64,000 bases of DNA from the IMG/VR virus record IMGVR_UViG_3300049215_000686, positions 1 through 64,000 of that record, one strand, 5' to 3'. Source of the stretch: a virus. The notes under the pieces were generated by a model. It had not been told where the DNA came from. It was given only the letters and a program-made list of their open reading frames with translations, and did no database searches. A program made the position numbers and the translations under genes. Shown here one piece after another: positions 1-64,000 of this stretch (positions are counted from its first letter, which is position 1; each line of letters starts with the position of its first letter).

Positions 1-58
1 GCGCGAGCAGAAGCTGGAGATGATCACGCAACTGGAGCTTGCGCTCGAAGCGGCGTGA
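1..58 (+). CDS. 3' end of a GC-rich gene (..REQKLEMITQLELALEAA*), possibly a transposase or host gene
   Basis: Open frame ending TGA at 56-58; more GC-rich than the phage; followed by an inverted repeat at 167-180/202-215. Confidence 0.35.
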   Translation, partial: REQKLEMITQLELALEAA

Positions 59-394
59 AGGTAATCATGCAGCGCTCATCCTGGAAGCTCTCCAGAGAAT
101 TTCCACCAAGCGCGGGACGCGGCCGGAAATGTCGAAGCTTGATTTTCGATCGTAACTGCTTGAATCGATTCACCCCGAGTTTCGCTATCTTGCTTACTTT
201 TACTCGGAGTGAATCAGAAAAAATTGGCTGGTTTGATTGAGACTGAACGAAATCCGCTACTTACCGCCGATTTTGTCCTATTTTAGGACAAGCATCTGCG
301 TCATGCAATGCCTACTTGTCCTACTTCTGCCCTCTAATTTCCGTTCAAAAAAACACCTTCGAAAATAAACAATCCTAGTAAGTCATAATTGAAA

Positions 395-784
395 TTAGAT
401 AGAGCTTAAAAAAGCAATTAATTCTTCCTTTGTTGCTTTCCATGGAATCTCTGCAGACCCGACCTTAGATGATTGCCGCATTGCAAGTACCAACATATGC
501 GGTTCTTTAGGGGCAATGATGCCCGCTCTTCCTCGGTGCGTAGAGTTAATGTGTTGAACCGTACTGAGGACTTCCGAAACACCACGCGTATCCCAATAAG
601 TTAAATCAGTGAGATCAAAAATAACCACCTGTGTACGCGCAATGGCGGCAGCATTGTTTATTTGAGTCCTCCACTCTGAACTTGATTCTAGCTGTGTACC
701 CTTGCGTAATTCTCCAGACACCTTAATAATATGAAGAAGATGATCTACGTTTTGGAAGACCTGTAAGGAAAATACTTGTTCCAT
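395..784 (-). CDS. STAS-domain protein (anti-sigma factor antagonist-like)
   Basis: VVIFDLTDLTYWDTRG matches the STAS vvlDls.v.fiDSsG motif. Confidence 0.7.
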   Translation of the reverse strand: MEQVFSLQVFQNVDHLLHIIKVSGELRKGTQLESSSEWRTQINNAAAIARTQVVIFDLTDLTYWDTRGVSEVLSTVQHINSTHRGRAGIIAPKEPHMLVLAMRQSSKVGSAEIPWKATKEELIAFLSSI

Positions 785-791
785 AATTATC

Positions 792-1094
792 TCAGTCTTT
801 CTTAAGCCTAAATTTAATACTAATTCTCAATTTTTCCATCTCACCTGCGATCTTCCCCCCTCGGCAATAGTCGGTCGTATCTACCGCTAGCCCAAAAAGC
901 CTACCAAAAAAGACCTCAGCGCCATAGCCATCGAGATTGATTTGCTCACTCGATCGTACACTCATCTTTCGGTCATGAACCTTGTTCTTCCTGTTTTGCT
1001 GATCGCGACGCTTTACCACGTCTCGAATAAGGTCTTTTTCTTCTTTTGTCAAAATCCCGCGTATCCCAATCCTTGGGGAATAAATTTCGTCCAT
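792..1094 (-). CDS. Phage hypothetical protein, C-terminus possibly truncated or replaced
   Basis: 100-aa ORF; TATTAT -10 box 7 nt before ATG; sequence character changes near 860. Confidence 0.45.
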   Translation of the reverse strand: MDEIYSPRIGIRGILTKEEKDLIRDVVKRRDQQNRKNKVHDRKMSVRSSEQINLDGYGAEVFFGRLFGLAVDTTDYCRGGKIAGEMEKLRISIKFRLKKD

Positions 1095-1261
1095 GTATTA
1101 AATAATACAAAACGCTCTGCGTCACTTAATCGGTCGGATATAGACGATTCGCTTGGCGGTTGAAATCAAGACTAGCGTTCTTTGAGGGCGCTCACTCGCG
1201 CGCAAAGGACGAATTACCCATCGAAGGGGAAACAATGTGATAATTTGTGCAATCATGAAAA

Positions 1262-2926
1262 TTAAGAACCGCAACTACCGCCTTTTGTGATGTCGCAAAT
1301 ATCGGCGCCTTCGATGAAGATTTGTCCAACGTGTTGAATCGCGGTTGAATATTTTACTGCCGTCAATGGTTGTCCGCCACGGCAGCCATCAGGATAACAA
1401 GTCAGTCCTCGTAACTTAGGGAGATAAGGGATCAACATCCTCCCAAAAGATTGAACAGTGGCTTCGTTATTAGAAGAACTTCCCCAGCGCGGCAGATTAA
1501 TGGTCGAACTGATCCCGTGATCAACATATTGCTGTAACCATGCCTGAAATGCGATCCTTCGCTCGATGTCTTCAGATAAAGAATAAGCATCCTCGATGAG
1601 ATCAGGAGAAACTCCGCTATCGATCAATCTTTTTGCGGTAGGATCAATAACGTATTGATAATTAACAACATTCCCCTTGAGGTATCTTCTCTTAAAAGCA
1701 ACACAAAAAATGGGTTCAATTCCTGTTGTCGTCTCAGCAATAATCCCAATCGTTCCGGTCGGAGCAATCGCTCGGGTTTTTACGGGAGGACTGAGTTCCC
1801 ATTCTTTAGCCCACCTTGAAGCAACCTCAGTGCTGGTTGCATAAATCTTCAAATATTCTTCGAGTTCTTGATCTATTCCGTATGGCTTATTTCTTTTTAA
1901 AAGCCATTCATGAAGACCCATGAGACCGAGCCCTAATCTTCGATTCTTTCTTCGGATTCGATCCACCAAAGCATAGGGAACATCGCTATAAACGGTTCCC
2001 GCCAATAAAAATGGAATAGCAAGGCCCACGATTCGGGTCATCTCTTCTGGCGAGTTAATTTGTGCCATATTGATCGATCCCAAATTACAAATATCGGAAT
2101 CATCAAAAGAAGAAACCTCTGTACAAGCGTTTCTCAAATTTTCGCCCTTATTCGCTCCAACATCGATACTAAAGCCGGGCTCAGCCGTTTCTAGCATTTG
2201 CCGGATAGTTGCCCAATAAACGCTTTGAGCAAGTGCATGGTTTTGGCTTTTTTCATCATGAAATGCTGAAAAAAAGTCATCATCTAAAATCACGCTGATA
2301 TTCGTCCCATCCATCATTGCCGGAAAGTTATAATCTTGCTCTTTAAGGCGCCGGACATCCTCATTCCAGTTTTTCATCACGATGAATTTATGAATATCGG
2401 GATGGCTCCAATGCAAACCTGCCCAAATAGCCGATCGCCGGCTGCCCCCTTGCATAATTCCGCGCCCCACTTCATTGATCATCTGCATCAAAGCGATCGG
2501 GCCGGTCGCATGCCCGCCTGTCTTCCGGATACTTTTCCCCTCGGCACGGATATCCGAATAGACAATTCCAATTCCCGCACCCGTCATTAAGGCCATCGAA
2601 GCCTTTTGAAGAAGTTCTGACCATCCTTCACGAGAGTCTTCGGCACGCATGAGAAGGCAATTTTGGACCTGATGGAAGGGTCTTCCGGACGCGTAAAGAT
2701 AGCGTCCGCCTGGAATGAATTTTCGATCCGCAATCGCTTGAGAAATTTCCTTACAAAGGGGGCTCGACATCGATAATCCGACCGATTTCATGACATGCTT
2801 TGTCACGCGATAAGAGATATCTTCCCAGGTCTCTTTGGTCCCATCTTTTTTGATATGAGCATATTTCTGTTCCAAAATAGTCTTGGCAAAAATGCTCATT
2901 TCCTGCGATTGGGTGAGTGATTCCAC
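1262..2926 (-). CDS. nrdJ: Class II (adenosylcobalamin-dependent) ribonucleotide reductase
   Basis: PGGR, NC, NACTE active-site motif, CNLGSIN, IAPTGTIG, C-terminal C-x7-C pair; no NrdB in the window. Confidence 0.88.
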   Translation of the reverse strand: MESLTQSQEMSIFAKTILEQKYAHIKKDGTKETWEDISYRVTKHVMKSVGLSMSSPLCKEISQAIADRKFIPGGRYLYASGRPFHQVQNCLLMRAEDSREGWSELLQKASMALMTGAGIGIVYSDIRAEGKSIRKTGGHATGPIALMQMINEVGRGIMQGGSRRSAIWAGLHWSHPDIHKFIVMKNWNEDVRRLKEQDYNFPAMMDGTNISVILDDDFFSAFHDEKSQNHALAQSVYWATIRQMLETAEPGFSIDVGANKGENLRNACTEVSSFDDSDICNLGSINMAQINSPEEMTRIVGLAIPFLLAGTVYSDVPYALVDRIRRKNRRLGLGLMGLHEWLLKRNKPYGIDQELEEYLKIYATSTEVASRWAKEWELSPPVKTRAIAPTGTIGIIAETTTGIEPIFCVAFKRRYLKGNVVNYQYVIDPTAKRLIDSGVSPDLIEDAYSLSEDIERRIAFQAWLQQYVDHGISSTINLPRWGSSSNNEATVQSFGRMLIPYLPKLRGLTCYPDGCRGGQPLTAVKYSTAIQHVGQIFIEGADICDITKGGSCGS

Positions 2927-3060
2927 GCTGCCTTCTCCTGTTTATGAATTATACGTTTTCAGATTTTTCCGACCGAATGGACGTAAATCTGATTTTACGA
3001 CTGAGAAGGAAGGCGGGGAAGAAATATATTTTTGATGGCTAAAGAAAAACTCTGCAAAAA

Positions 3061-3380
3061 TTAAACTCGAATATTGACTCGACCCAGAGTGCCTTCGGAG
3101 ATACGAGTCCAGATATCAAGATCGTCGATTGTAATATCGGACTGAAAAGAACCCTTTTCTTCAACGCGGATACCCAAATTCCTAATCGATGACAAACGCT
3201 TCTAGCATAATTTACGGACTCTTCATGTGGACCGCCGCCGTTTGACCAAACGACAACGTCACAACCAAATTTCTTGAAAAGATTTAGAAATTCAATGACT
3301 TCTTTGCGGCCTTCGCCGTCACGATCTAAGAGAGTATCATCTACATCAAAAGCGACAACTGGACGCAGGTAGTCGGTCAT
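3061..3380 (-). pseudogene. Small HAD-fold protein, frameshifted near 3175
   Basis: VAFDVDDTL motif I; the alternate frame gives EKGSFQSDITIDD..LGRVNIRV*, matching the adjacent paralogue. Confidence 0.7.
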
Positions 3381-3427
3381 TTATAAAAAATACATGATCC
3401 TTTGAACTGTTGCAAATTTTGCCAGAG

Positions 3428-3700
3428 TTAAGCCGGGATATTTACGCGACCGAGGTGACGCTCTTCGTCATCAATAGCGATATCCGGGGTAAAAGATCCT
3501 TTTTCAACCACTTCCGCCCGAAGCCCCAGTCGATCCCGGCACTCTTTAGCGTGCTCAATCCCACCATGTGACCAAATATACATCCGACAACCGCGCTTCT
3601 GAAACGCATGAAAAAGCGCGATGATTTCGTAACGAGGCTTTTTCGTGAAGAAATCAATTAAAGTGCCGTCACAATCTGATGCGACCGTAATCTGGTTCAT
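3428..3700 (-). CDS. Small HAD-superfamily protein
   Basis: VASDCDGTL, IWS, IAIDDE motifs. Confidence 0.7.
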   Translation of the reverse strand: MNQITVASDCDGTLIDFFTKKPRYEIIALFHAFQKRGCRMYIWSHGGIEHAKECRDRLGLRAEVVEKGSFTPDIAIDDEERHLGRVNIPA

Positions 3701-6324
3701 TCTTTGCCAATCTCAAAGGTAACTGGGATTTGCCCCGTGCCCGCCGCGCCTTGGGCGTTAATGTTCACTTGAACCACATTCCCGTTAATTTGCAGAGAAA
3801 CATCGGCTCCAACAAAACGAGAATCATTTGTAATACTCGCCCGAAGCATACTTTCGGCTTCAACAGAGTTAATGTCACTATTTCTCGATCCTACCGGAAC
3901 AGGAAGTCCATAACTAGGATGTCGATCGAGTTCTCCTCGCTCGACTTCCAAAGCAAGCCTCAATGCCTGAACCGCATTATTATAACCAAATGAACGCTGA
4001 ACATCGCCCACAGCAGAAACGGAAATATCCTGCGCATTAATCTCGTCTAAGGCGATATCAACCTTAAATATCTGTTCTGCATGAGAGAGACGATTAAAAA
4101 GGGAAGTCGGACGAATCGCCGCAAAATCATTAGGAATTGCGCCGCTTGGTATAAGGATCATGTCTCCTGGTCCAACTGTACCTGGCAAATGAGCAAACAG
4201 AGTCGGATTTCCAGAGGGGATATACATCGCAAGATTCGCAACCCCGTCTACCGTTACTTTCCATTCTCTTCCGCCGATATCTTCAATATTCAAAATCTGT
4301 CTTCGCGTTGAAGCCGCAGATCCACCTTTCAGGGTGATCTGTTGGCCAATTGCAAGTTTTGAAATATCGGTAACAATAAAAGTTCTACCGTTTGCACCCA
4401 AAATCGACTGAGTAAATCCAGTTTCATCAATATAGGGGGACCGCAAATTGTTCAAAATAATCAATTCACGAGAGCGTTTTGCGTTACCCAAATACTTTTG
4501 AGCCAACGTATCAAGCGTCACTCCTCGCTGATAAGGAATCGCAATCGAACTGTTGGGCGTTTGAAGTCGGTCGGTATCCGGAAGATGGGTGTTTGCAGAC
4601 AAAAATGGATCAGGATCTCGTTCTAAGAAGAATTGCCCGGTTGCTAAAGTGCTCAAGAACGCTTGTTTACTTTCTTGAAGAGCAACAGCAATAATAATGT
4701 CGTCTTCATTCGGCAAACGATTTACCGAAACAATCGGATTGGGCACATGATAAGTGGAAGAATAAACAGGATCCATGGCGCCAATGGAAGAAACATAGTT
4801 GTCGGATATTTGCTGAAGACTCGAAGCCAATGCCTGGATTTGCCCGGAAGTAAGTTGCTGAGATTGAGATCTAAAATCATCAATACCTTGGCTGACCACG
4901 TCGGGGATATCAAGTTGATCGATCGTTTTGTCTAAGAAAGTATCCGTAGAAAGAGCCTTAATCACCAGAGTATCGGCCTCGGGAGAGATATTCTTCTTTT
5001 CTGGATCGCTTTTGTCTTCCCCAGCAGGAGTAAGTTGCGAAGAGGCTTTGGTCGCATCAAAACCTACTGACCGAAGGACCAATGAATTAGCCGCTGAAAG
5101 GCTGATACTTTTAGGGATTACGGTCGCGTCCGCCAATGAGACTTGCGGCGTATGTGGATTTCTTTCAGAGGGATCGTTTAACGCGTCAACGATAGATTGT
5201 CGATTCCGGTCAGAGTTCAAAAGAAGGGATTGGCGATTGGCAACAAAAATATCGCCAAAAGTGCGAACATCAGAAATCAGTCCGCCGATGTCCTGGTAAA
5301 CCAAAAGCGCTTGGTTATAAATATTAAAAACCGAGTTAATGTCCGAATGAACTCCCGAAAGGACGTTCCTCGCCGCCTGAATCGTCTTTCTCGAACTGGT
5401 TAAAACATCGGTAACGGATTTAATAATGCTTTGAGAATCAGGAGACGGGATATCTGCATCCACTTCTTCTTGAAGAGGAATCGCACTTACCACATCCCAA
5501 GACTTAAGGATGATCTGGTAACGATAAAGAAGAGGATTCGAAACATCTCTTCTCATTTCGAAACTAACTGGCGTCACCACATATCCGATATTATCTTTGC
5601 CGGAACCAAAGACCAATCTCAGTTTAGTGCCGTCAAATCCTTTTTTGAAAAGTTTTTTGCCTTCTGCATACGCGATTAAGAAATTATTAAGTTGCCAAAA
5701 CTGGTAATAGCCGGTCTGGGTTAAGTCATAATTGAGATCATTAAGATCATTGTCTTGACCTCCAATAACGGCTTTAGCGATAGATTTAGGCGCCTGAAGA
5801 AGTCCGACCACAGCGCTTGATGCGGCAGGCAGCAGTTGTTGAGCCACCTTAAGGGCAAGCGACGGCTTTCTGTTGCGGTTCGCCTTTTGGGGCAAAAATC
5901 CGGTGGTTCCTGAAATTTGGATCATCCGAAAGATCATTCCATTATGCTCTTCCAGAATTCCTTTATTTGTCGCTGAAACGTTAATTGCAAATTGATTTGA
6001 AACGCTGATCTGAGCGGGTGAGATGTTAAACGTCACAATATTGGCATTTAATCCAATTTGGGAAAGGATCGACTGATCCACTCGCTGACTGGTAACTACT
6101 CCCTGGTCGTTCGCCATACAAACGGCAAAATAGTACGGAAGATGCTTATTGAAATTTTCGTTAACGGTATTTTGGATCTTGCGTGCGAGTTCCGGACTTA
6201 AATTCCGATCAATGATCGGAACCGCGTTCTCGTTAGGATTAAGATTTTGCGTACCCGGAATCTGAAGCCCAAGTGTTTTGCTGAGATCAAAACTTCCGAG
6301 ATCTGGAGGTGAAGGAAGACCCAT
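3697..6324 (-). CDS. Baseplate protein with LysM-like and C-terminal gp25-like wedge domains
   Basis: GVTLDTLAQKYLG..LIILNNL (LysM-like); ALRLALEVERGELDRHPSYG (gp25-like); position in the tail cluster. Confidence 0.7.
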   Translation of the reverse strand: MGLPSPPDLGSFDLSKTLGLQIPGTQNLNPNENAVPIIDRNLSPELARKIQNTVNENFNKHLPYYFAVCMANDQGVVTSQRVDQSILSQIGLNANIVTFNISPAQISVSNQFAINVSATNKGILEEHNGMIFRMIQISGTTGFLPQKANRNRKPSLALKVAQQLLPAASSAVVGLLQAPKSIAKAVIGGQDNDLNDLNYDLTQTGYYQFWQLNNFLIAYAEGKKLFKKGFDGTKLRLVFGSGKDNIGYVVTPVSFEMRRDVSNPLLYRYQIILKSWDVVSAIPLQEEVDADIPSPDSQSIIKSVTDVLTSSRKTIQAARNVLSGVHSDINSVFNIYNQALLVYQDIGGLISDVRTFGDIFVANRQSLLLNSDRNRQSIVDALNDPSERNPHTPQVSLADATVIPKSISLSAANSLVLRSVGFDATKASSQLTPAGEDKSDPEKKNISPEADTLVIKALSTDTFLDKTIDQLDIPDVVSQGIDDFRSQSQQLTSGQIQALASSLQQISDNYVSSIGAMDPVYSSTYHVPNPIVSVNRLPNEDDIIIAVALQESKQAFLSTLATGQFFLERDPDPFLSANTHLPDTDRLQTPNSSIAIPYQRGVTLDTLAQKYLGNAKRSRELIILNNLRSPYIDETGFTQSILGANGRTFIVTDISKLAIGQQITLKGGSAASTRRQILNIEDIGGREWKVTVDGVANLAMYIPSGNPTLFAHLPGTVGPGDMILIPSGAIPNDFAAIRPTSLFNRLSHAEQIFKVDIALDEINAQDISVSAVGDVQRSFGYNNAVQALRLALEVERGELDRHPSYGLPVPVGSRNSDINSVEAESMLRASITNDSRFVGADVSLQINGNVVQVNINAQGAAGTGQIPVTFEIGKE

Positions 6325-6327
6325 AAA

Positions 6328-6585
6328 TTATTGAACTTCTCCGATGCCTGGCTCAATTGTTGCGCCATCACCCGTTGTCGTATTAACGTGAACCTTAACT
6401 CCTGCTGGAACAAAAACTCTAGCATTCTGGATAATATGAAAAATCACTTGTTCTGAAATGGCCTGACAAATTTCTTGAAGAAAGTCGTCGCGGATAATGT
6501 CATGACCGAGTTTTGCCCTTAAGCGCTCAATAATGTCTGATTTTAGTTTGAACGCGAGATTTACGTCCGTCCCCTGAAGAGGCAT
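6328..6585 (-). CDS. Small baseplate-region protein
   Basis: Coupled to the spike and baseplate genes. Confidence 0.5.
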   Translation of the reverse strand: MPLQGTDVNLAFKLKSDIIERLRAKLGHDIIRDDFLQEICQAISEQVIFHIIQNARVFVPAGVKVHVNTTTGDGATIEPGIGEVQ

Positions 6586-7667
6586 TAATTGTCTCCAATA
6601 ATCAACTTCGATTGAATCTTACGATCATCAATCGGACTTTGTTTGAGTCTTTTAAATTCTTGTTCGTTAAAGGGAGGAAGAGTTTGGAAGCCCGTTGCAT
6701 CAATGTGCGTATGGAGAATAATGGCCTGAAGAACCTGAGACATAAATTGAACAAAATTCTCTCCCAGCACAAATGGCTCGGCTGGCTTGGCCCCTTCTCC
6801 ACGCTGTAATTTAATCATGGTATCGCTAGAAACCGTAATATCGTTTTTAGCAATCACTTTAGCCTGATGACCGACATCGACTCTGGCGTCTTGCCTAACG
6901 TTTGCCGTTAGAAAATCAGAAGTGGTCGTGATTTTTGAGCCATTTTGCTCCATTTTTATTTCAGTTGTGCCATTTACAACATCAACCACACCATTCACCC
7001 GGTCTACATTCACCGATTGATTGTTATTGGTGGTTAATGCGACATTGCCTTTGGCATCAATTTCAAGACTTGTTGGCCCGTCTTTTCCGATGATCTCTCC
7101 TTGATCATTTCTCGGACCATTAAAAGTTATCTTGAAACTCCCATCATTCCGGATCTCCCATTGAAACCCCTGGAATTCGCCCGTTACGGTGGTCCCCTGG
7201 GATTTCTTAGGTCTTTTCTTAACGGCAACCGGGCCTGGATGAGGAAGTGCTCCTAGGATTACACCGCTTTGCTTGTGCCCATTTAGGAACGCAATAAGAA
7301 CATGGCTTCCTGGCTTTGAAGAAGAACTTATTTTTCCATTTTGCGCCTGAGGCCCAGGATTAACAGGCAATACCTCCATGAAATTATTGAATCCGCCACC
7401 AAATCCAGGTTCAAGCATCGTGCAACGCCTTACCAATTCTGTCGTGCCATCCGGATGATAAACGATCACATCATAGAGAGTTTGAACTCCTCCAGATCCT
7501 CCCGGCAAATTATTGGCATCATCGACCGCATAGATTTGGACAATCTGACCTGGCATCAAATTAAATGCCGAATATCGTGCCAGAGATGCATCTCCGTATC
7601 TTCTGGATGAAGACAAATTGCTTGAAATCACGTCTCCATAAGGAGTAATTTTAGGCCCTTCATTCAT
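6585..7667 (-). CDS. Baseplate spike (gp5/GpV-like)
   Basis: OB-fold-like PGSHVLIAFLNG..GVILG, beta-helix-like repeats, C-terminal HTH metal motif; start at MNEGP (7667) or 7691. Confidence 0.7.
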   Translation of the reverse strand: MNEGPKITPYGDVISSNLSSSRRYGDASLARYSAFNLMPGQIVQIYAVDDANNLPGGSGGVQTLYDVIVYHPDGTTELVRRCTMLEPGFGGGFNNFMEVLPVNPGPQAQNGKISSSSKPGSHVLIAFLNGHKQSGVILGALPHPGPVAVKKRPKKSQGTTVTGEFQGFQWEIRNDGSFKITFNGPRNDQGEIIGKDGPTSLEIDAKGNVALTTNNNQSVNVDRVNGVVDVVNGTTEIKMEQNGSKITTTSDFLTANVRQDARVDVGHQAKVIAKNDITVSSDTMIKLQRGEGAKPAEPFVLGENFVQFMSQVLQAIILHTHIDATGFQTLPPFNEQEFKRLKQSPIDDRKIQSKLIIGDN

Positions 7668-9319
7668 GTTGTGCTCACTCCACGATCCCATGGACCCAAT
7701 ACCGCAGATCGATCTCCTGATTCGACCGTATCTACGGGAGTTCCGTCCGCTTTGTTCTGTAACCTTGAAAATGTGATGGTTGTTCTAAACGATTTCGTTC
7801 CATCGCTTCGGACCTCAAAAGCATGATCCACTTTTTCAACATGAGCAACCCAAGTTCGTTCTAAAAACTCAATATTAGTTCCAACCGGGATAAATTCCTT
7901 CGTACCGGCAATAACGACCTGACCGCTTTCAAAAAGATACGCGCCCTCATAGATATCTTTAACGACTTGATTAATCAGTCCCACCGAGCGTTTTTCAGCA
8001 AACATGTAATCAGAATATCCAAAAAAAGGGCGCAACCCGTAACGGGCGATCGAGTGTTTGTCTCCAATCGCATCAAAGCCTTTTCCCGAAAGGATATTGG
8101 CCAAAAATGCGGCTTCATCTTTTTGCTGGTTGTTTTGACCCGTCAAATTGGGTGGAACAAAAAAGAAATTGAATCGTTCAACATCTGCTTTTCCGGTATT
8201 GATAGAAAATATTTCATCTTCAGCGATCGACCTTGAAATATAAAAATGAGAGGACCTCCCTGGCGGGACAAAGGACTTCCCACTACTCGAAGCAAGCCCC
8301 GCGCGCCTTGTAGGAACAATCGGGCCTTGAGCGTCTTGCATACTGATCAAAGAAGAATGCCCGATTGTTTCTTTCCCAGACTGACTGCTAAACGGTATTG
8401 CTCTAAGGACCAGGGCCGGGGAAAGCCTAATTGTGTTGTTGATATTAACGGGTAAAAGATCTGTAAAAATTTCATTAACGATTGTATGTGCGTAACTTTG
8501 AATGAGGCTCCACGGAGTAATCATCTGTCCGAAATCCGATTGAAGAGCGATCTTTCCAATTAAATCTGTTTGTAAAAAGAAAGTTACGATTCGGGTAAAA
8601 AATGTTTCTCTTTCCACTAATTTATCAAAGCCTAATATTTTTTTGGCTAAAGCCTGAGGGACTAAGTAAGGTTGCCCACCGCGCGAGAAGAAGGCAAGCG
8701 GGCTGGTACTCGTAGTACTTTTATCTACTGAGAATCCGGGTCTTCCCAAAAGAGCATCAACAAGGGCTTTTACCATATCTGCGGGTGAAAGAGGATTTCC
8801 AAAAGCCTCTTGCAGAACAAGTTTTGCGTTGGCAATCGCAACATCTTTCCCTGCAATCACCTCAGAAAGATTGATATTAAGATAAATCGGAGTATTAAAA
8901 ACAGAATGAAAATCTTCTCCAGCAACAACAAATCTTACACGTCTAGTTCCGGCTGAAGGATCAATATCCTCGATTCTTCGTATGGATTTTACAATACCGA
9001 TCATCTTAATGCCGCTATCGATCTCGCTGGTTTCCTTACCGCTTAAGCCTTCATTGCTAAGATAAATGATGCACCAACATCCAGGCTCAAGAATGCTTTT
9101 CCAATTTACACGGCTAGAAAGAGTGCAGTTCCAAGTCCCAACCCCTGACTTTGGCTTTGAGATCTGAAGATTAAGGATGTCTTGTTGTGCTGAAACTTCT
9201 GTGACATCCATCCGTTGATTAACCGGAACCGATCCATCAACAAACACCGACGTATCTTCCCGCACGAATGGGTAAAAAACGATATTTGCATCTGGAGTGG
9301 TCGATCGGATCTTAAGCAT
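7664..9319 (-). CDS. Baseplate hub protein
   Basis: Follows the tape measure gene; RYGLR and HVEKVDHAF..FRTTITFSR are typical of hub C-termini. Confidence 0.65.
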   Translation of the reverse strand: MLKIRSTTPDANIVFYPFVREDTSVFVDGSVPVNQRMDVTEVSAQQDILNLQISKPKSGVGTWNCTLSSRVNWKSILEPGCWCIIYLSNEGLSGKETSEIDSGIKMIGIVKSIRRIEDIDPSAGTRRVRFVVAGEDFHSVFNTPIYLNINLSEVIAGKDVAIANAKLVLQEAFGNPLSPADMVKALVDALLGRPGFSVDKSTTSTSPLAFFSRGGQPYLVPQALAKKILGFDKLVERETFFTRIVTFFLQTDLIGKIALQSDFGQMITPWSLIQSYAHTIVNEIFTDLLPVNINNTIRLSPALVLRAIPFSSQSGKETIGHSSLISMQDAQGPIVPTRRAGLASSSGKSFVPPGRSSHFYISRSIAEDEIFSINTGKADVERFNFFFVPPNLTGQNNQQKDEAAFLANILSGKGFDAIGDKHSIARYGLRPFFGYSDYMFAEKRSVGLINQVVKDIYEGAYLFESGQVVIAGTKEFIPVGTNIEFLERTWVAHVEKVDHAFEVRSDGTKSFRTTITFSRLQNKADGTPVDTVESGDRSAVLGPWDRGVSTT

Positions 9320-9322
9320 CGA

Positions 9323-11992
9323 TTAAAACCCCATATTCGAACCGGTGATTCCTGAAGGAAGAGAAATGGGTAACGTTCCGGGAGAAGGAAGACTTGGCGC
9401 AGAAGGGGCTGCCTGAATCGTAAATGGCGACATAATGCCAGCCTTGGATGAGGGCATAGCAGATGCTCCCGCTAAAAACTCCCGAGTCACTCCTCGGATT
9501 TTGGTCACGAGTTCATTTAAAGAGCGATTAATGAGTTCCAGGTTGCTTCCAAGCGTGGTGACGCCACTTGTGATCTGGGCGACATTAATTCCAGCAAGGG
9601 CCTGGGTCTCTTGCGCTCCTGGGAGTCCTGCTCCTGGAATTTGAGTTCCAATTGCCGGTCGTGGTCCAATAAAACTGCCTGCGATCGTTCCCGTCTTTAG
9701 AAGGTCTAAAGAGCGAAAGGCTTCGACATCCGTTTTTGCACCAGCGAGATTCGCCGCTGCCAAACCGGCACCTTGCCCCACAAGACCCAGCATTCTTTGT
9801 TCGGCTTTAAGAACATTTTGCTGAGACTCTCTGGCAAGTTCTTGGGCTCTTTCAGCGGAAATATTCACGCCTTGCCGTCTACCCAACTGCTGGATGGCCT
9901 CTGGAGAGATTGCGCCACCACCAAACTGCTGAATAATCAATTCTTCCTGAAGCCCGGTTTTAATTCCCGATCTTCTCAGCATTTCTTGAGTTGCGTGGGT
10001 CGCAGAGAATCCTGCGGCACCCATAAGTCCAGAGCCCGCTGATGGCGCCTGCAAGAAGCCTCTCATGGCTCTTTGCGAAAATTCCATCTGGGCTTCAGTG
10101 ACTTGCCCGCCTTGTGAAACACCAAAAGTAGCGGCAGCCGTGGCCGCCGAACGTTCCGCCTCAAGCCGCGCAGGCCCAAGAGCCCCGAGCCCCTGAGCGG
10201 CTTGCTGCATCACGGTCAGCATCGAGCGATTCACGGCTGCTTTGTCCACGCCGGCTGCTATCATTTCGGTCACAAGTTCTTTGACCGTTTCAAATCCTTC
10301 TCTCATTCCCTCTCGGGTTTGAGGGGCGCCTCTTGCGAATCCGACAGCCATTTGTGGGGCGCCTTGAACACCAAAGGCTTGAAGATTCAAGATATCGGCA
10401 ACGTTTTGCTGCATTCCCTGAAGTTGAGTTTCACCGTTAAAAATACGGCCCATGCCGCCGATCTGGCGCATGGTTGCCTGGACTTGTTCAGGCATGAGCC
10501 CAATTTGTTGTCCAAACTGTAAAAGCCCCATTCGCTGACCATCTGGTCCAGTTACGGAAGATTGCTCGGCCAATCGAGACTGCGTTAAAAGATCCTCTAA
10601 ATTGCGTTGCATGTCTGGGCTTAAAGTTCCGCCACTTAAAAGAACGGGCAAGGCTTCTCGTTGAGCGTTTTCAAGGTTTCGTCGGGCAAGTTCGGGGTCT
10701 CTTGCTCCTGAAAACAAAAACTCAGAGAGTTCTCGTCCACCAAGTTCTTGGCCGCCTTGAAAAGATTGAAGAGCAAAACTTCGGGTCATTTGCCCCATTT
10801 GAAGGATCTCGAACTGACGCATTCGTTCGGCTTCAGTTCTGCCTTGAACGTTTTGGGCAACATTTGCATCAAACCCAGCCGCTCCTCGAATTCCGGTCGT
10901 TAAAGCCGCAAGTCCAGCGCCTCCAGCGAGCAAAGCGGGGATACCCGTTAGTCCACCCGTTAAAGGAGCCAAAACCAGCCCTAACCCCGCAACGATCTCA
11001 CCCGCGATAATGGCGCCTTCTTCTTTTGTGGCCTGAAGACGCATAGCGTCTTGGCCGCCTAATCGCTGTTGAACGATAGATCCCTCAATGTCTCCTCGCA
11101 TTAATGCTCGGCCTGAGAGATTTGAAAGTTCGGCTCCTGCCGCAGCAGAACGGCGCTCAATACCGGGGAGTTCGCCTAAGAGACTAAGACCTGTTCCAAC
11201 GGCTCCCAGTGCGCCAGAAATGCGCTGCCCCAGACCAGTTGCCGTGCGCTGGCCCATGGCTTCACTTACGGTTCTTAATGCCGTTTGCTGGGCTTCAGCG
11301 GCTTGACCCATTTGCTTTGATTGAGAAAGAAGATCACGCTCAGCCTGGGTCAGATTGACATTAGACTCAGAAACGCCTTCTAATTTTTGAGAAAGTTCAG
11401 CAGCCTTTTGGACCAAAGAACCGAGGTTTTCGCGGATTTGCTCTTGGGCTTCTCTGAGTCTTTCTTTTTGAAGATCCCCAAGTTCAGTGGTTACTCCTGC
11501 TTGCCGGGCGGCGACAATTGCTCTAGCCTCTTGAACGACTGGATTAATATCTCTTAAGTTTTGGGTCTCAGGAACGACAAATCCCCCTCGGATTCTGTCT
11601 AAAGGATTTTGCGATGGACCTTGAGAAGGCAGGGGAGGTTGAGGAGGAATAATCGCGCCTCCACCCATCATTCCGATTTGAGGCTGAGGGAAAGCATTCG
11701 GGGCGATCTCAGGGGCTCCTGCGCGCGAGCCCGTAAGAGGTCTTCCGGTTTCATCCAGCAAGATGCCAGGACCGAAATTGGATCCTCGGTTTTGGCCGGT
11801 CAGTTCGATGGCCCCCTGAAGTCCTGAACGAACGCCAGAAACGATTGTGGCCGCAATTCTTTGCCCTAAACCCTCAAATGCATCCTCGATCGCACGCGCC
11901 ATGGTCGAAGCCATTTGAGAGGCTTGAGACTGGATATTCCCCTGGTCGAGTTGGGCGACAAGATTTAAGGCAATTTGCTGAGCATTTGGCAT
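9323..11992 (-). CDS. Tail tape measure protein
   Basis: 889 aa, rich in Ala/Gly/Gln, helical, with a hydrophobic segment; downstream of two chaperone-sized ORFs. Confidence 0.75.
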   Translation of the reverse strand: MPNAQQIALNLVAQLDQGNIQSQASQMASTMARAIEDAFEGLGQRIAATIVSGVRSGLQGAIELTGQNRGSNFGPGILLDETGRPLTGSRAGAPEIAPNAFPQPQIGMMGGGAIIPPQPPLPSQGPSQNPLDRIRGGFVVPETQNLRDINPVVQEARAIVAARQAGVTTELGDLQKERLREAQEQIRENLGSLVQKAAELSQKLEGVSESNVNLTQAERDLLSQSKQMGQAAEAQQTALRTVSEAMGQRTATGLGQRISGALGAVGTGLSLLGELPGIERRSAAAGAELSNLSGRALMRGDIEGSIVQQRLGGQDAMRLQATKEEGAIIAGEIVAGLGLVLAPLTGGLTGIPALLAGGAGLAALTTGIRGAAGFDANVAQNVQGRTEAERMRQFEILQMGQMTRSFALQSFQGGQELGGRELSEFLFSGARDPELARRNLENAQREALPVLLSGGTLSPDMQRNLEDLLTQSRLAEQSSVTGPDGQRMGLLQFGQQIGLMPEQVQATMRQIGGMGRIFNGETQLQGMQQNVADILNLQAFGVQGAPQMAVGFARGAPQTREGMREGFETVKELVTEMIAAGVDKAAVNRSMLTVMQQAAQGLGALGPARLEAERSAATAAATFGVSQGGQVTEAQMEFSQRAMRGFLQAPSAGSGLMGAAGFSATHATQEMLRRSGIKTGLQEELIIQQFGGGAISPEAIQQLGRRQGVNISAERAQELARESQQNVLKAEQRMLGLVGQGAGLAAANLAGAKTDVEAFRSLDLLKTGTIAGSFIGPRPAIGTQIPGAGLPGAQETQALAGINVAQITSGVTTLGSNLELINRSLNELVTKIRGVTREFLAGASAMPSSKAGIMSPFTIQAAPSAPSLPSPGTLPISLPSGITGSNMGF

Positions 11993-12060
11993 AAAGATAA
12001 ACTTTGATTGATCGCGTCAAATTGGCGACAAAGAGATCCTAGAACTTAGGTCTTTCTCTA

Positions 12061-12480
12061 TTATTCCTCAAATTTGGTGGATATTTCGGGGAGATCAGGA
12101 ATCGATGGCGGATTGGTAGGTTTTTGTTTTTTCTGACGTTTTTTGGTTGGGCGAGTAGGTGAGGACGGTTTGGACGGTTTGGGGATGGATTGATGCGATT
12201 TGATTTGAGCAAGAGCCCATTCTTGATCCTCTTTTTCGCGCCTTTCTTTTTCTTTCTTGGCGGCTGGATCGTTTTCTGGGTTCATATAGAACCACATCAA
12301 ATACTCATAAACCAACTCATCCAAATTATAAGACTCGATCAGGGGATCCTTAAAAGGTCTCGTGTATTTGATACACCACCAAATCTTAAGTTGGCGGAAA
12401 AGGTCTTCTTCGCTTGCGGTCGGATCAATCGATTGATGGGCCTGGGCGATCCGATCGATTTCTTTCCAATTAACTGCCAT
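12061..12480 (-). CDS. Tail assembly chaperone (second)
   Basis: WWCIKY..PFKDP motif; directly upstream of the tape measure gene. Confidence 0.55.
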   Translation of the reverse strand: MAVNWKEIDRIAQAHQSIDPTASEEDLFRQLKIWWCIKYTRPFKDPLIESYNLDELVYEYLMWFYMNPENDPAAKKEKERREKEDQEWALAQIKSHQSIPKPSKPSSPTRPTKKRQKKQKPTNPPSIPDLPEISTKFEE

Positions 12481-12481
12481 T

Positions 12482-12901
12482 TTATTCCGCTACGGCTTCT
12501 TCTTTTTTGGCTCTCTTGGCAGGCATCTTTTCAGCCGTTTTTTCGGCCTGATCCGCCTTTTCTTTCAATCGATCTGACCAAACCTTTTCGGCTTCCATCG
12601 CTTTATTAAAAATTTCATGAACGATATTAGCATCGAAAAGTGCCCAACCATGATTGTTTTCAGTCCACCAGGTCGGAGCCTTTTTGATTCTCAGTTCAAG
12701 TTCAGCCATAATCCGATTAAAGAGTTTAAATTGTTCCGGCAAAGTCCGTGATCCAGCATTGTATCGATCCGTTCGAATGGCCACTTCCATTTGCTCCAGG
12801 TTATTTAAAACACACGCGACCGTGAACGATCCTTCATACCAGTCACCGCTCTTTTCGCCTTTGCTTTTAAAGTGAAAAATGTATTCGTTATTAGGGAGCA
12901 T
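12482..12901 (-). CDS. Tail assembly chaperone
   Basis: YEGSFTV..KAPTWW pattern; synteny. Confidence 0.6.
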   Translation of the reverse strand: MLPNNEYIFHFKSKGEKSGDWYEGSFTVACVLNNLEQMEVAIRTDRYNAGSRTLPEQFKLFNRIMAELELRIKKAPTWWTENNHGWALFDANIVHEIFNKAMEAEKVWSDRLKEKADQAEKTAEKMPAKRAKKEEAVAE

Positions 12902-13121
12902 TTTCGGTTCCTTTGGGGATGAAAAAGAACTCAGCGATTACGAAATCGCTAAAGATCCTGTTTTTAACTTCTTCGATTTTAAACGGGAGATCGGATTCGG
13001 ATTGAATCCTATTCTTACAAATATCACAGGTTTTGTAGGTGATTGCGGATCGGTGTTTGGAGCAGGGGCAAAATCTCAAAATATCCCCGCATTTTGAGCA
13101 CTCAACCGTTCCGTGGCTCAT
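12891..13121 (-). CDS. Small Cys-rich (zinc-finger-like) protein
   Basis: CxxC, CxC and CxxC motifs; overlapping start/stop coupling. Confidence 0.5.
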   Translation of the reverse strand: MSHGTVECSKCGDILRFCPCSKHRSAITYKTCDICKNRIQSESDLPFKIEEVKNRIFSDFVIAEFFFIPKGTENAP

Positions 13122-13360
13122 GGTTCCCGAGACTCATCTTTTTGGATTTTCTCGAAAATATAGGTTCCATCTGAGATTTGATCAAATACGGCGTCGGGGG
13201 CTCGGTAAACCCGGTCGTATTTAAGAACTTCGACACAATACCAACCATTTTCCTCAAACGGCAGGAACCCATATGCCCGCGCCATGCTCAAATAATAGCG
13301 AACATTCCGGTGATCAGGACGACACATGCGAACGACCATTTCATCTCCCTTGGTCACCAA
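13118..13360 (-). CDS. Hypothetical protein
   Basis: ATGA-type coupling to neighbours. Confidence 0.45.
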   Translation of the reverse strand: MVTKGDEMVVRMCRPDHRNVRYYLSMARAYGFLPFEENGWYCVEVLKYDRVYRAPDAVFDQISDGTYIFEKIQKDESREP

Positions 13361-13547
13361 TCGTCGTCGTCATGATCAGTGGGAGTCAGCCAGATAATGC
13401 TCAGCATTATGATACTTCCAAGAACCACCAACAATGCGAATCCGGATTGATCATCCATGGAATTATTATACCTTTTTGCTGAAATCCCTTGATTGATCGA
13501 AATGGTGTGATAAAAAGAGAAAAATACATCTTTGGGGGATCTCATTC

Positions 13548-13775
13548 ATGGAAGCCGACTATAAACTTCTTAAGAATAAACTTGCTTTTATGAGAGAAGA
13601 TGCCGAACAAACCTTGCGCGGAAATTATCCCGACTCAAATTGGCAACAAATAGCGGAAATTCACGCGAATCAGATGATTTGGCTGATCAATACAGCCCTG
13701 AGCCTTTTACCCGACCCTAAACCCAAACTGAAACTGGTCAAACCCAATAAAACTCCGCCTTCGAGCCTTTTATGA
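13548..13775 (+). CDS. Hypothetical protein
   Basis: First of a coupled plus-strand run. Confidence 0.5.
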   Translation: MEADYKLLKNKLAFMREDAEQTLRGNYPDSNWQQIAEIHANQMIWLINTALSLLPDPKPKLKLVKPNKTPPSSLL

Positions 13776-13981
13776 GTTATTGGGGATTACTCCTCTGGAT
13801 CGCCGGTCTTCATGTCATCGAGTTCGCCGGAATCTTAATCTACCTAGACTGCAAGTTAGTGAATCCTCTTCATCGAAGAACACTTAAAAACACGAGCGAT
13901 CATTTGATCATGATGCGAACGATTAATCGTTTGATCGATTATGTCGGCAATCCAAAGGCAAAACCGAAGCCGAACAAATGA
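13772..13981 (+). CDS. Small membrane protein
   Basis: Hydrophobic N-terminus; ATGA overlap. Confidence 0.45.
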   Translation: MSYWGLLLWIAGLHVIEFAGILIYLDCKLVNPLHRRTLKNTSDHLIMMRTINRLIDYVGNPKAKPKPNK

Positions 13982-14124
13982 GTGCCGCGAATTGGAGTTG
14001 GGTCAGGCCGATAATCATTTGTTCTACGATCCGGGCTTCTCAAAATAAGGTCAAGCCGCGAATTGACAAATCCTCCAACGGCTCTTACAGTTTTTAGAAT
14101 CGAAAACGATTTTTCTGGGGGAGA

Positions 14125-14331
14125 GTGATGATTTGCGAAAGTTGCGGAAAGCCGCTTCGAGACGGCATCCTTTTAAGGCCGATTCCTTGTCTTTGTGAAA
14201 CCGAAGAATCCGAAGAAAAACCAGAAGGAAAATTCCGGAAACTCGCCCAGATCTTTTTGGGGATGGCAATCGGATATTTGGCAATGGGCGCAGTACATCA
14301 TTTATATCAGACAATTTGGGGGAGCATATGA
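14125..14331 (+). CDS. Small Cys-containing membrane protein
   Basis: CxxC..CxC and a C-terminal TM segment; RBS GGGGAG. Confidence 0.5.
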   Translation: MMICESCGKPLRDGILLRPIPCLCETEESEEKPEGKFRKLAQIFLGMAIGYLAMGAVHHLYQTIWGSI

Positions 14332-14741
14332 GCGGATTGGTGATTAGCCGAAGATCTTGGCATTATCGTTGGATTTCTTTTTGGGGTTACGGCACTCCCC
14401 GAAGTCTGTGCGAATATTTCTGGACCTTTATGGCCGCTTGCTTTTTTGGAATTATCTCGACTTTGCTTGTTTCTGTCGTCATTTTTTCTATTCCTGTTGA
14501 ACTTTGGTCCTGGCTACATAACGGGAGTTCAAAAGCAAAAGAAATGTTTTTGTTAGAAACAGGTGTTTTGGGAATCCTAGTTGGCTTCGGTCTTATTGCT
14601 ATTTTATGGAATCAATTGAGAGAATGGTTAAATCAATTAAAACATCAGCCCCCATCAAAAAGTTTAAGCGCGATTCAGGTCGTTGTAAAATCAGCAGCAG
14701 CATTCAAAGAAAAAATCTGCCCCCTAATCCGATACGAGTGA
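14328..14741 (+). CDS. Membrane protein (2 TM)
   Basis: RRSWHYR..SLCEYFW..KEKICP pattern common in phage membrane proteins. Confidence 0.6.
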   Translation: MSGLVISRRSWHYRWISFWGYGTPRSLCEYFWTFMAACFFGIISTLLVSVVIFSIPVELWSWLHNGSSKAKEMFLLETGVLGILVGFGLIAILWNQLREWLNQLKHQPPSKSLSAIQVVVKSAAAFKEKICPLIRYE

Positions 14742-14753
14742 ACAGTCTCGTCA

Positions 14754-14984
14754 ATGAAAAAAGCCCAAGTCACCTTCGATTTGATGGTTCTAACGAGACT
14801 TCTCACCGAGGATTCAGCGTTTCGAGTGGTTCGGAGGATCCCTCCCAATGCCGTAATCGAGGGGTTCAACGTTATTGGCCAGACCATTATGTTCCAAATT
14901 TCGTATGATTCTTTTGAGGACGATTCACAACCCGAAGAATACGAAATCGTATTGAATGAATATCGCAGTGGATCAGGATCTTGA
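14754..14984 (+). CDS. Hypothetical protein
   Basis: ORF within the coupled run. Confidence 0.5.
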   Translation: MKKAQVTFDLMVLTRLLTEDSAFRVVRRIPPNAVIEGFNVIGQTIMFQISYDSFEDDSQPEEYEIVLNEYRSGSGS

Positions 14985-15178
14985 TGGGGATACATGGTGA
15001 AATAGCAGAAGAAATGACCGAAGAATCCTATAAAGAAGGATTTTTTCATGGCATGTTTTGGTTTGTCACGGTTCCTGTTTTGGGCTCTCTTGTCATGATC
15101 GAAAAAATAAACACATTCTTCTTGCGAAAAAAATGGAAAAAAGAAAAACAAGAAAGAAAAAGATCTCACTCAGGCTGA
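14981..15178 (+). CDS. Small membrane protein
   Basis: TM segment followed by a basic tail. Confidence 0.4.
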   Translation: MMGIHGEIAEEMTEESYKEGFFHGMFWFVTVPVLGSLVMIEKINTFFLRKKWKKEKQERKRSHSG

Positions 15179-15179
15179 A

Positions 15180-15287
15180 ATGGCGAAACGCGTTAAACTT
15201 CGCCCCAAAAACTTCAAATCACTTTCCGCACAAGAACAATGGGCCATCGATAAAAAACTAGGGATCTTGGACTGGGATGGCAAATAA
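15180..15287 (+). CDS. 35-aa peptide MAKRVKLRPKNFKSLSAQEQWAIDKKLGILDWDGK (below the ORF-track cutoff)
   Basis: Starts 1 nt after the previous stop; translated by hand. Confidence 0.5.
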   Translation: MAKRVKLRPKNFKSLSAQEQWAIDKKLGILDWDGK

Positions 15288-15295
15288 GAATTGCG

Positions 15296-15324
15296 TTGAC
15301 AATCAACGTCAAATGATCTAAATT
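15296..15324 (+). promoter_or_regulatory. Sigma70-type promoter
   Basis: TTGACA-17 nt-TAAATT. Confidence 0.7.
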
Positions 15325-15330
15325 GCGGCT

Positions 15331-15470
15331 CAGGTCAGGGATCGCCCGCGAGCCGCGCCTCAAATGAGGTATCGTAAAGATCCCGCGAAAGACTGATTCA
15401 TGAATTAACCAATCAGCCTTAACGTTTCGGCAAAGCGGCTACCGAAGAAAAGTTAAGGCATGAAAGGTAA
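15331..15470 (+). ncRNA. Structured 5' leader RNA with a potential pseudoknot
   Basis: Five stems plus AGCCGC/GCGGCT loop-loop complementarity. Confidence 0.5.
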
Positions 15471-15475
15471 ATCCA

Positions 15476-16183
15476 ATGTCCCCCGATAAAGAACTCGCCC
15501 GCCAAATCCAAGAACGTCTAAAGAACTTAGGCCACGAAATCCCGCTCGGCCACTGCTATGAAATCCTGGCCCAACTCCAAGGATTTTCTTCCTGGAACGA
15601 AGCCAAACCCAAAGCCTCAGAGTTTAATCAACCCGATCCCCAATTCACCCCAAGTCTCAACAAAGAAGGCGAATACCAAGTTCGCTACCACACTTCAAAC
15701 GGAACGCCGCGTCAGTTCAAAGAAGAAACCACCGTTACGTTTAACGTCAATATCACCGGATCAGGCCACACTCTAGCCGAAGCGGCCCAAGAAGCCGCCC
15801 GCAATTTCCTGGAAGAAGTGGAAGGTTACGGCGATGATTGCCGAACGCTAGAACACAATATCTACGATATCCAAGACCCCATCGAACACGTCCCGCTTGT
15901 AAAACAATATGAAACTGGGATCAAAAAACTCCTCAAGGAAGCAGAATTTCTTTCGAAAATCTCAGGAGGAACGGTCAGTAGCGCGCAACTAAGAAATGCT
16001 TTGATCGGGCGAAAAATGATTAAGAAGGAACTCCCCGAAGGAAAAGAAAAAGAAGCGCTCCTAGAACAGGTCGAAACCCTCATTTCACTTTGGAGATCTT
16101 CGCTCAAAAGACATAACGCACAACCCGAGAAATTCGGGGAGTACGACGTTGAAACCGGGAATCCATTAAACGCTCAAAGATAA
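15476..16183 (+). CDS. Protein with an N-terminal Glyoxalase_8-like helical domain
   Basis: LARQIQERL..GHEIPLGHCYEILAQLQGFSSWN matches the recalled A..L...L....l.h..alE..A...Gf..WN pattern. Confidence 0.6.
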   Translation: MSPDKELARQIQERLKNLGHEIPLGHCYEILAQLQGFSSWNEAKPKASEFNQPDPQFTPSLNKEGEYQVRYHTSNGTPRQFKEETTVTFNVNITGSGHTLAEAAQEAARNFLEEVEGYGDDCRTLEHNIYDIQDPIEHVPLVKQYETGIKKLLKEAEFLSKISGGTVSSAQLRNALIGRKMIKKELPEGKEKEALLEQVETLISLWRSSLKRHNAQPEKFGEYDVETGNPLNAQR

Positions 16184-16270
16184 AAACTCAAGGATCTCAG
16201 GGAAGAGATCTTCAGTTTAATTTTCTGCCCAAAACGGTACTTAAAGTTCTCAAATTGGCGCGGCAATAAA

Positions 16271-17047
16271 CTAGGCAAAGTCCAAAGAGGATTCATCGGG
16301 AGTTTCTTCCAAAGGATCCTTAAGTCCGAAGATCTCTCGCTCCAAAGGCTGGAATTCGACCATCTTGCGGGCCATGTCCATGGTGACCGCGCACTTCAAA
16401 CAATTACACTCTTTGCAGCAAGGCACGCAATTGTCCCAAAGATAATCTTTTGAATTATCAATTCGGTCAATACCGTTGTAGCGGTAATAAGATTTTTTAT
16501 CCGGAGTCCACCTTATGGTTGAGGGAGGACGATTGCAAAAATAGCAATTTCGACTGGTTAGATCCATGAATTCTTCTGTACTTAATCCGAATGAATAACC
16601 TCTTTTGGGCGCACTCTTACGGTAATCGGAATAAAGAAGATTAAAAGCCGGATTGAGTCCATTTTGGGTTTTATGCATTTTGCAGCCGCATGACTTAATC
16701 AGGGGACCGTTTTGACCAAAAAGGCGGGTAAATTTTATTTCTTTCTTTTCCCCGCAATCACACAAACAAAGCCACTTGCCGGGAGTAGAACCATAATCAA
16801 TAACTACGAGATGACCGAATGTCATCCCGATTAGATTTTTGCCGTTACGACAGCCACAAGACCTAGGACTACCAGATCGGAGATCCTTTAAAGCAACATT
16901 GTCAGAGGTCCTCCCACAATCGCATAGACACTTGACCCTTCTATAACTCTTCTGATCGCGCGGCAAAATCGCCGTAATGACAAGGTGCCCAAAACGCTGC
17001 CCGATCAGGTTTTCATCTTTTTGACCGCCATCTTCCGTGAGGCTCAT
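16271..17047 (-). CDS. HNH homing endonuclease with two CxCDCG/SCGC repeats
   Basis: GQRFGHL..CLCDCG..SCGC twice; CYFC..GIDRIDN..NCVPCCKECN. Confidence 0.8.
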   Translation of the reverse strand: MSLTEDGGQKDENLIGQRFGHLVITAILPRDQKSYRRVKCLCDCGRTSDNVALKDLRSGSPRSCGCRNGKNLIGMTFGHLVVIDYGSTPGKWLCLCDCGEKKEIKFTRLFGQNGPLIKSCGCKMHKTQNGLNPAFNLLYSDYRKSAPKRGYSFGLSTEEFMDLTSRNCYFCNRPPSTIRWTPDKKSYYRYNGIDRIDNSKDYLWDNCVPCCKECNCLKCAVTMDMARKMVEFQPLEREIFGLKDPLEETPDESSLDFA

Positions 17048-17142
17048 GTCCTTAAAATACCGTTTTGCTAAAAATCGCCAGAATCCTAACAGGAAGAAGA
17101 TAGGGAATCGACGAAAGTCCGGAAATAAGTAATTCTGGGATT

Positions 17143-17388
17143 ATGGAATCGAGTGAGCGGGCAGATCCACGGTTTTGGCCGGGATGGGAACCCAAAGTCG
17201 GGGATTTTGTGGTGGGTTCAATTTCCATCCATTTTTTTGGAATACTTCAAATCGTGACGTTTACGGACCATGAACTCATCTGTATAAGATTTCATGACAA
17301 TGAGCGTGTTCGTTGTCGGGAACGAGACTGTCGGCTGGCAACCCCAGAAGAAATCGCAAGCGCCGTGGCAGAAAAAATCCGTCGGTAA
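17143..17388 (+). CDS. Hypothetical protein
   Basis: KVGDFV..RLATPEEI is a common small phage-protein pattern. Confidence 0.55.
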   Translation: MESSERADPRFWPGWEPKVGDFVVGSISIHFFGILQIVTFTDHELICIRFHDNERVRCRERDCRLATPEEIASAVAEKIRR

Positions 17389-17702
17389 GCGCACTTAAAG
17401 GTCGCTTACGAAAAACGAAAAAACTCGCCCAAAGCATGGTCGGTAAATGGGTGGTAATAAAAGACCCGTTTGCCAGAACCCGATACAATAGCCCGCCCAT
17501 GTACTGGGTTACCGGCTACGACCGCCACGGTCTGAGAATAAAAGTAAAACCGTTTGGTGAGAATTCAGCGCCCGTGAAGTGGCTTGAGGAAAAGGCGGCT
17601 AAAAGCCTAAATGGCATGAATGAAAAGGTCGTGATGCCAGAGGAGCAAGTGGTTTATTTACTGGGGCAGATCTTTTTGGAAGATAGGAAGAAGGCAAATT
17701 AA
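17313..17702 (+). CDS. Basic hypothetical protein (true start probably further downstream)
   Basis: ORF only. Confidence 0.4.
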   Translation: MSGTRLSAGNPRRNRKRRGRKNPSVSALKGRLRKTKKLAQSMVGKWVVIKDPFARTRYNSPPMYWVTGYDRHGLRIKVKPFGENSAPVKWLEEKAAKSLNGMNEKVVMPEEQVVYLLGQIFLEDRKKAN

Positions 17703-17975
17703 CCGCAAGCCTCAGAAGATCCCTAAAGACGCTCGTTCATGGATAAGAACTCATTCAAAGATTTCTCAATTCGAATGTTCTCTTCCCGGATGAAGGTCTC
17801 CAAACAAGCATAAGAATAAAGAACCGCACCAAATTCTTCTGAAAACTGATGATCTTCAAAAAAAGGCGCTTTTGAATGGCAAACCTTGCAAGATTTCATT
17901 TTCTAATCGTCTCTTAATTGATGATTTAAGTCAATTTAAAACCCACCGCCCCCTTGGGAAAAATTTCAGGCACTT

Positions 17976-18581
17976 TTAAATCGATGCCGGGGGGCTGATT
18001 TCTGCGGGGGATTTAGCATTTCGATAAGAATTCCTGCGAGAAAATGTATCGGTTTGAGAATGACAATTGGGACACAGGAACCGAAGGTTCTCAAGCCGAT
18101 TGTCATTGGGGATTCCGTTTTTATGATCCAATTGAAGGGTCAGCGGGAGCCCCCTATGAAAGGGCTCACAGCCACAAATGGCGCATTGATATGGAATTAG
18201 TTTTAGATCGAAAACCCTTTTCTTTACAACGCCGCGAGCCGTTTCACTATTTTCGCAAAAAATCTCCTCATTTGTCCTTTTCTTCGCCGGGGATGACCGG
18301 AAGTGTGAAATATCGATTTTAAGTTCTTGGGCCTTTTTACGAAGAAACTGGGTATTCTCCGTTCGATAACCCAATTTGCGAAACACTTCTGTAAATCCAA
18401 ATGATTGAGAAATGATTTCTTTTAGTTCAAAGATAGCATTTGGGTCATTCCAGTTTTTCTTCCGATTCGCACATGGAGAATAGCATTGCCAGCAGAGTGA
18501 TCGATAACGCCGTTTTCCATTCCGATACCCATTGGGTGTACAGGAGCGCTGATTACATTTTGGGCAAATCGGTGCGTCCAT
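17976..18581 (-). CDS. HNH endonuclease
   Basis: CAICG..LQLDHKNG..DNRLENLRFLCPNCH. Confidence 0.85.
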   Translation of the reverse strand: MDAPICPKCNQRSCTPNGYRNGKRRYRSLCWQCYSPCANRKKNWNDPNAIFELKEIISQSFGFTEVFRKLGYRTENTQFLRKKAQELKIDISHFRSSPAKKRTNEEIFCENSETARGVVKKRVFDLKLIPYQCAICGCEPFHRGLPLTLQLDHKNGIPNDNRLENLRFLCPNCHSQTDTFSRRNSYRNAKSPAEISPPASI

Positions 18582-18907
18582 ATTTTTAACATACGGATTT
18601 GATAAAAATTACCCGGACTCCGACCCGGAGAGCACGGCGGTGAGATGGGACCCAATGAGGCTCCAGGGCCAAAAACACAATAAAATCAGAATCTTAGACC
18701 CCCACCCCTGGGTGAGATACGCGGGTAGACCCTAAGAGCATGCCGGGGGTATTTTGGTGGGATGTCATATCTGACACTCATTGATATCATTGAGGAATTT
18801 AAACTGTAACGTGGGATAGCACAGCAACTTCAATAGGTTATGCGCAGCGCTTCACAATATAGACCAATTCTGTAACCGAGCGCCCGTCAATGTCAATGAT
18901 ATCAAAA

Positions 18908-18923
18908 TGTTCTACGTGGAACA
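18908..18923. promoter_or_regulatory. parS-like site
   Basis: TGTTCTACGTGGAACA, one mismatch to the palindrome TGTTCCACGTGGAACA. Confidence 0.55.
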
Positions 18924-19130
18924 GTCCCACATTATAAGCCGTCAAAACTCGAATAGCGCAGTAGATTAGCCAGAGGAGTATATCCCGTCTCCAGCCAGCC
19001 TATGCGCACTTAACGACTTCAATTCAACAATAGACGCATTCAGTCAGGATACTGCGCCGCCATTCCCAATCCCATCCCCGGTGCCCTTGGCACCCTTCCA
19101 GGGATGCCCAAGGCAAGCCGAAACCCCTTT

Positions 19131-19232
19131 CCCATCCCATTCCATCCCATTCCATCCCATTCCCGCATAGATCCGCTTAGAGGCGATCCTAGAGCGCATT
19201 GGCTTGTATATCCCCAATATCCCCAATATCCC
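19131..19232 (+). repeat. Short tandem repeats: (C/T)CCAT x6 and TATCCCCAA x2.5
   Basis: cccatcccattccatcccattccatcccat; tatccccaatatccccaatatccc. Confidence 0.8.
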
Positions 19233-19508
19233 GTATAACTGAACGCCTGTACTAAGTACTAAACCTAAAGACTTGTTGTTGTTGATTCTTTCGACACTGC
19301 CTAAGTTTTAATCACCTTGCCTTGTAAACAATCAAGAATTAAAAACGGCTTAACTTAACAAATCAGTGTTTTCGGGGGATTAAGATCGTTCATCTTTTAA
19401 ACACCGAAGAGACTGAACGCCTATTTCATTGGGTTTTTAATAACCCGTTGTTTATTTGATTTTGTAACCGATACTAGACTAAACACTTAAAATAATTGAA
19501 TTAATGCA

Positions 19509-19524
19509 TGGCATTAGTGATGCA
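19509..19524 (+). promoter_or_regulatory. Sigma54 (-24/-12)-type promoter
   Basis: TGGCATTAGTGATGCA with GG-N10-GC spacing; AT-rich region upstream. Confidence 0.55.
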
Positions 19525-19534
19525 ATAGTCTATA

Positions 19535-19922
19535 GGCGTGACCGGCGAGTTGAAGCCAGCCGGGGCAAATTGAGGCTGTGGCCAGTTACAGGGCATGGCA
19601 AGAGCCGCATCTAATTGCGAACACGTCAGGCAATACAGCGTCGATTAGAAAAGCGAGCAACGATCGGTAGGATGCACCGATTGCGGGAATGTTGAGAGAC
19701 GTAGTCTGCCCGCAATAGGGAATTTCTGAAACAAGCGCCGCACGGGTATGAAAGTCGCCGTGGGACAGGCCGCTTTGACGCCGATCCGCCTGAACGGGAG
19801 TTTAGGGCTATATCAATGCGACGAGTTTTTGATCAAGAGAGTCAAAACGTATCGCAAAGAGTAGACAAAAAGATTGGATTGGGAGATCGGGGAGTTTTCC
19901 TTGATCTCCCAATTCGTCTTTC
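19535..19922 (+). ncRNA. Putative structured ncRNA of about 390 nt
   Basis: ORF-poor, GC-enriched, at least 8 hairpins, ends in a 16-bp stem. Confidence 0.5.
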
Positions 19923-20084
19923 GAGAAGGAGATTTTATGCAAGACCTAATGAACGGCATTTATTTGTTGATCACGATTTTGAGTGTTTACGCAGCGCATA
20001 ATATTGCGCTTTTTCAATAATCAAGTTTCTAACCGAGCAAGTATTCACTTGCTCAAAACCGCTGCCAGTCAACCTACCGTTGCA

Positions 20085-20116
20085 CGCCTACCTGACCTTA
20101 ACGGGTTAGGTAGGCG
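20085..20116. terminator. Strong hairpin (terminator or processing site)
   Basis: CGCCTACCTGACC/GGTTAGGTAGGCG followed by CCTGTCTTTT. Confidence 0.5.
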
Positions 20117-20157
20117 CCTGTCTTTTGAGCGGATAAACTAAATGATTTAAGGCATTT

Positions 20158-20367
20158 ATGGAAATTGATAAACTAAAAAAAGCAACTATTTATTTTCAGT
20201 TTATGGACAACAACCTGATCAATTATGTTGCCTTAATTCATCTATTAGATATCCGCATTTCTACAATGTATAGCGACATAGACGGCGGTACCGGGTATTC
20301 AAAACATTTAAATAATGCCTTACAAGTAAACCCCGACGAAACTGAAGGAGAGGAAAAATCCCTATGA
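20158..20367 (+). CDS. Hypothetical protein
   Basis: ATGA overlap with the AAA gene. Confidence 0.4.
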   Translation: MEIDKLKKATIYFQFMDNNLINYVALIHLLDIRISTMYSDIDGGTGYSKHLNNALQVNPDETEGEEKSL

Positions 20368-21368
20368 AACCCACTGAACTAAAATCGTTAATTTCTGCTC
20401 GTTTCAAAGCCCAAATCAAGCGTCCTTTGCATATTGAATCAAGTCCTGGCGTTGGCAAAACTCAAATCGCCGCGCAAGTTGCACAAGAACTAGGCGTTGG
20501 GTTTATGGCCATTCATGCGCCTTTGCTCCAGCCCGAAGACTACGGTTTTCCGGTGATTGCGGGCGATAAGTCGGACGTGAGTTTTTTGATATCAACTCAT
20601 AAATTCCCTATTGAACGCTCGACTTGCCCAGACGAAGGGATTTTTTTAATTGACGAACTAAGTCAGGCCGACAACTCCGCTCAAAAGATCCTCGCTAATC
20701 TAATTCAAGAGCGCGAGATTCATGGTCAACGCCTTAAGTCCGGCTGGCTCATTGTGTCAACAGGCAATCGAACTGTAGACCGAGCGGGTGCCAATCGGCT
20801 TTTGTCTCATTTAAAAAACCGAATCACGACCATTGAACTTGACGCATCACTTGATGACTGGTGTCATTGGGCTTTTAATAACGGCATTTCCACCGAAGTC
20901 ATTGCGTTCTTGCGATTTAGGCCGGAGTTGTTAAACGCCTTTGACCCGCAACAAGAGATAAACCCAACGCCTAGAGCATGGTCTGAAGGTGTCTCGGCGG
21001 CGCTTGGTGTAATCGATCCTTCCCTAGAATTTCCGGTTTTCAAGGGAGACGTAGGCGAGGGCGCGGCAAGCGAATTTGTCGGGTTTTTAAAGATTTATCG
21101 CGAATTGCCGTCGCCCGATATGATTTTGTTGAATCCTGAAAATACCGACGTACCCGCGAAGCCTGTGATTCTTTACGCGCTTTGCGGTGCGCTCGCTCAT
21201 AAAACGACCACCGATAATTTTTCCAGGATGATGCTCTATATTCAGCGCATGCCTCAAGAATTCGCGGTTCTTTTCGTTCGCGATGCCATTCAACGGGTCC
21301 CGGAGATTCAAACTTCGAAAGACTTTATTAAATGGGCTACGACCGATGGTGCAAAAATACTCACCTAA
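20364..21368 (+). CDS. MoxR/dynein-related AAA+ ATPase
   Basis: Walker A SSPGVGKT, Walker B FLIDE, TGN, NR, TPRAW. Confidence 0.85.
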   Translation: MKPTELKSLISARFKAQIKRPLHIESSPGVGKTQIAAQVAQELGVGFMAIHAPLLQPEDYGFPVIAGDKSDVSFLISTHKFPIERSTCPDEGIFLIDELSQADNSAQKILANLIQEREIHGQRLKSGWLIVSTGNRTVDRAGANRLLSHLKNRITTIELDASLDDWCHWAFNNGISTEVIAFLRFRPELLNAFDPQQEINPTPRAWSEGVSAALGVIDPSLEFPVFKGDVGEGAASEFVGFLKIYRELPSPDMILLNPENTDVPAKPVILYALCGALAHKTTTDNFSRMMLYIQRMPQEFAVLFVRDAIQRVPEIQTSKDFIKWATTDGAKILT

Positions 21369-21377
21369 TTTTGAGTT

Positions 21378-21407
21378 GTAACTAAACGTAACTAAACGTA
21401 ACTAAAC
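21378..21407 (+). repeat. GTAACTAAAC x3 direct repeat
   Basis: Exact tandem repeat in the intergenic gap. Confidence 0.85.
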
Positions 21408-21425
21408 GGTTTTTAGGAGTTTTTT

Positions 21426-22259
21426 ATGTTGTCCGAAAAAGCGTTACTCGTTCATTTGTCGATCTCCCAATGGACTGGAAGGAAGTTTGACAAACAAGCG
21501 ACCGGCACCGTGGAAAACACCTATTCAACACAAGGAAAGGTCGGCCAATATACGAAAAAACTCTTGCCGGGTGCCAAAGAACTGGAAGAGATTCAAAGAA
21601 TCGCTAATTCGATTCGGACGTTCTTTTATACTCAAACCCTGCCTTGGTGTACGGACGGATCTCGTATCCTTTCGAGCAAAGCGTATATGGATTTTGTGAA
21701 AGACTTCGGCAAGAAAAAGGCCGAGTTTGACCATGCTGTATCGTCTTTTTTGAAGGAATACCCGAATCTACGCGCCCAAGCCGAATCAAGGCTGGGAAGT
21801 CTTTTTAAAGAGACTGAATACCCGACCGACGCCGCGCTGTCCCATAAGTTTAAATGTGAAGTAACGTTTATGCCGATGCCGGATGTGAAAGACTTCCGAG
21901 TTGAGGTTTTAGATTCCGAAAAGGAAGCGTTTTTAAATCGCATGAAGGAAGTTGAAACGCAAGCCATGCGGGAGTGTTGGACCCGACTTCACGATGTAGT
22001 TTCCAAGGCCGCCGGGCGATTGCATGAACCGCAAGCCATTATCCGTGATTCGCTTATCGAAAACATTCAAGATATTTGTGGTTTGTTGCCTAAGTTGAAC
22101 GTAACCGACGATCCGGCGCTTGAGACCATGCGCGAATCAGTTGAAAAAGCGATATCCGGTATTTCGGCCAGCGAATGCCGGGTTTCGAAGGATGCTCGCC
22201 ACGATGCTGCGAAAAAACTCGATGACGTGATGTCTAAAATGTCCGCGTTTATGGCCTGA
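21426..22259 (+). CDS. DUF3150-like protein
   Basis: ALLVHLSISQWTG, TLPW, YP motifs; usual position between AAA and VWA genes. Confidence 0.6.
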   Translation: MLSEKALLVHLSISQWTGRKFDKQATGTVENTYSTQGKVGQYTKKLLPGAKELEEIQRIANSIRTFFYTQTLPWCTDGSRILSSKAYMDFVKDFGKKKAEFDHAVSSFLKEYPNLRAQAESRLGSLFKETEYPTDAALSHKFKCEVTFMPMPDVKDFRVEVLDSEKEAFLNRMKEVETQAMRECWTRLHDVVSKAAGRLHEPQAIIRDSLIENIQDICGLLPKLNVTDDPALETMRESVEKAISGISASECRVSKDARHDAAKKLDDVMSKMSAFMA

Positions 22260-22289
22260 ACTAAAAGAAAAACTAAAAAGGTAGATCCA

Positions 22290-23399
22290 ATGCCAAATTA
22301 TTTAAGCAAAGCCAAAGCGTCCTTGATCTTAGACCATCCGTTTTTTGCATCTCTTTTGTTCTCAATGGATTTGATCGAGGATAAAACCGTCAAGACCTTA
22401 GCGACAAACGGGGAATTTATCAAATATAACCCTGAATATGTTGCGAAATTGGATATCAGCGAGACCATTTTTGTTTTGGCACATGAGACGATGCATTGCG
22501 TTTTTCAGCATATGCATCGCCGTGGCGGTCGAGATGCCGGACGTTGGAATATCGCCGCTGACTATGTGATCAATGATCTATTGATTCGCGACAAAGTAGG
22601 TGCGATGCCTACTGGCGGATTGCATAACCCAGATTTAGTGAAGCAAGGCAACGGGACTACGGAAGGGGTTTATAACTTAATTCCCGAAAGTGAAAACGGC
22701 AAGGGTCCGGGCGAACCGGGCGGCGCAATGGATGAAGTTCAAGACGCAGCGCAAGATCAGGCTGGAATGGCACAAAAGGAAGCCGAAATGCGCGTTAAGA
22801 TCGTACAGGCGGCAAATGCTGCCAAATCTTGCGGGAAGTTGTCGGCTGGCGTCTCTCGCTTAGTCAAAGAATTTACTAAAACCCGAACCGATTGGCATTC
22901 AGTCCTTCGCCGGTTCTTATCAGAGCGCACCAAAACCGATTTGAGTTATGCCCGGCCTAGGCGTCGGTATTTGGCAGAGGATATTTATTTGCCGAGTTTG
23001 CTTGGTGAAAAAATGGGCTCTGTCGTGGTCGCAGTGGATTGCAGCGGATCAGTTGACGAGCGTCTTTTGAAGTTGTTTGCAGCGGAAATCAAGGCCATCC
23101 ATGAGGATATTCAACCTTCCGAGACCCATATCGTTTACTTTGATTCGCGGGTTTTGAAGCATGATCAATACTCCAGCGAGGATTCGGTTGAGATTCAACC
23201 GATGGGCGGTGGCGGGACTGCGTTTTCGCCGGTCTTTGAATACCTTTCGGAGCACAATATTGTGCCAGCGGCTTGCGTTTTCTTAACGGATCTCTATTGC
23301 GACGATTTCGGCGATATCCCCGACTTTCCGGTGTTGTGGGCAACGGTCGGGCACGAAAAAGCGCCCTTCGGTGAGATTTTAAAGATTCAGGAACGATAA
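22290..23399 (+). CDS. DUF2201-type metallopeptidase plus VWA domain protein
   Basis: HETMH zinc motif, WNIAADYVIN, MIDAS DCSGS, GGGGT, FLTD. Confidence 0.85.
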   Translation: MPNYLSKAKASLILDHPFFASLLFSMDLIEDKTVKTLATNGEFIKYNPEYVAKLDISETIFVLAHETMHCVFQHMHRRGGRDAGRWNIAADYVINDLLIRDKVGAMPTGGLHNPDLVKQGNGTTEGVYNLIPESENGKGPGEPGGAMDEVQDAAQDQAGMAQKEAEMRVKIVQAANAAKSCGKLSAGVSRLVKEFTKTRTDWHSVLRRFLSERTKTDLSYARPRRRYLAEDIYLPSLLGEKMGSVVVAVDCSGSVDERLLKLFAAEIKAIHEDIQPSETHIVYFDSRVLKHDQYSSEDSVEIQPMGGGGTAFSPVFEYLSEHNIVPAACVFLTDLYCDDFGDIPDFPVLWATVGHEKAPFGEILKIQER

Positions 23400-23403
23400 T
23401 TTT

Positions 23404-23682
23404 ATGGAAATCAATCTTGATACCTTAAAAACCCTGGCGCGTTTCACTGAAATTGGCCAGCCTTGGCCGCTTGGCTGTAAGTTTTTTGTACCAAATGGTG
23501 GAGACGGAAACTGGTATATTGCCAACGGCGGATATTGTCGAGAAGCCGATGAATTATCGGAGATTGAAGCAAATCAATTAGGGTTCTTTTTTACTAAAGT
23601 AGACAGATTAAGTTCGCAACAAATTCAATCCCTAACTGAAAGAGGACTTGCACAATTACATAGATATATTTTTCTATACTAA
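23404..23682 (+). CDS. Hypothetical protein
   Basis: ORF only. Confidence 0.5.
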   Translation: MEINLDTLKTLARFTEIGQPWPLGCKFFVPNGGDGNWYIANGGYCREADELSEIEANQLGFFFTKVDRLSSQQIQSLTERGLAQLHRYIFLY

Positions 23683-23775
23683 ATCCTGACTAAAAAGGTC
23701 TTGATTTATTTTAAGCGCCGCGTTAATATTAAACCATGCCCGCGCTAACGGGTAAACGAACCGAAAGGAAGCCAT

Positions 23776-25839
23776 ATGCAAATCCAATCCGTAAAAAAGA
23801 CCGGACAGAAAACTAATAACGTAAATTTCAAATCGAGATCATTTGAGATCGGCGATGCCGGAATGATCATCGAGATCCTTCGAAAGAAACTCTATTCCAA
23901 TCCCATTCAAACGCTGGTTCAAGAATATGTATCCAACGCTCGCGATGCGAACCGTGAAGCCAAGGCCACGCGCCCAATTAAGATCAAACTTCCTTCCGAA
24001 GACGATTTGACTCTTTCGATTCGCGACTATGGTCCGGGACTGTCTCCCGAGCGCGTTGAGGATGTATTCGTTAAATATGGCAACTCAACTAAGCGTTCCA
24101 CTAATTCACAAGTAGGTGGCTTTGGCATCGGTGCCAAGTCCGCTTGGGCTTATACCGATTCGTTTGCCATTATTACTCACGTCGATGGCACCGCGTATCA
24201 TTATGTTGCGCATGTGACAAAAGAGCATGCCGGAAGTTTGGATCTCATTTCCGAGACTAAAACCAGTGAACTGAATGGCACTGAAATTCAAATCGCAGTC
24301 AAAAAAGACGATTTAAGAGACTTTTCTGATGCTGTTAAACGGGCGACTGGTTTCTGGGATAAATCCGAATTCCCGGTAATTGAAGAACACAACTTCGAAC
24401 GGGAAACGCCGCTCGATTTAATTGGGCAACTTGAGATTTATGAGAATTCAGAAAAAGTTTTTACAATAGTAGTTGATGGTATTCCCTATGGATTGCCACA
24501 AGAATTCATAGACCTCAAAAGCGTTGAAAAACTAATTTGTCTTGTCAAAAAATCTATTGGGCTTCATTTTAAGACGGGTGAAATTGAAATCGCCACATCC
24601 CGCGAAGCCATTACTAATAATGAACTAAACAAAAACGCAATTGAAGCAGCATGCGCAAAGGCTGTGAAAAACATTACGGCAAAACTCGCTCGCGAAATTC
24701 ATTCTCAAAAGACTTTGCGAGATGCGCTTCAAAAGCATAGTGAATTGCGGAGTATTTATAATCATCCGACCAATTACAGTCTCAAATTCAGCAAGGATTG
24801 CTTTGAATTATCTCCACGAGGTGGACTGAATTCTAATCTATTTGACGGTACGCGGTTTCTCTTCTATTCGGTAAATTCCTGTTATCATTCGAACGGAAAA
24901 CTTAAAATTCGAGATATCTATCTCGACAATATTGATTTCACAAAAGATGCCATCTATTGGGCAGACGACGAGACTTCTCATGCCAATCAGTGTCGCCGCA
25001 TGAAAACCTCAATGAAAAACGATCACGCAGTCCTTTTGATTGGCAATATCAAATCAAGTGATTTCCAAACACTCGTTCGACATCTTGGAATTCAAGGAAC
25101 TTCGTCCTTGGGGCCAGCATCCGTGCGCAAAACACTGAAAAAAGAGACTGATTCGGATGTGGTGGTGAATCACTACGTCAAGACGACCTCAAAACAAACG
25201 GTTTCTAAAATCGTTAATTTAGAACGCAATCAAACGACGTACATCTATGCCGTGAAAAAATCTGAATCGGACACAAGCGGGGACTACAAGCCCATTAACG
25301 GCCTGCTTGTGGCTTGCGGACTTTCGTTTGCCTTGATCAACAAATCCAATGTGAAACGGGTCAAAGGAAATCCGAATTTTATTTCATTCAAGGACTTCCT
25401 GAAAGACTGGCGTAGGTGGGTTCCGAAAGATAAACAATCCGCGTTCTTGAATACTGTGAAAGAATCGATTCTTAATCGCGAGACATACTACAGCAGCCAT
25501 TGTGTTAATATGTATCAAGCCCTTTCTAAGTCTCCACTAAAAGACCCTGAACTAAAGACCGCATGTAGTATCTTGTCGGATTTTAACGCAAAGCAAGTCC
25601 TGAAACTCGAAATAAGCAACAGTTATCGCAGCCGAATTTATGCGAGCGATAAATCGGTTGCGACTATTATAAAATCAATACCAGAGTTGTCGGAGTACTT
25701 TCGGCAAGAGAAAATCATGCAATCTCTGAAAGACAAATATGTGCTTTTACGCATGGTGGAATATTCAAAAATAGAAGGGCAATCCACGATCCCCGATCTG
25801 ACTTTATATCTCAATGAAGCATATCGAAAGGCGGCCTAA
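23776..25839 (+). CDS. rIIA: rIIA-like protein (GHKL/HSP90-type ATPase N-terminus)
   Basis: LYSNP..EYVSNARDA, IRDYGPGLS, STK, GGFGIGAKS, NGTEI, SRE. Confidence 0.8.
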   Translation: MQIQSVKKTGQKTNNVNFKSRSFEIGDAGMIIEILRKKLYSNPIQTLVQEYVSNARDANREAKATRPIKIKLPSEDDLTLSIRDYGPGLSPERVEDVFVKYGNSTKRSTNSQVGGFGIGAKSAWAYTDSFAIITHVDGTAYHYVAHVTKEHAGSLDLISETKTSELNGTEIQIAVKKDDLRDFSDAVKRATGFWDKSEFPVIEEHNFERETPLDLIGQLEIYENSEKVFTIVVDGIPYGLPQEFIDLKSVEKLICLVKKSIGLHFKTGEIEIATSREAITNNELNKNAIEAACAKAVKNITAKLAREIHSQKTLRDALQKHSELRSIYNHPTNYSLKFSKDCFELSPRGGLNSNLFDGTRFLFYSVNSCYHSNGKLKIRDIYLDNIDFTKDAIYWADDETSHANQCRRMKTSMKNDHAVLLIGNIKSSDFQTLVRHLGIQGTSSLGPASVRKTLKKETDSDVVVNHYVKTTSKQTVSKIVNLERNQTTYIYAVKKSESDTSGDYKPINGLLVACGLSFALINKSNVKRVKGNPNFISFKDFLKDWRRWVPKDKQSAFLNTVKESILNRETYYSSHCVNMYQALSKSPLKDPELKTACSILSDFNAKQVLKLEISNSYRSRIYASDKSVATIIKSIPELSEYFRQEKIMQSLKDKYVLLRMVEYSKIEGQSTIPDLTLYLNEAYRKAA

Positions 25840-26052
25840 ATGAATACCGCAGTCAAATACCATTGGTTCGGAGATTCGATCGCAATTCACCACCAGGGCC
25901 GGACCTTCATGATCTCCAAAGACGACAAACGATTCACCGTGATCTGCGATTTGATTCAAAAAGACTCGCTCGACACGGTCCCTCTAGTGGCCGATTCAAA
26001 GGGCGGGTATTTCAAAGTCCTAAGCCGGATCTTAGAATCACTGGGAGAGTAA
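25840..26052 (+). CDS. Short protein resembling the rIIB N-terminus
   Basis: Abuts rIIA; DSIAIHHQGRTFMISKDDKRF resembles recalled rIIB N-termini. Confidence 0.45.
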   Translation: MNTAVKYHWFGDSIAIHHQGRTFMISKDDKRFTVICDLIQKDSLDTVPLVADSKGGYFKVLSRILESLGE

Positions 26053-26147
26053 CCCGCTTAGCGGCGGGTGACTAGGTCAGGCGCGGCGGGTTGGATTGGC
26101 TTCCTTTCGCGCTGCGCCCTGACCGCAAACTTAAAAAGGAAGGTTTT

Positions 26148-26330
26148 ATGAAAAAGTACATCGTTCCAGTTATTTATACGACAACGGGATATATCGAAAT
26201 TGATTCTGAAAACCCTGAAAAAGCAAGAGAAGAAGCAAAAAGGCTTAACAAAGAGGGAATTGAATATCTCCAAATTAGAGATGCGAACTGTGAATCCGAA
26301 CTAATTCTGGACGAGATTGAGGAAGTTTAA
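26148..26330 (+). CDS. Small phage protein (VxAxSxEEA-type fold)
   Basis: RBS AAGGAAGG before MKKYIV; IEIDSENPEKA. Confidence 0.6.
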   Translation: MKKYIVPVIYTTTGYIEIDSENPEKAREEAKRLNKEGIEYLQIRDANCESELILDEIEEV

Positions 26331-26332
26331 CA

Positions 26333-26632
26333 ATGCAACTTTATTTAACTGAACCGAACGAGCATGGAAAAAACGATCTCATTGTGGCCGATGATTCGCG
26401 GGTGATCATTGAATGTGTCAATGAATGCACAAAAAACTTCCCGATGACTGGAAGGAATCCTGACGGCTATATCGGCGACTATTGTAATATCGTGGTGCCG
26501 GTGAAAGACGCCGCAAACTGTTCTCTCTATCCGGTTTTCGAGGTAGACTTGGGCACCTTGATTCAGCATCTCAACTGCGATAAACCCGAAACCCTCGAAC
26601 TAAAACGTTTGCTAAATCGAAAAGGTGTATGA
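26333..26632 (+). CDS. Hypothetical protein
   Basis: ORF with RBS. Confidence 0.5.
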   Translation: MQLYLTEPNEHGKNDLIVADDSRVIIECVNECTKNFPMTGRNPDGYIGDYCNIVVPVKDAANCSLYPVFEVDLGTLIQHLNCDKPETLELKRLLNRKGV

Positions 26633-26873
26633 ATGAAAAACGAAACCATGAAAAAACTGAATCAGGCGAATCGTGTGTTGTTGATCGAAAAACTTGCTCT
26701 GTATTTAATTGATCAAAAGGAAGAAGATGATTATTTAACGACCTGGGCTATTTGACTGTTCCTGCCTAAACTAAATTAACCATAAAACTCAATGGTTTCA
26801 TATATTTGACTATAGGCGTTATTTTATCCTCGCAATATTTGATGGTTTTGGTAAAGTATTAGGTAAGGAGACA

Positions 26874-27095
26874 ATGAATATGAAAAAAGTAAATCAGCAG
26901 GTTTATCAGGTTTTGGTGTTCATCGGGCTTTCAACTAAGCCCGACGTATTCCCCTTCAAAGAGGGAAAGGAAGCCAAGGACTTCCTAAAAAGGATGCAGA
27001 AACAGTTTAAGGGTAAGGATGCAAAAGTTGTTTGGAACGCCTTTAAGTATGACAAAAAGAGATTCCCCCAGATGGAAAAATTCTATTTCGGGTGA
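26874..27095 (+). CDS. IS passenger or accessory protein
   Basis: RBS AAGGAG; lies inside the IRs, upstream of the transposase. Confidence 0.6.
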   Translation: MNMKKVNQQVYQVLVFIGLSTKPDVFPFKEGKEAKDFLKRMQKQFKGKDAKVVWNAFKYDKKRFPQMEKFYFG

Positions 27096-27098
27096 TCT

Positions 27099-27974
27099 GT
27101 GTTCACTCAACCCAAGCACTGCCCCAATCCAGATTGTAAGCATCATGAAACAGGTAAGGGCTGGTTCATCAAAAAAGGCTACTTCAAGACCAAGTGGAAC
27201 GCTCAACCCGTTCCACGCTACAAATGCAAGGGTTGTGGGAAACTGTTTTCAAGTCATACCTTCCGCTCGACTTATGGGCAGAAGAAACCATATCTCAATC
27301 AGGAAATTTTCAAACTCTATTCGTCTCGAATGACCATGCGGCGTATGGCGAAAGTCCTTGGATGCCATCGGGAAACAGTCCATAGGAAGTTTTGGTTCAT
27401 GGCAATGCTTGCCCGTAAGGAGCATGAGCGAAGGCTTGAAAGCGGAGAACTCGAAACCAACTGGGTTCAGTTCGATGAACTGGAAACCTTTGAGCATACC
27501 AAGTTTAGACCTATCTCTGTCGCCCTTGCGGTCAGAGCCAAGACAGGCGAGATCATTGAAGTCCAGGCGGCTCAATTCCGATCCAGAGTCACCCAACATA
27601 TCCCGCTCAAGTACAAGGACGAATACCGTCCAGATCATCGTTCCGTGGCGATTGAGGACTGTATGCTTTCGATTAAGAAGGCAGCAAGGAACGAAGATCA
27701 CCTTGTCATTGAAAGTGACGAGTCAACCCATTACGCCAATACCATCAAGCGGGTTCTCCCCAAGTCAAGGTATCGACAACTGACAAGCCCACGCAAACAG
27801 AAGAAGGGCGAGAATGATCCCTTGTTCATGATTAATCATATGTGTTCTCGGCTGCGTCATGACCTGAGCCGAATGTCCCGCAAAACTTGGGTAACTACAA
27901 AACTCATGGAACGCTTACAAATGCACCTAGACCTGTTTATCGCCTACCAGAACGGCTACAGACTGGCTGCCTAA
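27099..27974 (+). CDS. IS1/IS1595-like DDE transposase
   Basis: CPNPDC..CKGC zinc ribbon, HTH, QFDELET, ESDE, N..LR. Confidence 0.8.
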   Translation: MFTQPKHCPNPDCKHHETGKGWFIKKGYFKTKWNAQPVPRYKCKGCGKLFSSHTFRSTYGQKKPYLNQEIFKLYSSRMTMRRMAKVLGCHRETVHRKFWFMAMLARKEHERRLESGELETNWVQFDELETFEHTKFRPISVALAVRAKTGEIIEVQAAQFRSRVTQHIPLKYKDEYRPDHRSVAIEDCMLSIKKAARNEDHLVIESDESTHYANTIKRVLPKSRYRQLTSPRKQKKGENDPLFMINHMCSRLRHDLSRMSRKTWVTTKLMERLQMHLDLFIAYQNGYRLAA

Positions 27975-28115
27975 TTTTTCCCTAGCCTCTTTGTCCATTC
28001 TGTCTTTTTCTTCAGCCGGAATTTCATAATAGCAATACTGACACCACACCCTTCCATCGGGGTATTGGTGAGCGTGGGATGGTCCATGTTTCTGACAATC
28101 AATCAAGCCGTGCAT
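27927..28115 (-). CDS. Small Cys/His passenger ORF
   Basis: RBS AGGAG; CxxH..CxxC. Confidence 0.45.
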   Translation of the reverse strand: MHGLIDCQKHGPSHAHQYPDGRVWCQYCYYEIPAEEKDRMDKEAREKLGSQSVAVLVGDKQV

Positions 28116-28522
28116 TTCAATTCTCCTGACGCCTTATATCACAGTTTTAGTTTAGTATTTTTAGGAACAATGTAATAGCCCAGGTCGATTATTTAAGTTG
28201 GTGCGATGAACACTCGCTTGATCCGGGAGACATCATAGCGAACGCCTTTCGCTCTGAAGGAAATCACATCTTTGCCGTTGCCTATGCTGTAATGGGATGG
28301 GAGTATCCATCTGACCCAGTCGAACCGAATCCAACGTTATTAGAAAACAAAGATATCAAAACATTGGAGGATGGGCAACTCCTCAATCTCTATGTGAGTA
28401 CACTTTCATTGAATCGTCTTCATTCAGAAGATCATGGGCTCAAAGAATCAAAAAAATATTACCTCAAACGCGCCACAGAACTTGAAAACGAGATTTTATC
28501 TCGAATGAGAAGGGTGAAATAA

Positions 28523-28807
28523 ATGAAACTCATTACAAAATATCAAATCATGCCCGGTCCGGACCCTCTAAAAAATGAATTCTTAATTCTACGCGAACGA
28601 TCTTGCGGACCGGCTGTCGCGCCACTTGAAGCCATCGCAATTTGTGGTACAGAAAAAGATGCGCTGATGATCATCCAAGCGTTAACTAATCTTGAACCTA
28701 AAGCCGAAGTGACTCCTACGGAAAACGATTGGCGTTGCGCGGTTTGTAACACAAAGCATAATGCGAGACCCCGGATTTGCACCTACTGCGGTGTAAACAC
28801 GAACTAA
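28523..28807 (+). CDS. Protein with a C-terminal zinc ribbon
   Basis: WRCAVC..CTYCG. Confidence 0.55.
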   Translation: MKLITKYQIMPGPDPLKNEFLILRERSCGPAVAPLEAIAICGTEKDALMIIQALTNLEPKAEVTPTENDWRCAVCNTKHNARPRICTYCGVNTN

Positions 28808-28818
28808 AGAGTTTCTAA

Positions 28819-29154
28819 ATGAGAGAGACCTATACCCAACGCCGTCGAAGGATCGCAAGACAAGATCAAATGAGGCAAGATGCCAAAGAAGGCATCGACC
28901 GAGAAGAGAGAGCCATGAAATCCGCAATCAAAGCAGTTGAGAAAGCAAAACCCACTGAACCTTCGCTTTTAGTATCCACTATCAATTTTATCGTCAATGT
29001 ATTGACCAAAGAAAAGAAAAGACAAGAAACCGGCCAGCCCTATTCCAAAAATACCATTGATCTAGCGTTAAAACTTCTGGACCGAGCAGACCATTGCGAA
29101 GCCCTACGACCAATCGCCGGAACGCCTTATTATGCCGAGAAGGAGAAGTCATGA
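28819..29154 (+). CDS. Hypothetical protein
   Basis: ATGA coupling to the recombinase. Confidence 0.55.
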   Translation: MRETYTQRRRRIARQDQMRQDAKEGIDREERAMKSAIKAVEKAKPTEPSLLVSTINFIVNVLTKEKKRQETGQPYSKNTIDLALKLLDRADHCEALRPIAGTPYYAEKEKS

Positions 29155-29798
29155 GCCGATATTATATGGAAGATTTGCTCCTTCAGACTCAGCGCGTCTT
29201 GGGTACGAGAAAGCCTATTACGATTGTGAATCCGATTTATTACAACGAGTTTTTTAAAAGATTGAGATATGCTTCAGGCGTCTCTTTGACCATGAGGGCT
29301 CTCATCGGGGTGGCGTTAAGCGGGGGGCTTCGAGTATCAGAAGCCCTGTCCCTTCGGCCTTGTGACTTTCAACTTGAGGAAGGGTTTTTTAAGGTACGCG
29401 TTCTAAAGAAACGAAAGACTATTACCCGAACTAAAAGAGTCGGGAAAACGATCGAAAAATATACCCTTGCAACCCATAAAGTTTACCGAGAATGCAAACT
29501 TCACCCGCTTGCCATAGAACTCATCCGGGAATATTTGGAAAGCCAAAGCCTTAAACATTTTGAGCACATCTTTAATTTCACCCGAAAATGTGTTCATGAT
29601 CATATTCGAAAGATGTTCGGGCCTCATGCTTGCCCTCACTCGATCTTTCGGCATTCGCATATCTCTTGGCTGCTCCACGAGAAAAAGACGCCTGACATTA
29701 CAGTCGCCAGCATCATGGAACTCTCTCCTCGTATCGTTGCCAATTACAGCCATGCGAACCGAAAGGCTGAATTAGAGAAAATATACGAAGAGTCTTAA
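29151..29798 (+). CDS. Tyrosine recombinase (catalytic domain only)
   Basis: GLRVSEAL, K, HSIFRHS, C-terminal Y; no N-terminal core-binding domain. Confidence 0.8.
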   Translation: MSRYYMEDLLLQTQRVLGTRKPITIVNPIYYNEFFKRLRYASGVSLTMRALIGVALSGGLRVSEALSLRPCDFQLEEGFFKVRVLKKRKTITRTKRVGKTIEKYTLATHKVYRECKLHPLAIELIREYLESQSLKHFEHIFNFTRKCVHDHIRKMFGPHACPHSIFRHSHISWLLHEKKTPDITVASIMELSPRIVANYSHANRKAELEKIYEES

Positions 29799-29799
29799 A

Positions 29800-30108
29800 A
29801 TGAAGATTTTAATTATTGAAGATGATCATCGACTGGTCGAGGCTTACCAATTGATCCTAACCCATTACGTCCTCATTTTTTCCTTAGATATGAAGGAGAT
29901 CGAGCGCCTGATTCCTGAAGTCAATTTGGTTCTTTCAGACTACCAAATGGGCCTTCCATTTAAAGAAATCGTAATGCTAACTGAAAAGTATGCCAAGCCG
30001 CTCTTGGCTGTCACAGCATGCGGAGATCGGGTTCATCCCAATCAACTTGATAAACCTTTTTTGAATAAAGAATTGATTCAAAAAATCGAGAGCACCGTTA
30101 AAGGATAG
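29800..30108 (+). CDS. Single-domain response regulator (REC)
   Basis: ILIIEDD, VLSDYQM, VTA, KPF. Confidence 0.8.
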   Translation: MKILIIEDDHRLVEAYQLILTHYVLIFSLDMKEIERLIPEVNLVLSDYQMGLPFKEIVMLTEKYAKPLLAVTACGDRVHPNQLDKPFLNKELIQKIESTVKG

Positions 30109-30334
30109 ATGAACTAAACGTTTTACTCAATGGACAATGAGGCTCGCTAACGAGAAGAGCATCTCCGCCGAGTTCATCGGGACTAAAAAGATCCACGTAA
30201 GCGCATTTGTTGTTTTTTTCTAACCAAAACCCCAGATCAAACCCCTGGATTTGGCAAACACTTTGGCATCTTTCGTCCAGCGTTATTCCGGGAACCGATC
30301 CCAGGATTACTAATACAAACACTAAAGATTTCAT
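30098..30334 (-). CDS. Small secreted Cys-containing protein
   Basis: Signal peptide-like N-terminus. Confidence 0.4.
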   Translation of the reverse strand: MKSLVFVLVILGSVPGITLDERCQSVCQIQGFDLGFWLEKNNKCAYVDLFSPDELGGDALLVSEPHCPLSKTFSSSIL

Positions 30335-30585
30335 TTAAGTAACGCTGGGGTTTTCTTCAGCGTCCCTTCCATTTCCATTTTGGCAAGCATCCTGACGGTT
30401 CTCAGCAACAAATCCCGAAGCACCGTCACATCGATCTCTAATGCCTGGATCTTTTTCTCTTGTTCTTCGATCTTCTTGATCAATTTTGTCGTGGGGTGTT
30501 CACTGATCTTGTTTGCCATATCCTTTTTAACCACTTTTATATTCCAATCATCACTTTGGATTCTTCCTGTGGCTTTTCTAAGCAT
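30331..30585 (-). CDS. Coiled-coil hypothetical protein
   Basis: ORF; likely start at MANKIS. Confidence 0.45.
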
Positions 30586-31703
30586 TCAGGACCAATCACG
30601 ATTTTCTTCATTTTCTTGCCAGGAACATTGAACATCAAATCGGAAAGCGCGTTTTCTAAAATCGAGCGAAGTCCCCGCGCGCCCGTTCCTTCATGGTGGG
30701 CTTTTTCTGCGACACGTTGGATAAATTCGGCATCGTATTCGATTTCGCAATCGTCTAAACTAAAGAGCGCCTTGTATTGCTTAGTGAGCGCGTTCTTGGG
30801 CTCTACTAAAATTTTGGCTAAATCATCCACCCCCAAAGCCTCAAATTTTACGATTACCGGCAAACGGCCAACAAATTCCGGAATCATTCCGAATTTTACC
30901 AGGTCTTTATGGGTGATCTTTTTCTTGGCGCTGTCCTTTTGGGAGTGAATTCCCAAAGACTTTTTCTTGTTTGAAGAGTCTGTGAGCGTAGTAAACGCTC
31001 CGCCCACAATAAAAAGGATATTGGTGGTATCGATTTCTTGAGTGGAACTCGTCGGCCCCTTCTTCCCGCCAGTTGGATTGATCGTAACCGTCGTTCCTTC
31101 TAGCATCTTTAAAAGTGCCTGTTGAACACCTTCTCCTCTCACATCGCGGCCACTCGTTTCAGAGCGAGCGATCTTATCGACTTCATCGATATAGATAATC
31201 CCTCGTTCTGCCTTTTGAATATCACCGCCTGCGGCAACGACAAGTTTCCCAAGAACCATTTCCACATCATCTCCAACGTAGCCGGCTTCGGTCAATGTCG
31301 TCGCATCCGCCATAGCGAACGGCACATCGAACAATTTCGCGAGCATCTGAAGGCTATAGGTTTTACCGCTGCCGGTCGGTCCTAATAAGATGACATTTGA
31401 TTTTTGGACTTCTATTTCCATTTTTTTCCCGATCCGCTTGTAATGGTTATAAACAGCGATCGAGAGAAGTTTCTTTGCTTCGTGTTGTCCGATTACATGC
31501 TCATCTAGGAATTTAACGATAGCGACGGGTGTAAGTTCGGTTTTGATTCCGGTTCCCGTTTTCTTACGAGAAGTTTTCTCACTTTCAAAGACGTTTAAAC
31601 ACTCATGCACGCAACTGTCGCAAATGAAAGCATTGATGCCCTTAATCAAATGCTTGACTTGAATCTGTGGCGCACTGCAAAAAGAACATACGGGTTCATT
31701 CAT
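30537..31703 (-). CDS. clpX: ClpX ATP-dependent unfoldase
   Basis: CSFC..ICDSC zinc domain, [43 protein letters not shown]. Confidence 0.92.
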
Positions 31704-31740
31704 CCAATGATCCCCCAAACTTCATTGTAGGAGATCCTTC

Positions 31741-33153
31741 CTAGTTTTCGTTAATCCACTTTCTTTGGTCCATAAGCCCCCGGTAAGAGGTTGAAAGACA
31801 AATATCGTTAACTTCGCATCCTCTGTGAATGGCTTCAAAAATACCGCCTTTGACCACTTCCACGATTTGGGCACCGCTTAAGTCTCCTTGGGTAATGGCC
31901 GAAAAAGAAAGGGAATCAATGGTAGGCTGATCGATCCCGCGTTCTTTAAGATAAAATCGGGCAATTTGCTCCGCCAATTCCGCTGACGGCTTGCCGATGT
32001 TATAAATGCGATCAAATCTCCCCGGACGATCTCGAAGAGCCTCGTCCAGGGACTTCACCTTGTTGGTGGAGGCAACGAGCACCAGCGCCTCGTTGGGCTG
32101 AATTCCATCTAATTGATTAAGCATTTCTCCCAGGCATTCATAGTCATGATCACGGGAACCAGAAATCAAGTCTAAATCTTCCATGATCAAAAGGGTCGGA
32201 GAGAGTTTGCGAGCCATTTCAAAAATCTGGGCAATATCGTTTGAAGATTCAATCGCCTTAGCCGTCACCCAGAGCACCGTGACTTGGCCCTTAAGCGTAT
32301 AGGCTAAGTGCCTAGCCACCATGGTCTTGCCGTTGCCCGGAAGACCTTCCAAGATAATCGCTCGCTTGGTAGGCAATCCATAAGCCTTAAATTGATCGGA
32401 TTTCTTGAAAATATTGATAACGTTTTTTTCAAGTTCAAGTTGGAGGGACCGATCAATAACCGGCATCTTTTGTTCAGGAAGTTCTAAGATCGTAAACCCT
32501 CTGGAAGCGAGTTCCAGGATTTGGCCCCGAAAGTATTTACTTTGCAAAATCGCATCCTTGATTTCATCAAGAAGCAAGCGATTATAGTTCGAATCATCCC
32601 AGCCGGTTTCAATTTGAATTTTTAATTGGCCGGCAGCCGAAACCCCGTATTGAACGACGTAGTTACGCTTTGAAATAGAATCATGAATCCAAAGTTGGCA
32701 CTGATCAGGAACCGTAAATTTATTCATCCCTAATTGCACGGGAATATAAATGGGTTCTTCATAATGAATCGGTAAAATCAGTTTTTTATATTCGGGAAGT
32801 TTTCTGGGGTCAAAGACTTCAAATCGCGAAGATTCAAAGAATTCCTGAAGGGCGATTAAGGCAACGCCCGTCGGCGAAAGAGATTCCTGGAGCCGGTAAA
32901 CGAGTTCCGATCCAGGGAACCCGAAAAAGTCATTTTTGAAATGTTTATCGGTATAGGGAGTCCGGACTTCTTTTTTTCTAGGCAAAAGGTCTTCAAATGC
33001 AATGGCTGCTTGAGCGAGCCGATCTAGGCTTGAGAAATACTCTTTGACAAGCCGATAGGCTTCCATGGCCTGAATTGCGGGGATCTTAAGAAGTTCATCA
33101 AGCCCGATGTTCTCAAGTTGCTTGGTAATGTTTTCTTCGGATTGTTCGCTCAT
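31741..33153 (-). CDS. Classic-clade AAA ATPase
   Basis: GLPGNGKT, LIMEDLD, STN, LDEALRDRPGRFDR. Confidence 0.85.
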   Translation of the reverse strand: MSEQSEENITKQLENIGLDELLKIPAIQAMEAYRLVKEYFSSLDRLAQAAIAFEDLLPRKKEVRTPYTDKHFKNDFFGFPGSELVYRLQESLSPTGVALIALQEFFESSRFEVFDPRKLPEYKKLILPIHYEEPIYIPVQLGMNKFTVPDQCQLWIHDSISKRNYVVQYGVSAAGQLKIQIETGWDDSNYNRLLLDEIKDAILQSKYFRGQILELASRGFTILELPEQKMPVIDRSLQLELEKNVINIFKKSDQFKAYGLPTKRAIILEGLPGNGKTMVARHLAYTLKGQVTVLWVTAKAIESSNDIAQIFEMARKLSPTLLIMEDLDLISGSRDHDYECLGEMLNQLDGIQPNEALVLVASTNKVKSLDEALRDRPGRFDRIYNIGKPSAELAEQIARFYLKERGIDQPTIDSLSFSAITQGDLSGAQIVEVVKGGIFEAIHRGCEVNDICLSTSYRGLMDQRKWINEN

Positions 33154-33496
33154 GGTCGTCTTTCTTAGCGGAAAGAACACCATGGAAAATCGCGTCTAGG
33201 GCCTCAGCCAAATGATAATAGGCCAAGCGAGTTTGCTTTTGTAAAGTAACCTGAAACGTGCCTTCTCTCAAAAACCGGATTGCGCTTTGGAAACTGGAAA
33301 GTTCATCGTCCGGAATCGCGCAGACAGTTTCTCGGGTTTGATAAATCCAGTCCCAGGGGCCAAGCCCCACAAACCCCAATTGACGCAAAGCCCGCTGTAC
33401 AAGTTTCTTCTCTTCCATAGTGCCTATTTTAAATATACACTTTCGTTGCGGTGCGAACTGTTGCGTCGCGTCAAGAAACTCGGCGATTCCTTTCAA
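33113..33496 (-). CDS. Hypothetical protein
   Basis: ORF only. Confidence 0.45.
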   Translation of the reverse strand: MKGIAEFLDATQQFAPQRKCIFKIGTMEEKKLVQRALRQLGFVGLGPWDWIYQTRETVCAIPDDELSSFQSAIRFLREGTFQVTLQKQTRLAYYHLAEALDAIFHGVLSAKKDDHERTIRRKHYQAT

Positions 33497-33635
33497 ATTA
33501 AGGATGACGGACGATTTCGATTTTTAGAAGAAAAAATTGACGGATACGAATTTCGAATTTCCAAGCATGAATGGCTAAATAAGCGAAGTGGCGTTCAATC
33601 CAGAACATGATGCCTTCCCCCTTGGCAATCCCTTT

Positions 33636-33878
33636 TTAATGCCACTGACGGACTTTACGAACCGATAAGACCGTTCCATCGGGCAGTTCCGTGGCGTTTT
33701 CGGTGGCTTCCACGATCTTACTGAAAGCCTGTTTAGGACTTTCCGGAAAGACCACGCTTTCATATTCCTTTTGCGGGAATGCCTGGTGAGTTTCGCCAGA
33801 AGATAAGCCGGTTGTCAATCCTCCCGATAAAACCCAATAAACTATCGCCATATTGATCAAAATTAAGAATACCGCCAT
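33636..33878 (-). CDS. Small membrane protein
   Basis: N-terminal TM segment; RBS GAGGAG. Confidence 0.5.
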   Translation of the reverse strand: MAVFLILINMAIVYWVLSGGLTTGLSSGETHQAFPQKEYESVVFPESPKQAFSKIVEATENATELPDGTVLSVRKVRQWH

Positions 33879-33997
33879 ACTCCTCTATTTTAACCCGAGC
33901 GTTATTGTCAGTCAATAGATGACTATTTTTATCAATCACTTGACTTTAAACCTCTTCCCCCTTAAGAAAATAGAAACCGACCAATCTTTAGACACTT

Positions 33998-34309
33998 TTG
34001 AGAGAGGGGATTATGGGTGATGTGAAAGAGAATATGGCCCCATCGAAGCCTGAAACCAAAGGGATCTTTGATCGATGGAAGAGTAAAGATAAAACCAAAA
34101 AGAAAATTGAAACCGATGAGGATGTAGCCAACGAATTCGCCGATCACATCGCTTTTTCAATGGAAAAACTCGATAAACTGATTGAATCAAAGTCCCGAGA
34201 CCTCGCCAACGAAAAAGGACAAGAAAAAGAAAACAAGCGAAAATTAAGCCGCTTAAATGCCATGCTCGCTCATCTTGAAATTATTTCGGATCTGATGGAA
34301 GATTACTGA
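33998..34309 (+). CDS. Coiled-coil hypothetical protein
   Basis: ORF; likely start at 34013. Confidence 0.55.
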   Translation: MREGIMGDVKENMAPSKPETKGIFDRWKSKDKTKKKIETDEDVANEFADHIAFSMEKLDKLIESKSRDLANEKGQEKENKRKLSRLNAMLAHLEIISDLMEDY

Positions 34310-34332
34310 ACGAGCAGAGAGGGGAAGCCACG

Positions 34333-34630
34333 ATGGCAAGGCGAGAAAAGGAATTTTATTGCGATATTTCAGGCGGCGGATGGGGAAAATACTTTAAGAC
34401 ATTTTTAAGAGAATCTTTTTTTCGGCAATTATACAATCCGATGCCCCAATTGCTCTCACGATCATTTTCGCGTAATTGAGCACGGACTGATTACTCAAGA
34501 CCGTCATAACGAACGATACGGAACAACTGAGATCATTCTTTGCTTAAAATCCACGATTCGAGACGTGCCCTGGCATAATGATCCTGTTTTTCGGCGCAAT
34601 CAAATAAAGGCATATCAAGGAGGCAAATAA
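34333..34630 (+). pseudogene. Zinc-ribbon protein, frameshifted in a T7 run near 34420
   Basis: MARREKEFYC.. joins ..GNYTIRCPNCSHDHFR..QGGK* across the shift. Confidence 0.6.
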
Positions 34631-35105
34631 TGCTTCACCAATCAAATATCCGTAAGTTGAAAGGATTAAATTCGACACGGCAACTCGATGAAGCCAAGAA
34701 AAATACATCAAAGCCCAAGAAGAAGGCCGAGCGATCCTCACCCTCGAAGGGCGGCCAATCGATTCCTTTCAGCAAATTACCGACGGTTTTATTATCCGAG
34801 AAATCCTACTCGATCCAACTCAAATTGCCTTTCGTATCTTTGATGAAATTGGGGATCGCCGAATTATCTGGAACGTTTTGGATCAAGAACAAGTCCAGGA
34901 AGCAAAGGTTTTGTTCGATGAATACGTCGGAAAAGGATGGAAGCCTTATGCTATTGATAAGTACGGGAACATGGGTAAACGCATCCGACGTTTCGACTCC
35001 TCGCTCGAAGAAATCGTCTTCGACGACAACTCCACTTATCCCCTTAAGAAGTTTGGTGAAAGGTTTAAAGAAGTCAAAATGATGCCAAGAACGTTTCCCG
35101 GATGA
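34630..35105 (+). pseudogene. Phage protein frameshifted in an A run near 34703
   Basis: MLHQ..LDEAKK joins YIKAQEEG..GDRRIIWN..MPRTFPG*. Confidence 0.55.
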
Positions 35106-35378
35106 ATCCAAACATACCCGCCGAGCGAATCACACAGAAACAACCTCCCGAAATCAGCCCAGACGGGTCTTTAACTTTTAAGAAACCGCAAGACAACTCC
35201 TACGTTAATGGCGACCTGCCATCCAAGACTATTACGGTACGAACGATCATCGCTGGTGATGTTTTAATGAACGCCGAAAACCCTCGTTTATAACGACTTC
35301 TTAGGGGAACCTTTAACAAACAGCACTCTAGCAAATATTTATGCCCAAACAGCAAATTTAATTTCCACTGAATCAACC

Positions 35379-35840
35379 ATGACAACATTTCCCTCATATC
35401 AAATAGTGAGGGACACGACATGGGCGATTACAACGAATGGACAAAATTCGATCTCGATCCCCTCTGGCTTTAATGCGATCAACATCAGTTATGAAAGTGG
35501 AGCAACGGGCACGCTAACTATTAATGCTGAAGCGTCAGTCGATTCTGTCTACTTAGGCGAACTTCTAATCCAAAATCGCTATTCTGTGCTCAAACAAAAA
35601 ATGAGATCAAATTTGTTGATCCAAATAAAAAACAGAAGTAACCGAAAATTCTTAAGCGGGGATCAGAAAATTTCTCCCCAAGAAATAAAGGCAAGAGAGA
35701 CTTTGCGCGATATGATTACTGAATCAGAACGCGCTGGCGCCAACATTAAGAGAATTGAGACACCGCTTTATGCTAGCGATCAAATAAGAAAAGAAGAAAA
35801 CTTATTGCAGACTTATCAAAGACTGAAAAAGACGGCTTAA
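35379..35840 (+). CDS. Hypothetical protein
   Basis: ORF only. Confidence 0.45.
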   Translation: MTTFPSYQIVRDTTWAITTNGQNSISIPSGFNAINISYESGATGTLTINAEASVDSVYLGELLIQNRYSVLKQKMRSNLLIQIKNRSNRKFLSGDQKISPQEIKARETLRDMITESERAGANIKRIETPLYASDQIRKEENLLQTYQRLKKTA

Positions 35841-36214
35841 TCCGGAAGTTTGGGCTTAATAGAACGGATTTCGCGGGCCACGGTTCTCGCATGAATATGC
35901 GACATTTCGCGATGATACTCTTTGGGCTTTCCTTGCGAATGAGCCTGAGCACGAACATGGCTTCCCATCGTGCTCTCACCGGCCAGATCTTTCTTTCGTC
36001 CTTCGGGCAATAACGGCTGATGAACTCCAGCCTTTCTGAGAAGGAGCATTCCATTAAAATTCTGAATGCTTTTTTCGATATCTGACCAATCAATTTCGTG
36101 ACGCTTTAATGAAGTAGCGCAAACTGCATATGCATTATCTGCACTGCCCTTTTCTTTTACTTCATCAACACAGCGATCGTATTTCTCTGGATTAACGCCC
36201 TTTGGAACTGGCAT
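35837..36214 (-). CDS. Putative virion head protein
   Basis: KYDRCV..NAYAVC domain plus IEKS and LRKA motifs. Confidence 0.5.
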   Translation of the reverse strand: MPVPKGVNPEKYDRCVDEVKEKGSADNAYAVCATSLKRHEIDWSDIEKSIQNFNGMLLLRKAGVHQPLLPEGRKKDLAGESTMGSHVRAQAHSQGKPKEYHREMSHIHARTVAREIRSIKPKLPD

Positions 36215-36236
36215 TAGATCACCTTTTTAAAACAAA

Positions 36237-37043
36237 TTAGGCTAAATTATAAGTGAAGCAGGTTCCATCCACACCAGCGGCAGCCGCATTAGTGAATCCA
36301 GTGGTTGCTGCATCTTTATAAAAACTAATCGAACCGTTCGCACCAATGATCACGCTTCCAAATACCTTTGCCGCATTATCGGTCACAACGCAGGGAAAGC
36401 GCACATCAGCAATCGGTCTGAAAGCAGCCGGAATTTGTCCAGCAGCCGCAAGGATTCCCGTTCCTAAGCCATCCGCAGTCGTTAAGGTCGGAATAAAAAG
36501 ACTTGCAACATTTTTATTTTTAAATGCCTTACAAGTCGTTGCTCCGATGGAATGATCAAATGCAATCGAAACCGCTAGGTTTTGAGAAAACAAAGCCTCA
36601 AAAGCGATCTCGTTTCCATCAATTTTCTGGATCGCTGCCAAAATAGAATCTGTTGCAGAAACCACTCCGGAAGCAGCGGCATATGCCGTTAGAACTTTAG
36701 CGATCACTGCCGCATTTGAAAGAGTCACCGCTCCGCTTGAAGCAAGAGTCGCTTCGCCCGACACGGCGACACTAGCGACTGTAGTCCCATTTCCAACCAG
36801 AATGTTTCCGCTTGTTTTAGCAGAAACATTCGATCCGTGTCCGGTGGCATCTCCAACAATGACATTTCCTTGCGGTACAACTAGCGCACTAGCCAATTCA
36901 GCGCTTAATGCTGCCTGAATCAGATCTCCCAGTTGGATATCTCCGCCATCCACCTCGTGAATTTGCCCCTTTTTAAGGGCAGGGACATAATCGATGAGTT
37001 GATTGACAATTTTTTGCTGAGCAGCCGATAACTTAGTTTGCAT
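36237..37043 (-). CDS. Virion structural (fibre/decoration-like) protein
   Basis: Ala/Gly/Thr-rich repeats; C-terminal IPAAFRP fibre-tip domain. Confidence 0.6.
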   Translation of the reverse strand: MQTKLSAAQQKIVNQLIDYVPALKKGQIHEVDGGDIQLGDLIQAALSAELASALVVPQGNVIVGDATGHGSNVSAKTSGNILVGNGTTVASVAVSGEATLASSGAVTLSNAAVIAKVLTAYAAASGVVSATDSILAAIQKIDGNEIAFEALFSQNLAVSIAFDHSIGATTCKAFKNKNVASLFIPTLTTADGLGTGILAAAGQIPAAFRPIADVRFPCVVTDNAAKVFGSVIIGANGSISFYKDAATTGFTNAAAAGVDGTCFTYNLA

Positions 37044-37058
37044 TTTATTTTACCAAAA

Positions 37059-37334
37059 TTATAAATTCGTTTTAGACGGAGAAGGAACCAAAACATCACT
37101 TGCGGTCTTAGGAATCACAGCACCCGCATAGTTCGTAACGTTTGTATTGCCGATGCCAGCGACGTTTGCTGTGTCAACATGCGCCAAAAACGCGTTGAAT
37201 TGAGCAATCAAAGCATTAACCGCCAATACGATTTCATCGATTTTTTCAATCGCAAGGTGTTGGCTGTCGCCGGGAGCCCATGTTTTAATGAACTTTCCGC
37301 CAAGACCCTTACCTTTTTCTTGAATATGTGCCAT
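37059..37334 (-). CDS. Small structural protein
   Basis: Directly downstream of the sheath gene; RBS AGGAG. Confidence 0.55.
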   Translation of the reverse strand: MAHIQEKGKGLGGKFIKTWAPGDSQHLAIEKIDEIVLAVNALIAQFNAFLAHVDTANVAGIGNTNVTNYAGAVIPKTASDVLVPSPSKTNL

Positions 37335-37349
37335 TTTTTACTCCTAGAA

Positions 37350-39137
37350 TTAACTTGTCGCCCGTTGGACAGCGATGTCATTGAGAACAAACTCAATTCC
37401 TTCAACCAATGTCACGGTGACTGAGGTATTAATTACGTTTCCATTGAAAGAAACCGTCAAGTCCTTGAATCCCTTGCCGCCCGTGCTTGCATCCGGAACA
37501 ATGATCCCGCTTGAGCGAGCCCCATCCAGAACACTCACCAACAGATTCTTCACAGTCTCAGGCGTAACATCGCTGTTTCGTTGACCGACGAATGTTTCCA
37601 TATTGAGACGAATCGAGAATGCCAACGTATCGGCAGCATAAAGTACGGCTGGACGATTATAAATCCACGCATTGAGGGTTTGACCGTAGGTGGAATTGTC
37701 CAATACAAACCTAAAACCACCGCCCGGAGCCCGCTCAACAAACGTCAAGTTCGCATCAATTGCGTCATCTGCCTGTGTTTCTGGATCAAAATCATTACTT
37801 GGAACGCTGAAACCAGAGATATTCGCCAATTTAAAAGTGTTGGGAAGACCAATAACCGCAGCCGCTTTCATGCCCGCATTGATTGTTGCCAGCATATGAG
37901 GCTGAGCCGTAACGAGTGCTCCAAACGAGTTTTGAACATCCACTTGTTGGAAATGGAGAGAAACTCGTGCCGAACCCAGCGCTGCGGATTTGATTTTCGC
38001 ATTCGCATAAGTCCCCTGATAAGCGGCAAATCCTTGACGCTCTCTTCGTCCTTTAACCGTCGAGTTTTGAACACAATGCGTATTAAGCGCAGCGTGAATC
38101 GAATCGATCGAATAAGAAGAAGCCGCGTCCGTAAGTCCATCGGTAATATCGCTTGCTGCGTCTCTTGAAAAAAGAGGAACAACAAAGTTCACTCGGACCT
38201 TTGAGAGAGCATCCAGACAGCCTTGAAAATTAGACTGAGAAGTTGCTCCAAGTGCACCGCCTGCCAAAGCCGTATTAACCATCGCATCAGGGATTCCGGC
38301 AGTTGCAGTCGGGATGAAGTCAACCAAAGCCGAAAGACCGAAAAAATCCACAATATCTTGAAGATCTTTCTTCACAACATAAGGAGCCGTTTTAATATCT
38401 TGGGCAGTCACGCGATCAAGGACCGTCAAAGGATCATTGATGTGACCATTCAAAACGCTCGCAACATATCCGGGCTGAGTATTTAAAAACTGAACCAATT
38501 GCCCAAGGGTGTTGAACATTGACTTAGAAATATTTAAATTCGAAGCCCCAGTTCCGGTAATCGCTGTAGTGATCGAAGTTGCCCCAATCGTAAGCGTTGC
38601 GGCTGAAACTCCGCCAGCGGTAACTTGGATTTGAATTGCTCCGTCATTTCCGATCGCGTTGGATACTTCTGAAATACCGTTCAAATTGTCCGTGATCGTA
38701 ATCACGTCTTGTCCGGCATTTTGATCAATTTCAATCGTAATAGCGTTTCCTTGCGCTCCCGGAACTTTGGCTTTCACCGTTCCATAAGAAGAAGGAAGAG
38801 CAAGACTTGCGGTTGTGGATTGATTCGTCTTTAAAGTAAGAAGAAGTTGAGCACCACCTAGGATTTGAGGGTCATTACTTGGCGTCAGAGCGATACGCGC
38901 TCCATCCACCAAGGCTCCGCTTCCATATTTTTGCTGAATTTGTGCAAACTGATCCGGAGACCAAGTCACTGAAGAAAGGCCAGATTCATCAGAAAAAGCG
39001 AGTCCCTGATCGGCCTCTCCGATGATCGCCATAACACCCAGTTGAGCCTGAGCCGCGCTGCCTTGTGCCACACGAATTCGTGAATAGGCGCCCGGTTTTC
39101 TTAGGCTCGCACCGGCGAAATTGATAACAATGCTCAT
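37350..39137 (-). CDS. Contractile tail sheath protein
   Basis: 595 aa; N-terminal F.G...RKPGAYS, AIIGEADQG; sheath C-terminal fold. Confidence 0.85.
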   Translation of the reverse strand: MSIVINFAGASLRKPGAYSRIRVAQGSAAQAQLGVMAIIGEADQGLAFSDESGLSSVTWSPDQFAQIQQKYGSGALVDGARIALTPSNDPQILGGAQLLLTLKTNQSTTASLALPSSYGTVKAKVPGAQGNAITIEIDQNAGQDVITITDNLNGISEVSNAIGNDGAIQIQVTAGGVSAATLTIGATSITTAITGTGASNLNISKSMFNTLGQLVQFLNTQPGYVASVLNGHINDPLTVLDRVTAQDIKTAPYVVKKDLQDIVDFFGLSALVDFIPTATAGIPDAMVNTALAGGALGATSQSNFQGCLDALSKVRVNFVVPLFSRDAASDITDGLTDAASSYSIDSIHAALNTHCVQNSTVKGRRERQGFAAYQGTYANAKIKSAALGSARVSLHFQQVDVQNSFGALVTAQPHMLATINAGMKAAAVIGLPNTFKLANISGFSVPSNDFDPETQADDAIDANLTFVERAPGGGFRFVLDNSTYGQTLNAWIYNRPAVLYAADTLAFSIRLNMETFVGQRNSDVTPETVKNLLVSVLDGARSSGIIVPDASTGGKGFKDLTVSFNGNVINTSVTVTLVEGIEFVLNDIAVQRATS

Positions 39138-39469
39138 TTCTCTTTCCTCCCGAACCCGAACTTGATTAAGCCTTGGTCGTAATCGTTTTGAGTTTGCGGA
39201 TCGCCCAATCCCAAATGCTGGAAATAAGCGCGAATCGTTGTCATGTGATGGGCCTGAATATTATCAAAACGCTTCAGCGCTCCAGTAAACCAAACCAAAA
39301 ACTTCACTTTAGTTTCACCCGGTTTCGCTAAATTCATAGCGGAAGCGGCTTCCGTCTTAGCCTCAACCTTTTGAATTGGCGCGGCTTTGGCTTCGGGCTC
39401 TTTCTCAGGTTCTTTTTTTACAATCACCGTCTTAGAAGAATCGGTCTTCGTCTCGTTTTCCATCGCCAT
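39134..39469 (-). CDS. Hypothetical structural-region protein
   Basis: ATGA overlap with the sheath gene. Confidence 0.55.
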   Translation of the reverse strand: MAMENETKTDSSKTVIVKKEPEKEPEAKAAPIQKVEAKTEAASAMNLAKPGETKVKFLVWFTGALKRFDNIQAHHMTTIRAYFQHLGLGDPQTQNDYDQGLIKFGFGRKEK

Positions 39470-39521
39470 GCACTTAATTGTCAGACACAGAAGGTAGATT
39501 GATGTTCAATCCCTTACAAAG

Positions 39522-40469
39522 TTAGAGATCGACGGAATCATCGGTTTCATCGCCAAGTTTGTTGGAGGCCTTGATCATTTCAATGAAAGCAACCAAATCT
39601 TGAGATTTCGGCCCTACCCATGACCAAACTGTTTTTGTGGACAAATTGACATACCGCGTCCATACGTTCTCACCTAAAAACGAGTCGTCTTTTGAGAAAT
39701 CGGAAGCCGTCGGCATTGCCAAATCGAGCCCAAAGGTTGCCGTCAATAGCGGGCGAAATTTTAAAAGCCCCCACTGGACCATCGCCCAAAGCCACAATCC
39801 CTCGCTTCGATCAGCGTGACCATGACAAGCGACTGTAAGGGTATCTTCAAAATACATGACGCCCTCACGATAAAGAGCGTCGGAATAAGGATTGATCACC
39901 GTTATTTGGGATAAATCAGCCTGAGAAATCGGGTCTTGTCCGATTTGAAATGCGGTGGGATTGCCATCAACGCCATAACCGATTCCGTATTCTCGCCCAT
40001 TCTTATCTAAAAGATGAAACCCTGGAATGACCAACTTGGCCAAATTAGGATCCATAGAAGAAGGAAGCGTAAAAGAAATAGAAGAGCCATCCGAAGAAGG
40101 AGTAATGAGTGAAGGAGAAAACTCAGGAACCGCAACTTCTCGCTCATAAGGCTGAAGACTTTGACTTAATACAAAGCCAGCATCTCCCATAAAAGACTGC
40201 ACGGGAGTCGATCTTTGTAAATGGATTGTCACCCCAGGAATTTGTGTGGGATCTAAGTCAAAGCCCAAAACAACGGGAATTTTCGTGGTAGTGACCCAGT
40301 TTTTGATTTGTTTAAAGAATCGATCCCCTAAAAGAGCGGCATGAGGATCCAAAGCCGCATCTCCGAAGATTTCAGGGATATAGAGATCAGGGTTTGAGAT
40401 CACTGTTTTTAAGGTGAAATCAACGACATATTTTAATGAAATATCAACTAGAGGCACCGACATGATCAA
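39522..40469 (-). CDS. Tail completion/terminator-like protein
   Basis: Position upstream of the sheath gene; IPGVTIHL pattern. Confidence 0.55.
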   Translation of the reverse strand: MIMSVPLVDISLKYVVDFTLKTVISNPDLYIPEIFGDAALDPHAALLGDRFFKQIKNWVTTTKIPVVLGFDLDPTQIPGVTIHLQRSTPVQSFMGDAGFVLSQSLQPYEREVAVPEFSPSLITPSSDGSSISFTLPSSMDPNLAKLVIPGFHLLDKNGREYGIGYGVDGNPTAFQIGQDPISQADLSQITVINPYSDALYREGVMYFEDTLTVACHGHADRSEGLWLWAMVQWGLLKFRPLLTATFGLDLAMPTASDFSKDDSFLGENVWTRYVNLSTKTVWSWVGPKSQDLVAFIEMIKASNKLGDETDDSVDL

Positions 40470-40675
40470 ATCCCCGATCTTTTATTTTCTTTGCAATAAT
40501 AGGAATGCGCTGGCTGCTTTGTTGTGCGTGCCCCACAATCGCATCTCCAATCTGCTTGGGTATTTCCAGGCAGTTCAGTTCGATGGCCGCGCTCGCAAAA
40601 CCCATATCCTTGTTCGAGAATCTCTTCGAACTGACCTTCTACATCTTTACCGCAATGAGGATAAGAACATTTCAT
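40466..40675 (-). CDS. Small zinc-finger protein
   Basis: Multiple Cys/His; ATGA overlaps on both sides. Confidence 0.5.
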   Translation of the reverse strand: MKCSYPHCGKDVEGQFEEILEQGYGFCERGHRTELPGNTQADWRCDCGARTTKQPAHSYYCKENKRSGI

Positions 40676-41613
40676 GTGCCCGATCCCTGAGAGAAGATTT
40701 CATTAATTCGCTTCGCGAATTCATCCGTAACGTATTGCTCAACGTCTTTCATGATATGAACGCCATCAAATCCCGGATGAACCCATTTAGGCTTGTCATG
40801 AACTGCCGCAGGAACTCGGGGGTCAGTAGCCGTCCGCCAGGTTAAATAGCGGCTTTTCATGGAACCGCTGCCGGTCTCAAATTGCACCTTCGTCACCCCC
40901 GACAAAAGAGAACTGGGTTGCTTTTCGAGTTCAAGACGCTTTCGAATATCAGTTTGGAATTCTCGGTATTCCCATTGAGGTCCGCTCGGAGATTTTGTGA
41001 TACTCCAGACTTTGCCTTTAATAGGGCTTCCCGAAGAATCCAAAGAGATCTTTGTATCGTCGGGAGCAAACATTTTCTTCAAGCGCTTTAAGTCTGTAGC
41101 CAAATCCCCCTTGGTAGTTGCCCCAGGAGAGCCCCCCTGAACCACCACAGGATTCATGGGATGTCCTTTGGATGCAAAGGCTTGGACATGTTCAAAAGGG
41201 ATCTTGACGTAGCGACGGCCTGTTTTTTGAGAAAACTGCGATTTCGCGCCGCGAGCCAGGCCTGCCGCAATCATGTCAAAGCCGCTGTAGCCTTCTTCCA
41301 GGTAAACGGCGTCGTTCTCAAGCAAGATCGTCCAAATACCTTCGCCACTTTTAACTTTTTTAAGACCAGAAAGGTATTGCTGAACGGTTGAGTGCAATCG
41401 ATCGGAGGCAAGAGATTGCGCATGGTCGTAGGCATCATCCCAAACGTCTTTAACAACGCCTTGAACTGCCCCAAGATAAGGTGCGACCGCCGCCGAAGCC
41501 GCATCCGATAAGATTTTTTCCCAGCCACCGTCAGGCGAAAATTTAAATTTCACCCTCTCATTCTGATCCCACTCGGCTAGGACGTGACTTCTTTCTTTTG
41601 GCTTCTCAGCCAA
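40672..41613 (-). CDS. Neck/tail-completion protein
   Basis: RLHSTVQQYL, LEEG..GFDM, YVKIPF, TWRT, WVHPG motifs typical of large-myophage neck proteins. Confidence 0.6.
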   Translation of the reverse strand: MAEKPKERSHVLAEWDQNERVKFKFSPDGGWEKILSDAASAAVAPYLGAVQGVVKDVWDDAYDHAQSLASDRLHSTVQQYLSGLKKVKSGEGIWTILLENDAVYLEEGYSGFDMIAAGLARGAKSQFSQKTGRRYVKIPFEHVQAFASKGHPMNPVVVQGGSPGATTKGDLATDLKRLKKMFAPDDTKISLDSSGSPIKGKVWSITKSPSGPQWEYREFQTDIRKRLELEKQPSSLLSGVTKVQFETGSGSMKSRYLTWRTATDPRVPAAVHDKPKWVHPGFDGVHIMKDVEQYVTDEFAKRINEIFSQGSGT

Positions 41614-42617
41614 TCCTCATATTCTTGTTGCTGCTTTTGGGCCTCAGCAAACGACCCTTTAGGAAGGCCGTATTTAGGAATCCTTTTAGGCGCCTCAACT
41701 TGTTCACCCAGTTTGGGCTGCTCTTGAGGCTGAGAAATAACGCCCGATTCAATCAGTTTTTTCTCGGGAGTTTCATTCCCTTTTTGCTGAAGTCTTAAAT
41801 TAAGTTCTTTTTCGGTATTTTCATCCCAATAGACGACCTGATTCTTGCCCCGAAGTTTCCCGAGTTCTCGCGCCTGAATGCTTTGAGAAATAGTCTTTCC
41901 CACGCCGACAGTCACCGTTGCTCCCACTTGCTTAAAGTAGTTTTGTCTGAATTCTTCAATGTAATCAAGGGCGGCTTGTGGGACCTTCACTTGCCCTTCA
42001 TCGCCACCGGCTTCGATCACCGTTCCGCTATAGGTACCTGCCCATTGGATAAAAAGTCTCATCCCAAGATCAATCCGCTGACTGATTTCTTTTACTTTGG
42101 CTTCATCATCCGTGTATTGAGCACGAGCGACTTGATTTCCGATATTATCGCCGTCCATCGTGACATAATAAAGACCATCATTTTCCAGAACAACCTCAGC
42201 GTTTTGACGCTCAAGTTCCATGGCTTGTTGATGAGCCTGAAGTTCGGCACGCTCTTGGCGCTTTTGCTCGGCACGCTTTAAGATCTCTCTTAAAATCGTT
42301 AATGCGGGTTCAATTCTTTTTGAGACATCTTCGCCCGATATTTGCTCAGAAGCATTCGGAGTTGGAGCATTCGGCTGGGCTTCGGTGTCTTCTTTGCCAT
42401 CATCTTCTTTGGCTAAAATTTCAATTCCTTCAGATTTCACAAGCATCTTGTCAGAAAAACTTGCAAAAAGATCCGTCAACTGGGTGACATTAAGTCCAGC
42501 GGGAAGACCTTTAAGCAAAGCGTCTGGACCAATGAATTTCACTCCGCCTTCAGGGAGATCTTCCGCGCTCATAATAAACTCACCGTTTTTACGGTGAAAA
42601 ACCTTAATCTTTGCCAT
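41577..42617 (-). CDS. mCpol (minimal CRISPR polymerase)-like domain protein
   Basis: YVTMDGDNIG, VIEAGGDEG, TVTVGVG, GKLRGKNQ. Confidence 0.75.
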   Translation of the reverse strand: MAKIKVFHRKNGEFIMSAEDLPEGGVKFIGPDALLKGLPAGLNVTQLTDLFASFSDKMLVKSEGIEILAKEDDGKEDTEAQPNAPTPNASEQISGEDVSKRIEPALTILREILKRAEQKRQERAELQAHQQAMELERQNAEVVLENDGLYYVTMDGDNIGNQVARAQYTDDEAKVKEISQRIDLGMRLFIQWAGTYSGTVIEAGGDEGQVKVPQAALDYIEEFRQNYFKQVGATVTVGVGKTISQSIQARELGKLRGKNQVVYWDENTEKELNLRLQQKGNETPEKKLIESGVISQPQEQPKLGEQVEAPKRIPKYGLPKGSFAEAQKQQQEYEDWLRSQKKEVTS

Positions 42618-45315
42618 TGCCTTTAATCCTATCACGGATCTTGGCCAAAGTCTCTTTGACTTCGGTAAGCCTTCGTTTGTAAAGAATTATTCCAGCGCGT
42701 TTGGTCAAATCGTTTTTGAAATTCAAAATATCTTCTTCTTGCCACTCGCTTTTAAAAAAGATGTTGACCCCTTTTGCAGTAATCTCAATTCTGGGCTTTG
42801 GAAGATTCATATAGCAAATGCAAGCCTCAGATGAACGTTCACAGGCTTGGCATTCGGTTTCAGGATTTTCGATACCCGCTGATAATTCCATACCATGAAT
42901 CGTTTCTACGTGCTCTTTCAGTTGAGTCTGGAGTTTCTTAATTCGATCCGCAATCCCGGCAGAAGAATCGATTAATTTATTTTTGTATTCTTCAAGTTCT
43001 TTTGACTGTACTTTTGCCTCTTGATCCAGTTTTTGAGGAGTTGGATTCTCAAGCGCATCAACCAATTTTTCATGTTCCTGAACCAGTTCCTTTACTGGAA
43101 CTTCGATCGTTTCTTGTTTCTTCCCGGCCACAAGTTTCTCCTCGCTTCCGTACAGTTCCAGTTTTGATTGCAATTGACTCAACACCAACGGAAGCGTCAG
43201 TTTTTCAAATTGATGGATGATATGATTTTCATGCTCGATCCAGCCGCTATATAAATCTGCCAGTACTTTCCGGACTTTAATGGTCTTGCCAGCCAGTTCG
43301 AGGGTTGCTGTATCGTCTTTTTTAAGCGGAACAAGATGTTCTTTGCCCCAGTCCAAAAGTTCGGGCGCTACTGAGGCCATTGCCTGATCATGAGACTTAG
43401 GATCAGTCAGGGTTTCGCCGTCTCCTTGAGTGAAAGCCTTTTTCACCGAATCTTCTTGTTGGTCCTCATAGACAACCGTGGTTTTCCCGGCGTGGCCATG
43501 AACTAACAGACAATCATGAATCGAAGGATAAAACGCAAGCGATCCCCAACGAGTCAGCCAATTCATCCCGACCCAACCATTAGAAAAAATAACGCCCTCA
43601 GCCACTCGGCCAGTTCCACTTACTCCTGATTCATCTTGTTCGCGCCAAAGATAGAATTTCTTAATCTTGCCGCCTTCTTTAAGTTCTCCAGACAACCTTT
43701 CTGATTTTGAGATCCCTGAAAATTGCTCTTTAACGTCTTTAGGCACGCCCGTAGTCCTGAAAGTGGCCTCTTCGTGCTCTAATCCGCTCTTTTTTGCATG
43801 CTCATCAATCATCCCAAGAGCATGCTCCAAAGAAATCTTCTCTGAAGAAGGAACGAATCCTTCATCGCTCGGTTCAGTGAATTGACCCGTTAATGCGCGA
43901 TGCACGGCGTCATGCATAACTGTATTCAATTCCCGGTGAAAGTCTTCATCCGAGATCTTATGTCCTAATTTTTCAGAAATTTCTCGCTGTTTATGAGCAG
44001 CCAGCCACTCCCAATGCACCGCCCGCTTGGCTTCACGAGGAGACCGAACTCCCATTTTTCCCAGTCTTCGGCCTTCTCCGTATAAGTTGTTCACTTCCGG
44101 GTAAGTCAGCGCATGCGAAAGTTCATGGACTTTTCTCCAAGAACGTGTGAACGCCTCATTTTGAAAATCTCCGCCACTTCCCGGAGAAGGATCCCAAATC
44201 ATTAAATGTTTGGTGTTGTAGTTCTTGGCTTTTAGATCAGGCCGGCCATATTTGCCGCCCGCAAAGTAAGTTTTATAGCCATGCTCAGCGATCATGTGAT
44301 CAATTGCTGGCTCATGACGTTCAATCCCACCATAAAAGTTAAGATTACTTTTATGATTAGGTAAAATATGACCATAACGTTCAGCGATAGGCCGATACGA
44401 TGCCACGCCCTTTCCGGCGGCTTGAGCATTGTCAGAATGAGGTTCTTTAATAGGCTCTGGGCGAGGAGAACCGCGAGTACTTTGCGTAAAAGACTCGGCC
44501 TTTTCAATATTTTCAGCATCATCAGAATAAAATTCGGTATGCCCGTCGTGCCAATCATAGGCATGCGGATGAGCCGCGCCAGGAGCGTTTTCTCTCAGCA
44601 TCGAAGGAGGATGCCCGTGAATCACAACCGCAGGCTCTCCATTTTCTTGGGCTAGTGAAATCGTATCTTCGAGTTTTTCATCATCCGGATCTTTTACATG
44701 AACGCCCGGTAAATGATCATGAGATTCATGCATTGCATGAAATATATTGATGCCAAGAACCGATCCATAATGATGAGGATTATGGATTTCTTTTGTTTCT
44801 TTTTTCTTCTCATGAAATAGCAAATCAAACGGCTTTTCATCGGCCTTTTTGACCTCAGGCTCTTCGACATTCAGCCTAAATCGATGGCCAGACGGAAGTT
44901 GCGTATAAAACTCTTTTAAATGCGGTCCATGAGAAAAACCTTCACCGGTCCAAGAGGGCCTGCCATCTTGGAAAACGAGTTCGCTTTTATTTTCAGAATG
45001 ATGAAGAACGGCCTCTTGGCCATATTGCCATCCTATATTTTCGATCGCTTTTCGATGCTCTGGAATCCCTTCATGGGCTACCAAATAGGATTCTTCCGGA
45101 TGGCTATAATGACCCTTAACGGGAGTTGCCTCGAATCCGGCTTGTTTTAAGTCTTGAGCCAAAGAGGAATGAGCATTCGCATTGTGTTCAGGACTGTTTT
45201 GCGCAGAAACAAGAGAAAAATGCTTGGGGAGCCCAGGGAATGAAAAATGATCCGGATATGACGGATCATGCAGCGGATGAGTACTCGGAAGGGCTGGATT
45301 TATTTTCTCTGCCAT
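42604..45315 (-). CDS. Modular putative head protein: SAM-lyase-like, HEXXH zincin and SGVSGTG/HGH domains
   Basis: Motif-level alignment to T3 SAMase; HELSH..E; domains separated by phi-x-K-[S/A] linkers. Confidence 0.7.
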   Translation of the reverse strand: MAEKINPALPSTHPLHDPSYPDHFSFPGLPKHFSLVSAQNSPEHNANAHSSLAQDLKQAGFEATPVKGHYSHPEESYLVAHEGIPEHRKAIENIGWQYGQEAVLHHSENKSELVFQDGRPSWTGEGFSHGPHLKEFYTQLPSGHRFRLNVEEPEVKKADEKPFDLLFHEKKKETKEIHNPHHYGSVLGINIFHAMHESHDHLPGVHVKDPDDEKLEDTISLAQENGEPAVVIHGHPPSMLRENAPGAAHPHAYDWHDGHTEFYSDDAENIEKAESFTQSTRGSPRPEPIKEPHSDNAQAAGKGVASYRPIAERYGHILPNHKSNLNFYGGIERHEPAIDHMIAEHGYKTYFAGGKYGRPDLKAKNYNTKHLMIWDPSPGSGGDFQNEAFTRSWRKVHELSHALTYPEVNNLYGEGRRLGKMGVRSPREAKRAVHWEWLAAHKQREISEKLGHKISDEDFHRELNTVMHDAVHRALTGQFTEPSDEGFVPSSEKISLEHALGMIDEHAKKSGLEHEEATFRTTGVPKDVKEQFSGISKSERLSGELKEGGKIKKFYLWREQDESGVSGTGRVAEGVIFSNGWVGMNWLTRWGSLAFYPSIHDCLLVHGHAGKTTVVYEDQQEDSVKKAFTQGDGETLTDPKSHDQAMASVAPELLDWGKEHLVPLKKDDTATLELAGKTIKVRKVLADLYSGWIEHENHIIHQFEKLTLPLVLSQLQSKLELYGSEEKLVAGKKQETIEVPVKELVQEHEKLVDALENPTPQKLDQEAKVQSKELEEYKNKLIDSSAGIADRIKKLQTQLKEHVETIHGMELSAGIENPETECQACERSSEACICYMNLPKPRIEITAKGVNIFFKSEWQEEDILNFKNDLTKRAGIILYKRRLTEVKETLAKIRDRIKGNGKD

Positions 45316-45361
45316 GCCGCTATTATCACGCGAGATACCCAGCCGAGATTTTCGAATTCAT

Positions 45362-45889
45362 TCACTTTTCAAGCGATAAGAACCAGGCAGTAGGGTAGTC
45401 TTTGCCCCGTTTAATCCATTTTGCGACTGTTTTTGGCTTTCTTAAACGAGTCGTCCCTTGGTCGGGAGAATAATGGTCATTAATACAAATCCATGAGCCC
45501 CGAGAGGTCCCGGCAATAAAACAAAAATGATCTCCGATTTGGCCGCTTTCTCGCCAACGGTAAGAAAGAGCCACCGCTCCGCCAGATTTCAAATGTGCCC
45601 GGATTTGCGCCAGAGTAGGATGTTTTTTACGCCTGACCTTAAAATTACCCTTACCGACATAGCGTAAAACGCGATCAAAATCCTGGTCCGTGGTTCCATT
45701 GGCATCAAAATCATCGGGGAATTCGGGATCAATCGTTCGACAAGAAAATTGAAGAAAAGGAAGATGGTTACGACTCGATGCATCAATTCCGGACCACTTC
45801 ATTGCGTTCAAGATTGCCGTGGGTCCGCACGAGAACGAGTCAACTTGTTGACAATATCTCGGCATACTTCCACCGAAAACCTTAAACAA
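45362..45889 (-). CDS. C39-like (papain-fold) cysteine peptidase
   Basis: QQVDSFSCGPTA, DHF, IND catalytic triad. Confidence 0.75.
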   Translation of the reverse strand: MFKVFGGSMPRYCQQVDSFSCGPTAILNAMKWSGIDASSRNHLPFLQFSCRTIDPEFPDDFDANGTTDQDFDRVLRYVGKGNFKVRRKKHPTLAQIRAHLKSGGAVALSYRWRESGQIGDHFCFIAGTSRGSWICINDHYSPDQGTTRLRKPKTVAKWIKRGKDYPTAWFLSLEK

Positions 45890-45946
45890 GAGTTAAAGAA
45901 AATGCCGTCATTAATACATTTTGAAGGCAAAGAGACAGGCGGGAAT

Positions 45947-46420
45947 TTATCCAAAAACACTTTGAACAGCGCCGACAATACCCGTCTGCTGAGAACCAGG
46001 ACCATAAAATCCGATCGATTTAATGTTCCAAGTCTCAATCAGAACGTTTTCGGCATCAACAGAACCTGAACGTCTGAAGAGCCATGCGCGAGGAAGGAAA
46101 AGAATGGTTTTATCCGTTTGCTTATCTCGGATTTCAACGGAAATATAAGGAGTCTTGGTGAACGCATCTAAGGGGTTCGCAGAATCACCCAATGGAGCGA
46201 TCAAAGAGCCTACAGGATCATTATCGGGAGTTCGGTAGACTTTGATATCCATCGTGACCCGAATCATATCTGGGGCCAATTCAGTAGGAACAATATTGTC
46301 TAGGCCGTGGATATCCACCTCGCCCGTTTCAATGCTGTAATCAAGCACAAAACCGGCAGCAACCACGTCGTTATTAATCTTTAAGACGGTTCGATAACCG
46401 GCTAAAACCTGAGGAATCAT
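45947..46420 (-). CDS. Tail tube-like protein (paralogue 3)
   Basis: LAGYRTVLKIN..IEIRDK..T-type pattern shared with the two tube genes. Confidence 0.6.
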   Translation of the reverse strand: MIPQVLAGYRTVLKINNDVVAAGFVLDYSIETGEVDIHGLDNIVPTELAPDMIRVTMDIKVYRTPDNDPVGSLIAPLGDSANPLDAFTKTPYISVEIRDKQTDKTILFLPRAWLFRRSGSVDAENVLIETWNIKSIGFYGPGSQQTGIVGAVQSVFG

Positions 46421-46447
46421 AAAAACTTAAAGAACAATCCTTAAAGT

Positions 46448-47032
46448 TCATTTCTTTTTAGGCGGCTGGACTTCGGCAGGATTTTTAGGAACTTTCACCT
46501 GAGTCTGCTTAGCGGGCTTAACACCCATCAAGGATGCTTTATTGACAGTTGTCGTCGGAGGTGAACCCGGAAAACCAATGACCGAACCCAAAGTAGGTCC
46601 GCCCATGGCTCCATCCTTTTTCACATCACCCTTTTGAACACCCTTTTTGTCTCGAAGGGATTGCTGATGAGATGACATGTTTTCTGAATGAACCGGCCCA
46701 TCTTTGCTTGGTTTTTCTGAAAAAGGAACCGAGGTCGAAGGATTCTTTTGGGTTTTCTCAAAATTGGGATGCCAATTGCTTTTTACAAAACTCTCGGCAA
46801 ATGATTCTAGGATATGTTTTTTTACTGTAGGGACAATCGTTTCTTTAATATCCGGGTATTCAATGGGCTCAGGAACCTTGATCTCTTTTGGAGCAATTCC
46901 GCCGCCCTGCACCATGGGAGCCAATTTGTCGGCTACTTCCATCAGTTTGACCTGAACGGACTTTTCCAGCCGATCAAAGCCACTCAGCATTCCTTTGAAT
47001 TTTAGGATCTTTTCCCTGAAGCCATCGCTCAT
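46448..47032 (-). CDS. Low-complexity putative head protein
   Basis: LEKS, FVKS, VQKG, VNKA motifs. Confidence 0.5.
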   Translation of the reverse strand: MSDGFREKILKFKGMLSGFDRLEKSVQVKLMEVADKLAPMVQGGGIAPKEIKVPEPIEYPDIKETIVPTVKKHILESFAESFVKSNWHPNFEKTQKNPSTSVPFSEKPSKDGPVHSENMSSHQQSLRDKKGVQKGDVKKDGAMGGPTLGSVIGFPGSPPTTTVNKASLMGVKPAKQTQVKVPKNPAEVQPPKKK

Positions 47033-47547
47033 AGACCGTAACCATCCGTAGCCGAATTGCTCGGAGAGCCGCCCGAAGCGCTATATCCGGCATCATAAAT
47101 GCCAACAAAGTTAATTCGCTCATTGGCAATATCGTTTGCGTTCATAGACTGAGTTCGTCCCGAAAAACGACACCCCTTCACAGAAGCAATCGTTGCCTCA
47201 GTCACCCGGTCCTGAAGAACAATATTGATATCCTGAGCCGACGTAATAACATTCAAAACAGGCTCAAGGCCAATTTCAATAGAAGAAACTTCTGAATCAT
47301 TGCCAGTAACTTTTCTTGCAGCCAAATCTGCATCCGCATTAAAAGCATTTACGGGTATTACTCGGCCAATGCTGACATCGACATCATATGCCAACGTGTC
47401 GATAGCCGCAGCATTCATATCTCCCACCACATGGGTCGGTCGGACGTTATGCCGGATATTTACCGTGATATCGGTTGCAATTGCCAAAGTCTGAGAGCCA
47501 TTTTTAATAAGCCCTCTGGCTCCGCTTAGTAATTGTGGATTAGCCAT
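47029..47547 (-). CDS. Tail tube protein (paralogue 2)
   Basis: PQLLSGARG..IGRVIPVN..GCRFSGR..IANER. Confidence 0.75.
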   Translation of the reverse strand: MANPQLLSGARGLIKNGSQTLAIATDITVNIRHNVRPTHVVGDMNAAAIDTLAYDVDVSIGRVIPVNAFNADADLAARKVTGNDSEVSSIEIGLEPVLNVITSAQDINIVLQDRVTEATIASVKGCRFSGRTQSMNANDIANERINFVGIYDAGYSASGGSPSNSATDGYGL

Positions 47548-47557
47548 CGTTTACTCC

Positions 47558-48046
47558 TTAAAGCCCGATGCCATCGTCGGTATTGTTCTTCGCATCGAAG
47601 ATCCCGACGAGTTGGATGCGTTCATTCGCGATCTGTTGCGCCGATAGGTTCATGGTTCGTCCGGCAAAACGGCAGTTTCGCACTTCCGCAACCGTAGTTG
47701 AGGTAAGCGAATCCACCAAAGAAACCGTCACGTCTTCAGCCAAAAGCATTTGATTAATAACGGGTTCGATCCCTGCGAAGGCCGCTGAAGTCGTGCTCGT
47801 ATCGACTGCCGTGCCATCAGGCTTATTAACGGGAATCACACGACCAATTGTTACGTTTGCGCTATAAGAGAGAGGCTCAACCGACCGAGCGTTAGGAGCA
47901 CCAAAAGTATGGATCGCCCGAACGTTTGCCTGGATATTAACGTTTACATCGGTCACAAACGCGATGATTTGCCCATTTACTTTGAGTTGTCCGCGCGCAC
48001 CGGAAAATAACTGGGGTCTTGAGTGGCCCCCTGCTGGAATTGCCAT
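47558..48046 (-). CDS. Tail tube protein (paralogue 1)
   Basis: PQLFSGARG..IGRVIPVN..NCRFAGR..IANER; start MAIPAG after RBS GAGG. Confidence 0.75.
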   Translation of the reverse strand: MAIPAGGHSRPQLFSGARGQLKVNGQIIAFVTDVNVNIQANVRAIHTFGAPNARSVEPLSYSANVTIGRVIPVNKPDGTAVDTSTTSAAFAGIEPVINQMLLAEDVTVSLVDSLTSTTVAEVRNCRFAGRTMNLSAQQIANERIQLVGIFDAKNNTDDGIGL

Positions 48047-48132
48047 TGATTTACCTCTTGGGAAAGAAAGGAAGGTTGTCCCTAGAGGTAATCGTAGAGT
48101 AAGATCGCTAGATCGTAGATTTAGCCAAAAAT

Positions 48133-48208
48133 TGGAAGCGGGCCGAGGAGTCGAACCTCGCAATCGTGGCGTATGAAACCACTAAGATGCCCTTTCTTAA
48201 TGCCCGCA
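48133..48208 (-). tRNA. tRNA with CAT anticodon (Met, fMet or Ile2), CCA encoded
   Basis: Acceptor GCGGGC/GCCCGC, anticodon loop TTCATAC, T arm CGAGG-TTCGACT-CCTCG. Confidence 0.85.
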
Positions 48209-48235
48209 GTTTCAATATACCTTTTTTGGATTAAA

Positions 48236-48700
48236 TCAGGCCGAACCGGTCTGAAGAAGAATATGGGCAGATGATTGCTGGGCAGGCCGGTTTAGTAAGG
48301 AATCGTAAGGGTGGAAGTCATGAATCTGATACCGGATATCGGGAAGCATATCGGTAAACATATGCTCATCCGGAAACAAATGAGCCCTTTTTTGAGGATT
48401 TCCAAAAGCACAAGAATGGAACCTTTGATCTGGATTCCAGCCTTCTTTTTGATCCAATCCCCGATGGGTATTATCAAAGGCGCCCGAAAAGTCCCCAGAC
48501 ATCACGATCTTCATCAATTCAGTAATATGTTTCCAGAATAGTTCCTGATGAAAATGACTCGCAATCAGGTCATCTGATTCGGACCGGAAAAAATGATGAC
48601 TTGCGGCTAAAAAATGAGCGTCAATCAGCGCTAGTTTTTCTCGCGACAACTTGATGCTGTAAAAGCCATCAATGATCGATGAATATCTCAAAAATGACAC
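48236..48700 (-). CDS. Hypothetical protein
   Basis: RBS AGGAG upstream; ORF. Confidence 0.5.
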   Translation of the reverse strand: MSFLRYSSIIDGFYSIKLSREKLALIDAHFLAASHHFFRSESDDLIASHFHQELFWKHITELMKIVMSGDFSGAFDNTHRGLDQKEGWNPDQRFHSCAFGNPQKRAHLFPDEHMFTDMLPDIRYQIHDFHPYDSLLNRPAQQSSAHILLQTGSA

Positions 48701-48815
48701 CAGGCATTACTCCTGGCTCTAGTTTAAGTCTTTCCTGATTCTTTTTCAAGCGGCGGTTATTGTCAAAACTGACACACCCTGGATTGATAGAGATTTTCCG
48801 AGAAATCAATCAAAT

Positions 48816-49637
48816 TTATGGACCAAAACTTCCATCCCGAGGTTCAGGCCGATCGGGCTCGCCCACTGAATCACTCGAATCAAATGGGATAAAATCTTTT
48901 CGACAAACCGCTAATTGAGGGAACCTTGCCGCAACATTATTTTCCCCAGGCGCACTTTGGGTTTGCGCCATCCGTAAATGATGGGGAAGATTTAAGACCG
49001 TATAAACCGGGCGCGTATAATAGTTCACCGAATAAATCGCTCCTCGATCTAAAACAGGATCCCATTCGGGCCGATCCGCAACCCATTCAATTCGACCATT
49101 TTTTACAACGAAATCCACACCCGGACGATATCTTTTCCCGGTATTATCGATCAAAAAATCAACGGTTACTGCCGGGAACTGAAGGCGATCAATCCCAGAT
49201 TGGGAATGCTCCACTCGCTGGTAATATCGAACCAAAGGAGCATCCGGCAAAATAATCTGATCGAAGTATTGAACATCCATAATCTCGCCTGATTGATTAT
49301 AAACGGGCACGATAATCTGGACCTGATCGAGATCCCATGTACCATTCATATTGAACTTGCGATCAATTTGGTTTCCCATAAAAGCGCCGATAAATTCGGT
49401 GGGATGATAATAGATAAACCCATTGAAACATTCATTACAGGCAGGTTGATGATCCGGCTGATAAAGATCATGGACAAACGGACAAGGAACCGGACGAGAA
49501 TGAATCATCCGAATGCCTTGCGCTTTTATGAATTGTTCAAAAATGGCAGGATTCAGCGTCGTTTCCAGAAGCGGCGTTTGCATCTGGATTTTAGTGATCC
49601 CCGGCAAAGAAATCTTAGGAATTTTTGGCTGGGTCAT
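48816..49637 (-). CDS. Head closure/neck protein
   Basis: PCP..ACNECFNGF, FDQI, YSVNY..PVY; family typical of SPO1/Twort-like myophages. Confidence 0.65.
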   Translation of the reverse strand: MTQPKIPKISLPGITKIQMQTPLLETTLNPAIFEQFIKAQGIRMIHSRPVPCPFVHDLYQPDHQPACNECFNGFIYYHPTEFIGAFMGNQIDRKFNMNGTWDLDQVQIIVPVYNQSGEIMDVQYFDQIILPDAPLVRYYQRVEHSQSGIDRLQFPAVTVDFLIDNTGKRYRPGVDFVVKNGRIEWVADRPEWDPVLDRGAIYSVNYYTRPVYTVLNLPHHLRMAQTQSAPGENNVAARFPQLAVCRKDFIPFDSSDSVGEPDRPEPRDGSFGP

Positions 49638-50664
49638 CTCCGTTGCCTTCCGATTTCATAAACGCTTTCCGAATATTAAAAAGCGTAACCATGGCTTTTT
49701 CAACTTTACTGGCCGGCTTCGTAAGTTTTACCTGATGCGGCTCAACATAAATTGTATGCGCGGCAGACGGCCCGAGTTGAACACCGATTTTCCCTGGCAT
49801 ATTCGGATCATGGCCGGTAACCACGCCCTTTTTTCCATGAGAAGGATGGCCGATAGAATGAATTCTAACGAATGCCCCTTTTCGATGTTCCGGCTTCAGT
49901 TCTTTAAATGCATGAGCCTGGGCGCGAGCGGCATATCCAGGAGGCAAAGGAATTCTTTGAGCATGAACCAATTCCCCGGTTTCTTTATGAACGGGGTATG
50001 CGTATCTTAAATGATTTCCTTGCGGGAACTTTTGCTGAACTTGAGTTTGCTGATCTTCACTCAGTTCATGCATCATTTTATAATTGTGCTTAGGATCGCC
50101 CTTAATCGGGCTGAGTCCCCATTTAGGCTGGACCACCCCATGTTGCATGTATTCTTTTCTGGCCGGACTTGCATCGATAAAAGGGTTTACAAATCCTTTT
50201 TGAAGATCAAGATCCTTTTTTTCGGATTTAGCAGATTTGTCCGTATAACCGCACTGACAAGCACCCTCTTTTTCGATTTCACAGTCTTTGCAATCGCAGC
50301 CTTTTTTTATGTCTCTGCCGCAACCGCAAGGACATTTCATCAATACATCGGTTTTTCTCATTTTAAAAACGGTGTGTTTGGCCTTTTCGACCAATTCCCT
50401 GGATTTTTCCGATTGTTTTCGCTGAGCAATCACCCAGACCCGTTTAATGTGTTCAGAAAGCGCTTTTAAATAATCATCGGCTTGGCGATGCATTCCCATG
50501 GCGCGCATCTTTCTTGCCGTCAATTCAGCAAACATCTTGGCCTGCCGGGTATGCATCTTCACTTGCTCTTGCTCGTTTTTAACAGCAGCATCCGTCGCTT
50601 GAATAATACATTCAATGGCTTGCTCATGAAGAGATTTTGCGGCTGGAGAAAGTGGGCTTGCCAT
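49615..50664 (-). CDS. Modular putative head protein with a Cys cluster and C-terminal SH3/KOW-like domain
   Basis: VEKA, LQKG, FMKS motifs; GAFVRI..HGKKGVV. Confidence 0.5.
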   Translation of the reverse strand: MASPLSPAAKSLHEQAIECIIQATDAAVKNEQEQVKMHTRQAKMFAELTARKMRAMGMHRQADDYLKALSEHIKRVWVIAQRKQSEKSRELVEKAKHTVFKMRKTDVLMKCPCGCGRDIKKGCDCKDCEIEKEGACQCGYTDKSAKSEKKDLDLQKGFVNPFIDASPARKEYMQHGVVQPKWGLSPIKGDPKHNYKMMHELSEDQQTQVQQKFPQGNHLRYAYPVHKETGELVHAQRIPLPPGYAARAQAHAFKELKPEHRKGAFVRIHSIGHPSHGKKGVVTGHDPNMPGKIGVQLGPSAAHTIYVEPHQVKLTKPASKVEKAMVTLFNIRKAFMKSEGNGDDPAKNS

Positions 50665-51120
50665 TTAAAAACTCGGAGCGCTATTCGGCGCAGGTAAAGG
50701 ATCGATTTCTGATCGAGTGAGAACAAGAGCCATCGATAACACCGTGATATAGGTATTGGAGCCATCGGTAACGGTGACTCGCATATTGCTTGACATCATA
50801 TTTGAGGTATCTACAGTCGTAAGCGGTAAATACCAAATTGAGCGATCATCATCCGGAAAAAGCATCGAAGCATTTCGGCGAACCGAGAAATCTTGCTGGA
50901 CTCTTTGATTGCCAGAACTTCCAAAAACATCAGGGAATCTCGCGATTTCAACAAAAACTGTCGCCGATGCACCCGGCAAAAATCTGATCCCCTTTTGATC
51001 TTGATCCACCAACTGGAAAACAAGATTCAGGCTTTCACCTTGATTGATTTTTTGATTTTTAATTACCGATATTGAGTTAACCGTCGCGGTATTATTGAGA
51101 AGTTGAATGCCTAATTTCAT
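50665..51120 (-). CDS. Structural protein (beta-rich, BppU/Ig-like)
   Basis: INQGESL..FQLVD pattern; context. Confidence 0.45.
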   Translation of the reverse strand: MKLGIQLLNNTATVNSISVIKNQKINQGESLNLVFQLVDQDQKGIRFLPGASATVFVEIARFPDVFGSSGNQRVQQDFSVRRNASMLFPDDDRSIWYLPLTTVDTSNMMSSNMRVTVTDGSNTYITVLSMALVLTRSEIDPLPAPNSAPSF

Positions 51121-51129
51121 GTGATTTCC

Positions 51130-51993
51130 TTACCAAGCAGCAAAAAAGATATCGCTTCCATAATGAGTCTTTAAAAGATCGACCAATCGATCTCGTTCGG
51201 TCTGTAGTTCCTGAAGCCTCAGTTGAAGCCAAGTTGGGCCTGCGGTCGAAACCGACTGTCCCATTCCATCAATACTCACGTTTTGGCTGACAACCGGAAA
51301 AAGAGCAGGAGCCATCATCGATAAAAACTTAATCGCAGCCATATGTCCGACGCAATCATTGACCAAATCCGGGATCATATCGTAATCCATGCCGGCAAGA
51401 TAAGTCACACGCCACAAATTCGGCCATGCCTTAAGACCACCCAAGACAACGGCCCGATAAGCCGAAGATGACAAAAAATTGGCATCCGCGTTCACAAGCG
51501 TTCCGGAATTTGGAATAATTCGAATCAGTCCTTGATCTCCCTGAAGACTCACCCAAGAAGTCGGATAATCGATTTCCTGAGTCGGTCCATCAGGAGCCAA
51601 AGATTCATTTCTACCTGGCCAGAGGGCTTTTAAATTTTCAACCTTAAGCACCGGCCAACGAGTCAGCCTACGAGTCCCAAAAGCGATATCATCGGCTCTT
51701 TCGAAATCAAAACGATCCGTAATTCTTACCGGATTCAGCGGAACCCTGACTGCGGCCTCAAAATCGCCTACCCCTTTTCGAATGAATTGCTTTAAGGTTT
51801 CATCATCGACTTCTTCACCAGTTAAAGCGGCTTTCAGTGGGATACCAAAAAGATACTCTTTTTTTAGGCGTTCAGAATCAATGAGTGGCCCATATCGATC
51901 AAATCCAGGCTCGCCTGGACCTTGATTAAAAACAGTTCCGGCGCCCTGCGTTACCGGATTATCATTTCCTGGTGGGATAGTGATCGTACTCAT
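51130..51993 (-). CDS. Head-tail adaptor protein
   Basis: YLFGIPL, WPVLKV, VTYLAG..IPD, SIDGMGQS. Confidence 0.7.
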   Translation of the reverse strand: MSTITIPPGNDNPVTQGAGTVFNQGPGEPGFDRYGPLIDSERLKKEYLFGIPLKAALTGEEVDDETLKQFIRKGVGDFEAAVRVPLNPVRITDRFDFERADDIAFGTRRLTRWPVLKVENLKALWPGRNESLAPDGPTQEIDYPTSWVSLQGDQGLIRIIPNSGTLVNADANFLSSSAYRAVVLGGLKAWPNLWRVTYLAGMDYDMIPDLVNDCVGHMAAIKFLSMMAPALFPVVSQNVSIDGMGQSVSTAGPTWLQLRLQELQTERDRLVDLLKTHYGSDIFFAAW

Positions 51994-52017
51994 GCCCTTT
52001 ATTGTAGGGCCGGATCA

Positions 52018-52842
52018 TTAAATGGGATTATCCCAAAGCGAAGGAGTTTTGGGTCTCGGCGGGATATAGATACGTTTTTTAGGAACAATCGGAGTTACGC
52101 CCTCAGGCCAAACCTCGATAGGAGTTCTTGATTTGACTTCAGTGCAAACCAAAGGAGCCTTATCGCTACAGCCGCAACCTGCATCTAAAAACAAATAATG
52201 CTGATAATAACGAGGAGTAAAAAGCCCCGCTTGCAATCGATGGATATGCCCACAAACTCCCACCAACTTATTGCCGTCTTTATCTTTATGATGCCGAGAC
52301 TTGCCTCGCTCATCTTGAATGTAGGTCCAAACCAGTTCACAAGGCTCTAATGGCCGATTTCTTAAATGAGGAGCGCGATCTTTATCTTTGGGGCAAGGAG
52401 CATGGCTAAAAAAGAATCCTTGCTCTTCATGAAATAGCCGTAAAGAGTCCATCCAATCTAGGTAATCATCCGGAATGGGGTTTTGTTTGCCAGGATTGGG
52501 GTCTTGCTCGCCTACAGAAAAACTGGCAAGCGTCTTATGCCCACCATTAGCAGGATGTGTCCAAAGCGAAAAATCATACCACCTTCCACGACGCAATGCG
52601 TTTAAACACAAAACTTCATGGTTTCCCTTAAGAACCACAACGGCGTGAGGATAGTCTCTTTCAAGAGCGCGAATCGTATCTAAAACGCCTTTAGAATCCG
52701 AGCCTCGGTCAATCATATCGCCCATAAAAATGAGTCGATCGGTCGCAAAATCAAGCAAATGCTCGTCTTTTAATTTCTTAAGGAGAGGCTGAAAAAGATC
52801 ATTTCGGCCATGGATATCGGGAATTGCGAAGATACGGAACAT
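52018..52842 (-). CDS. PPP-family Ser/Thr metallophosphatase
   Basis: DIHG, GDMIDRG, GNHE, HA, GH. Confidence 0.88.
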   Translation of the reverse strand: MFRIFAIPDIHGRNDLFQPLLKKLKDEHLLDFATDRLIFMGDMIDRGSDSKGVLDTIRALERDYPHAVVVLKGNHEVLCLNALRRGRWYDFSLWTHPANGGHKTLASFSVGEQDPNPGKQNPIPDDYLDWMDSLRLFHEEQGFFFSHAPCPKDKDRAPHLRNRPLEPCELVWTYIQDERGKSRHHKDKDGNKLVGVCGHIHRLQAGLFTPRYYQHYLFLDAGCGCSDKAPLVCTEVKSRTPIEVWPEGVTPIVPKKRIYIPPRPKTPSLWDNPI

Positions 52843-52870
52843 ATTCCCATTATACCGATGATTCGATCTT

Positions 52871-53227
52871 TTAAACAAGATCTGCGTTGTAAGCAAAAAT
52901 CCCGGCGGCGCTCCCTCGAACCCAAGCCTTGGCTCCGCTATTCAATACAAACTTCTCACCCGCAGCAATCGGGATTCCGTCAGTAGCGCCTGTTGGTGCG
53001 CTCATCGATTGGTCACCAAATGCGACAAAAAGAACACCGCCGGTAGAATTATAGAGCATGACCGGAGTATTTTCACCCACTCGAACCGCATTTGTAAGAT
53101 CTCCCTTGGGAGTCCAGTCCAAACCAGCCTGAGCCACCCGAATTACCGCAGATAAATCGGCAAAAATAGCCTGAAGAATGGTTCCAATATTGGTTATATT
53201 TTTAACGGGTTTTGTTCCAACGCTCAT
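52871..53227 (-). CDS. Small structural protein
   Basis: Start MSVGTK after RBS GGAG; YN....LFVAFG..DGIPI pattern. Confidence 0.55.
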   Translation of the reverse strand: MSVGTKPVKNITNIGTILQAIFADLSAVIRVAQAGLDWTPKGDLTNAVRVGENTPVMLYNSTGGVLFVAFGDQSMSAPTGATDGIPIAAGEKFVLNSGAKAWVRGSAAGIFAYNADLV

Positions 53228-53237
53228 ATGCTCTCCA

Positions 53238-54071
53238 TTATGTGCTGAGTTCTTCAGATGTAAGGGGGCCTGAAATCGCAGTTTTAAGCCCCGCGTCAAA
53301 TGCCAAATTGATCTTTTTGGAATCAAACTCGATTGTCCCCATCCATTCACGATCCGGCGCGTAAACTTGGATATCCAAATTCCGATATCGGGGATCTTGA
53401 TTGAGTTCCAGGGCCAATTGGACATCTGTCCGGAAAACTTGATGTTCCAAAAGATCAATTCCTCTAAGACCGATCTCAATAAACGAGAAAAAACCACTTG
53501 GCATCGTCCAGCCGGTCGGATCAGCCGTCCAAGGATTGCAAAGCACAACAATCAACCTCTCCGCACCATCATCAATCGCTTTTTTGAGTGGCGTTTGTTG
53601 TCTTGTCCCCCCATCGATATACGTTCCAATGGGCTCCATGATTGCCGGGATTGCAGAACTTGCCAAAACGAATTCAATCAAAGTTTCTCTTGGCATAATA
53701 CCGCTGTCGCCATAGAGAACTGAGCCATTAATTAAATCCGCGTAACACGGATGAACCGTAAGCCAGGAACTCATCCCTAATTTTTCTTTGAGATTCTTCC
53801 TAAGAGGGTTCAAATTGTAAATCCCATTTGATCTCAGTAAAAGGGTAGACAAATTGAAATCTAAAATGTCGGATTGCTTGATTGTTCGCCAAACAGGCTC
53901 TATTTTTTCAGGAGCAAATCCCAATAATGCTGCATTAATAGCCCCAACTGAAGTTCCATACACCGCAATGGCCTCTTTTAAAGCACCCTCATCATAAAGC
54001 GCCTTAAGAACGCCCGCCTGAAACGAGCCTTTCACTCCACCCCCAGAAAGGACAATGGATGTCTTACTCAT
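53238..54071 (-). CDS. Patatin-like phospholipase
   Basis: SGGGVKG, GTSVG, ASSAIP, DGG. Confidence 0.88.
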   Translation of the reverse strand: MSKTSIVLSGGGVKGSFQAGVLKALYDEGALKEAIAVYGTSVGAINAALLGFAPEKIEPVWRTIKQSDILDFNLSTLLLRSNGIYNLNPLRKNLKEKLGMSSWLTVHPCYADLINGSVLYGDSGIMPRETLIEFVLASSAIPAIMEPIGTYIDGGTRQQTPLKKAIDDGAERLIVVLCNPWTADPTGWTMPSGFFSFIEIGLRGIDLLEHQVFRTDVQLALELNQDPRYRNLDIQVYAPDREWMGTIEFDSKKINLAFDAGLKTAISGPLTSEELST

Positions 54072-54636
54072 TATTCCCTACATAAGAGATGAAATTGACG
54101 ATCACATTAGGACTCACACTTTGAGAAACGGAAGTATATGTCACTCGAACAAAAACTCCTGCCGGAAGACTTTGACTGATAGAAACGTCAGTCACTTCGT
54201 TTGGGATGTCTGGCATGACATACCATTGAGTGACATATTGCCCGAGCACCGTCGGCTGGTCTGGCGTTCCTCCAAATTTTAAAACATTATTTTTATCAAT
54301 CACTTGGACGTTAATGTAATCTCCTATCGAAGCATTAGGAGAAAACAAAACACCACCCCTTAAAACCATGATCCGATCGAGTTCTAAATCGAAACTTGCG
54401 GTGGTTCCGAATGGAACAGCAAAAGACATCCCCCGAGGAGATAGACTCCACTGATCAGACCCTAAAACTTGAACCACTTTTTGGGGCTCGCCGATCTGAA
54501 CCATCACCGTCGAATTCAAATCAACTTGATGAGAAGTGTCCGTAGGACAAGTCGTCGGACGGTTAGTATTATCCGGCAAAAACCAGAATTTATCCAAATT
54601 CTCTGTAAAACAATGAATTCTGTATTTAAAAATCAT
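54064..54636 (-). CDS. Hypothetical (fibre-associated) protein
   Basis: Follows the tail fibre gene. Confidence 0.5.
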   Translation of the reverse strand: MIFKYRIHCFTENLDKFWFLPDNTNRPTTCPTDTSHQVDLNSTVMVQIGEPQKVVQVLGSDQWSLSPRGMSFAVPFGTTASFDLELDRIMVLRGGVLFSPNASIGDYINVQVIDKNNVLKFGGTPDQPTVLGQYVTQWYVMPDIPNEVTDVSISQSLPAGVFVRVTYTSVSQSVSPNVIVNFISYVGNNE

Positions 54637-54651
54637 AACTACCCTCTTTAC

Positions 54652-57600
54652 CTATGAGCCGACTCGGATTGCCATCAAACTTCTTCCAACAATAGTAGAA
54701 GTTCCCGTACTCGTGTTCCATTGAGCCGTAATGACATTTGATCCGTTAACCGTAATAACCGCAGTGGATCGACAACCCAAATTTAGGTTATTTTGAGTTT
54801 TAAAGATCCTAATTGAATCAGAAATCTGGCTGGCATCAGAATAAATACTAAATGTAGTTAGTGCGTTATTCACAGAATTTGAAAAAACGCCCTCAAAAAA
54901 GACCACATAAGTTCCAGCAACAGGAGTCACGGTCATTGAAGCAATGGCAGAATTAGATGCAGATGATGTCGTTGCTGAACTCGTGGATGCGGCCTTATTG
55001 TTCGATATCACCGTATTGTGAACATGATCCGATCGTGCAAACGATGCAGCCGATCCTTGATCATTGGCTATCCCCGTGTCATTAACCGTCGCCGTCGGCA
55101 CATTGTGAACGTGTCCAGCATCCGCGTATTTATTGGTTGATCCTGCGGAAGCCGAAAGATCTGGAGTCAAATTATGGATATCGGAAGATGATCCAAACAT
55201 CAAATTGACATTTAAGAGGGTTCTATTATCAGAAAGAGCCGTAATCGCAGCACCATTGCTAGAAAAAATCGCTAATGGAACGGCGTTCGGAGGTGTGCTC
55301 GTTGATGTGGTTGATTTAATTACCCCATCTACGTCAACATAAATCCTTCCGTTTGTCGCACCGGTTACGACCGTAATCGATCCAGCCGAGATGCTAATAG
55401 TCGTTCCATTAATTCTTGCTTTTCCAGCGGTGTAATTGGCAACTAATCCTGCACCCTGGCTGACCAGCAATTCATTGGGACCAATTGTCGTATCGACAGT
55501 AAAATTTCCCGATCCATCATCGGTAACGGTAGTGCCTTTCCCTGGATCAATCGATAAGTCTCCAAACCGCTGAGTTCCGCCCGTTCCAGCCTTTAATGAG
55601 TGAACACCTTTATGAACATGATCGGATTTAGCGAGGGTCGTCGCTACACCTTGTGAATTTGCTGAGCCAATATCGGTAGGCGCTGCGGTTGGAATATTGT
55701 GAACATGATCCGCTCTTGCAAAATTGGCACTGGTTCCTGCGTTATTGGATTGGTCAGCGTTTTGGGTAGAAACAACACCCGATGAAATCGCGTGAGTATG
55801 ATCTGACCGAGCAAAAGAGGCTGCCGAACCTTGTGTATTCGTAGAATTTGCATTAAGGCCACCCGCTGCCGCTGTAGGGATGTTATGGACATGATCGGCT
55901 CTTGCGAAATTTATCGAAGATCCATCCGCATTCAGTTGATCCGGGGTTTGAGTCGCCGCCGCCGCAGTCGAAAATGTGTGGAGATGATCAGAGCGAGAAA
56001 AAGATGCCGCAACCCCATCTGATGAAGAAGCAGCGATGGTCTGATTTGCCGGGACTGCGGTAGGGACATTGTGGATATGGTCTTGTTGAGCAAAGGCGGC
56101 AGCCGAGCCTTGACTATTTCCGGCATTCGGAGTCAAAGCACTCGGAGCCCCAGTAGGAATATTGTGAACATGATCGGCTTTAGCGAAATTAATGCTCGCT
56201 CCCGCCGCGTTTGTTTGATTGGGAGTCTGAGTCGAAGGGACACCTGAAGCGATAGCATGAGTGTGGTCAGCCCGAGCAAACGAAGTCGAGGCTCCTTGCG
56301 TATTTGTGCTTGCTGAATTCAGCCCCACAGCAGCCGCCGTAGGCACGTTATGAATGTGGTCAGCCCGAGCCAAACTGGTTGAAGTTCCTGGAGCATTTGC
56401 TTGATCTGGATTTAATGTAACCGCTGCCGCTGTCGGAATTTCATCGGCTCCTCCGGGCTGATGCCTAGCGTGATGATTTTCAACGACAACGCCATTCGCT
56501 GTTCCTAGATTGGTAATATTGTGGGTACCGAGATTAAAATCTCCCGTTGCCACATGAGTTCCGTCATTTCTCCAATATTGCGGATGATCGTCACCGACCG
56601 TCAATCCAAGAAGATTCCGATGAAATGAAGCCGCCGATACCGAACTTGGAGCCGATCCTACTCGTGGTCGCTCATCGCGAATTTCGATGATATTGGTCAT
56701 TCCCTGTTGAACGATCAAGGAAGCGATAGGGACTACACCGTCAAGAAAGTAAGGAGGAGGCGTGGGTCTTGGGCCTTGCTCAGCCAGAGTTAAGGCAGTG
56801 TATTGGACTTGAGAATAAACCAACAAATATTTTTCATTAATTCCTTCGCCGACCAAATAGAGGACATGCTTTGCAAAATTGCCGGCGCCAATGGGAGCAA
56901 GAGTTCCTGTCCCATTATCAAAAAAAGCATTATCTACAACATTTTGTGAAACTTGAGAAAAACCGCCAGTTCCATTTTGATAATAAGCGGTCCATGAAAC
57001 CGCAGTAGCACCAGACGGCATAAACCGATTGGTCGCAAGATAATAAGTACCGGGAGTAACGTCTAACTGCCTTGTACCGTTTTCAGTAACAATAGATCCG
57101 GAAGAAAAAACACCCCCAATTGCGTTTCTGAATAAATCGTCATATCGATTTGAAGAATGTTCCGCATCTATACCGGAACTATCAATGAATTCTATCCCAG
57201 TCGAATTGGTTACAACCCGGCCCAAAAGAATAACAAGATGAGTGTCCGGGAAGGTCGAAGTAGTCGTTAATGCCCCGGTATTATCAAAAATAAGATAAAG
57301 AGCCTGATTGGGAGGAAGCGTAATTGAAATATCCCCCCAAAAGAATTGTCTGAAAATCTCGGGCTCAATCTCTAAATATCCAAATCCTGCCGAAATATTA
57401 ACGGTGAATCCTGACCCCGAAGTCAGTTCTCCTCCGTCCATCACGCCCATGGTGGCAGATTCCGTCCCTAATAGGGTGATATCAATGACATCTGCAATGT
57501 TTTTGGCGTAAAGAACTCTTCCGGTAATTACAATATCTCCGGTCTGTTCATCCAAAAACGCCATTTTTACATCGGTGGCAGAAGAGATCACCGAGATTTT

Positions 57601-58704
57601 GCTTCGGTTGGCGACTCCCTCAAAAGAAACAAAAGCATTAGGGTTATCAATCAAAACATCCCAGTTAATGGAACTTTCGATATGAACCGCGTCACAATCC
57701 AGTTCAGTTCCCGCAGCCGTTCCATCCATATGAATTCCTGTTCCGAATCCACGAATGAAAACGCTCAAAACTCGGCAGTGAGCCCCGTCACTGACCCTGA
57801 TACATTCGATCGAGTTTGCCGCCTCTACACGAAATTGCCCAGAATTTAATAAAATCTCAGAATTGGGACCAGTCGCCCAAAACAAATAATCTGGATAAGG
57901 CGCCTGAAGGGCTGTCGTCGTGCCAGAACGCATGACGATAGACGCTCGGAAAGTATTAGTGTTTCTAGCCAAAAAACCGTGATTAAATGAATAAACAGAT
58001 CCAAACCGACAATCAAACAAGAAAAGATTCGAGTTTCCTAAGAGGCCATCAGCGATAGCCAGCGTATCATTGCTTCCAAATCGAATTTGCTCAACCCAAA
58101 ACGCGGCCTGTGTACTTGCAAATGTGCTTTGATAAAAAATAGCAGCAAAAGAAGGTCCGGTAGCGCCTTCCAAAAGGCACTTACTGATCCCAGAGAAATC
58201 AGCCCCAGTAATCAAATGAGCATTCGGGTTAGCCGCCTGAATAATCGTCTGCTCCGGACCAGAACCCTCAACCCAAACATAGGATTTCATTTGAATGGGT
58301 TGTTCAACAAAAACTCCCGGACCCACTGAAATCAAATAAGGATTGGAAGGAGAGTTTCCTGTAATGCTCACCAAAGCATCGTTAATGGTCGCAAAATCTT
58401 GTGAATTTAAAACGGGGTTCTTAACGACCCTCAGAACCTTAGCGACCGGCGCTTGACCATTTCCAACAACCGTCCATTGACCAGAAGAATATTGCTCAAG
58501 GCGTCCGTCGTCCAGATTGTAAACCAAAAGCCCTTCGCTTGGAGTTGAGATCGCATCTCTTTGCGCGGTCGTCATTCTGGGGGCTAAAAACCCTTGCGAA
58601 GTGCTTTGAAGATTAAAAATTGCGGAAGGATCGTTAGAAGAACCGCCGATTCCAACGCCAGGCTTTGTATTGGGAGAAATTTCGTTGACAGTAATTTTAC
58701 TCAT
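54652..58704 (-). CDS. Tail fibre / receptor-binding protein
   Basis: GFLAPRMTTAQRDAI..GLLVYN module, pectin-lyase-like beta-helix start (TINDAL..VGPGVF), DDHPQY, HxH repeats. Confidence 0.8.
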   Translation of the reverse strand: MSKITVNEISPNTKPGVGIGGSSNDPSAIFNLQSTSQGFLAPRMTTAQRDAISTPSEGLLVYNLDDGRLEQYSSGQWTVVGNGQAPVAKVLRVVKNPVLNSQDFATINDALVSITGNSPSNPYLISVGPGVFVEQPIQMKSYVWVEGSGPEQTIIQAANPNAHLITGADFSGISKCLLEGATGPSFAAIFYQSTFASTQAAFWVEQIRFGSNDTLAIADGLLGNSNLFLFDCRFGSVYSFNHGFLARNTNTFRASIVMRSGTTTALQAPYPDYLFWATGPNSEILLNSGQFRVEAANSIECIRVSDGAHCRVLSVFIRGFGTGIHMDGTAAGTELDCDAVHIESSINWDVLIDNPNAFVSFEGVANRSKISVISSATDVKMAFLDEQTGDIVITGRVLYAKNIADVIDITLLGTESATMGVMDGGELTSGSGFTVNISAGFGYLEIEPEIFRQFFWGDISITLPPNQALYLIFDNTGALTTTSTFPDTHLVILLGRVVTNSTGIEFIDSSGIDAEHSSNRYDDLFRNAIGGVFSSGSIVTENGTRQLDVTPGTYYLATNRFMPSGATAVSWTAYYQNGTGGFSQVSQNVVDNAFFDNGTGTLAPIGAGNFAKHVLYLVGEGINEKYLLVYSQVQYTALTLAEQGPRPTPPPYFLDGVVPIASLIVQQGMTNIIEIRDERPRVGSAPSSVSAASFHRNLLGLTVGDDHPQYWRNDGTHVATGDFNLGTHNITNLGTANGVVVENHHARHQPGGADEIPTAAAVTLNPDQANAPGTSTSLARADHIHNVPTAAAVGLNSASTNTQGASTSFARADHTHAIASGVPSTQTPNQTNAAGASINFAKADHVHNIPTGAPSALTPNAGNSQGSAAAFAQQDHIHNVPTAVPANQTIAASSSDGVAASFSRSDHLHTFSTAAAATQTPDQLNADGSSINFARADHVHNIPTAAAGGLNANSTNTQGSAASFARSDHTHAISSGVVSTQNADQSNNAGTSANFARADHVHNIPTAAPTDIGSANSQGVATTLAKSDHVHKGVHSLKAGTGGTQRFGDLSIDPGKGTTVTDDGSGNFTVDTTIGPNELLVSQGAGLVANYTAGKARINGTTISISAGSITVVTGATNGRIYVDVDGVIKSTTSTSTPPNAVPLAIFSSNGAAITALSDNRTLLNVNLMFGSSSDIHNLTPDLSASAGSTNKYADAGHVHNVPTATVNDTGIANDQGSAASFARSDHVHNTVISNNKAASTSSATTSSASNSAIASMTVTPVAGTYVVFFEGVFSNSVNNALTTFSIYSDASQISDSIRIFKTQNNLNLGCRSTAVITVNGSNVITAQWNTSTGTSTIVGRSLMAIRVGS
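55610..56390 (-). repeat. Nine ~31-aa repeats FARADHxH within the fibre
   Basis: Counted in the translation; two more copies near 55020-55120. Confidence 0.85.
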
Positions 58705-58907
58705 AGAACCAGTAACTCCGCGCCTTCTTCAACTGTGATAATCACCCCTAAATCCACTTTCATATCCGGCTGAATTCTCGTAAAACCCGCCTTCACCGTA
58801 ATCGGAAAATTAACTTCATGACGAATCTCGATGCCGCGATCGATTGTCGGCATCAACTGGAACTCACTCGTAAAGGGATTAAAAATCGGTCTAACCTGAT
58901 TACTCAT
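58701..58907 (-). CDS. Small structural protein
   Basis: FNPFT motif; ATGA coupling. Confidence 0.55.
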   Translation of the reverse strand: MSNQVRPIFNPFTSEFQLMPTIDRGIEIRHEVNFPITVKAGFTRIQPDMKVDLGVIITVEEGAELLVL

Positions 58908-59497
58908 GTAGTAACCGCCTGAGTGATATTAAAAAATGCATCATAAGTAAGGGTTACCGTGCTCACCAATATGTTTTTATAAAAGTACTGAGTCTGAGTC
59001 ACGTTGCCGTAAGCATCAAAAGAATTAATAATTTTATCAAACGGCTGTTTAACGAGGCCATTGGCCGGAGCCACAGGAAGAGGATTGTCGGGAGTAATAT
59101 GTTGCCCGAAAGAATCAACGAGAACTTCCCGCTGAGCAACCGCTGGCTCTTCTTCGTAAATTTGTCTTTGGATTTCATTTAATGGTATTGCGTTTCTATT
59201 TTGCTCTGGTGCAAAAACACTTGAAGTTAAACCGTAGGATGAAACGTCTACTCGATCCAAAAGAGGAGCACCGACCCTGCCGACTTCGATCACCGGGAAA
59301 ATGGTCGTGCTTCCAGAAGGAGCGCCAGTTACTTTTTTTATTTCAAGAGCAATTTCGGGTAAAATCGGATCCCGAAGTTGAATGCGCTGTTTGACGTGAA
59401 GTCCCAGTGCAGAAGAAAGCGTCAATTTTCCGTCCGAAGTTCCGGAGGAAACGACGGAATAAGGCCCTGTAGCGAGCCACTTTTTTTCGTTTGCCAT
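58904..59497 (-). CDS. Structural protein
   Basis: Coupled to the fibre operon. Confidence 0.55.
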   Translation of the reverse strand: MANEKKWLATGPYSVVSSGTSDGKLTLSSALGLHVKQRIQLRDPILPEIALEIKKVTGAPSGSTTIFPVIEVGRVGAPLLDRVDVSSYGLTSSVFAPEQNRNAIPLNEIQRQIYEEEPAVAQREVLVDSFGQHITPDNPLPVAPANGLVKQPFDKIINSFDAYGNVTQTQYFYKNILVSTVTLTYDAFFNITQAVTT

Positions 59498-59722
59498 AAC
59501 CCATTTCCCAAAAACCTAAAGACACGACCCTTGTCGTATCACTTAGGATTATCCGGCTTTTCGGGTAGGTCAGGGCCGCTTCGAATATAAAGATCAATCT
59601 CAAAACAGAATTTAAGATCATGCCCCTTTTGGCAAAAGAATTCTTCAATCGCCCGAAGCCATGACCTTTCCAGCAAATAAGGATCACAAATAGAAGAAGG
59701 GCCATTGATGGACTGCACCCCG

Positions 59723-60676
59723 TCAGCTGGAGGGATTTCCCGGCAGTATCATGACCGGCTGAAGACCCAGTTTTTGTAGCTGCTTCCGTTCAGCCAGTTT
59801 CTCAAACTCCTCCGGGCTGAAATAGCCCAGAGAAGAGTGGATGCGTTTCTCGTTATACACAGACTCAATGAATCGAGGAACAGCTTTCAGCACGTCCTCG
59901 AGCGTTTCGTACTCCGTCAGGTACACCTCCTCAGCTTTCAGGGTTTTGAAGAACGTCTCCGCGAAGGCGTTGTCGTAGCAGTAGCCCTTGGCGGACATGC
60001 TGGGCACGATCCCGCACTCGGCCAGTCGGCCCTTGTAGGCGTCGCACGCGTACTGGACTCCGCGGTCCGAGTGATGGATCAGTCCGGATGCGGGTTTCCG
60101 CCTCTGGATGGCGATGTTCAGCGCCTCCAGGCAGAGCTCCGTATCGATCTTCGCTGAGATCGCCCAGCCGACGACCCGACGAGAGAACAGATCCAGGATC
60201 GTCGCCAGGTAGACGAAGCCCGAGAGAATCCGGATGTAGGTGATATCCGCCACCCACACCTGGTTAATCCCGGTGATTCGTCTGCCTGGCAGAAGATTCT
60301 TGGCATAGCCGAAATTATGGTCGGGGTCGGTCGTCTTGATCTTCCAACCACGCCAAATCAGGGCTTTTAGGCCGTATTTCTTCATGATCCTGAGAATCCG
60401 TTTCTCGTTGATCGTGATGCCGCGCTTGCGTTCGAGCCATTCGTGGAGTCGCCGGTACCCGTAGAACGGGAACTCCCGTTGGGTCTCCTCGATCAGATCC
60501 CGAACGTCAGCGTCCGCCTGCGCTCGCTCTACCGGGTCCCTCTTGGGCCTGTAGTAGTAGCTGGAGGGGGCAAGGCCAACGGTTTTGCAGGCTTCTGATA
60601 CTGAGCCAAGTTCCGTGACGTGTAGATCAACGAATCTTCGCTTTTGAGCCGCTGTTTGAAGGCCTCCACTTTTTTT
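59723..60676 (-). CDS. IS3 OrfB DDE integrase domain (reached by -1 frameshift)
   Basis: YGYRR, WVADITY, HSDRGVQY, DNAFAETFF, YNEKRIHSSLG. Confidence 0.9.
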   Translation of the reverse strand, partial: KKSGGLQTAAQKRRFVDLHVTELGSVSEACKTVGLAPSSYYYRPKRDPVERAQADADVRDLIEETQREFPFYGYRRLHEWLERKRGITINEKRILRIMKKYGLKALIWRGWKIKTTDPDHNFGYAKNLLPGRRITGINQVWVADITYIRILSGFVYLATILDLFSRRVVGWAISAKIDTELCLEALNIAIQRRKPASGLIHHSDRGVQYACDAYKGRLAECGIVPSMSAKGYCYDNAFAETFFKTLKAEEVYLTEYETLEDVLKAVPRFIESVYNEKRIHSSLGYFSPEEFEKLAERKQLQKLGLQPVMILPGNPSS

Positions 60677-60930
60677 AGGAGGTCGATGGTCATCGTCAGC
60701 TCGCCGATCTTGGACTTGAGCTTCTCGTTTTCGCGCTCCAGTTCTTTCTCCCGGTCGCCGGCCTTGGGACTCAGAGTCCCCGCCGTATAACGCTGGATCC
60801 ACCCCTCGACCACCGTCCGCTGGAGCTGGTTCTCGCGGCAGATCCCTGCCACGTCCTGGATTCCCGCCTCGATTCGCTGGCAGACCTGGATCTTGAAACT
60901 TACGTCGAACTTTCTTCGGATCTTTCCCAT
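60529..60930 (-). CDS. IS3 OrfA (HTH)
   Basis: RRKFDVSFK..W..LERENEKLK. Confidence 0.85.
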   Translation of the reverse strand: MGKIRRKFDVSFKIQVCQRIEAGIQDVAGICRENQLQRTVVEGWIQRYTAGTLSPKAGDREKELERENEKLKSKIGELTMTIDLLKKVEAFKQRLKSEDSLIYTSRNLAQYQKPAKPLALPPPATTTGPRGTR

Positions 60931-60999
60931 ACTGGATTACTCCTATATCACAGTCACTGGAACTCCGCTCCAGTGGCTGATTTCAGGGGCTTTATCCAG

Positions 61000-61206
61000 T
61001 CATAAAACCTTCAGGAAAAACTCTCCAGTTTTCGGGGTGCAGTCCATGATATAATGCCAAATCACCCGTTCTTTGATCTTGTTTTCGTCAAAATCGGGCA
61101 AATCAACAAATTTCAAAATAGCCTTGGGATATCCATGAGTTTTAGAAAACTCACGAATCGAGGAAAGAACCAAATTAGAGATAAACCTAGAGTCTTGCTG
61201 CGACAT
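61000..61206 (-). CDS. Hypothetical protein
   Basis: ORF only. Confidence 0.4.
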   Translation of the reverse strand: MSQQDSRFISNLVLSSIREFSKTHGYPKAILKFVDLPDFDENKIKERVIWHYIMDCTPKTGEFFLKVL

Positions 61207-61390
61207 CCTTTAACAACTCGGCGCGATCGGAATAAACACGGCACTCCATAATCGTTTCATCACCACCACAAAGCGCCCTTAAAACATAACCGTTATCTAC
61301 TTTCTCAATAATAAGGCAATCCAATCCAGATCCACCGTCTCCGCCACCGAATTGAGGCCTAAGTTCGGTGATTTTGTTCATAGTGCTCAT
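61187..61390 (-). CDS. Hypothetical protein
   Basis: IEKVDNGYVL pattern; RBS AGGAG. Confidence 0.55.
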   Translation of the reverse strand: MSTMNKITELRPQFGGGDGGSGLDCLIIEKVDNGYVLRALCGGDETIMECRVYSDRAELLKDVAARL

Positions 61391-61404
61391 CGCTGTTTCT
61401 CCTT

Positions 61405-61848
61405 TTAGGGTTTAAAAAACCTTAAATGTCCGGGCAATACCTGTCTTGTGTCTAAATGCACCCAGTTCGCCCCGAATCCATTATCTTCCATCCTTAGATC
61501 CCATTCATTCAGTTTGCCGTTTTGAAAGATCGCCTTTTTCACTTCATCGCAAGAAATGCCTTGAATATGAAAATCGACTGCGGCAACCCCTGGTTCTAAA
61601 GCCATATGAGAAGAATTAGCCGCCCCCTTAACAAGTTCGTTGTATTTTTGGGGGCGATAGGCCACATGGACCAAAATAGGATGACCAAAATACTCCCGAA
61701 CCTTATCCATCTTTGAAAAGACAGATTTTAAGTTAGATAAAACCGAATCGGTAAGGCCATCAGAGGCTTCAGCATGTCTTCCCCAAGAAGGAAGCCATAA
61801 GGCCTCATGAACCGTAAAATAAGAAGAAATTAGAGAAGAGTAATCCAT
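61405..61848 (-). CDS. Peptidase M15A (endolysin-like)
   Basis: YR...N..VKGAANSSH..AVD..WVHLD. Confidence 0.8.
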   Translation of the reverse strand: MDYSSLISSYFTVHEALWLPSWGRHAEASDGLTDSVLSNLKSVFSKMDKVREYFGHPILVHVAYRPQKYNELVKGAANSSHMALEPGVAAVDFHIQGISCDEVKKAIFQNGKLNEWDLRMEDNGFGANWVHLDTRQVLPGHLRFFKP

Positions 61849-62351
61849 TAAGCGTCATCCCACTCCCGCTTAGTCCCAGGAGCGTTCCAATAAGAACAGC
61901 ACATTTTCTCAACCCCATCTTTGAGGCGCTGATTGACTTCTGGATGCTTACAAAAAGAATTTAAGATATCGACAAAATGGCAATTAGAACATTTCACGCC
62001 GTCTTTGACACTGGGCGGGAAAGTTACCAAATCAGCCTTTTCAGCACGCTTCAAATCCTCTTTTTCGGATTTTAAAAGCCCTGACTCTTTCATCGATTCC
62101 GCCAATTGTCTTAGTTTTTCAGGATCCGTGGCTTCTAACATCTCAGCCGCCGCCTTAAAGCGCTCCATGCGATTATCGATCAGTGTCAATTTCTCAAGAA
62201 TATGAAGGGGTAAAGGGCTGGTTTTCGGATTAAGAATCTGAATGAGTTGGGAGAGCATTGCGGTCAGTTCGGGATCATCGACCAGATCTTCCGCAGAAAC
62301 CGATCCCACAACCCGAGCAAGCAAATCTAATAGTTCCTGGTCCTTAAGCAT
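61848..62351 (-). CDS. Protein with a C-terminal HiPIP-like Cys cluster
   Basis: CSNC..C..CCSYW after an LLKS/AEKA linker. Confidence 0.5.
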   Translation of the reverse strand: MLKDQELLDLLARVVGSVSAEDLVDDPELTAMLSQLIQILNPKTSPLPLHILEKLTLIDNRMERFKAAAEMLEATDPEKLRQLAESMKESGLLKSEKEDLKRAEKADLVTFPPSVKDGVKCSNCHFVDILNSFCKHPEVNQRLKDGVEKMCCSYWNAPGTKREWDDA

Positions 62352-62363
62352 GTTCTCATCGTA

Positions 62364-64000
62364 CTATGCCGTTTCTAGGCGACTTTCTTCGGCTTCATAA
62401 ACAACCCGAATCACCTTTGAAAACATAGCCTTAAACTCGCTGGAGTGATCAATCACCAAAACCGGGCGAGTCTTAGAAACTTCCTCCAAAAGAGCCATGG
62501 CTTCAGTTTTACCTACCACATCAAGGCCACCCAAAACTTCATCTAAGAGGAGAGGAAGCCCTTCACCCGCTGCCTCGGCGATGGCAATGTCATAAGCCAA
62601 AGCGGCCCGCTCCTCCATCCCGCCAGAAAGATCATCTAAAGGCACTTCGGAACCATTTTTCACCATAATCGGCTTTAGAATGAGTTTTTGATTGCCCTTA
62701 GAGTCTTGCGAGAGTTGCTCTAGATGAGTGGAATAAACGCTATCGGTCATAATGCCCAAAAGTTGCCCAGCCCGATCGCTGATCCTTTCAATCAGACCAT
62801 CAAAGCAGACCGCACGATATCCCTTTGAACCAAAGATATCGACCAGATCCAAAGATTCGTTAAGATCCAGTTTTGTTAAATTGAGTCCTGATTGAGCCTT
62901 TTTAAGTTCCCCGTCGAGTTTGGAGAATTGAATTTCTAATTGGTTATATACTTCACAATTTGAATGAAGCGCACGTTCCAAATGAGAAAGTTCCGTATAG
63001 GCCTTCTCGACTTCATGTTGAAGAACCATTTGCTGATCTTTGTATTTCCTTAAAATAGAATCCTTAAGTGCTTGAGCGTCTTTTTTGAGAGACCTTTCCT
63101 CAGATTTCTTCTGTTCCATTTTTAATCGCAATTGATCCAGTTCCAGTTTCATCTGATGAGGAGGAGCCTCAGCCGCCGATTTCGCCAAATAAAGTCGCTG
63201 AACTGCTTCTTCCTGCTCTTTCTCAAGAGCAAAAATATCGGGAACCTCCCCTAGCCGACCAATTGTTTCTAAAATAGAGTCCGCCAAAGATTCATACTTC
63301 AGCGTTTCTTCTTCCCTGGCTTCTTCAGGAAGAAGTTGTTTGCATTGCGAACAAGAACCCTGAGCAGACGAATGGGCTAGGTTTTTAGCGTTTTGATAAT
63401 CCCATTTTAGCCGCTCGATCCTGTTTTTTAATTGAAGAGCATCTGACAGTCTCTTTTTTAGATCTTGAACGGTAGCCTCCGCCAAAACCGTATTCTGATC
63501 CTTTTTTGGAACTGGATCGATTTTCTTTTGTTGAAGATCAATCTCGCCCTGAAGCACCTGAATCTGAAACCCCACATCAGCGATTTGCTCAATTAAAGGA
63601 TCGATTGCCTCGTGGACTTCTTCTTCAGATTTCTTCTTAGAATCAAAAATAAATTCATCAAGCCGCATTTCCATCCGAAACGCTTTTTCTTTTGCAAGAG
63701 AATGTTTTTTTTCGGCCTCTTTTCGATTTAAATCGGCCTTTGCCAATTGAGCCGGAAGGTCATGTAATTGGGTTTCATAAATTTCTATTTTAGTTTTGAA
63801 GGATTCAATCTTTTCTTCCGCTTCTTTTTTTAATTCTTTAGCCTTCTCAGCAGCCCGATCGAGTTCTTCAAGCCCTACCACAATTGACATCAAATCCATT
63901 CGCTCATTATCACTCATCCAATAAAAGGAGCGCGTCCGACGCTGGGGCATGTAAACACAAACTAAAAATCGCTCCGCACTCATGCCAAGCAAAATTTCAA
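62364..64000 (-). CDS. sbcC: SbcC/gp46 SMC-family recombination ATPase (5' end outside the window)
   Basis: Q-loop MPQ, coiled coils, CSQC zinc hook, LSGG, LLLDE, DH. Confidence 0.85.
   Translation of the reverse strand, partial: EILLGMSAERFLVCVYMPQRRTRSFYWMSDNERMDLMSIVVGLEELDRAAEKAKELKKEAEEKIESFKTKIEIYETQLHDLPAQLAKADLNRKEAEKKHSLAKEKAFRMEMRLDEFIFDSKKKSEEEVHEAIDPLIEQIADVGFQIQVLQGEIDLQQKKIDPVPKKDQNTVLAEATVQDLKKRLSDALQLKNRIERLKWDYQNAKNLAHSSAQGSCSQCKQLLPEEAREEETLKYESLADSILETIGRLGEVPDIFALEKEQEEAVQRLYLAKSAAEAPPHQMKLELDQLRLKMEQKKSEERSLKKDAQALKDSILRKYKDQQMVLQHEVEKAYTELSHLERALHSNCEVYNQLEIQFSKLDGELKKAQSGLNLTKLDLNESLDLVDIFGSKGYRAVCFDGLIERISDRAGQLLGIMTDSVYSTHLEQLSQDSKGNQKLILKPIMVKNGSEVPLDDLSGGMEERAALAYDIAIAEAAGEGLPLLLDEVLGGLDVVGKTEAMALLEEVSKTRPVLVIDHSSEFKAMFSKVIRVVYEAEESRLETA

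Follow-up and report, generated by a model that had tools for sequence, protein, structure and literature searches.

The segment at positions 19509-19922 of the window, the 64,000-nt stretch analyzed here (bases 1-64000 of the 157,131-bp IMG/VR virus record of an uncultivated phage, with an estimated completeness of 96%), probably serves as control region and 5′ leader for a small transcription unit made up of a promoter, a leader, a peptide gene, and a terminator. We put the probability of this reading at roughly 60%. The first-pass annotation had described the same segment as a free-standing structured noncoding RNA of about 390 nt. Structured RNA was borne out for the 3′ third of the segment by comparison with a related phage locus (L113, see below). 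Only the last 150 bases are conserved as hairpins, which argues for a cis-acting leader element and not for a free-standing large RNA.

The phage genome has a G+C content of 45%, and tail-sheath, baseplate, and ribonucleotide-reductase genes are present on its record. The longest stretch of this genome without an ORF of at least 100 aa, 18582-20363, contains the segment. A minus-strand HNH endonuclease gene (17976-18581) forms the left border of this gap, and on the right lies a 69-aa ORFan (20158-20367) that overlaps the start codon of a MoxR-like AAA gene (20364-21368, plus strand). Three more plus-strand genes come after the AAA gene and encode a 277-aa protein, a DUF2201 metallopeptidase/VWA protein, and an HATPase. 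The 69-aa ORF scores as coding-like by hexamer usage, and no homologue of it was found among 5.8 billion proteins. Two HNH-type endonuclease genes lie on the minus strand within 2.3 kb (16271-17047 and 17976-18581), the second with atypical hexamer usage, as expected for a mobile gene. Genome-wide, GATC occurs 1,136 times (about 1.85 times the expectation), and GCGATCGC is absent.

The segment is ORF-poor, as had been noted, and shows no hexamer coding signal in any frame under a model trained on the long ORFs of this genome, which gives the AAA gene a steady in-frame score. Each of the three stop codons occurs often in every one of the six frames, and therefore stop-codon recoding is excluded; the hexamer scores and the stop-codon distribution together rule out a coding remnant or a recoded gene. 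The first-pass annotation had seen no tRNA, tmRNA, RNase P, or intron hallmarks, and an Rfam search of the whole window at gathering thresholds gave zero hits to any family, riboswitches and GOLLD, ROOL, and HEARO included. Rfam searches in E-value mode on three sub-ranges returned noise only, the best sub-threshold scores being miRNA-type matches to the long hairpin and an atpB match of 18.6 bits against a threshold of 37.4. ARAGORN found nothing in the segment.

A protein search of a larger collection returned relatives of the AAA protein with 67 to 77% identity on contigs of 116 to 173 kb. The locus designated L113 lies on a Logan contig of 170,896 nt. Its downstream gene order matches that of the window, and upstream it has a 1.6-kb gene-free gap; at the position of the 69-aa ORF it carries an unrelated 93-aa ORF. 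By blastn, window positions 19756-20127 align to L113 positions 4340-4684 (E value of 5e-14), and the promoter region aligns too. No DNA homologue of the segment was found in GenBank phages and plasmids, in the 7 IMG/VR and 18 JGI loci with AAA relatives and the whole records of five of these, or in 80 HNH loci. No homologue of the segment was reached by exact or gapped segment patterns in IMG/VR, through tail-sheath relatives, or by the AAA search in species genomes, and tblastn with the peptide found nothing. A pattern built on the conserved block gave 2 viral and 73 genome matches, all of which were chance and were discarded.

The gap contains further sequence features besides the segment. 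A second conserved noncoding block (window 18596-18800, L113 3186-3400) includes CCCCGGCATGCTCT, TGGAGCCTC, and CCCATCTCACC, and its minus-strand end consists of a hairpin and TAATTTTT (18629-18612) directly before the endonuclease gene; this block could be another small RNA or leader. A parS-like palindrome, TGTTCTACGTGGAACA, is present at 18908-18923 as a single copy in the 157-kb genome, and a perfect version, TGTTCCACGTGGAACA, lies at 2582-2597 of the related locus L116, in the same noncoding gap on the opposite side of the peptide unit. Adjoining the parS-like site are perfect 13-bp inverted repeats, TTGATATCATTGA (18781-18793) and TCAATGATATCAA (18893-18905), 99 bp apart. Positions 19040-19500 contain iteron-like direct repeats, namely, three copies of CCATCCCATT with a 10-bp spacing (19132-19163) and two copies of ATATCCCCA (19208-19228), and after them a 240-bp AT-rich tract, a layout that looks like an origin.

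The sigma-54-type −24/−12 promoter TGGCAT-N5-ATGCA (TGGCATTAGTGATGCA) is present on the plus strand at 19509-19524, where the first-pass annotation had placed it, and is the only match to TGGCAY-N6-TGCW in the 157-kb genome. It carries GG at −25/−24 and GC at −13/−12, ten bases apart, as expected of a sigma-54-dependent promoter (TGGCAC-N5-TTGCW), and the inferred transcription start is near G19535. The AT-rich block immediately upstream (AAATAATTGAATT..., 19490-19508, plus strand) is near-identical in L113 and similar in L116. Orthologous promoter sites were found at the same place in L113, L118, and L116, with differing spacers (TAGTG, ATGCG, and TATAG at the conserved sites). The site reads TGGCAT-ATGCG-ATGCAATA in L113 and likewise in L118, and TGGCAT-TATAG-GTGCAATA in L116; therefore, both boxes are kept and the spacer changes. 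A sigma-70 extended −10 reading fits the TGGTATAAC variants only and leaves the fixed TGC box unexplained.

Strand-biased enrichment of the motif backs the sigma-54-type reading along with conservation across relatives and spacer variation. In 165 kb of nonredundant loci holding AAA relatives, TGG[CT]A[CT]-N6-TGC[AT] occurs 26 times in the gene sense and 4 times antisense, with 1.26 expected per strand, and a backwards-pattern control in the same loci gave counts of 2 and 0. Most of the relatives' sites are 30 to 60 nt upstream of an ORF start, often that of the AAA gene itself. The loci L010 to L014, L114, L116, L121, and L123 have many sigma-54-type sites before genes, with up to 4 per 5 to 11 kb, and such sites in phages with the AAA/VWA module often have TTACTTAG downstream and TTGATTTT upstream. 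A k-mer search for a phage promoter motif found none.

Neither a phage-encoded sigma-54 nor an enhancer-binding protein was found in the genome. The sole PF00158 match is a ClpX-like protein, the neighboring MoxR-like AAA protein is without GAFTGA, and a cognate AAA+ activator with a GAFTGA loop was not detected within the phage genome. A host activator must therefore be assumed, and its supply by the host is possible. A ClpX-like AAA+ protein with the ClpX zinc finger is encoded at window positions 30537-31718. In two sources (PMC5053324; bioRxiv 10.1101/2023.10.13.562163), phage use of host sigma-54 is described as rare, with the Pseudomonas phage YuA (Ceyssens et al. 2008, as cited there) as a precedent.

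Evidence for a structured leader comes from its 3′ part, where L113 keeps the three hairpins of window positions 19789-19921, namely, the GGGA-loop, TGCGA/TTTTGA, and terminal stems. A covariance model built from the window alone (R1; 19770-19925, three hairpins) found L113 4352-4498 over its full length with 46.9 bits and an E value of ∼7e-11, and no match besides L113 in 31 sources. In the two-sequence alignment, 12 of 45 pairs are changed on both sides with pairing kept, and 95.4% of cells are paired, with four broken pairs. Shuffle controls gave a mean of 6.0 double changes (standard deviation of 1.8), with 0 of 500 reaching 12, and sliding the partner by 1 to 3 columns gave 1 to 3 double-change pairs and 29 to 59% paired. 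These figures come from two sequences, with the structure derived from one of them and the alignment fitted to the model. The MFE fold of L113, computed independently, has the same three-hairpin layout. The collection of homologues and the covariation analysis proposed in the first-pass annotation thus yielded 12 double changes in the three 3′ hairpins; the domain has a single homologue, so the covariation rests on two sequences, and the 5′ part yielded no consensus structure.

The individual hairpins, all on the plus strand, follow a mostly unpaired conserved block (19756-19788) that includes the invariant GCTTTGACGCCG and contains a 12-nt exact match, the longest in the leader. Hairpin E7 (19789-19806) has a 7-bp stem and a GGGA (GNRA) loop that is identical in L113; five of its seven pairs are changed (three on both sides, two on one side) and none is broken. 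Hairpin E9 (19817-19856) has a two-tier stem, TGCGA/TCGCA plus TTTTGA/TCAAAA, and a 9-nt loop, TCAAGAGAG, again identical in L113. Five of the 14 pairs of E9 are changed on both sides, two on one side, and two are broken. Hairpin H1 (19869-19921) has a 16- to 18-bp stem with arms at 19878-19893 and 19898-19913 and an outer extension; it is kept in L113 with compensatory changes, is not followed by a U-tract, and has two G-U pairs that work on the plus strand only. On the plus strand, the 150-nt domain has z-scores of −4.74 in the window and −3.83 in L113; the minus-strand values are −3.60 and −1.38, respectively. The two phages also differ in where their G-U pairs occur. The plus-strand z-scores and the shifted G-U positions point to an RNA read from the plus strand. 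The 150-nt domain is a new, so far two-member predicted structured leader motif behind a sigma-54-type phage promoter.

The upstream part of the leader (19535-19755, plus strand) is variable. All stems listed by the first-pass annotation, which here comprise CCGGC/GCCGG, CTGTGG/TTACAG, ATCGGT/ACCGAT, TTGCGGG/CCCGCAA, and CACGG/CCGTG, are present in the sequence at the coordinates given there, and most recur in the MFE fold. Conservation beyond chance was seen for the GGGA-loop, TGCGA/TTTTGA, and terminal stems; the ATCGGT, TTGCGGG, CACGG, and CTGTGG stems gained no support. Positions 19535-19755 are ∼40% identical to L113 and share no consensus structure with it, and a model of the long-range pair and three stems (R2, 19619-19790) found no match in L113. 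By collinear anchors, L113 lacks ∼39 nt surrounding the ATCGGT hairpin, and CTGTGG/TTACAG has no counterpart there by eye. For the long-range pair suggested earlier, CGTCAGG (19624) with TTTGACG (19774), both partners occur in L113, as CGTCAAGG at 4255 and CTTTGACG at 4355. The partners are nearly invariant, so the pair is neither supported nor refuted, and CGTCAGG at 19624 may pair with the 19756-19788 block. Location between a promoter and a conserved ORF together with compensatory change, as expected of a cis-regulatory leader, was found for 19770-19925 only and not for 19535-19755.

Folding energy alone would have misjudged the region both ways. On the plus strand, 19509-19922 has an MFE of −146.5 kcal/mol and a z-score of −3.56, and the minus strand is as good (−3.94). 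The first-pass annotation had looked to folding energies better than those of shuffled controls, and here the core of the segment fell short: positions 19526-19869 (344 nt, without the terminal hairpin and the promoter palindrome) have a z-score of −1.36, with 9 of 100 shuffles as good. Three of 24 random 414-nt windows from the same genome have z-scores of ≤−3.3, and in a composition regression over 752 genome windows the plus strand of the segment ranks 103rd. The folding energy of the whole segment is weak evidence and is unremarkable for this genome. By the same regression, the genome's most over-folded window, on both strands, is 19873-20286, and the stretch 19860-20135 has a z-score of −7.9. 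The plus strand of the region is purine-rich.

Directly behind the structured domain lies a small gene that was absent from the first-pass annotation. An AAGGAG ribosome-binding site (19926-19931, plus strand) follows the terminal stem by 5 to ∼12 nt and precedes an ORF for a 27-aa hydrophobic peptide (19937-20020, plus strand; ATG at 19937, stop codon at 20018-20020), the ATG of which lies 16 nt beyond the foot of H1. The GGAG of the ribosome-binding site is itself paired with TTTC in a small conserved helix. Homologous ORFs of 24 to 39 aa with strong ribosome-binding sites occupy the same place in L113, L118, L116, and L117. The peptides share Gly7 and a hydrophobic core, and the three closest share Ser/Ala-Ala-His. 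Several codons differ synonymously between the window and L113; the hexamer coding score of the peptide is neutral only, and no Pfam, PHROG, or Atlas match was found. Promoter and ORF lie ∼400 nt apart in the window; the corresponding distances are 350 nt (L113), 125 nt (L118), and 62 nt (L116). Leaders of the L118 and L116 type, ∼60 to 125 nt long, are without the hairpins, and the domain is therefore dispensable for peptide expression.

Downstream of the peptide start, terminator scans and folds identified a small hairpin with T5 that overlaps the end of the peptide ORF (19993-20010) and a second small hairpin (20035-20054), in place of which L113 has a different one; both are on the plus strand. 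A strong intrinsic terminator follows (20085-20126, plus strand) with a 14-bp stem, a TTAA loop, and TTGTCTTTTG. L113 keeps the TTAA loop and the tail of this terminator, and six of its stem pairs are changed on both sides and three on one side. Strong terminator hairpins after the small ORF were found in four of five phages (the window, L113, L116, and L117, not L118).

Taken as the leader of a small transcription unit, the segment would work as follows. Host RNA polymerase with sigma-54 would bind the 19509-19524 site and presumably start near 19535. The transcript would run for ∼400 nt without an ORF, reach the strong ribosome-binding site and the 27-aa peptide gene, and mostly end at the 20085-20126 terminator. 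The first ∼220 nt of the leader are free to vary among relatives, and the three hairpins in the last 150 nt would be kept by selection. Their most likely role is in cis, on the stability or translation of the peptide mRNA, and perhaps they also set the passage of polymerase through the terminators into the AAA (MoxR-like)/VWA operon.

This last function, taken as the principal one, gives the best rival reading, although we consider it unlikely: the leader would be a processive antiterminator or attenuator RNA, the hairpins of which act on polymerase or sense a signal and control read-through of 19993-20126 into the AAA/VWA operon. The window and L113 combine a long structured leader and strong terminators with the lack of a second −24/−12 site before the AAA gene. 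The short-leader phages fit the same correlation, as L116 gives its AAA gene its own sigma-54-type site directly upstream (2929) and L118 is free of strong terminators from the peptide gene to the AAA gene. No sigma-70-like promoter was found between the terminator and 20158, nor was any further sigma-54-type or sigma-70-type promoter found for the AAA/VWA operon in this phage. However, the correlation rests on four genomes, too few to decide, and an operon promoter of an unrecognized type is possible. The domain has no Rfam match of any kind, a distance of 80 to 300 nt separates the hairpins from the terminators, and no alternative pairing between the two was found. A fuller version of the idea, in which the three-hairpin domain with its TCAAGAGAG loop would be a cis RNA switch for sigma-54-started read-through of the tandem terminators into the AAA/VWA operon, coupling a host stress or nutrient signal through the host activator, is speculative and has the odds well against it.

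The view of the first-pass annotation, taken to mean a free-standing, trans-acting noncoding RNA of ∼390 nt with its 3′ end at the terminal stem, is improbable. Such an RNA would have its own promoter, no ORF, and conserved 3′ hairpins, and its long terminal stem could halt a fraction of the polymerases or serve as a processing site. However, the stem is followed by poor U-tracts, TTCGTCTTTCG in the window and GAATTTCGAA in L113, and H1 is no efficient terminator, as no other promoter serves the conserved ORF downstream of it. The peptide ORF starts 16 nt past the foot of H1, and the RNA therefore cannot end there. The 5′ 235 nt have no conserved structure, two thirds of the RNA is unconserved, and sister phages are without the domain. 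The proposal of a large phage RNA class did not stand either, since a search of 31 sources turned up the 150-nt domain in a single further contig and sister-phage leaders are ∼60 to 125 nt long.

More doubtful still is a type I toxin-like module, with the peptide as a membrane toxin, a folded 5′ UTR that blocks translation until it is processed, and an antisense RNA as the antidote. The hydrophobic peptide of 24 to 39 aa behind a strong ribosome-binding site, the long and structured 5′ UTR, the TTTC/GGAG helix at the ribosome-binding site, and the tight insulation of the unit by terminators would all suit such a module. Against it, the best antisense promoter, ATGCCG-16-TAAAAT (3/6 and 5/6), is weak and reads TAAAAA in L113, and the peptide has neither a charged tail nor a family match. 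Least probable of all is the absence of any functional RNA, with the hairpins arising by chance or as inverted repeats at the DNA level in a rapidly changing spacer with replication or partition sites; the iteron-like repeats, AT-rich tract, and parS-like palindrome in the gap, the equal folding of both strands of the whole segment relative to shuffles, and the noisy folding background of the genome would allow it, but the compensatory changes, the differing G-U positions of the two phages, the z-score of −1.38 for the L113 minus strand, the conserved hairpin loops, and the placement of the element precisely between a promoter and an ORF that are both conserved all argue against it.

Read as the leader of a small transcription unit, the segment places a conserved sigma-54-type promoter at one control point of a large uncultivated phage group, and the −24/−12 motif is common in the loci of phages with the shared AAA module. 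The window adds an unclassified conserved leader RNA between this promoter and the MoxR/VWA operon and a previously unannotated family of predicted membrane peptides of 24 to 39 aa. The leader would count as a new phage regulatory RNA if it gates terminator read-through, and otherwise as an ordinary stabilizing leader.

Set against known systems, the promoter resembles sigma-54 (RpoN) promoters in having TGG at −26 to −24 and TGC at −14 to −12 with exact spacing, a spacer that varies among orthologues, and sense-strand sites tens of bases before genes. It differs in being a single site in the phage's 157-kb genome, in having T for C at −21 and a variable −15 position, and in belonging to a phage without an activator gene or an identified enhancer site. 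The type I toxin mRNAs tisB, shoB, and zorO have long 5′ UTRs, and the unit resembles them in placing a hydrophobic peptide of ∼25 to 30 aa behind a long folded untranslated leader. Unlike them, it has no antisense RNA gene, no sequence likeness to them, and a sigma-54-type promoter. The put RNA of phage HK022 is a cis-acting processive antiterminator, with put elements of ∼70 nt close to sigma-70 promoters. In both cases, stem-loops of a phage transcript are positioned after a promoter and ahead of intrinsic terminators, with an operon beyond. Here, the domain is longer and lies behind a sigma-54-type promoter, and its putative function is deduced from gene order. A further comparison is with the structured 5′ leaders of bacteria and phages (riboswitch-like, protein-binding, or stabilizing stem-loops). 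The 150-nt domain differs from these in matching no Rfam family and having two members only, and the upstream two thirds of the phage leader is unconserved. It is like them in lying between the promoter and the first ORF, in its conserved loops and covarying stems, and in a last hairpin that abuts the ribosome-binding site.

Follow-up and report, generated by a model that had tools for sequence, protein, structure and literature searches.

The locus described here lies among the tail genes of an uncultured, 157-kb phage, within a window of 64,000 nucleotides. Two overlapping genes on the minus strand, P0001 and P0002, are surrounded by tail-tube-like genes and sit upstream of the sheath gene in a tight late string (Table 1). 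An earlier note on this DNA had singled out the two genes for their enzyme-like domains, and the open reading frames, Pfam searches and fold matches bear this out. It had also assigned them to a head/neck gene block. The block is in fact a tail/neck one, the head module being about 30 kb away in this phage, and it is only in distant relatives that the family gene is found in the head module, where the prohead protease gene flanks it on one side and the scaffold and capsid genes on the other. The P0002 reading frame spans 41577-42635 when counted from a GTG, but the called gene begins at an ATG at 42617, giving an overlap of 14 nucleotides with the 3' end of P0001. The same order and overlap are present in two related contigs, L002 and that of P0013, and P0002 is read as translationally coupled to P0001.

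Table 1. Features of the P0001/P0002 locus, in window coordinates. Arrows mark the bond at which cleavage would take place.
Feature	Position	Strand	Description
Tail sheath gene	37350..39137	minus	phrog_279, E 2.4e-37; downstream of P0001/P0002, one gene string
P0002	41577..42617	minus	346 aa; mCpol-domain protein; called gene from ATG at 42617
mCpol (minimal Cas10-palm) cyclase domain	41832..42167	minus	Pfam PF18182
P0002 L-V-K↓S (K67 from GTG)	42432..42443	minus	candidate site; would remove ~60-aa N-terminal module
P0001	42604..45315	minus	ORF, 903 aa; five confidently folded domains, four disordered linkers
P0001 domain 5 (residues 637-903)	42607..43407	minus	beta module, long coiled coil, Cys4, terminal helix
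Joint 4, V-K-K↓A (K626)	43435..43446	minus	candidate cleavage site; linker 620-636
P0001 domain 4 (residues 550-619)	43459..43668	minus	Acb5-family anti-CBASS nuclease domain
Joint 3, I-S-K↓S (K537)	43702..43713	minus	candidate cleavage site; linker 531-549
P0001 domain 3 (residues 295-530, 236 aa)	43726..44433	minus	family-defining HExxH core
H-E-L-S-H motif (residues 397-401)	44113..44127	minus	inside helix 387-412
Joint 2, I-E-K↓A (K272)	44497..44508	minus	candidate cleavage site just upstream of core
P0001 domain 2 (residues 159-255)	44551..44841	minus	His-rich alpha/beta; pLDDT ~90-97
Joint 1, V-K-K↓A (K157)	44842..44853	minus	candidate cleavage site; linker 156-158
P0001 domain 1 (residues 14-155)	44851..45276	minus	T3-type SAM lyase fold
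Upstream neighbour	45362..45889	minus	175 aa, ending 46 nt short of P0001; candidate cysteine peptidase, C39-like

The AlphaFold2 model of P0001 has a mean pLDDT of 82, falling below 50 in the linkers at residues 156-158, 256-294, 531-549 and 620-636. In these models the segments take enzyme folds rather than structural ones. Domain 1 is modelled as a T3 SAM lyase fold that retains the substrate-binding residues, and the corresponding activity is predicted. Its best Foldseek match is the T3 SAM lyase (8bb1_E, E 2.2e-4), to which it aligns with a VIA Z of 13.5 and an rmsd of 2.5 Å over 119 residues, the next unrelated entries lying at around Z 7. The Pfam scores are close to threshold, with 27.6 bits (E 3.1e-6) for S-AdoMet_lyase against a cut-off of 28, and 26.4 bits for DUF3293 against a cut-off of 25. 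In the alignment to T3 SAMase, G67-x-Y69 corresponds to G55-x-Y57 and E74-E75 to E67-E68, and Q100 is conserved as well; functions are assigned to these residues after PMC7877911. In about 5 of 14 orthologues the Tyr of the G-x-Y motif has been lost or deleted, and what the domain conserves may therefore be something other than SAM cleavage. Domain 2 has the invariant residues H193, H196, H206, H251, Y253, D254 and W255, and nothing usable came out of an Atlas search with it (TM below 0.5).

Domain 3 defines a family of modular phage proteins, comprising 324 clusters among 1.84 billion representatives and ranging from 185 to 2933 residues in length; among the cultured phages of the phage collection, none has it. 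The HExxH residues H397, E398 and H401 are invariant across 119 relatives, as are W393, R394, R417, E428, R431, W435, E436, Q443 and R444. Folded alone, the domain reaches a pLDDT of 95.3. It is probably a zincin-like metallohydrolase: matches in BFVD are weak but fall mostly among zincins and polyvalent proteins, while comparison with the PDB gave no significant fold match (top entry ArdC, 6sna_A, Z 4.7) and no Pfam model matched, the polyvalent metallopeptidase model included. The regions around this core are exchanged among relatives, as the earlier note had proposed checking, with GGDEF, GNAT, NUDIX, topoisomerase IB and PI3/PI4-kinase-like domains swapped in.

Domain 4, with its SGVSGTG and HGH motifs, had been left unnamed, and it can now be placed in the published anti-CBASS family Acb5. 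It matches phrog_7499 (E 3.5e-24) and is labelled PF26761, Acb5, in precomputed Pfam. Matches by tblastn are small standalone proteins from viruses of Streptomyces, Bacillus, Mycobacterium and Haloarcula, the same host spread as that reported for Acb5. An Arg, a Trp 28 residues further on and the H-G-H are invariant, and their spacing fits that of R10, W38 and H61 in the tested Acb5A to within about 1-3 residues. The domain thus carries the residues needed for cGAMP cleavage, and that activity is predicted from sequence. Domain 5 is restricted to around 23 close relatives and has an invariant Cys4 cluster (C822, C825, C832 and C834). An Atlas search found no usable match for it, and it may be the part that anchors the protein in the virion.

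P0002 is, by its sequence, a true mCpol with a predicted cyclase activity. Its Pfam PF18182 score is 43.1 bits (E 6.4e-11) against a cut-off of 26.4, and a profile of 26 relatives matches the Panoptes protein OptS (9mnr_A, E 1e-7) along the whole length of OptS. The DGDxIG and GGDEG motifs are intact and invariant among relatives. Elsewhere mCpol forms fusions with SAM-lyase and NUDIX modules, and Lys motifs occur where the parts meet. The earlier claim that the two genes are coupled is therefore upheld by gene order, overlap and these fusions; it does not extend to a functional dependence on Acb5, since mCpol also follows orthologues that have no Acb5.

The linkers of P0001 were said to carry hydrophobic-x-Lys-small motifs, and this holds for four of the five sites; every motif that the earlier note listed for the two proteins is present in the sequence. 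There is one motif in each interdomain linker, and conservation was counted over 14 full-length orthologues of P0001. K157 and K626 are invariant and the motifs around them are found in all 14; the joint 2 motif is present in 11, with K272 at least 90% conserved in 119 family members, and that of joint 3 in all 10 orthologues that have the region. Flank identity around the four joints is 12-44% (0.17 at joint 1 and 0.12 at joint 2). The raw number of motifs is not significant, with 5 seen against 3.05 expected (P = 0.18), but four of the five fall in low-pLDDT linkers, which account for 12% of the protein (P of about 0.001). The remaining one, FFKS (K855), falls on a beta strand within a folded domain; cleavage there is improbable. 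Across the family, a motif occurs within 45 residues upstream of the core in 59 of 87 members (27% background) and within 70 residues past it in 67 of 87 (38% background); in P0028, K417 and K694 lie at the exact edges of a core spanning 419-688. Thirteen relatives conserve the P0002 site as L-[VIA]-K with S, A or D next and a variable acidic linker after it, and LLKG in the same protein is conserved more loosely.

The same motif, with Ala, Ser or Thr as the small residue, recurs in the head proteins. The genome encodes a prohead serine protease, whose tail has x-L-x-K↓S-E in 4 of 4 phages compared. In four related phages the capsid N-arm carries E-E-L-x-K↓T, and in two distant ones L-I/V-K↓A. 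Several copies occur in the scaffold, whose N-terminal site is not conserved in 2 of 4 relatives. When a PSSM was built from the P0001 and P0002 sites only, the scaffold, the protease and the portal C-terminus were among the top non-self matches. LVK↓S of P0002, itself one of the sites building the matrix, scored 14.3, and differing P1' and P2' residues gave the capsid site a low score. The literature searched offered no cleavage specificity for this family of prohead proteases.

On balance, and with moderate confidence, we take P0001 to be a polyvalent protein that the head protease cleaves and the virion carries, with packaging, cutting and activities all predicted. According to this proposal, several unrelated counter-defence enzymes are translated as a single late polypeptide, and the prohead serine protease would cleave after the linker lysines within the prohead to free the SAM lyase, Acb5, the HExxH enzyme and mCpol in trimmed form. 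Characterised relatives of the SAM lyase and Acb5 act as oligomers, the SAM lyase Svi3-3 being a trimer and Acb5 a predicted homotetramer. The virion would retain the freed pieces and pass them into the next host alongside the DNA, and so they would act ahead of any phage transcription. There the cargo would lower SAM, as used by type I R-M and BREX, or SAM-AMP, and would destroy CBASS dinucleotides, while mCpol would make a cyclic oligoadenylate. The placement of the linker motifs and their recurrence in head proteins speak for this proposal, as do the late gene string, the head-module position of the gene in distant relatives and the exchange of domains. PMC8406200 describes T3 SAMase as the earliest protein produced on infection, and the homologues of Acb5 are small and stand alone, so a late, fused copy is sensible chiefly as something taken along to the next cell. 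Precedents exist in the polyvalent-protein concept (PMC5512222) and in the ejection proteins of SPN3US, which are cut by the prohead protease (PMC10052503). Counting against packaged cargo are the distance of some 30 kb from the head module, the shortness of the motif and its non-significant number in P0001, the exceptions at the scaffold N-terminal site and in the capsid score, the loss of the SAM-lyase Tyr in some orthologues and the unmatched fold of domain 3. The observations of the earlier note are confirmed, and its interpretation is partly supported, with each point open to in silico checking turning out as it predicted.

The enzymes may instead be made late and act unpackaged in the producing cell, for example by blunting late abortive-infection signalling until lysis. 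Genes outside the head module would suit such a role, and nucleotide-signal defences are able to fire late in infection. However, this leaves unexplained why the conserved Lys joints are common to head proteins, why the gene of distant relatives lies between the protease and scaffold/capsid genes and why oligomer-acting enzymes should be fused into a single chain, and we consider it unlikely, if the least so of the alternatives. It is also quite unlikely that the protein is cargo but is cut, before packaging or after entry, by its own HExxH domain or by the upstream C39-like peptidase. Autoprocessing by the zincin domains of polyvalent proteins was proposed by Iyer et al. (PMC5512222), and both the invariant HExxH residues and the family-wide flanking of the core by Lys motifs are in keeping with it. 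The neighbouring gene likewise has an intact set of Q15, C21 (in S-C-G-P-T-A), H121 and D138, conserved in the L002 orthologue; its match to Peptidase_C39_2 is below cut-off (E 0.011) but covers positions 5-141 of 143, and a gene of 163-165 residues occupies the same position in both related contigs examined. Against this, the capsid N-arm, scaffold and protease tail that conserve the motif are classical prohead-protease substrates, and distant family members keep the Lys joints with no C39-like motif fused or adjacent. Characterised C39 peptidases, moreover, cleave after Gly-Gly.

Two further readings concern what the proteins do. The mCpol enzymes characterised so far come from bacterial defence systems and the catalytic motifs of P0002 are intact, so that mCpol and a partner could provide phage-borne signalling, as superinfection exclusion or a Panoptes-like guard, rather than counter-defence cargo. 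We regard this as very unlikely: P0002 is translationally coupled to a polyvalent protein, mCpol is joined to SAM-lyase and NUDIX domains elsewhere, and searches beside P0002 and across the genome turned up no transmembrane, Cap15-type, SAVED or CARF effector, a weak negative in that the controls for two families were silent. That these are ordinary neck or tail structural proteins with inactive, enzyme-like relics would agree with the tube-like and sheath neighbours and with the loss of the SAM-lyase Tyr in some orthologues. It is also very unlikely, given the invariant catalytic residues of the HExxH, Acb5 and mCpol domains, the lack of any structural fold match and the free swapping of accessory domains, which structural parts seldom tolerate.

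Packaged, protease-cut cargo thus remains our preferred reading, and its components can be compared with known systems. P0002 shares its domain family and catalytic acidic motifs with Panoptes OptS/mCpol (9mnr, 9nwn; PMC12657218, PMC12657230), but is phage-encoded, is longer by about 150 residues at the N-terminus and 80 at the C-terminus, shows GGDEG where OptS has AADG, and has no 2TM-beta or CARF-TM effector that could be found; phage-encoded mCpol is not mentioned in the Panoptes literature searched. Acb5 nucleases, first described in 2025 (bioRxiv 10.1101/2025.07.12.664507), share the sequence family and the Arg, Trp and His required for activity. Those described are small standalone proteins, predicted homotetramers and mostly from actinophages, whereas here the module lies between two Lys joints of a large myophage polyprotein. 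The T3 SAM lyase (gp0.3; 8bb1, 7ock) and Svi3-3 (6zm9) resemble domain 1 in fold and in the G-x-Y, E-E and Q residues; T3 SAMase, however, is a small free protein with about 21% identity to what in P0001 is the N-terminal module of a late protein.

The polyvalent proteins that Iyer, Burroughs, Anand, de Souza and Aravind described in 2017 from phages and conjugative elements (PMC5512222) similarly combine unrelated enzyme domains in a single polypeptide, vary in architecture among homologues, include a zincin-type HExxH module and are predicted to be delivered with DNA, and cyclic-nucleotide synthase (GGDEF) modules occur in both families. The P0001 core differs in lying outside the Pfam polyvalent metallopeptidase model without a significant fold match, and its joints are a defined Lys motif common to head proteins; DUF3293 and mCpol are not mentioned in PMC5512222. 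T4 Alt (PMC5512222), together with the ejection proteins of SPN3US (PMC10052503) and of phiKZ, are likewise products of late genes with short motifs shared with capsid and scaffold. Such head-packaged proteins are enzymes or anti-restriction factors delivered alongside the DNA, with packaging proven for them and predicted for P0001. The T4 internal proteins IPI-III and the P1 Dar proteins belong to the same group. The motifs of these systems end in Glu, as in the L/I-x-E of T4 and the A-x-E of phiKZ-type phages, whereas that of P0001 ends in Lys. In contrast to the cargo of T4, P1, SPN3US and phiKZ, the predicted cargo of P0001 strings together enzymes acting on nucleotide signals and on SAM.

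P0001, a 903-residue multidomain protein, is predicted by AlphaFold2, run with 89 relatives, to consist of five well-folded blocks (mean pLDDT 82). The segments that separate these domains, residues 156-158, 256-294, 531-549 and 620-636, are all modelled at a pLDDT below 50, and residues 724-741, within the last block, are also modelled with low confidence. When the whole protein, a 14-sequence profile or domain 1 alone was searched by sequence against the PDB, nothing useful was returned. The earlier note had described the enzyme-like parts of the protein as SAM-lyase-like, as an HEXXH zincin and as an unnamed SGVSGTG/HGH domain.

Domain 1 carries both the fold and the substrate-binding residues of a T3-type SAM lyase. 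In VIA searches its model matches 8bb1_E (Z 13.5, rmsd 2.5 Å, 119 of 147 residues) and 7ock_J (Z 12.9), against Z values of no more than 7 for unrelated ferredoxin-like rows, and Foldseek also finds 8bb1_E (E 2.2e-4). The domain is thus modelled with the GlnB-like alpha/beta sandwich fold of the T3 SAMase. Its Pfam scores are borderline, at 27.6 bits for S-AdoMet_lyase (cut-off 28) and 26.4 bits for DUF3293 (cut-off 25). In a plain three-sequence alignment that included the T3 SAMase, G67-H-Y69, E74-E75 and Q100 fall opposite T3 G55-C-Y57, E67-E68 and the Gln of E-Q-D; the known substrate-binding residues are G56, Y58, E69 and Q104 in Svi3-3 and E67 and E68 in T3 (PMC7877911). About 5 of the 14 orthologues have lost the Tyr of the G-x-Y motif or have a deletion there. 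Phage SAM-lyase relatives are reported to accept SAM-AMP as well (PMC12255297), so the substrate of domain 1 may be either SAM or SAM-AMP.

Domain 4 is a member of the Acb5 family, matching phrog_7499 at E 3.5e-24, bearing the precomputed Pfam label PF26761 and sharing 39-49% identity with homologues in Samisti12, Tsamsa and SH1. The Acb5 proteins are recently described phage enzymes that cleave 3'3'-cGAMP and thereby block CBASS, and they are found as small proteins of Streptomyces, Mycobacterium, Bacillus and Haloarcula viruses (bioRxiv 10.1101/2025.07.12.664507); tblastn matches to domain 4 have the same host spread as that published. Mutation of R10, W38 or H61 abolishes the activity of Acb5A (bioRxiv 10.1101/2025.07.12.664507). 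The domain 4 alignment holds an invariant Arg, a Trp 28 residues further on and H-G-H another 20-22 residues beyond. By spacing, Acb5A itself lying outside the alignment, the Arg-Trp distance equals that of Acb5A exactly and the Trp-His distance agrees to within about 1-3 residues.

The central domain 3, the core of the family, is predicted at pLDDT 95 when modelled alone, and the residues of its H397-E-x-x-H401 motif, along with nine others, are invariant in 119 relatives. The HExxH domain has no Pfam match and no match to a solved fold, the best being the ArdC antirestriction protein at Z 4.7 in an exhaustive VIA search (best Foldseek match in the PDB, E 0.41). The ArdC family bears a C-terminal metallopeptidase domain (PMC5512222), and weak matches in the viral library BFVD are mostly zincins of the IrrE, SprT and M48 types together with annotated polyvalent proteins. 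We read domain 3 as a candidate hydrolase, divergent and zincin-like. Domains 2 and 5 returned only matches with TM below 0.5 or short matches in Atlas searches, and domain 5 is restricted to close orthologues. Domain 2 ends, just before the joint at K272, in a His/Trp-rich stretch, H-P-H-x-Y-D-W-H-D-G-H-T (residues 245-262, in the region of window positions 44551-44560). Throughout the 119-member family this motif is conserved to at least 90%, and it possibly has a docking or metal-binding role.

Features of the gene pair, of P0001 and of the head module
Feature	Position	Strand	Description
P0001	42604-45315	-	903 aa
P0002	41577-42635 from GTG; called gene from ATG at 42617 in public data	-	
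Domain 1 of P0001	residues 14-155		T3-type SAM lyase (Pfam PF23780 / DUF3293 PF11697)
Domain 2 of P0001	residues 159-255		His-rich alpha/beta, confidently predicted
Domain 3 of P0001	residues 295-530		HExxH core, H397-E-x-x-H401
Domain 4 of P0001	residues 550-619		Acb5; the SGVSGTG/HGH domain of the earlier note
Domain 5 of P0001	residues 637-903		beta module, long coiled coil, invariant Cys4 cluster, terminal helix
Tail sheath gene	37350-39137		downstream of P0001/P0002, same tight gene string; phrog_279, E 2.4e-37
Major capsid protein	75.4-76.9 kb of genome		
Scaffold	77.0-77.7 kb of genome		
Prohead protease	78.2-78.9 kb of genome (78191-78925)		
Portal	82.0-84.0 kb of genome		
Terminase	85.6-87.4 kb of genome		

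Of 1.84 billion clusters at 50% identity, 324 contain the core, 303 of them at E 1e-10 or better, and all 150 matches listed are at least 46% identical. The proteins that bear it range from 185 to 2933 residues and hold it at any position between the N- and C-terminal ends, with SAM-lyase domains occurring at either end. As the earlier note had suggested should be checked, relatives do swap domains: the partners of the core include GGDEF, two kinds of GNAT, NUDIX, topoisomerase IB (Topoisom_I), a PI3/PI4-kinase-like domain (PI3_PI4_kinase) and DUF6943. In the phage collection, searched at both nucleotide and protein level, no cultured relative with the core or with the mCpol domain of P0002 was found; the only matches were to the Acb5 domain.

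The record, from an uncultured virus, comprises 157,131 bp, is estimated to be 96% complete and has the window as its first 64 kb. SPO1-like Bacillus phages and Myxococcus phage Mx1 have capsid proteins with about 30% identity to the one encoded here. The ATG of P0002 precedes the stop of P0001 by 14 nt, so the two genes are probably translationally coupled, and their order and overlap are repeated in two related contigs. Upstream of P0001, virion proteins are encoded, among them two with a weak resemblance to tail tube. The pair had been assigned to a head/neck block, but the head module is located apart from P0001, at 75-87 kb of the genome, so the block is a neck/tail one. Promoters and terminators predicted across 36-50 kb were no more numerous than in shuffled sequence.

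A 175-residue gene 46 nt upstream of P0001 (45362-45889, minus strand) has every residue of a C39/papain-like catalytic set, namely Q15, C21 (in S-C-G-P-T-A), H121 and D138; its Pfam match is weak (E 0.011) yet full-length, a gene of the same size occupies this position in two related contigs, and its product may be the block's third enzyme or an alternative protease for processing. A NinI-like Ser/Thr phosphatase of the metallophosphoesterase type (52018-52896, minus strand; phrog_246, E 2.7e-33) sits amid virion genes, is conserved in the same position in the related contig L002, and may be another non-structural enzyme of the late block. Further upstream in the same gene string is a 1350-residue late protein without any Pfam or PHROG match (54652-58704, minus strand). 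An IS200/IS605-type transposase-like gene (59723-60802, minus strand; phrog_157, E 4.8e-96) lies within the late gene string in a stretch of G+C 0.50, against 0.44-0.46. Apart from this stretch, G+C is high in the window only at 10-12 kb (0.53), where an 889-residue reading frame without a PHROG match (9323-11992, minus strand) adjoins baseplate-like genes.

The linkers of P0001 had been proposed to carry hydrophobic-x-Lys cleavage motifs. As a raw count this is unremarkable, five hydrophobic-x-K-[AST] matches being present where 3.05 would be expected (P = 0.18), and the FFKS match at K855, part of a beta strand within a conserved domain, is probably no cleavage site. It is the position and conservation of the other four that support the proposal. 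K157, K272, K537 and K626 fall one to each interdomain linker, so that four of the five matches are in linkers making up 12% of the residues (P about 0.001), and they are kept in 14/14, 11/14, 10/10 and 14/14 orthologues, respectively, where flanking identity is 12-44%. The P2' residue is usually Asp or Glu. Among 87 wider family members, 68% have the motif within 45 residues ahead of the core (background 27%) and 77% have it no more than 70 residues beyond the core (background 38%); in one relative, P0028, motifs stand exactly at the edges of the core. For P0002, 13 relatives retain L-V/I-K with S, A or D as the next residue, ahead of a variable acidic linker.

The same motif recurs in the head proteins. 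In six phages it is found some 13-28 residues from the N-terminus of the capsid protein, as E-E-L-x-K and then T in four related phages and as L-I/V-K and then A in two distant ones. The prohead protease has it in its C-terminal tail (4/4), and the scaffold at several positions. A site scoring matrix built from the P0001 and P0002 sites only, when run against the 201-protein proteome, placed scaffold, protease and the portal C-terminus among its top matches. From these sequence patterns we infer that the sites in P0001, P0002 and the head proteins would be real protease cut sites; the literature searched held nothing usable on the specificity of Herelleviridae-type prohead proteases.

The central domain of P0002, seen earlier as mCpol-like, is a true mCpol. 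It scores 43.1 bits against Pfam mCpol (PF18182; cut-off 26.4), a profile built from 26 relatives aligns at E 1e-7 with residues 9-129 of the 131 in the Panoptes synthase OptS (9mnr_A), and the palm motifs D-G-D-x-I-G and G-G-D-E-G are invariant in those 26 relatives. The known Panoptes system pairs mCpol with a 2TM-beta (OptE) or CARF-TM effector. Here, the neighbours of P0002 have no hydrophobic segment; Cap15-type, SAVED and CARF domains gave no match anywhere in the genome, and the flanking genes are virion genes. With no membrane or CARF/SAVED-type effector adjacent or in the genome, P0002 is not part of a Panoptes operon. Its close homologues (42-51% identity) are fused to NUDIX and SAM-lyase/DUF3293 domains in single proteins, and gene order here together with gene fusion elsewhere places the cyclase in the same module pool. 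Three such fusions (P0261, P0265 and P0266; 810-907 residues) have lysine motifs right after mCpol. The last 40 or so residues of P0002 (41577-41700) form, after a variable linker, a conserved tail, P-K-Y-G...Q-Q-E-Y-E-x-W-L-x-S-Q-K-K-E, which is kept in about 10 orthologues and is a candidate docking peptide.

The fused GGDEF domains of relatives did not prove on comparison to be close homologues of this mCpol, which implies parallel acquisitions of a cyclase. A strict tie between mCpol and Acb5 was considered and rejected, since the mCpol gene still follows the Acb5-less orthologues P0012 and P0013. It is conceivable, if unlikely, that this phage's mCpol counters Panoptes-type guards by supplying the host's decoy cyclic oligoadenylate (2'3'-c-di-AMP or cA3), virion-preloaded or made beside Acb5, such that the guard's membrane toxin stays off while phage enzymes destroy CBASS signals. 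The Panoptes paper predicted a phage 'anti-anti-anti-defence' but did not find one, and the Panoptes literature searched makes no mention of a phage mCpol or anti-Panoptes factor.

The best-supported reading of these sequences is that P0001 is a polyvalent protein sensu Iyer et al. 2017 (PMC5512222) whose pieces, once cut at the lysine joints by the prohead protease, would travel in the virion. Such release would free the SAM lyase and Acb5 to form the oligomers seen or predicted for characterized relatives. One main rival is processing by the protein's own HExxH domain, with its invariant motif, or by the C39-like peptidase of the neighbouring upstream gene; against this stands the recurrence of the joint motif in capsid protein, scaffold and protease. 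As a general processing enzyme the C39-like neighbour was rejected, being absent from distant members that retain the lysine joints.

The other main rival is that the P0001 enzymes act late in the cytoplasm without packaging. Here the gene stands outside the head module. On L003 and L013, contigs of distant family members, the core gene directly follows a 1200-residue protein starting with a prohead-protease domain and precedes the scaffold and capsid genes, which is the classical place for head cargo. That large protein (L003:6395-9997; L013:3842-7498), with the protease domain as its N-terminus, looks from its sequence like a protease-cargo fusion; in L003 the domain is followed by a stretch mimicking a capsid N-arm (A-G-G-Y-N-A-A-P...G-A-A-L-Q).

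Were the pieces of P0001 indeed carried in the virion, SAM-dependent restriction, BREX and CBASS would be countered from time zero, before phage transcription, by a delivery route not yet shown for nucleotide-signal enzymes. The analysis also gives a testable cut-site rule: hydrophobic-x-Lys, then Ala, Ser or Thr. The compact HExxH domain, with its 324 clusters, marks a large pool of swappable phage effector modules and so offers a practical route to new anti-defence enzymes. Finally, intact mCpol cyclases are documented in phages and tied by gene order and fusion to anti-defence modules, which makes a phage answer to Panoptes directly testable.

In several respects, P0001 mirrors the polyvalent proteins of Iyer et al. 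2017 (PMC5512222), which hold at least two domains of disparate activity in one phage or plasmid chain, as P0001 does with its SAM lyase, HExxH and Acb5 domains, and which recombine their domains in variable architectures, as the core family does. Their zincin-like metallopeptidase module may have a counterpart here in the HExxH domain, which lacks a Pfam match and approaches ArdC only at Z 4.7. T3-type SAM lyases convert SAM to MTA and homoserine lactone as oligomers. Characterized Acb5 is predicted to be a homotetramer, whereas here the domain sits inside a 903-residue chain, and a domain 4 tetramer would probably need release at K537 and K626. In T4, capsid protein, scaffold and ejected proteins all carry one and the same protease motif. 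The motif shared here by capsid protein, scaffold and cargo is distributed likewise, and SPN3US/phiKZ provides a second parallel, with a single protease motif marking its capsid protein, scaffold and ejected proteins (PMC10052503).

What the first reader, a model, noticed from the sequence alone, without database searches (positions are those of the whole stretch)
44860..45225. T3-type SAM lyase-like domain at the N-terminus of a 903-aa protein
Residues ~32-150 align block by block with T3 SAMase as I recall it: FSLVSA (FYVLVSA), N...H..L..DL, GHY (GCY), PEES.LV (EEK.V.V), QYGQEAVL (EWEQDCVL), LVFQDG (LVYAKG), FYT..SGHRF (FT..GRRW). The Tyr, Glu and Gln positions implicated in catalysis appear retained. 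Characterised SAM lyases are small standalone early proteins, so a fusion in a late structural block is unusual.
Basis: partly seen in the sequence, partly recalled or inferred. Interest (0 to 1): 0.8.

Follow-up and report, generated by a model that had tools for sequence, protein, structure and literature searches.

The report
Phage multi-enzyme protein with SAM-lyase head
A 903-residue protein of an uncultured 157-kb phage really does begin with a domain folded like phage T3's SAM-destroying enzyme, joined to a metalloprotease-like core and a known anti-CBASS enzyme, so it is most likely a multi-tool against bacterial immunity, possibly carried in the virus particle.

Summary
Residues 31-150 of the ORF at 42604-45315 (minus strand) pass Pfam's S-AdoMet_lyase threshold when scanned alone (31.5 bits, cut-off 28) and also match DUF3293. 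A confident AlphaFold model (pLDDT 92.8) has nine strands and two helices. It superposes on T3 SAM lyase (8bb1_E: Z 13.9, rmsd 2.2 Å, 118 residues), far above the next unrelated fold (Z 7.8).

The T3 and Svi3-3 substrate-binding residues are kept here (G68-x-Y70, E74, Q100-E101). They are nearly invariant in 67 copies of the domain.

The fusion is not a one-off. The domain sits on a conserved HExxH core in about 95 of 120 relatives from 150-180 kb uncultured phages. Those relatives swap in other enzymes: GGDEF-like, GNAT, PI3/4-kinase-like, NUDIX and topoisomerase IB. This protein also carries an Acb5 domain, a cGAMP-cleaving anti-CBASS enzyme, at residues 548-622.

Myxococcus phage Mx1, the nearest cultured relative, encodes the domain directly upstream of its tail sheath gene.

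Best reading: a polyvalent anti-defence protein. It is probably packaged and cut at φ-x-K-[A/S] sites, but that part is inferred. Enzyme activity is untested.

This scan has noted the same family before in other Mx1-like genomes.

The parts
42604..45315 (-). Whole ORF, 903 aa plus stop (P0001): a polyvalent, multi-domain protein.
   Evidence: It is the only copy of the core in the 157-kb genome.
44866..45225 (-). T3-type SAM-lyase / DUF3293 domain, residues 31-150.
   Evidence: Pfam PF23780 31.5 bits and PF11697 29.8 bits. AF2 model pLDDT 92.8 with nine strands and two helices. Foldseek 8bb1_E E 6.5e-5. VIA Z 13.9, rmsd 2.2 Å over 118 residues.
45106..45114 (-). G68-H69-Y70, equivalent to T3 G55-C-Y57 and Svi3-3 G56-V-Y58.
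   Evidence: hhalign. G is kept in 64/67 and Y in 60/67 family copies. Roles of the residues are from PMC7877911.
45094..45096 (-). E74, equivalent to T3 E68 and Svi3-3 E69, the key substrate-orienting glutamate.
   Evidence: hhalign. Kept in 66/67 copies. Mutational data come from PMC7877911 and 10.1101/2023.02.27.530186.
45013..45018 (-). Q100-E101, equivalent to T3 Q94-D95 and Svi3-3 Q104-E105.
   Evidence: Q is kept in 67/67 copies; position 101 is E in 52 and D in 9. Alignment.
44572..44865 (-). His-rich region of unknown fold, residues 151-248. It begins with a V-K-K-A motif at 155-158.
   Evidence: No family hit. The motif is conserved in 14 relatives.
43723..44571 (-). Conserved family core, residues 249-531. 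It starts with the near-invariant motif HPHxYxWHDGHT, and its folded part is zincin-like.
   Evidence: Alignment A2 of 69 sequences has 51% mean column identity. AF2 pLDDT is above 90 for about residues 300-530. PDB matches are only weak: ArdC Z 4.8, PprI Z 4.1.
44113..44127 (-). HELSH (H397-E398-x-x-H401), an invariant HExxH motif.
   Evidence: H158, E159 and H162 of A2 are invariant, as are E175 and E189. The motif lies in a long helix of the model.
43450..43674 (-). Acb5 (anti-CBASS 5) domain, residues 548-622.
   Evidence: phrog_7499 E 3.5e-24. The precomputed hit is PF26761, named Acb5. tblastn hits fall in Streptomyces and Bacillus phages and Haloarcula viruses. R558, W586, H606 and H608 are invariant against standalone homologues. 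Function is from 10.1101/2025.07.12.664507.
42607..43437 (-). C-terminal region, residues 627-903: conserved start, a coiled-coil-like stretch and a Cys cluster (CxxC...CxC at 822-834). Function unknown.
   Evidence: It is shared with relatives that lack Acb5, such as P0010 and P0017. No usable Atlas or Pfam hit.
44842..44853 (-). φ-x-K-[A/S] motif 1 (V-K-K-A, 155-158), a candidate protease site after the lyase domain.
   Evidence: Position conserved in 14 relatives. Cleavage is inferred, not shown.
44497..44508 (-). φ-x-K-[A/S] motif 2 (I-E-K-A, 270-273).
   Evidence: The K is at least 90% conserved in A2.
43702..43713 (-). φ-x-K-[A/S] motif 3 (I-S-K-S, 535-538), just before Acb5.
43435..43446 (-). 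φ-x-K-[A/S] motif 4 (V-K-K-A, 624-627), just after Acb5.
   Evidence: Conserved in all 14 aligned relatives.
41577..42635 (-). Downstream gene for an mCpol (Cas10-palm-like) nucleotide cyclase. Its likely ATG is at 42617, overlapping the 903-aa ORF by 14 nt.
   Evidence: PF18182 mCpol 43.1 bits, cut-off 26.4. The same adjacency occurs in the P0002 contig. Start codon read.

Best explanation
Shown:
- Residues 31-150 are a T3-type SAM-lyase domain, a barrel of nine strands with two helices. The residues that bind and orient SAM in T3 SAMase and Svi3-3 are all kept.
- The domain is the first module of a modular ('polyvalent') phage protein. The protein also holds an invariant HExxH core and an Acb5 cGAMP-nuclease domain.
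- The gene lies in a co-directional block between hits to virion structural proteins and the tail sheath gene.

Inferred:
- The module cleaves SAM to methylthioadenosine and homoserine lactone. This would starve SAM-dependent defences (type I/III restriction, BREX), while the Acb5 module destroys CBASS signals.

Inferred more weakly:
- The protein is loaded into the particle and cut after Lys at φ-x-K-[A/S] sites between modules, probably by the head protease. The pieces would then enter the host with the DNA and act before any phage gene is expressed.
For: Homology and fold:
- Pfam S-AdoMet_lyase is over threshold on the domain; 54 of 67 family copies match it and 59 of 67 match DUF3293.
- The model has pLDDT 92.8, with nine strands and two helices. 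This matches the published description of T3 SAMase.
- 8bb1_E gives Z 13.9, rmsd 2.2 Å over 118 residues. The next unrelated fold gives Z 7.8. Foldseek gives E 6.5e-5.
- ESM Atlas neighbours are S-AdoMet_lyase and DUF3293 clusters, 90-100% viral.

Active site:
- hhalign against a T3-family profile pairs G68/Y70/E74/Q100/E101 with T3 G55/Y57/E68/Q94/D95.
- These positions are 90-100% conserved in 67 copies of the domain.
- Mutating their T3 and Svi3-3 equivalents reduces or abolishes activity.

Anti-defence context:
- The same protein holds an Acb5 domain with R, W and H residues invariant against standalone homologues.
- Relatives of the core carry GGDEF-like, GNAT, PI3/4-kinase-like, NUDIX and topoisomerase IB modules.
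- The lyase module occurs at the N-terminus, internally or at the C-terminus.
- Fusion of anti-defence modules is documented for Tad2-Acb4.

Virion link:
- In the window the gene lies between PHROG hits to virion structural proteins and the tail sheath.
- In Mx1 and in the P0059 contig the homologue is immediately upstream of the sheath gene or its likely counterpart.
- A 3667-aa Flavobacterium phage protein annotated 'structural protein' carries DUF3293 at 48.9 bits.

Cleavage sites:
- Five φ-x-K-[A/S] motifs are positionally conserved in 14 relatives, and four of them lie in inter-domain gaps.
- In this genome the capsid protein has a single related motif, with Thr after the Lys (L-L-K-T), at residues 26-29. 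The scaffold-like protein has seven motifs of the φ-x-K-[A/S/T] form in 244 aa.
Against: - No enzyme assay exists for any DUF3293-branch member, and no paper in the library mentions DUF3293.
- The hairpin between Y70 and E74 is about 7 residues shorter than in T3. It is far shorter than the 10-12-residue T-loop of Svi3-3 and SAM-AMP lyase, so the pocket may differ.
- Profile searches of PDB sequences did not reach T3 SAMase, and the hhalign probability is only 36%.
- The whole-protein Pfam score is 0.4 bits under the cut-off.
- Packaging is inferred from gene position alone.
- The count of five motifs is not enriched over shuffles: 163 of 2000 shuffles reach it.
- The zincin fold of the core is not confirmed (best Z 4.8).
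- Acb5 acts as a homotetramer, so it would need release or oligomerisation of the large protein.
Confidence: 0.6

Rival explanations
1. The module is a lyase for a SAM conjugate such as SAM-AMP, the type III-B CRISPR signal, rather than for free SAM. It would then act as an anti-CRISPR like the candidate AcrIIIB4.
For: - SAM-AMP lyases share only the Glu and Gln with SAM lyases, and both residues are kept here.
- A phage SAM-AMP lyase is itself a fusion protein and does not cut SAM.
- A Cas10-palm-like mCpol gene overlaps the 3' end of this ORF.
- Seven of 120 relatives fuse a GGDEF-like palm domain to the lyase module.
Against: - The closest solved structure by far is T3 SAM lyase. The PII-type trimeric Svi3-3 scores about half as high.
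- No SAM-AMP lyase entry appears among the listed matches.
- The loop corresponding to the T-loop, which shapes the AMP site in SAM-AMP lyase, is nearly absent here.
Confidence: 0.15
2. The lyase module is active, but the protein is not packaged. It is a late cytoplasmic multi-enzyme that acts during or after assembly, for example by keeping progeny DNA unmethylated, blocking late abortive-infection signalling, or excluding superinfecting phages.
For: - Nothing measured links the protein to particles.
- The promoter and terminator scan shows no separate regulation, so the gene is simply part of a late block.
- Enzymes such as a NinI-like phosphatase also sit in this block.
- The φ-x-K-[A/S] count is not statistically enriched.
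Against: - The position next to the sheath gene is conserved in Mx1 and in distant relatives.
- A DUF3293 domain sits inside a giant 'structural protein' of a podophage.
- The module borders coincide with a motif close to the one at the capsid protein's N-terminus, and the same as several of those in the scaffold-like protein.
- SAM depletion is useful mainly at the very start of infection (T3 precedent).
Confidence: 0.3
3. The domain is not catalytic. It binds a ligand (as a sponge) or a host protein such as SAM synthetase MetK, as T3 SAMase also does.
For: - A catalytically dead T3 SAMase still inhibits BREX through MetK binding.
- The wider fold class (PII-like, PstA) binds nucleotides.
Against: - The residues conserved across the family are exactly the substrate-orienting set.
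- The T3 MetK-binding N-terminal tail (M1, I2, T4, E6, N9; invariant in A4) has no counterpart. The hhalign match starts at T3 residue 12, and here the domain is preceded by an unrelated 30-residue leader.
Confidence: 0.08
4. The resemblance to SAM lyase is a chance or purely fold-level similarity, and the region has an unrelated role.
For: - Sequence identity to T3 is only about 20%.
- HMM searches of PDB sequences find nothing.
Against: Two Pfam models, a profile-profile alignment, a fold match well above background and conservation of the motif residues all agree.
Confidence: 0.02

Closest known systems
Phage T3 gp0.3 SAM lyase (SAMase; PDB 8bb1, 7ock; Pfam PF23780)
   Same: - Same fold of nine strands and two helices (Z 13.9, rmsd 2.2 Å over 118 residues).
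- Same G-x-Y, Glu and Gln-Asp/Glu residues.
- Both are phage-encoded.
   Different: - About 20% identity.
- The hairpin between Tyr and Glu is about 7 residues shorter.
- No counterpart of the MetK-binding N-terminal tail.
- It is a module of a 903-aa protein in a late structural block, not a 152-aa first-expressed early protein.
Svi3-3 SAM lyase and C. botulinum / phage SAM-AMP lyases (trimeric PII-like; PDB 6zm9, 6znb; PMC7877911, PMC12255297)
   Same: - Shared ferredoxin-like core and the conserved Glu and Gln.
- The phage SAM-AMP lyase is also a fusion protein.
   Different: - The fold match is weaker (Z 7.4-7.7, rmsd above 5 Å).
- Those enzymes build their active sites between subunits of a trimer and have a 10-12-residue T-loop.
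- Here the loop is about 3 residues, and the extra C-terminal strands follow the T3 pattern.
Polyvalent proteins of phages and conjugative elements (Iyer et al. 2017, PMC5512222)
   Same: - Several unrelated enzyme modules in one polypeptide, built around an HExxH (zincin-like) hub.
- Modules are swapped between relatives.
- Predicted delivery with the DNA.
   Different: - A SAM-lyase module is not mentioned in that survey.
- The core here matches no Pfam family and no solved zincin convincingly.
- The candidate cut sites resemble a head-protease motif rather than implying self-cleavage.
Acb5 anti-CBASS nuclease (Pfam PF26761; bioRxiv 10.1101/2025.07.12.664507)
   Same: Residues 548-622 match the family (phrog_7499, E 3.5e-24), with R, W and H residues invariant against standalone homologues.
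   Different: - Characterised Acb5 proteins are standalone proteins of about 90 aa that form tetramers.
- Here the domain is embedded in a 903-aa protein and is present only in the seven closest relatives.
Myxococcus phage Mx1 WNM70344.1 (559 aa, hypothetical protein)
   Same: - Its lyase-like domain is 31% identical to P0001 (E 2e-10).
- The gene sits directly upstream of the tail sheath gene.
- It has a C-terminal CxxC...CxC cluster.
- Mx1 is the nearest cultured phage (sheath 35% identical).
   Different: - The domain lies at residues 270-400, not at the N-terminus.
- There is no HExxH core and no Acb5 domain.

Membership tests
T3-type SAM lyase (Pfam PF23780 S-AdoMet_lyase) | Sequence match to the family model above the curated threshold. 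| tested here: met
   31.5 bits against a cut-off of 28 for residues 23-164. 31.2 bits in the six-frame genome search. 27.6 bits when the whole 903-aa protein is scored.
T3-type SAM lyase (Pfam PF23780 S-AdoMet_lyase) | A barrel of nine strands with two outer helices, as in 8bb1. | tested here: met
   The AF2 model has nine strands and two helices. Z 13.9, rmsd 2.2 Å, 118 aligned residues.
T3-type SAM lyase (Pfam PF23780 S-AdoMet_lyase) | Conserved substrate-orienting residues: G-x-Y, Glu (T3 E68), Gln-Asp/Glu (T3 Q94-D95). | tested here: met
   G68, Y70, E74, Q100 and E101 are aligned by hhalign. They are 90-100% conserved in 67 copies.
T3-type SAM lyase (Pfam PF23780 S-AdoMet_lyase) | Cleavage of SAM to MTA and homoserine lactone. 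| not testable with these tools
   This needs an HPLC, TLC or NMR assay of the purified domain.
T3-type SAM lyase (Pfam PF23780 S-AdoMet_lyase) | MetK-binding N-terminal tail, which underlies T3's second function. | tested here: not met
   The T3-family invariants M1, I2, T4, E6 and N9 lie outside the aligned region. An unrelated 30-residue leader precedes the domain here.
Trimeric PII-like SAM / SAM-AMP lyases (Svi3-3 type) | Homotrimer with active sites between subunits. | tested here: inconclusive
   The three-copy complex prediction gave no verdict. The fold match to 6znb and 6zm9 is only Z 7.4-7.7.
Trimeric PII-like SAM / SAM-AMP lyases (Svi3-3 type) | T-loop of 10-12 residues ending in the catalytic Glu. 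| tested here: not met
   The turn between strands at model residues 40-47 and 51-58 is about 3 residues. There is a 7-residue deletion relative to T3.
DUF3293 (Pfam PF11697) | Sequence match above the curated threshold. | tested here: met
   26.4 bits (whole protein) and 29.8 bits (domain) against a cut-off of 25. 59 of 67 family copies match.
Polyvalent proteins (Iyer et al. 2017) | Two or more unrelated effector domains in one phage polypeptide, with modules shuffled among relatives. | tested here: met
   This protein holds a SAM-lyase module, an HExxH core and Acb5. Relatives carry topoisomerase IB, GNAT, PI3/4-kinase, NUDIX and GGDEF-like modules.
Polyvalent proteins (Iyer et al. 2017) | Zincin-like metallopeptidase hub. 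| tested here: inconclusive
   HExxH and downstream Glu residues are invariant. The helix-strand order fits the zincin description. The best PDB matches are weak: ArdC Z 4.8, PprI Z 4.1, Zn-peptidase 3c37 E 0.23.
Polyvalent proteins (Iyer et al. 2017) | Delivery into the host with the DNA. | not testable with these tools
   Only gene position and the motif pattern bear on this.
Acb5 (Pfam PF26761) | Sequence match to the family, with the pocket residues (R10, W38, H61 of Acb5A) retained. | tested here: met
   phrog_7499 E 3.5e-24. Precomputed PF26761 hit. R558, W586, H606 and H608 are invariant in an alignment with Samisti12 gp118, Tsamsa gp77 and SH1 ORF8. The R-to-W spacing of 28 equals that of Acb5A. 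Mapping to Acb5A numbering is inferred from this spacing.
Acb5 (Pfam PF26761) | Homotetramer that cleaves 3'3'-cGAMP. | not tested

The most novel reading that the evidence does not exclude
The lyase module and the phage's own palm-domain nucleotide synthase form a functional pair. The synthase is mCpol, encoded by the overlapping downstream gene here, and it is a fused GGDEF-like domain in 7 of 120 relatives. Delivered from the capsid as pre-made, protease-released enzymes together with Acb5, the pair would make, convert or erase a SAM-derived or cyclic nucleotide signal. This would rewrite host immune signalling in the first seconds of infection, before any phage gene is expressed.
Probability: 0.1. 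Interest if true: 0.85.

Novelty: new variant of a known kind. Interest (0 to 1): 0.6.

Why it matters
SAM lyase is a classic phage counter-defence, but it is known only as a small, first-expressed early protein. Here the same enzyme type is a swappable module of large late proteins in a widespread group of uncultured 150-180 kb phages related to Myxococcus phage Mx1.

- The domain is found in 3061 protein clusters at 50% identity.
- In this protein it is combined with a proven anti-CBASS enzyme family.

If the protein is packaged and cut as inferred, the phage would bring ready-made enzymes against SAM-dependent restriction/BREX and against CBASS. That would remove the time window in which those defences act.

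The work also gives a concrete, testable function for DUF3293. It points to Mx1 as a cultured system in which packaging and cleavage can be measured.

Tried and rejected
- Homotrimer prediction of the domain (three copies): no verdict, so it is not used either way.
- PDB sequence searches with the single domain and with the 67-sequence profile: no SAM-lyase hit. Only the fold search and Pfam reached it.
- hhalign against the single T3 sequence: E 0.04, too weak alone. It improved to 3.7e-4 with a T3-family profile.
- Core domain:
  - the PDB profile search found nothing;
  - Foldseek and VIA-wide gave only weak zincin-like rows;
  - tblastn against 50,697 phage records gave no match;
  - the scan of GTDB genomes found only four MAG contigs that look like mis-binned phage, so there is no host clue.
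- C-terminal region: no usable Atlas feature hit. The structural neighbours (LPD11, LPD16) have TM about 0.2 and are not evidence.
- Pfam Peptidase_S78 and HK97 Phage_capsid models did not find this phage's protease or capsid gene. The Mx1 proteins did.
- Promoter and terminator scan of 39-49 kb: counts equal to shuffles.
- φ-x-K-[A/S] enrichment in the protein: 5 observed against a mean of 2.35 in shuffles, and 163 of 2000 shuffles reach 5. This is not significant; only position and conservation are suggestive.
- Pairwise comparison of the window's mCpol with the fused GGDEF-like domains: at best E 0.003 around the GGDE motif. They share a palm-domain class, and orthology is not shown.
- Cluster look-up for source names: none given.
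- Literature:
  - DUF3293 is in 0 papers;
  - the polyvalent-protein survey does not mention SAMase;
  - no paper links SAM lyase to virion or polyvalent proteins;
  - there is no paper on the Mx1 genome.
Full report
**What is at the coordinates.**
The finding lies in a 903-aa ORF on the minus strand (42604-45315). Coordinates 44860-45225 are residues 31-152. The window is the first 64 kb of a 157-kb IMG/VR virus record that CheckV estimates to be 96% complete.

**Is it a SAM-lyase domain?**
- **Pfam.** Two overlapping models hit residues 37-113: S-AdoMet_lyase (PF23780) and DUF3293 (PF11697). On the whole protein the former is 0.4 bits below its cut-off. On the isolated domain it scores 31.5 bits against 28, and DUF3293 scores 29.8 against 25. 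PHROG 2226, to which the domain also matches (E 9e-5), is labelled 'SAM-dependent methyltransferase'. T3 gene 0.3, the SAMase gene, carries the same label in the T3 record.
- **Family alignment.** I collected 67 copies of the domain from relatives (alignment A1).
- **Model.** The AlphaFold model has mean pLDDT 92.8, with nine strands and two helices.
- **Fold searches.** Foldseek's best PDB hits are T3 SAM lyase (8bb1_E, E 6.5e-5, TM 0.62; then 7ock), followed by Svi3-3. VIA-align gives 8bb1_E Z 13.9, rmsd 2.2 Å over 118 residues. The next unrelated fold scores Z 7.8 and Svi3-3 scores 7.4-7.7. ESM Atlas neighbours are viral S-AdoMet_lyase and DUF3293 clusters with TM 0.76-0.78.
- **Oligomeric state of T3.** The T3 enzyme is described as a monomeric nine-stranded barrel with two helices, unlike the Svi3-3 trimer (10.1101/2023.02.27.530186). 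This is the architecture of the model. A monomeric enzyme can also be placed anywhere in a fusion protein.

**Active-site residues.**
- The literature names these as the conserved substrate-orienting residues: Svi3-3 G56, Y58, E69, Q104 and E105 (PMC7877911), and T3 E68, Q94 and D95.
- A profile of 19 T3-like SAMases (A4) aligns to A1 with E 3.7e-4 over 84 columns. It pairs G68/Y70/E74/Q100/E101 of this protein with T3 G55/Y57/E68/Q94/D95.
- In A1 these positions are conserved as follows: G 64/67, Y 60/67, E 66/67, Q 67/67, and E/D 61/67.
- Two differences stand out. The hairpin between Tyr and Glu is 7 residues shorter than in T3. The T3 N-terminal tail that binds MetK has no counterpart.
- I therefore regard homology and fold as settled. 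Lyase chemistry on a sulfonium substrate is likely but untested.

**The rest of the protein.**
- **Core.** Residues 249-531 are the conserved core of a large family (A2, 69 sequences, 51% mean column identity). It has invariant H397-E398-x-x-H401 and downstream Glu residues. The model is confident for about residues 300-530. Its order of helix, strands, HExxH helix and following helix fits the zincin description in PMC5512222. PDB matches are weak (ArdC Z 4.8, PprI Z 4.1), so zincin membership is inconclusive.
- **Acb5.** Residues 548-622 match phrog_7499 (E 3.5e-24). The precomputed Pfam hit PF26761 is named Acb5. [quoted passage not shown] It was reported in phages of Streptomyces, Mycobacterium and Bacillus and in Haloarcula viruses (10.1101/2025.07.12.664507). 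My tblastn hits are in Streptomyces and Bacillus phages and Haloarcula viruses. An alignment with three standalone homologues shows invariant R558, W586, H606 and H608. The R-to-W spacing equals that of the mutationally essential R10 and W38 of Acb5A. Only the seven closest relatives have this module.
- **C-terminus.** Residues 627-903 (coiled-coil-like, with a Cys cluster) have no assignable family.

**The family.**
- A search with the full protein found 252 relatives of 500-1580 aa, mostly on contigs of 120-180 kb.
- About 95 of the best 120 carry the lyase-like domain. It is usually N-terminal. It is C-terminal in P0025 and P0026, and internal, after a GGDEF-like domain, in P0027, P0046 and P0080.
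- Other modules on the same core include topoisomerase IB, GNAT acetyltransferases, PI3/PI4-kinase-like domains, NUDIX, DUF6943 and a GGDEF-like palm domain in 7 of 120.
- An exhaustive profile search finds the domain in 3061 clusters at 50% identity (955 at E ≤ 1e-10). Most of the best matches are proteins of 500-2000 aa.
- This is the architecture called polyvalent proteins (PMC5512222). That paper does not mention a SAMase module, and I found no paper that does.

**Cultured relatives.**
- The tail sheath is 35% identical to that of Myxococcus phage Mx1.
- Mx1 encodes a 559-aa protein with the lyase-like domain. It is 31% identical to P0001 (E 2e-10), and the G-x-Y, Glu and Q-E residues are kept. 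The gene lies immediately upstream of Mx1's sheath gene.
- A distant relative's contig has the same order: polyvalent protein, an 841-aa protein, then a Phi812-type tail tube.
- Flavobacterium podophages of the elemo group carry DUF3293 (48.9 bits) inside a 3667-aa protein annotated 'structural protein'. BFVD adds a 769-aa protein of cyanophage P-TIM40 and an ART-PolyVal protein.
- In the window the gene sits between PHROG hits to virion structural proteins (47029-47547 and 48816-49637) and the sheath gene (37350-39137). All are on the minus strand.

**Processing hypothesis.**
- Earlier notes of this scan on other Mx1-like genomes proposed that such proteins are cut at L-x-K|[S/A] sites by the head protease. 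I tested this partly.
- The protein has five φ-x-K-[A/S] motifs, at residues 155, 270, 535, 624 and 853. Each is positionally conserved in 14 relatives while the flanking linker residues vary. Four of them fall in the gaps between the modelled domains.
- Cuts at 537|538 and 626|627 would release an 89-residue Acb5 piece. That is about the size of standalone Acb5 proteins, which must tetramerise.
- I located this phage's capsid protein and protease with the Mx1 proteins. The capsid protein has a single φ-x-K-[A/S/T] motif (L-L-K-T) at residues 26-29. The acidic scaffold-like protein has seven such motifs in 244 aa.
- Against this, the motif count in P0001 is not enriched over shuffles (163 of 2000 reach it), and no cleavage has been measured. 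I treat packaging and dicing as a reasonable inference with odds of about 45%.

**Neighbour.**
The downstream gene (41577-42635, likely ATG at 42617, overlapping by 14 nt) encodes an mCpol / Cas10-palm-like cyclase (43.1 bits). The adjacency recurs in the closest relative's contig. Together with the GGDEF-like fusions, this hints at a link between a palm-domain nucleotide synthase and the lyase module. Direct similarity between the two palm domains is weak. Because Cas10 makes SAM-AMP and relatives of SAM lyase degrade it (PMC12255297), a SAM-conjugate substrate remains a live alternative.

**Verdict.**
- The protein is best described as a polyvalent anti-defence protein whose first module is a T3-type SAM lyase.
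- It is a new variant of known kinds (SAM lyase, polyvalent proteins, Acb5), not a new category.
- This scan has already noted the same family on other genomes.

Noticed in passing
window 41577-42635 (minus): A gene for an mCpol (minimal CRISPR polymerase, Cas10-palm-like) domain, PF18182 43.1 bits. Its ATG at 42617 overlaps the 903-aa ORF by 14 nt. The same gene pair occurs in the contig of the closest relative, P0002.
   Followed up: partly
window 44536-44571 (minus), residues 249-260: The motif HPHxYxWHDGHT is at least 90% conserved in 69 family members, yet AlphaFold predicts it to be disordered (pLDDT below 50). Shorter HPH-type motifs recur at residues 13-23 and 180-185. It may be a docking, metal-binding or recognition motif, but no explanation was tested.
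   Followed up: no
G000:C1:75419-76852 and 76934-80416 (outside the window): I located the capsid protein (33% identical to the Mx1 capsid protein) and the head protease (39% identical to the Mx1 protease N-terminus). The capsid protein has one L-L-K-T motif at residues 26-29. A 244-aa acidic protein between the two genes has seven φ-x-K-[A/S/T] motifs.
   Followed up: partly
L016 (Myxococcus phage Mx1, 13002-30710): The Mx1 head module contains a 1239-aa 'prohead protease', a 'nucleotide cyclase', a 1479-aa 'NUDIX hydrolase' and a 619-aa 'kinase'. Large enzyme-bearing proteins therefore fill the head-to-tail block of the cultured relative too.
   Followed up: no
L015 (Flavobacterium phage vB_FspP_elemoA_1-9A, 2-11005): A single 3667-aa ORF annotated 'structural protein' carries a DUF3293 domain at residues 1296-1365 (48.9 bits). 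No other Pfam family was detected in it.
   Followed up: partly
window 59723-60802 (minus): An ORF with a strong match to a PHROG family annotated 'transposase' (phrog_157, E 4.8e-96) lies inside the phage genome. It sits in a stretch of raised G+C (0.50 against about 0.45).
   Followed up: no
window 52018-52896 and 54652-58704 (minus): A NinI-like Ser/Thr phosphatase (phrog_246, E 2.7e-33) and a 1350-aa ORF with no Pfam or PHROG match lie in the same co-directional block, upstream of the tail-fibre-like gene.
   Followed up: no
window 10001-12000: This is the highest G+C in the window (0.529 against about 0.44-0.46 elsewhere). I did not examine it.
   Followed up: no
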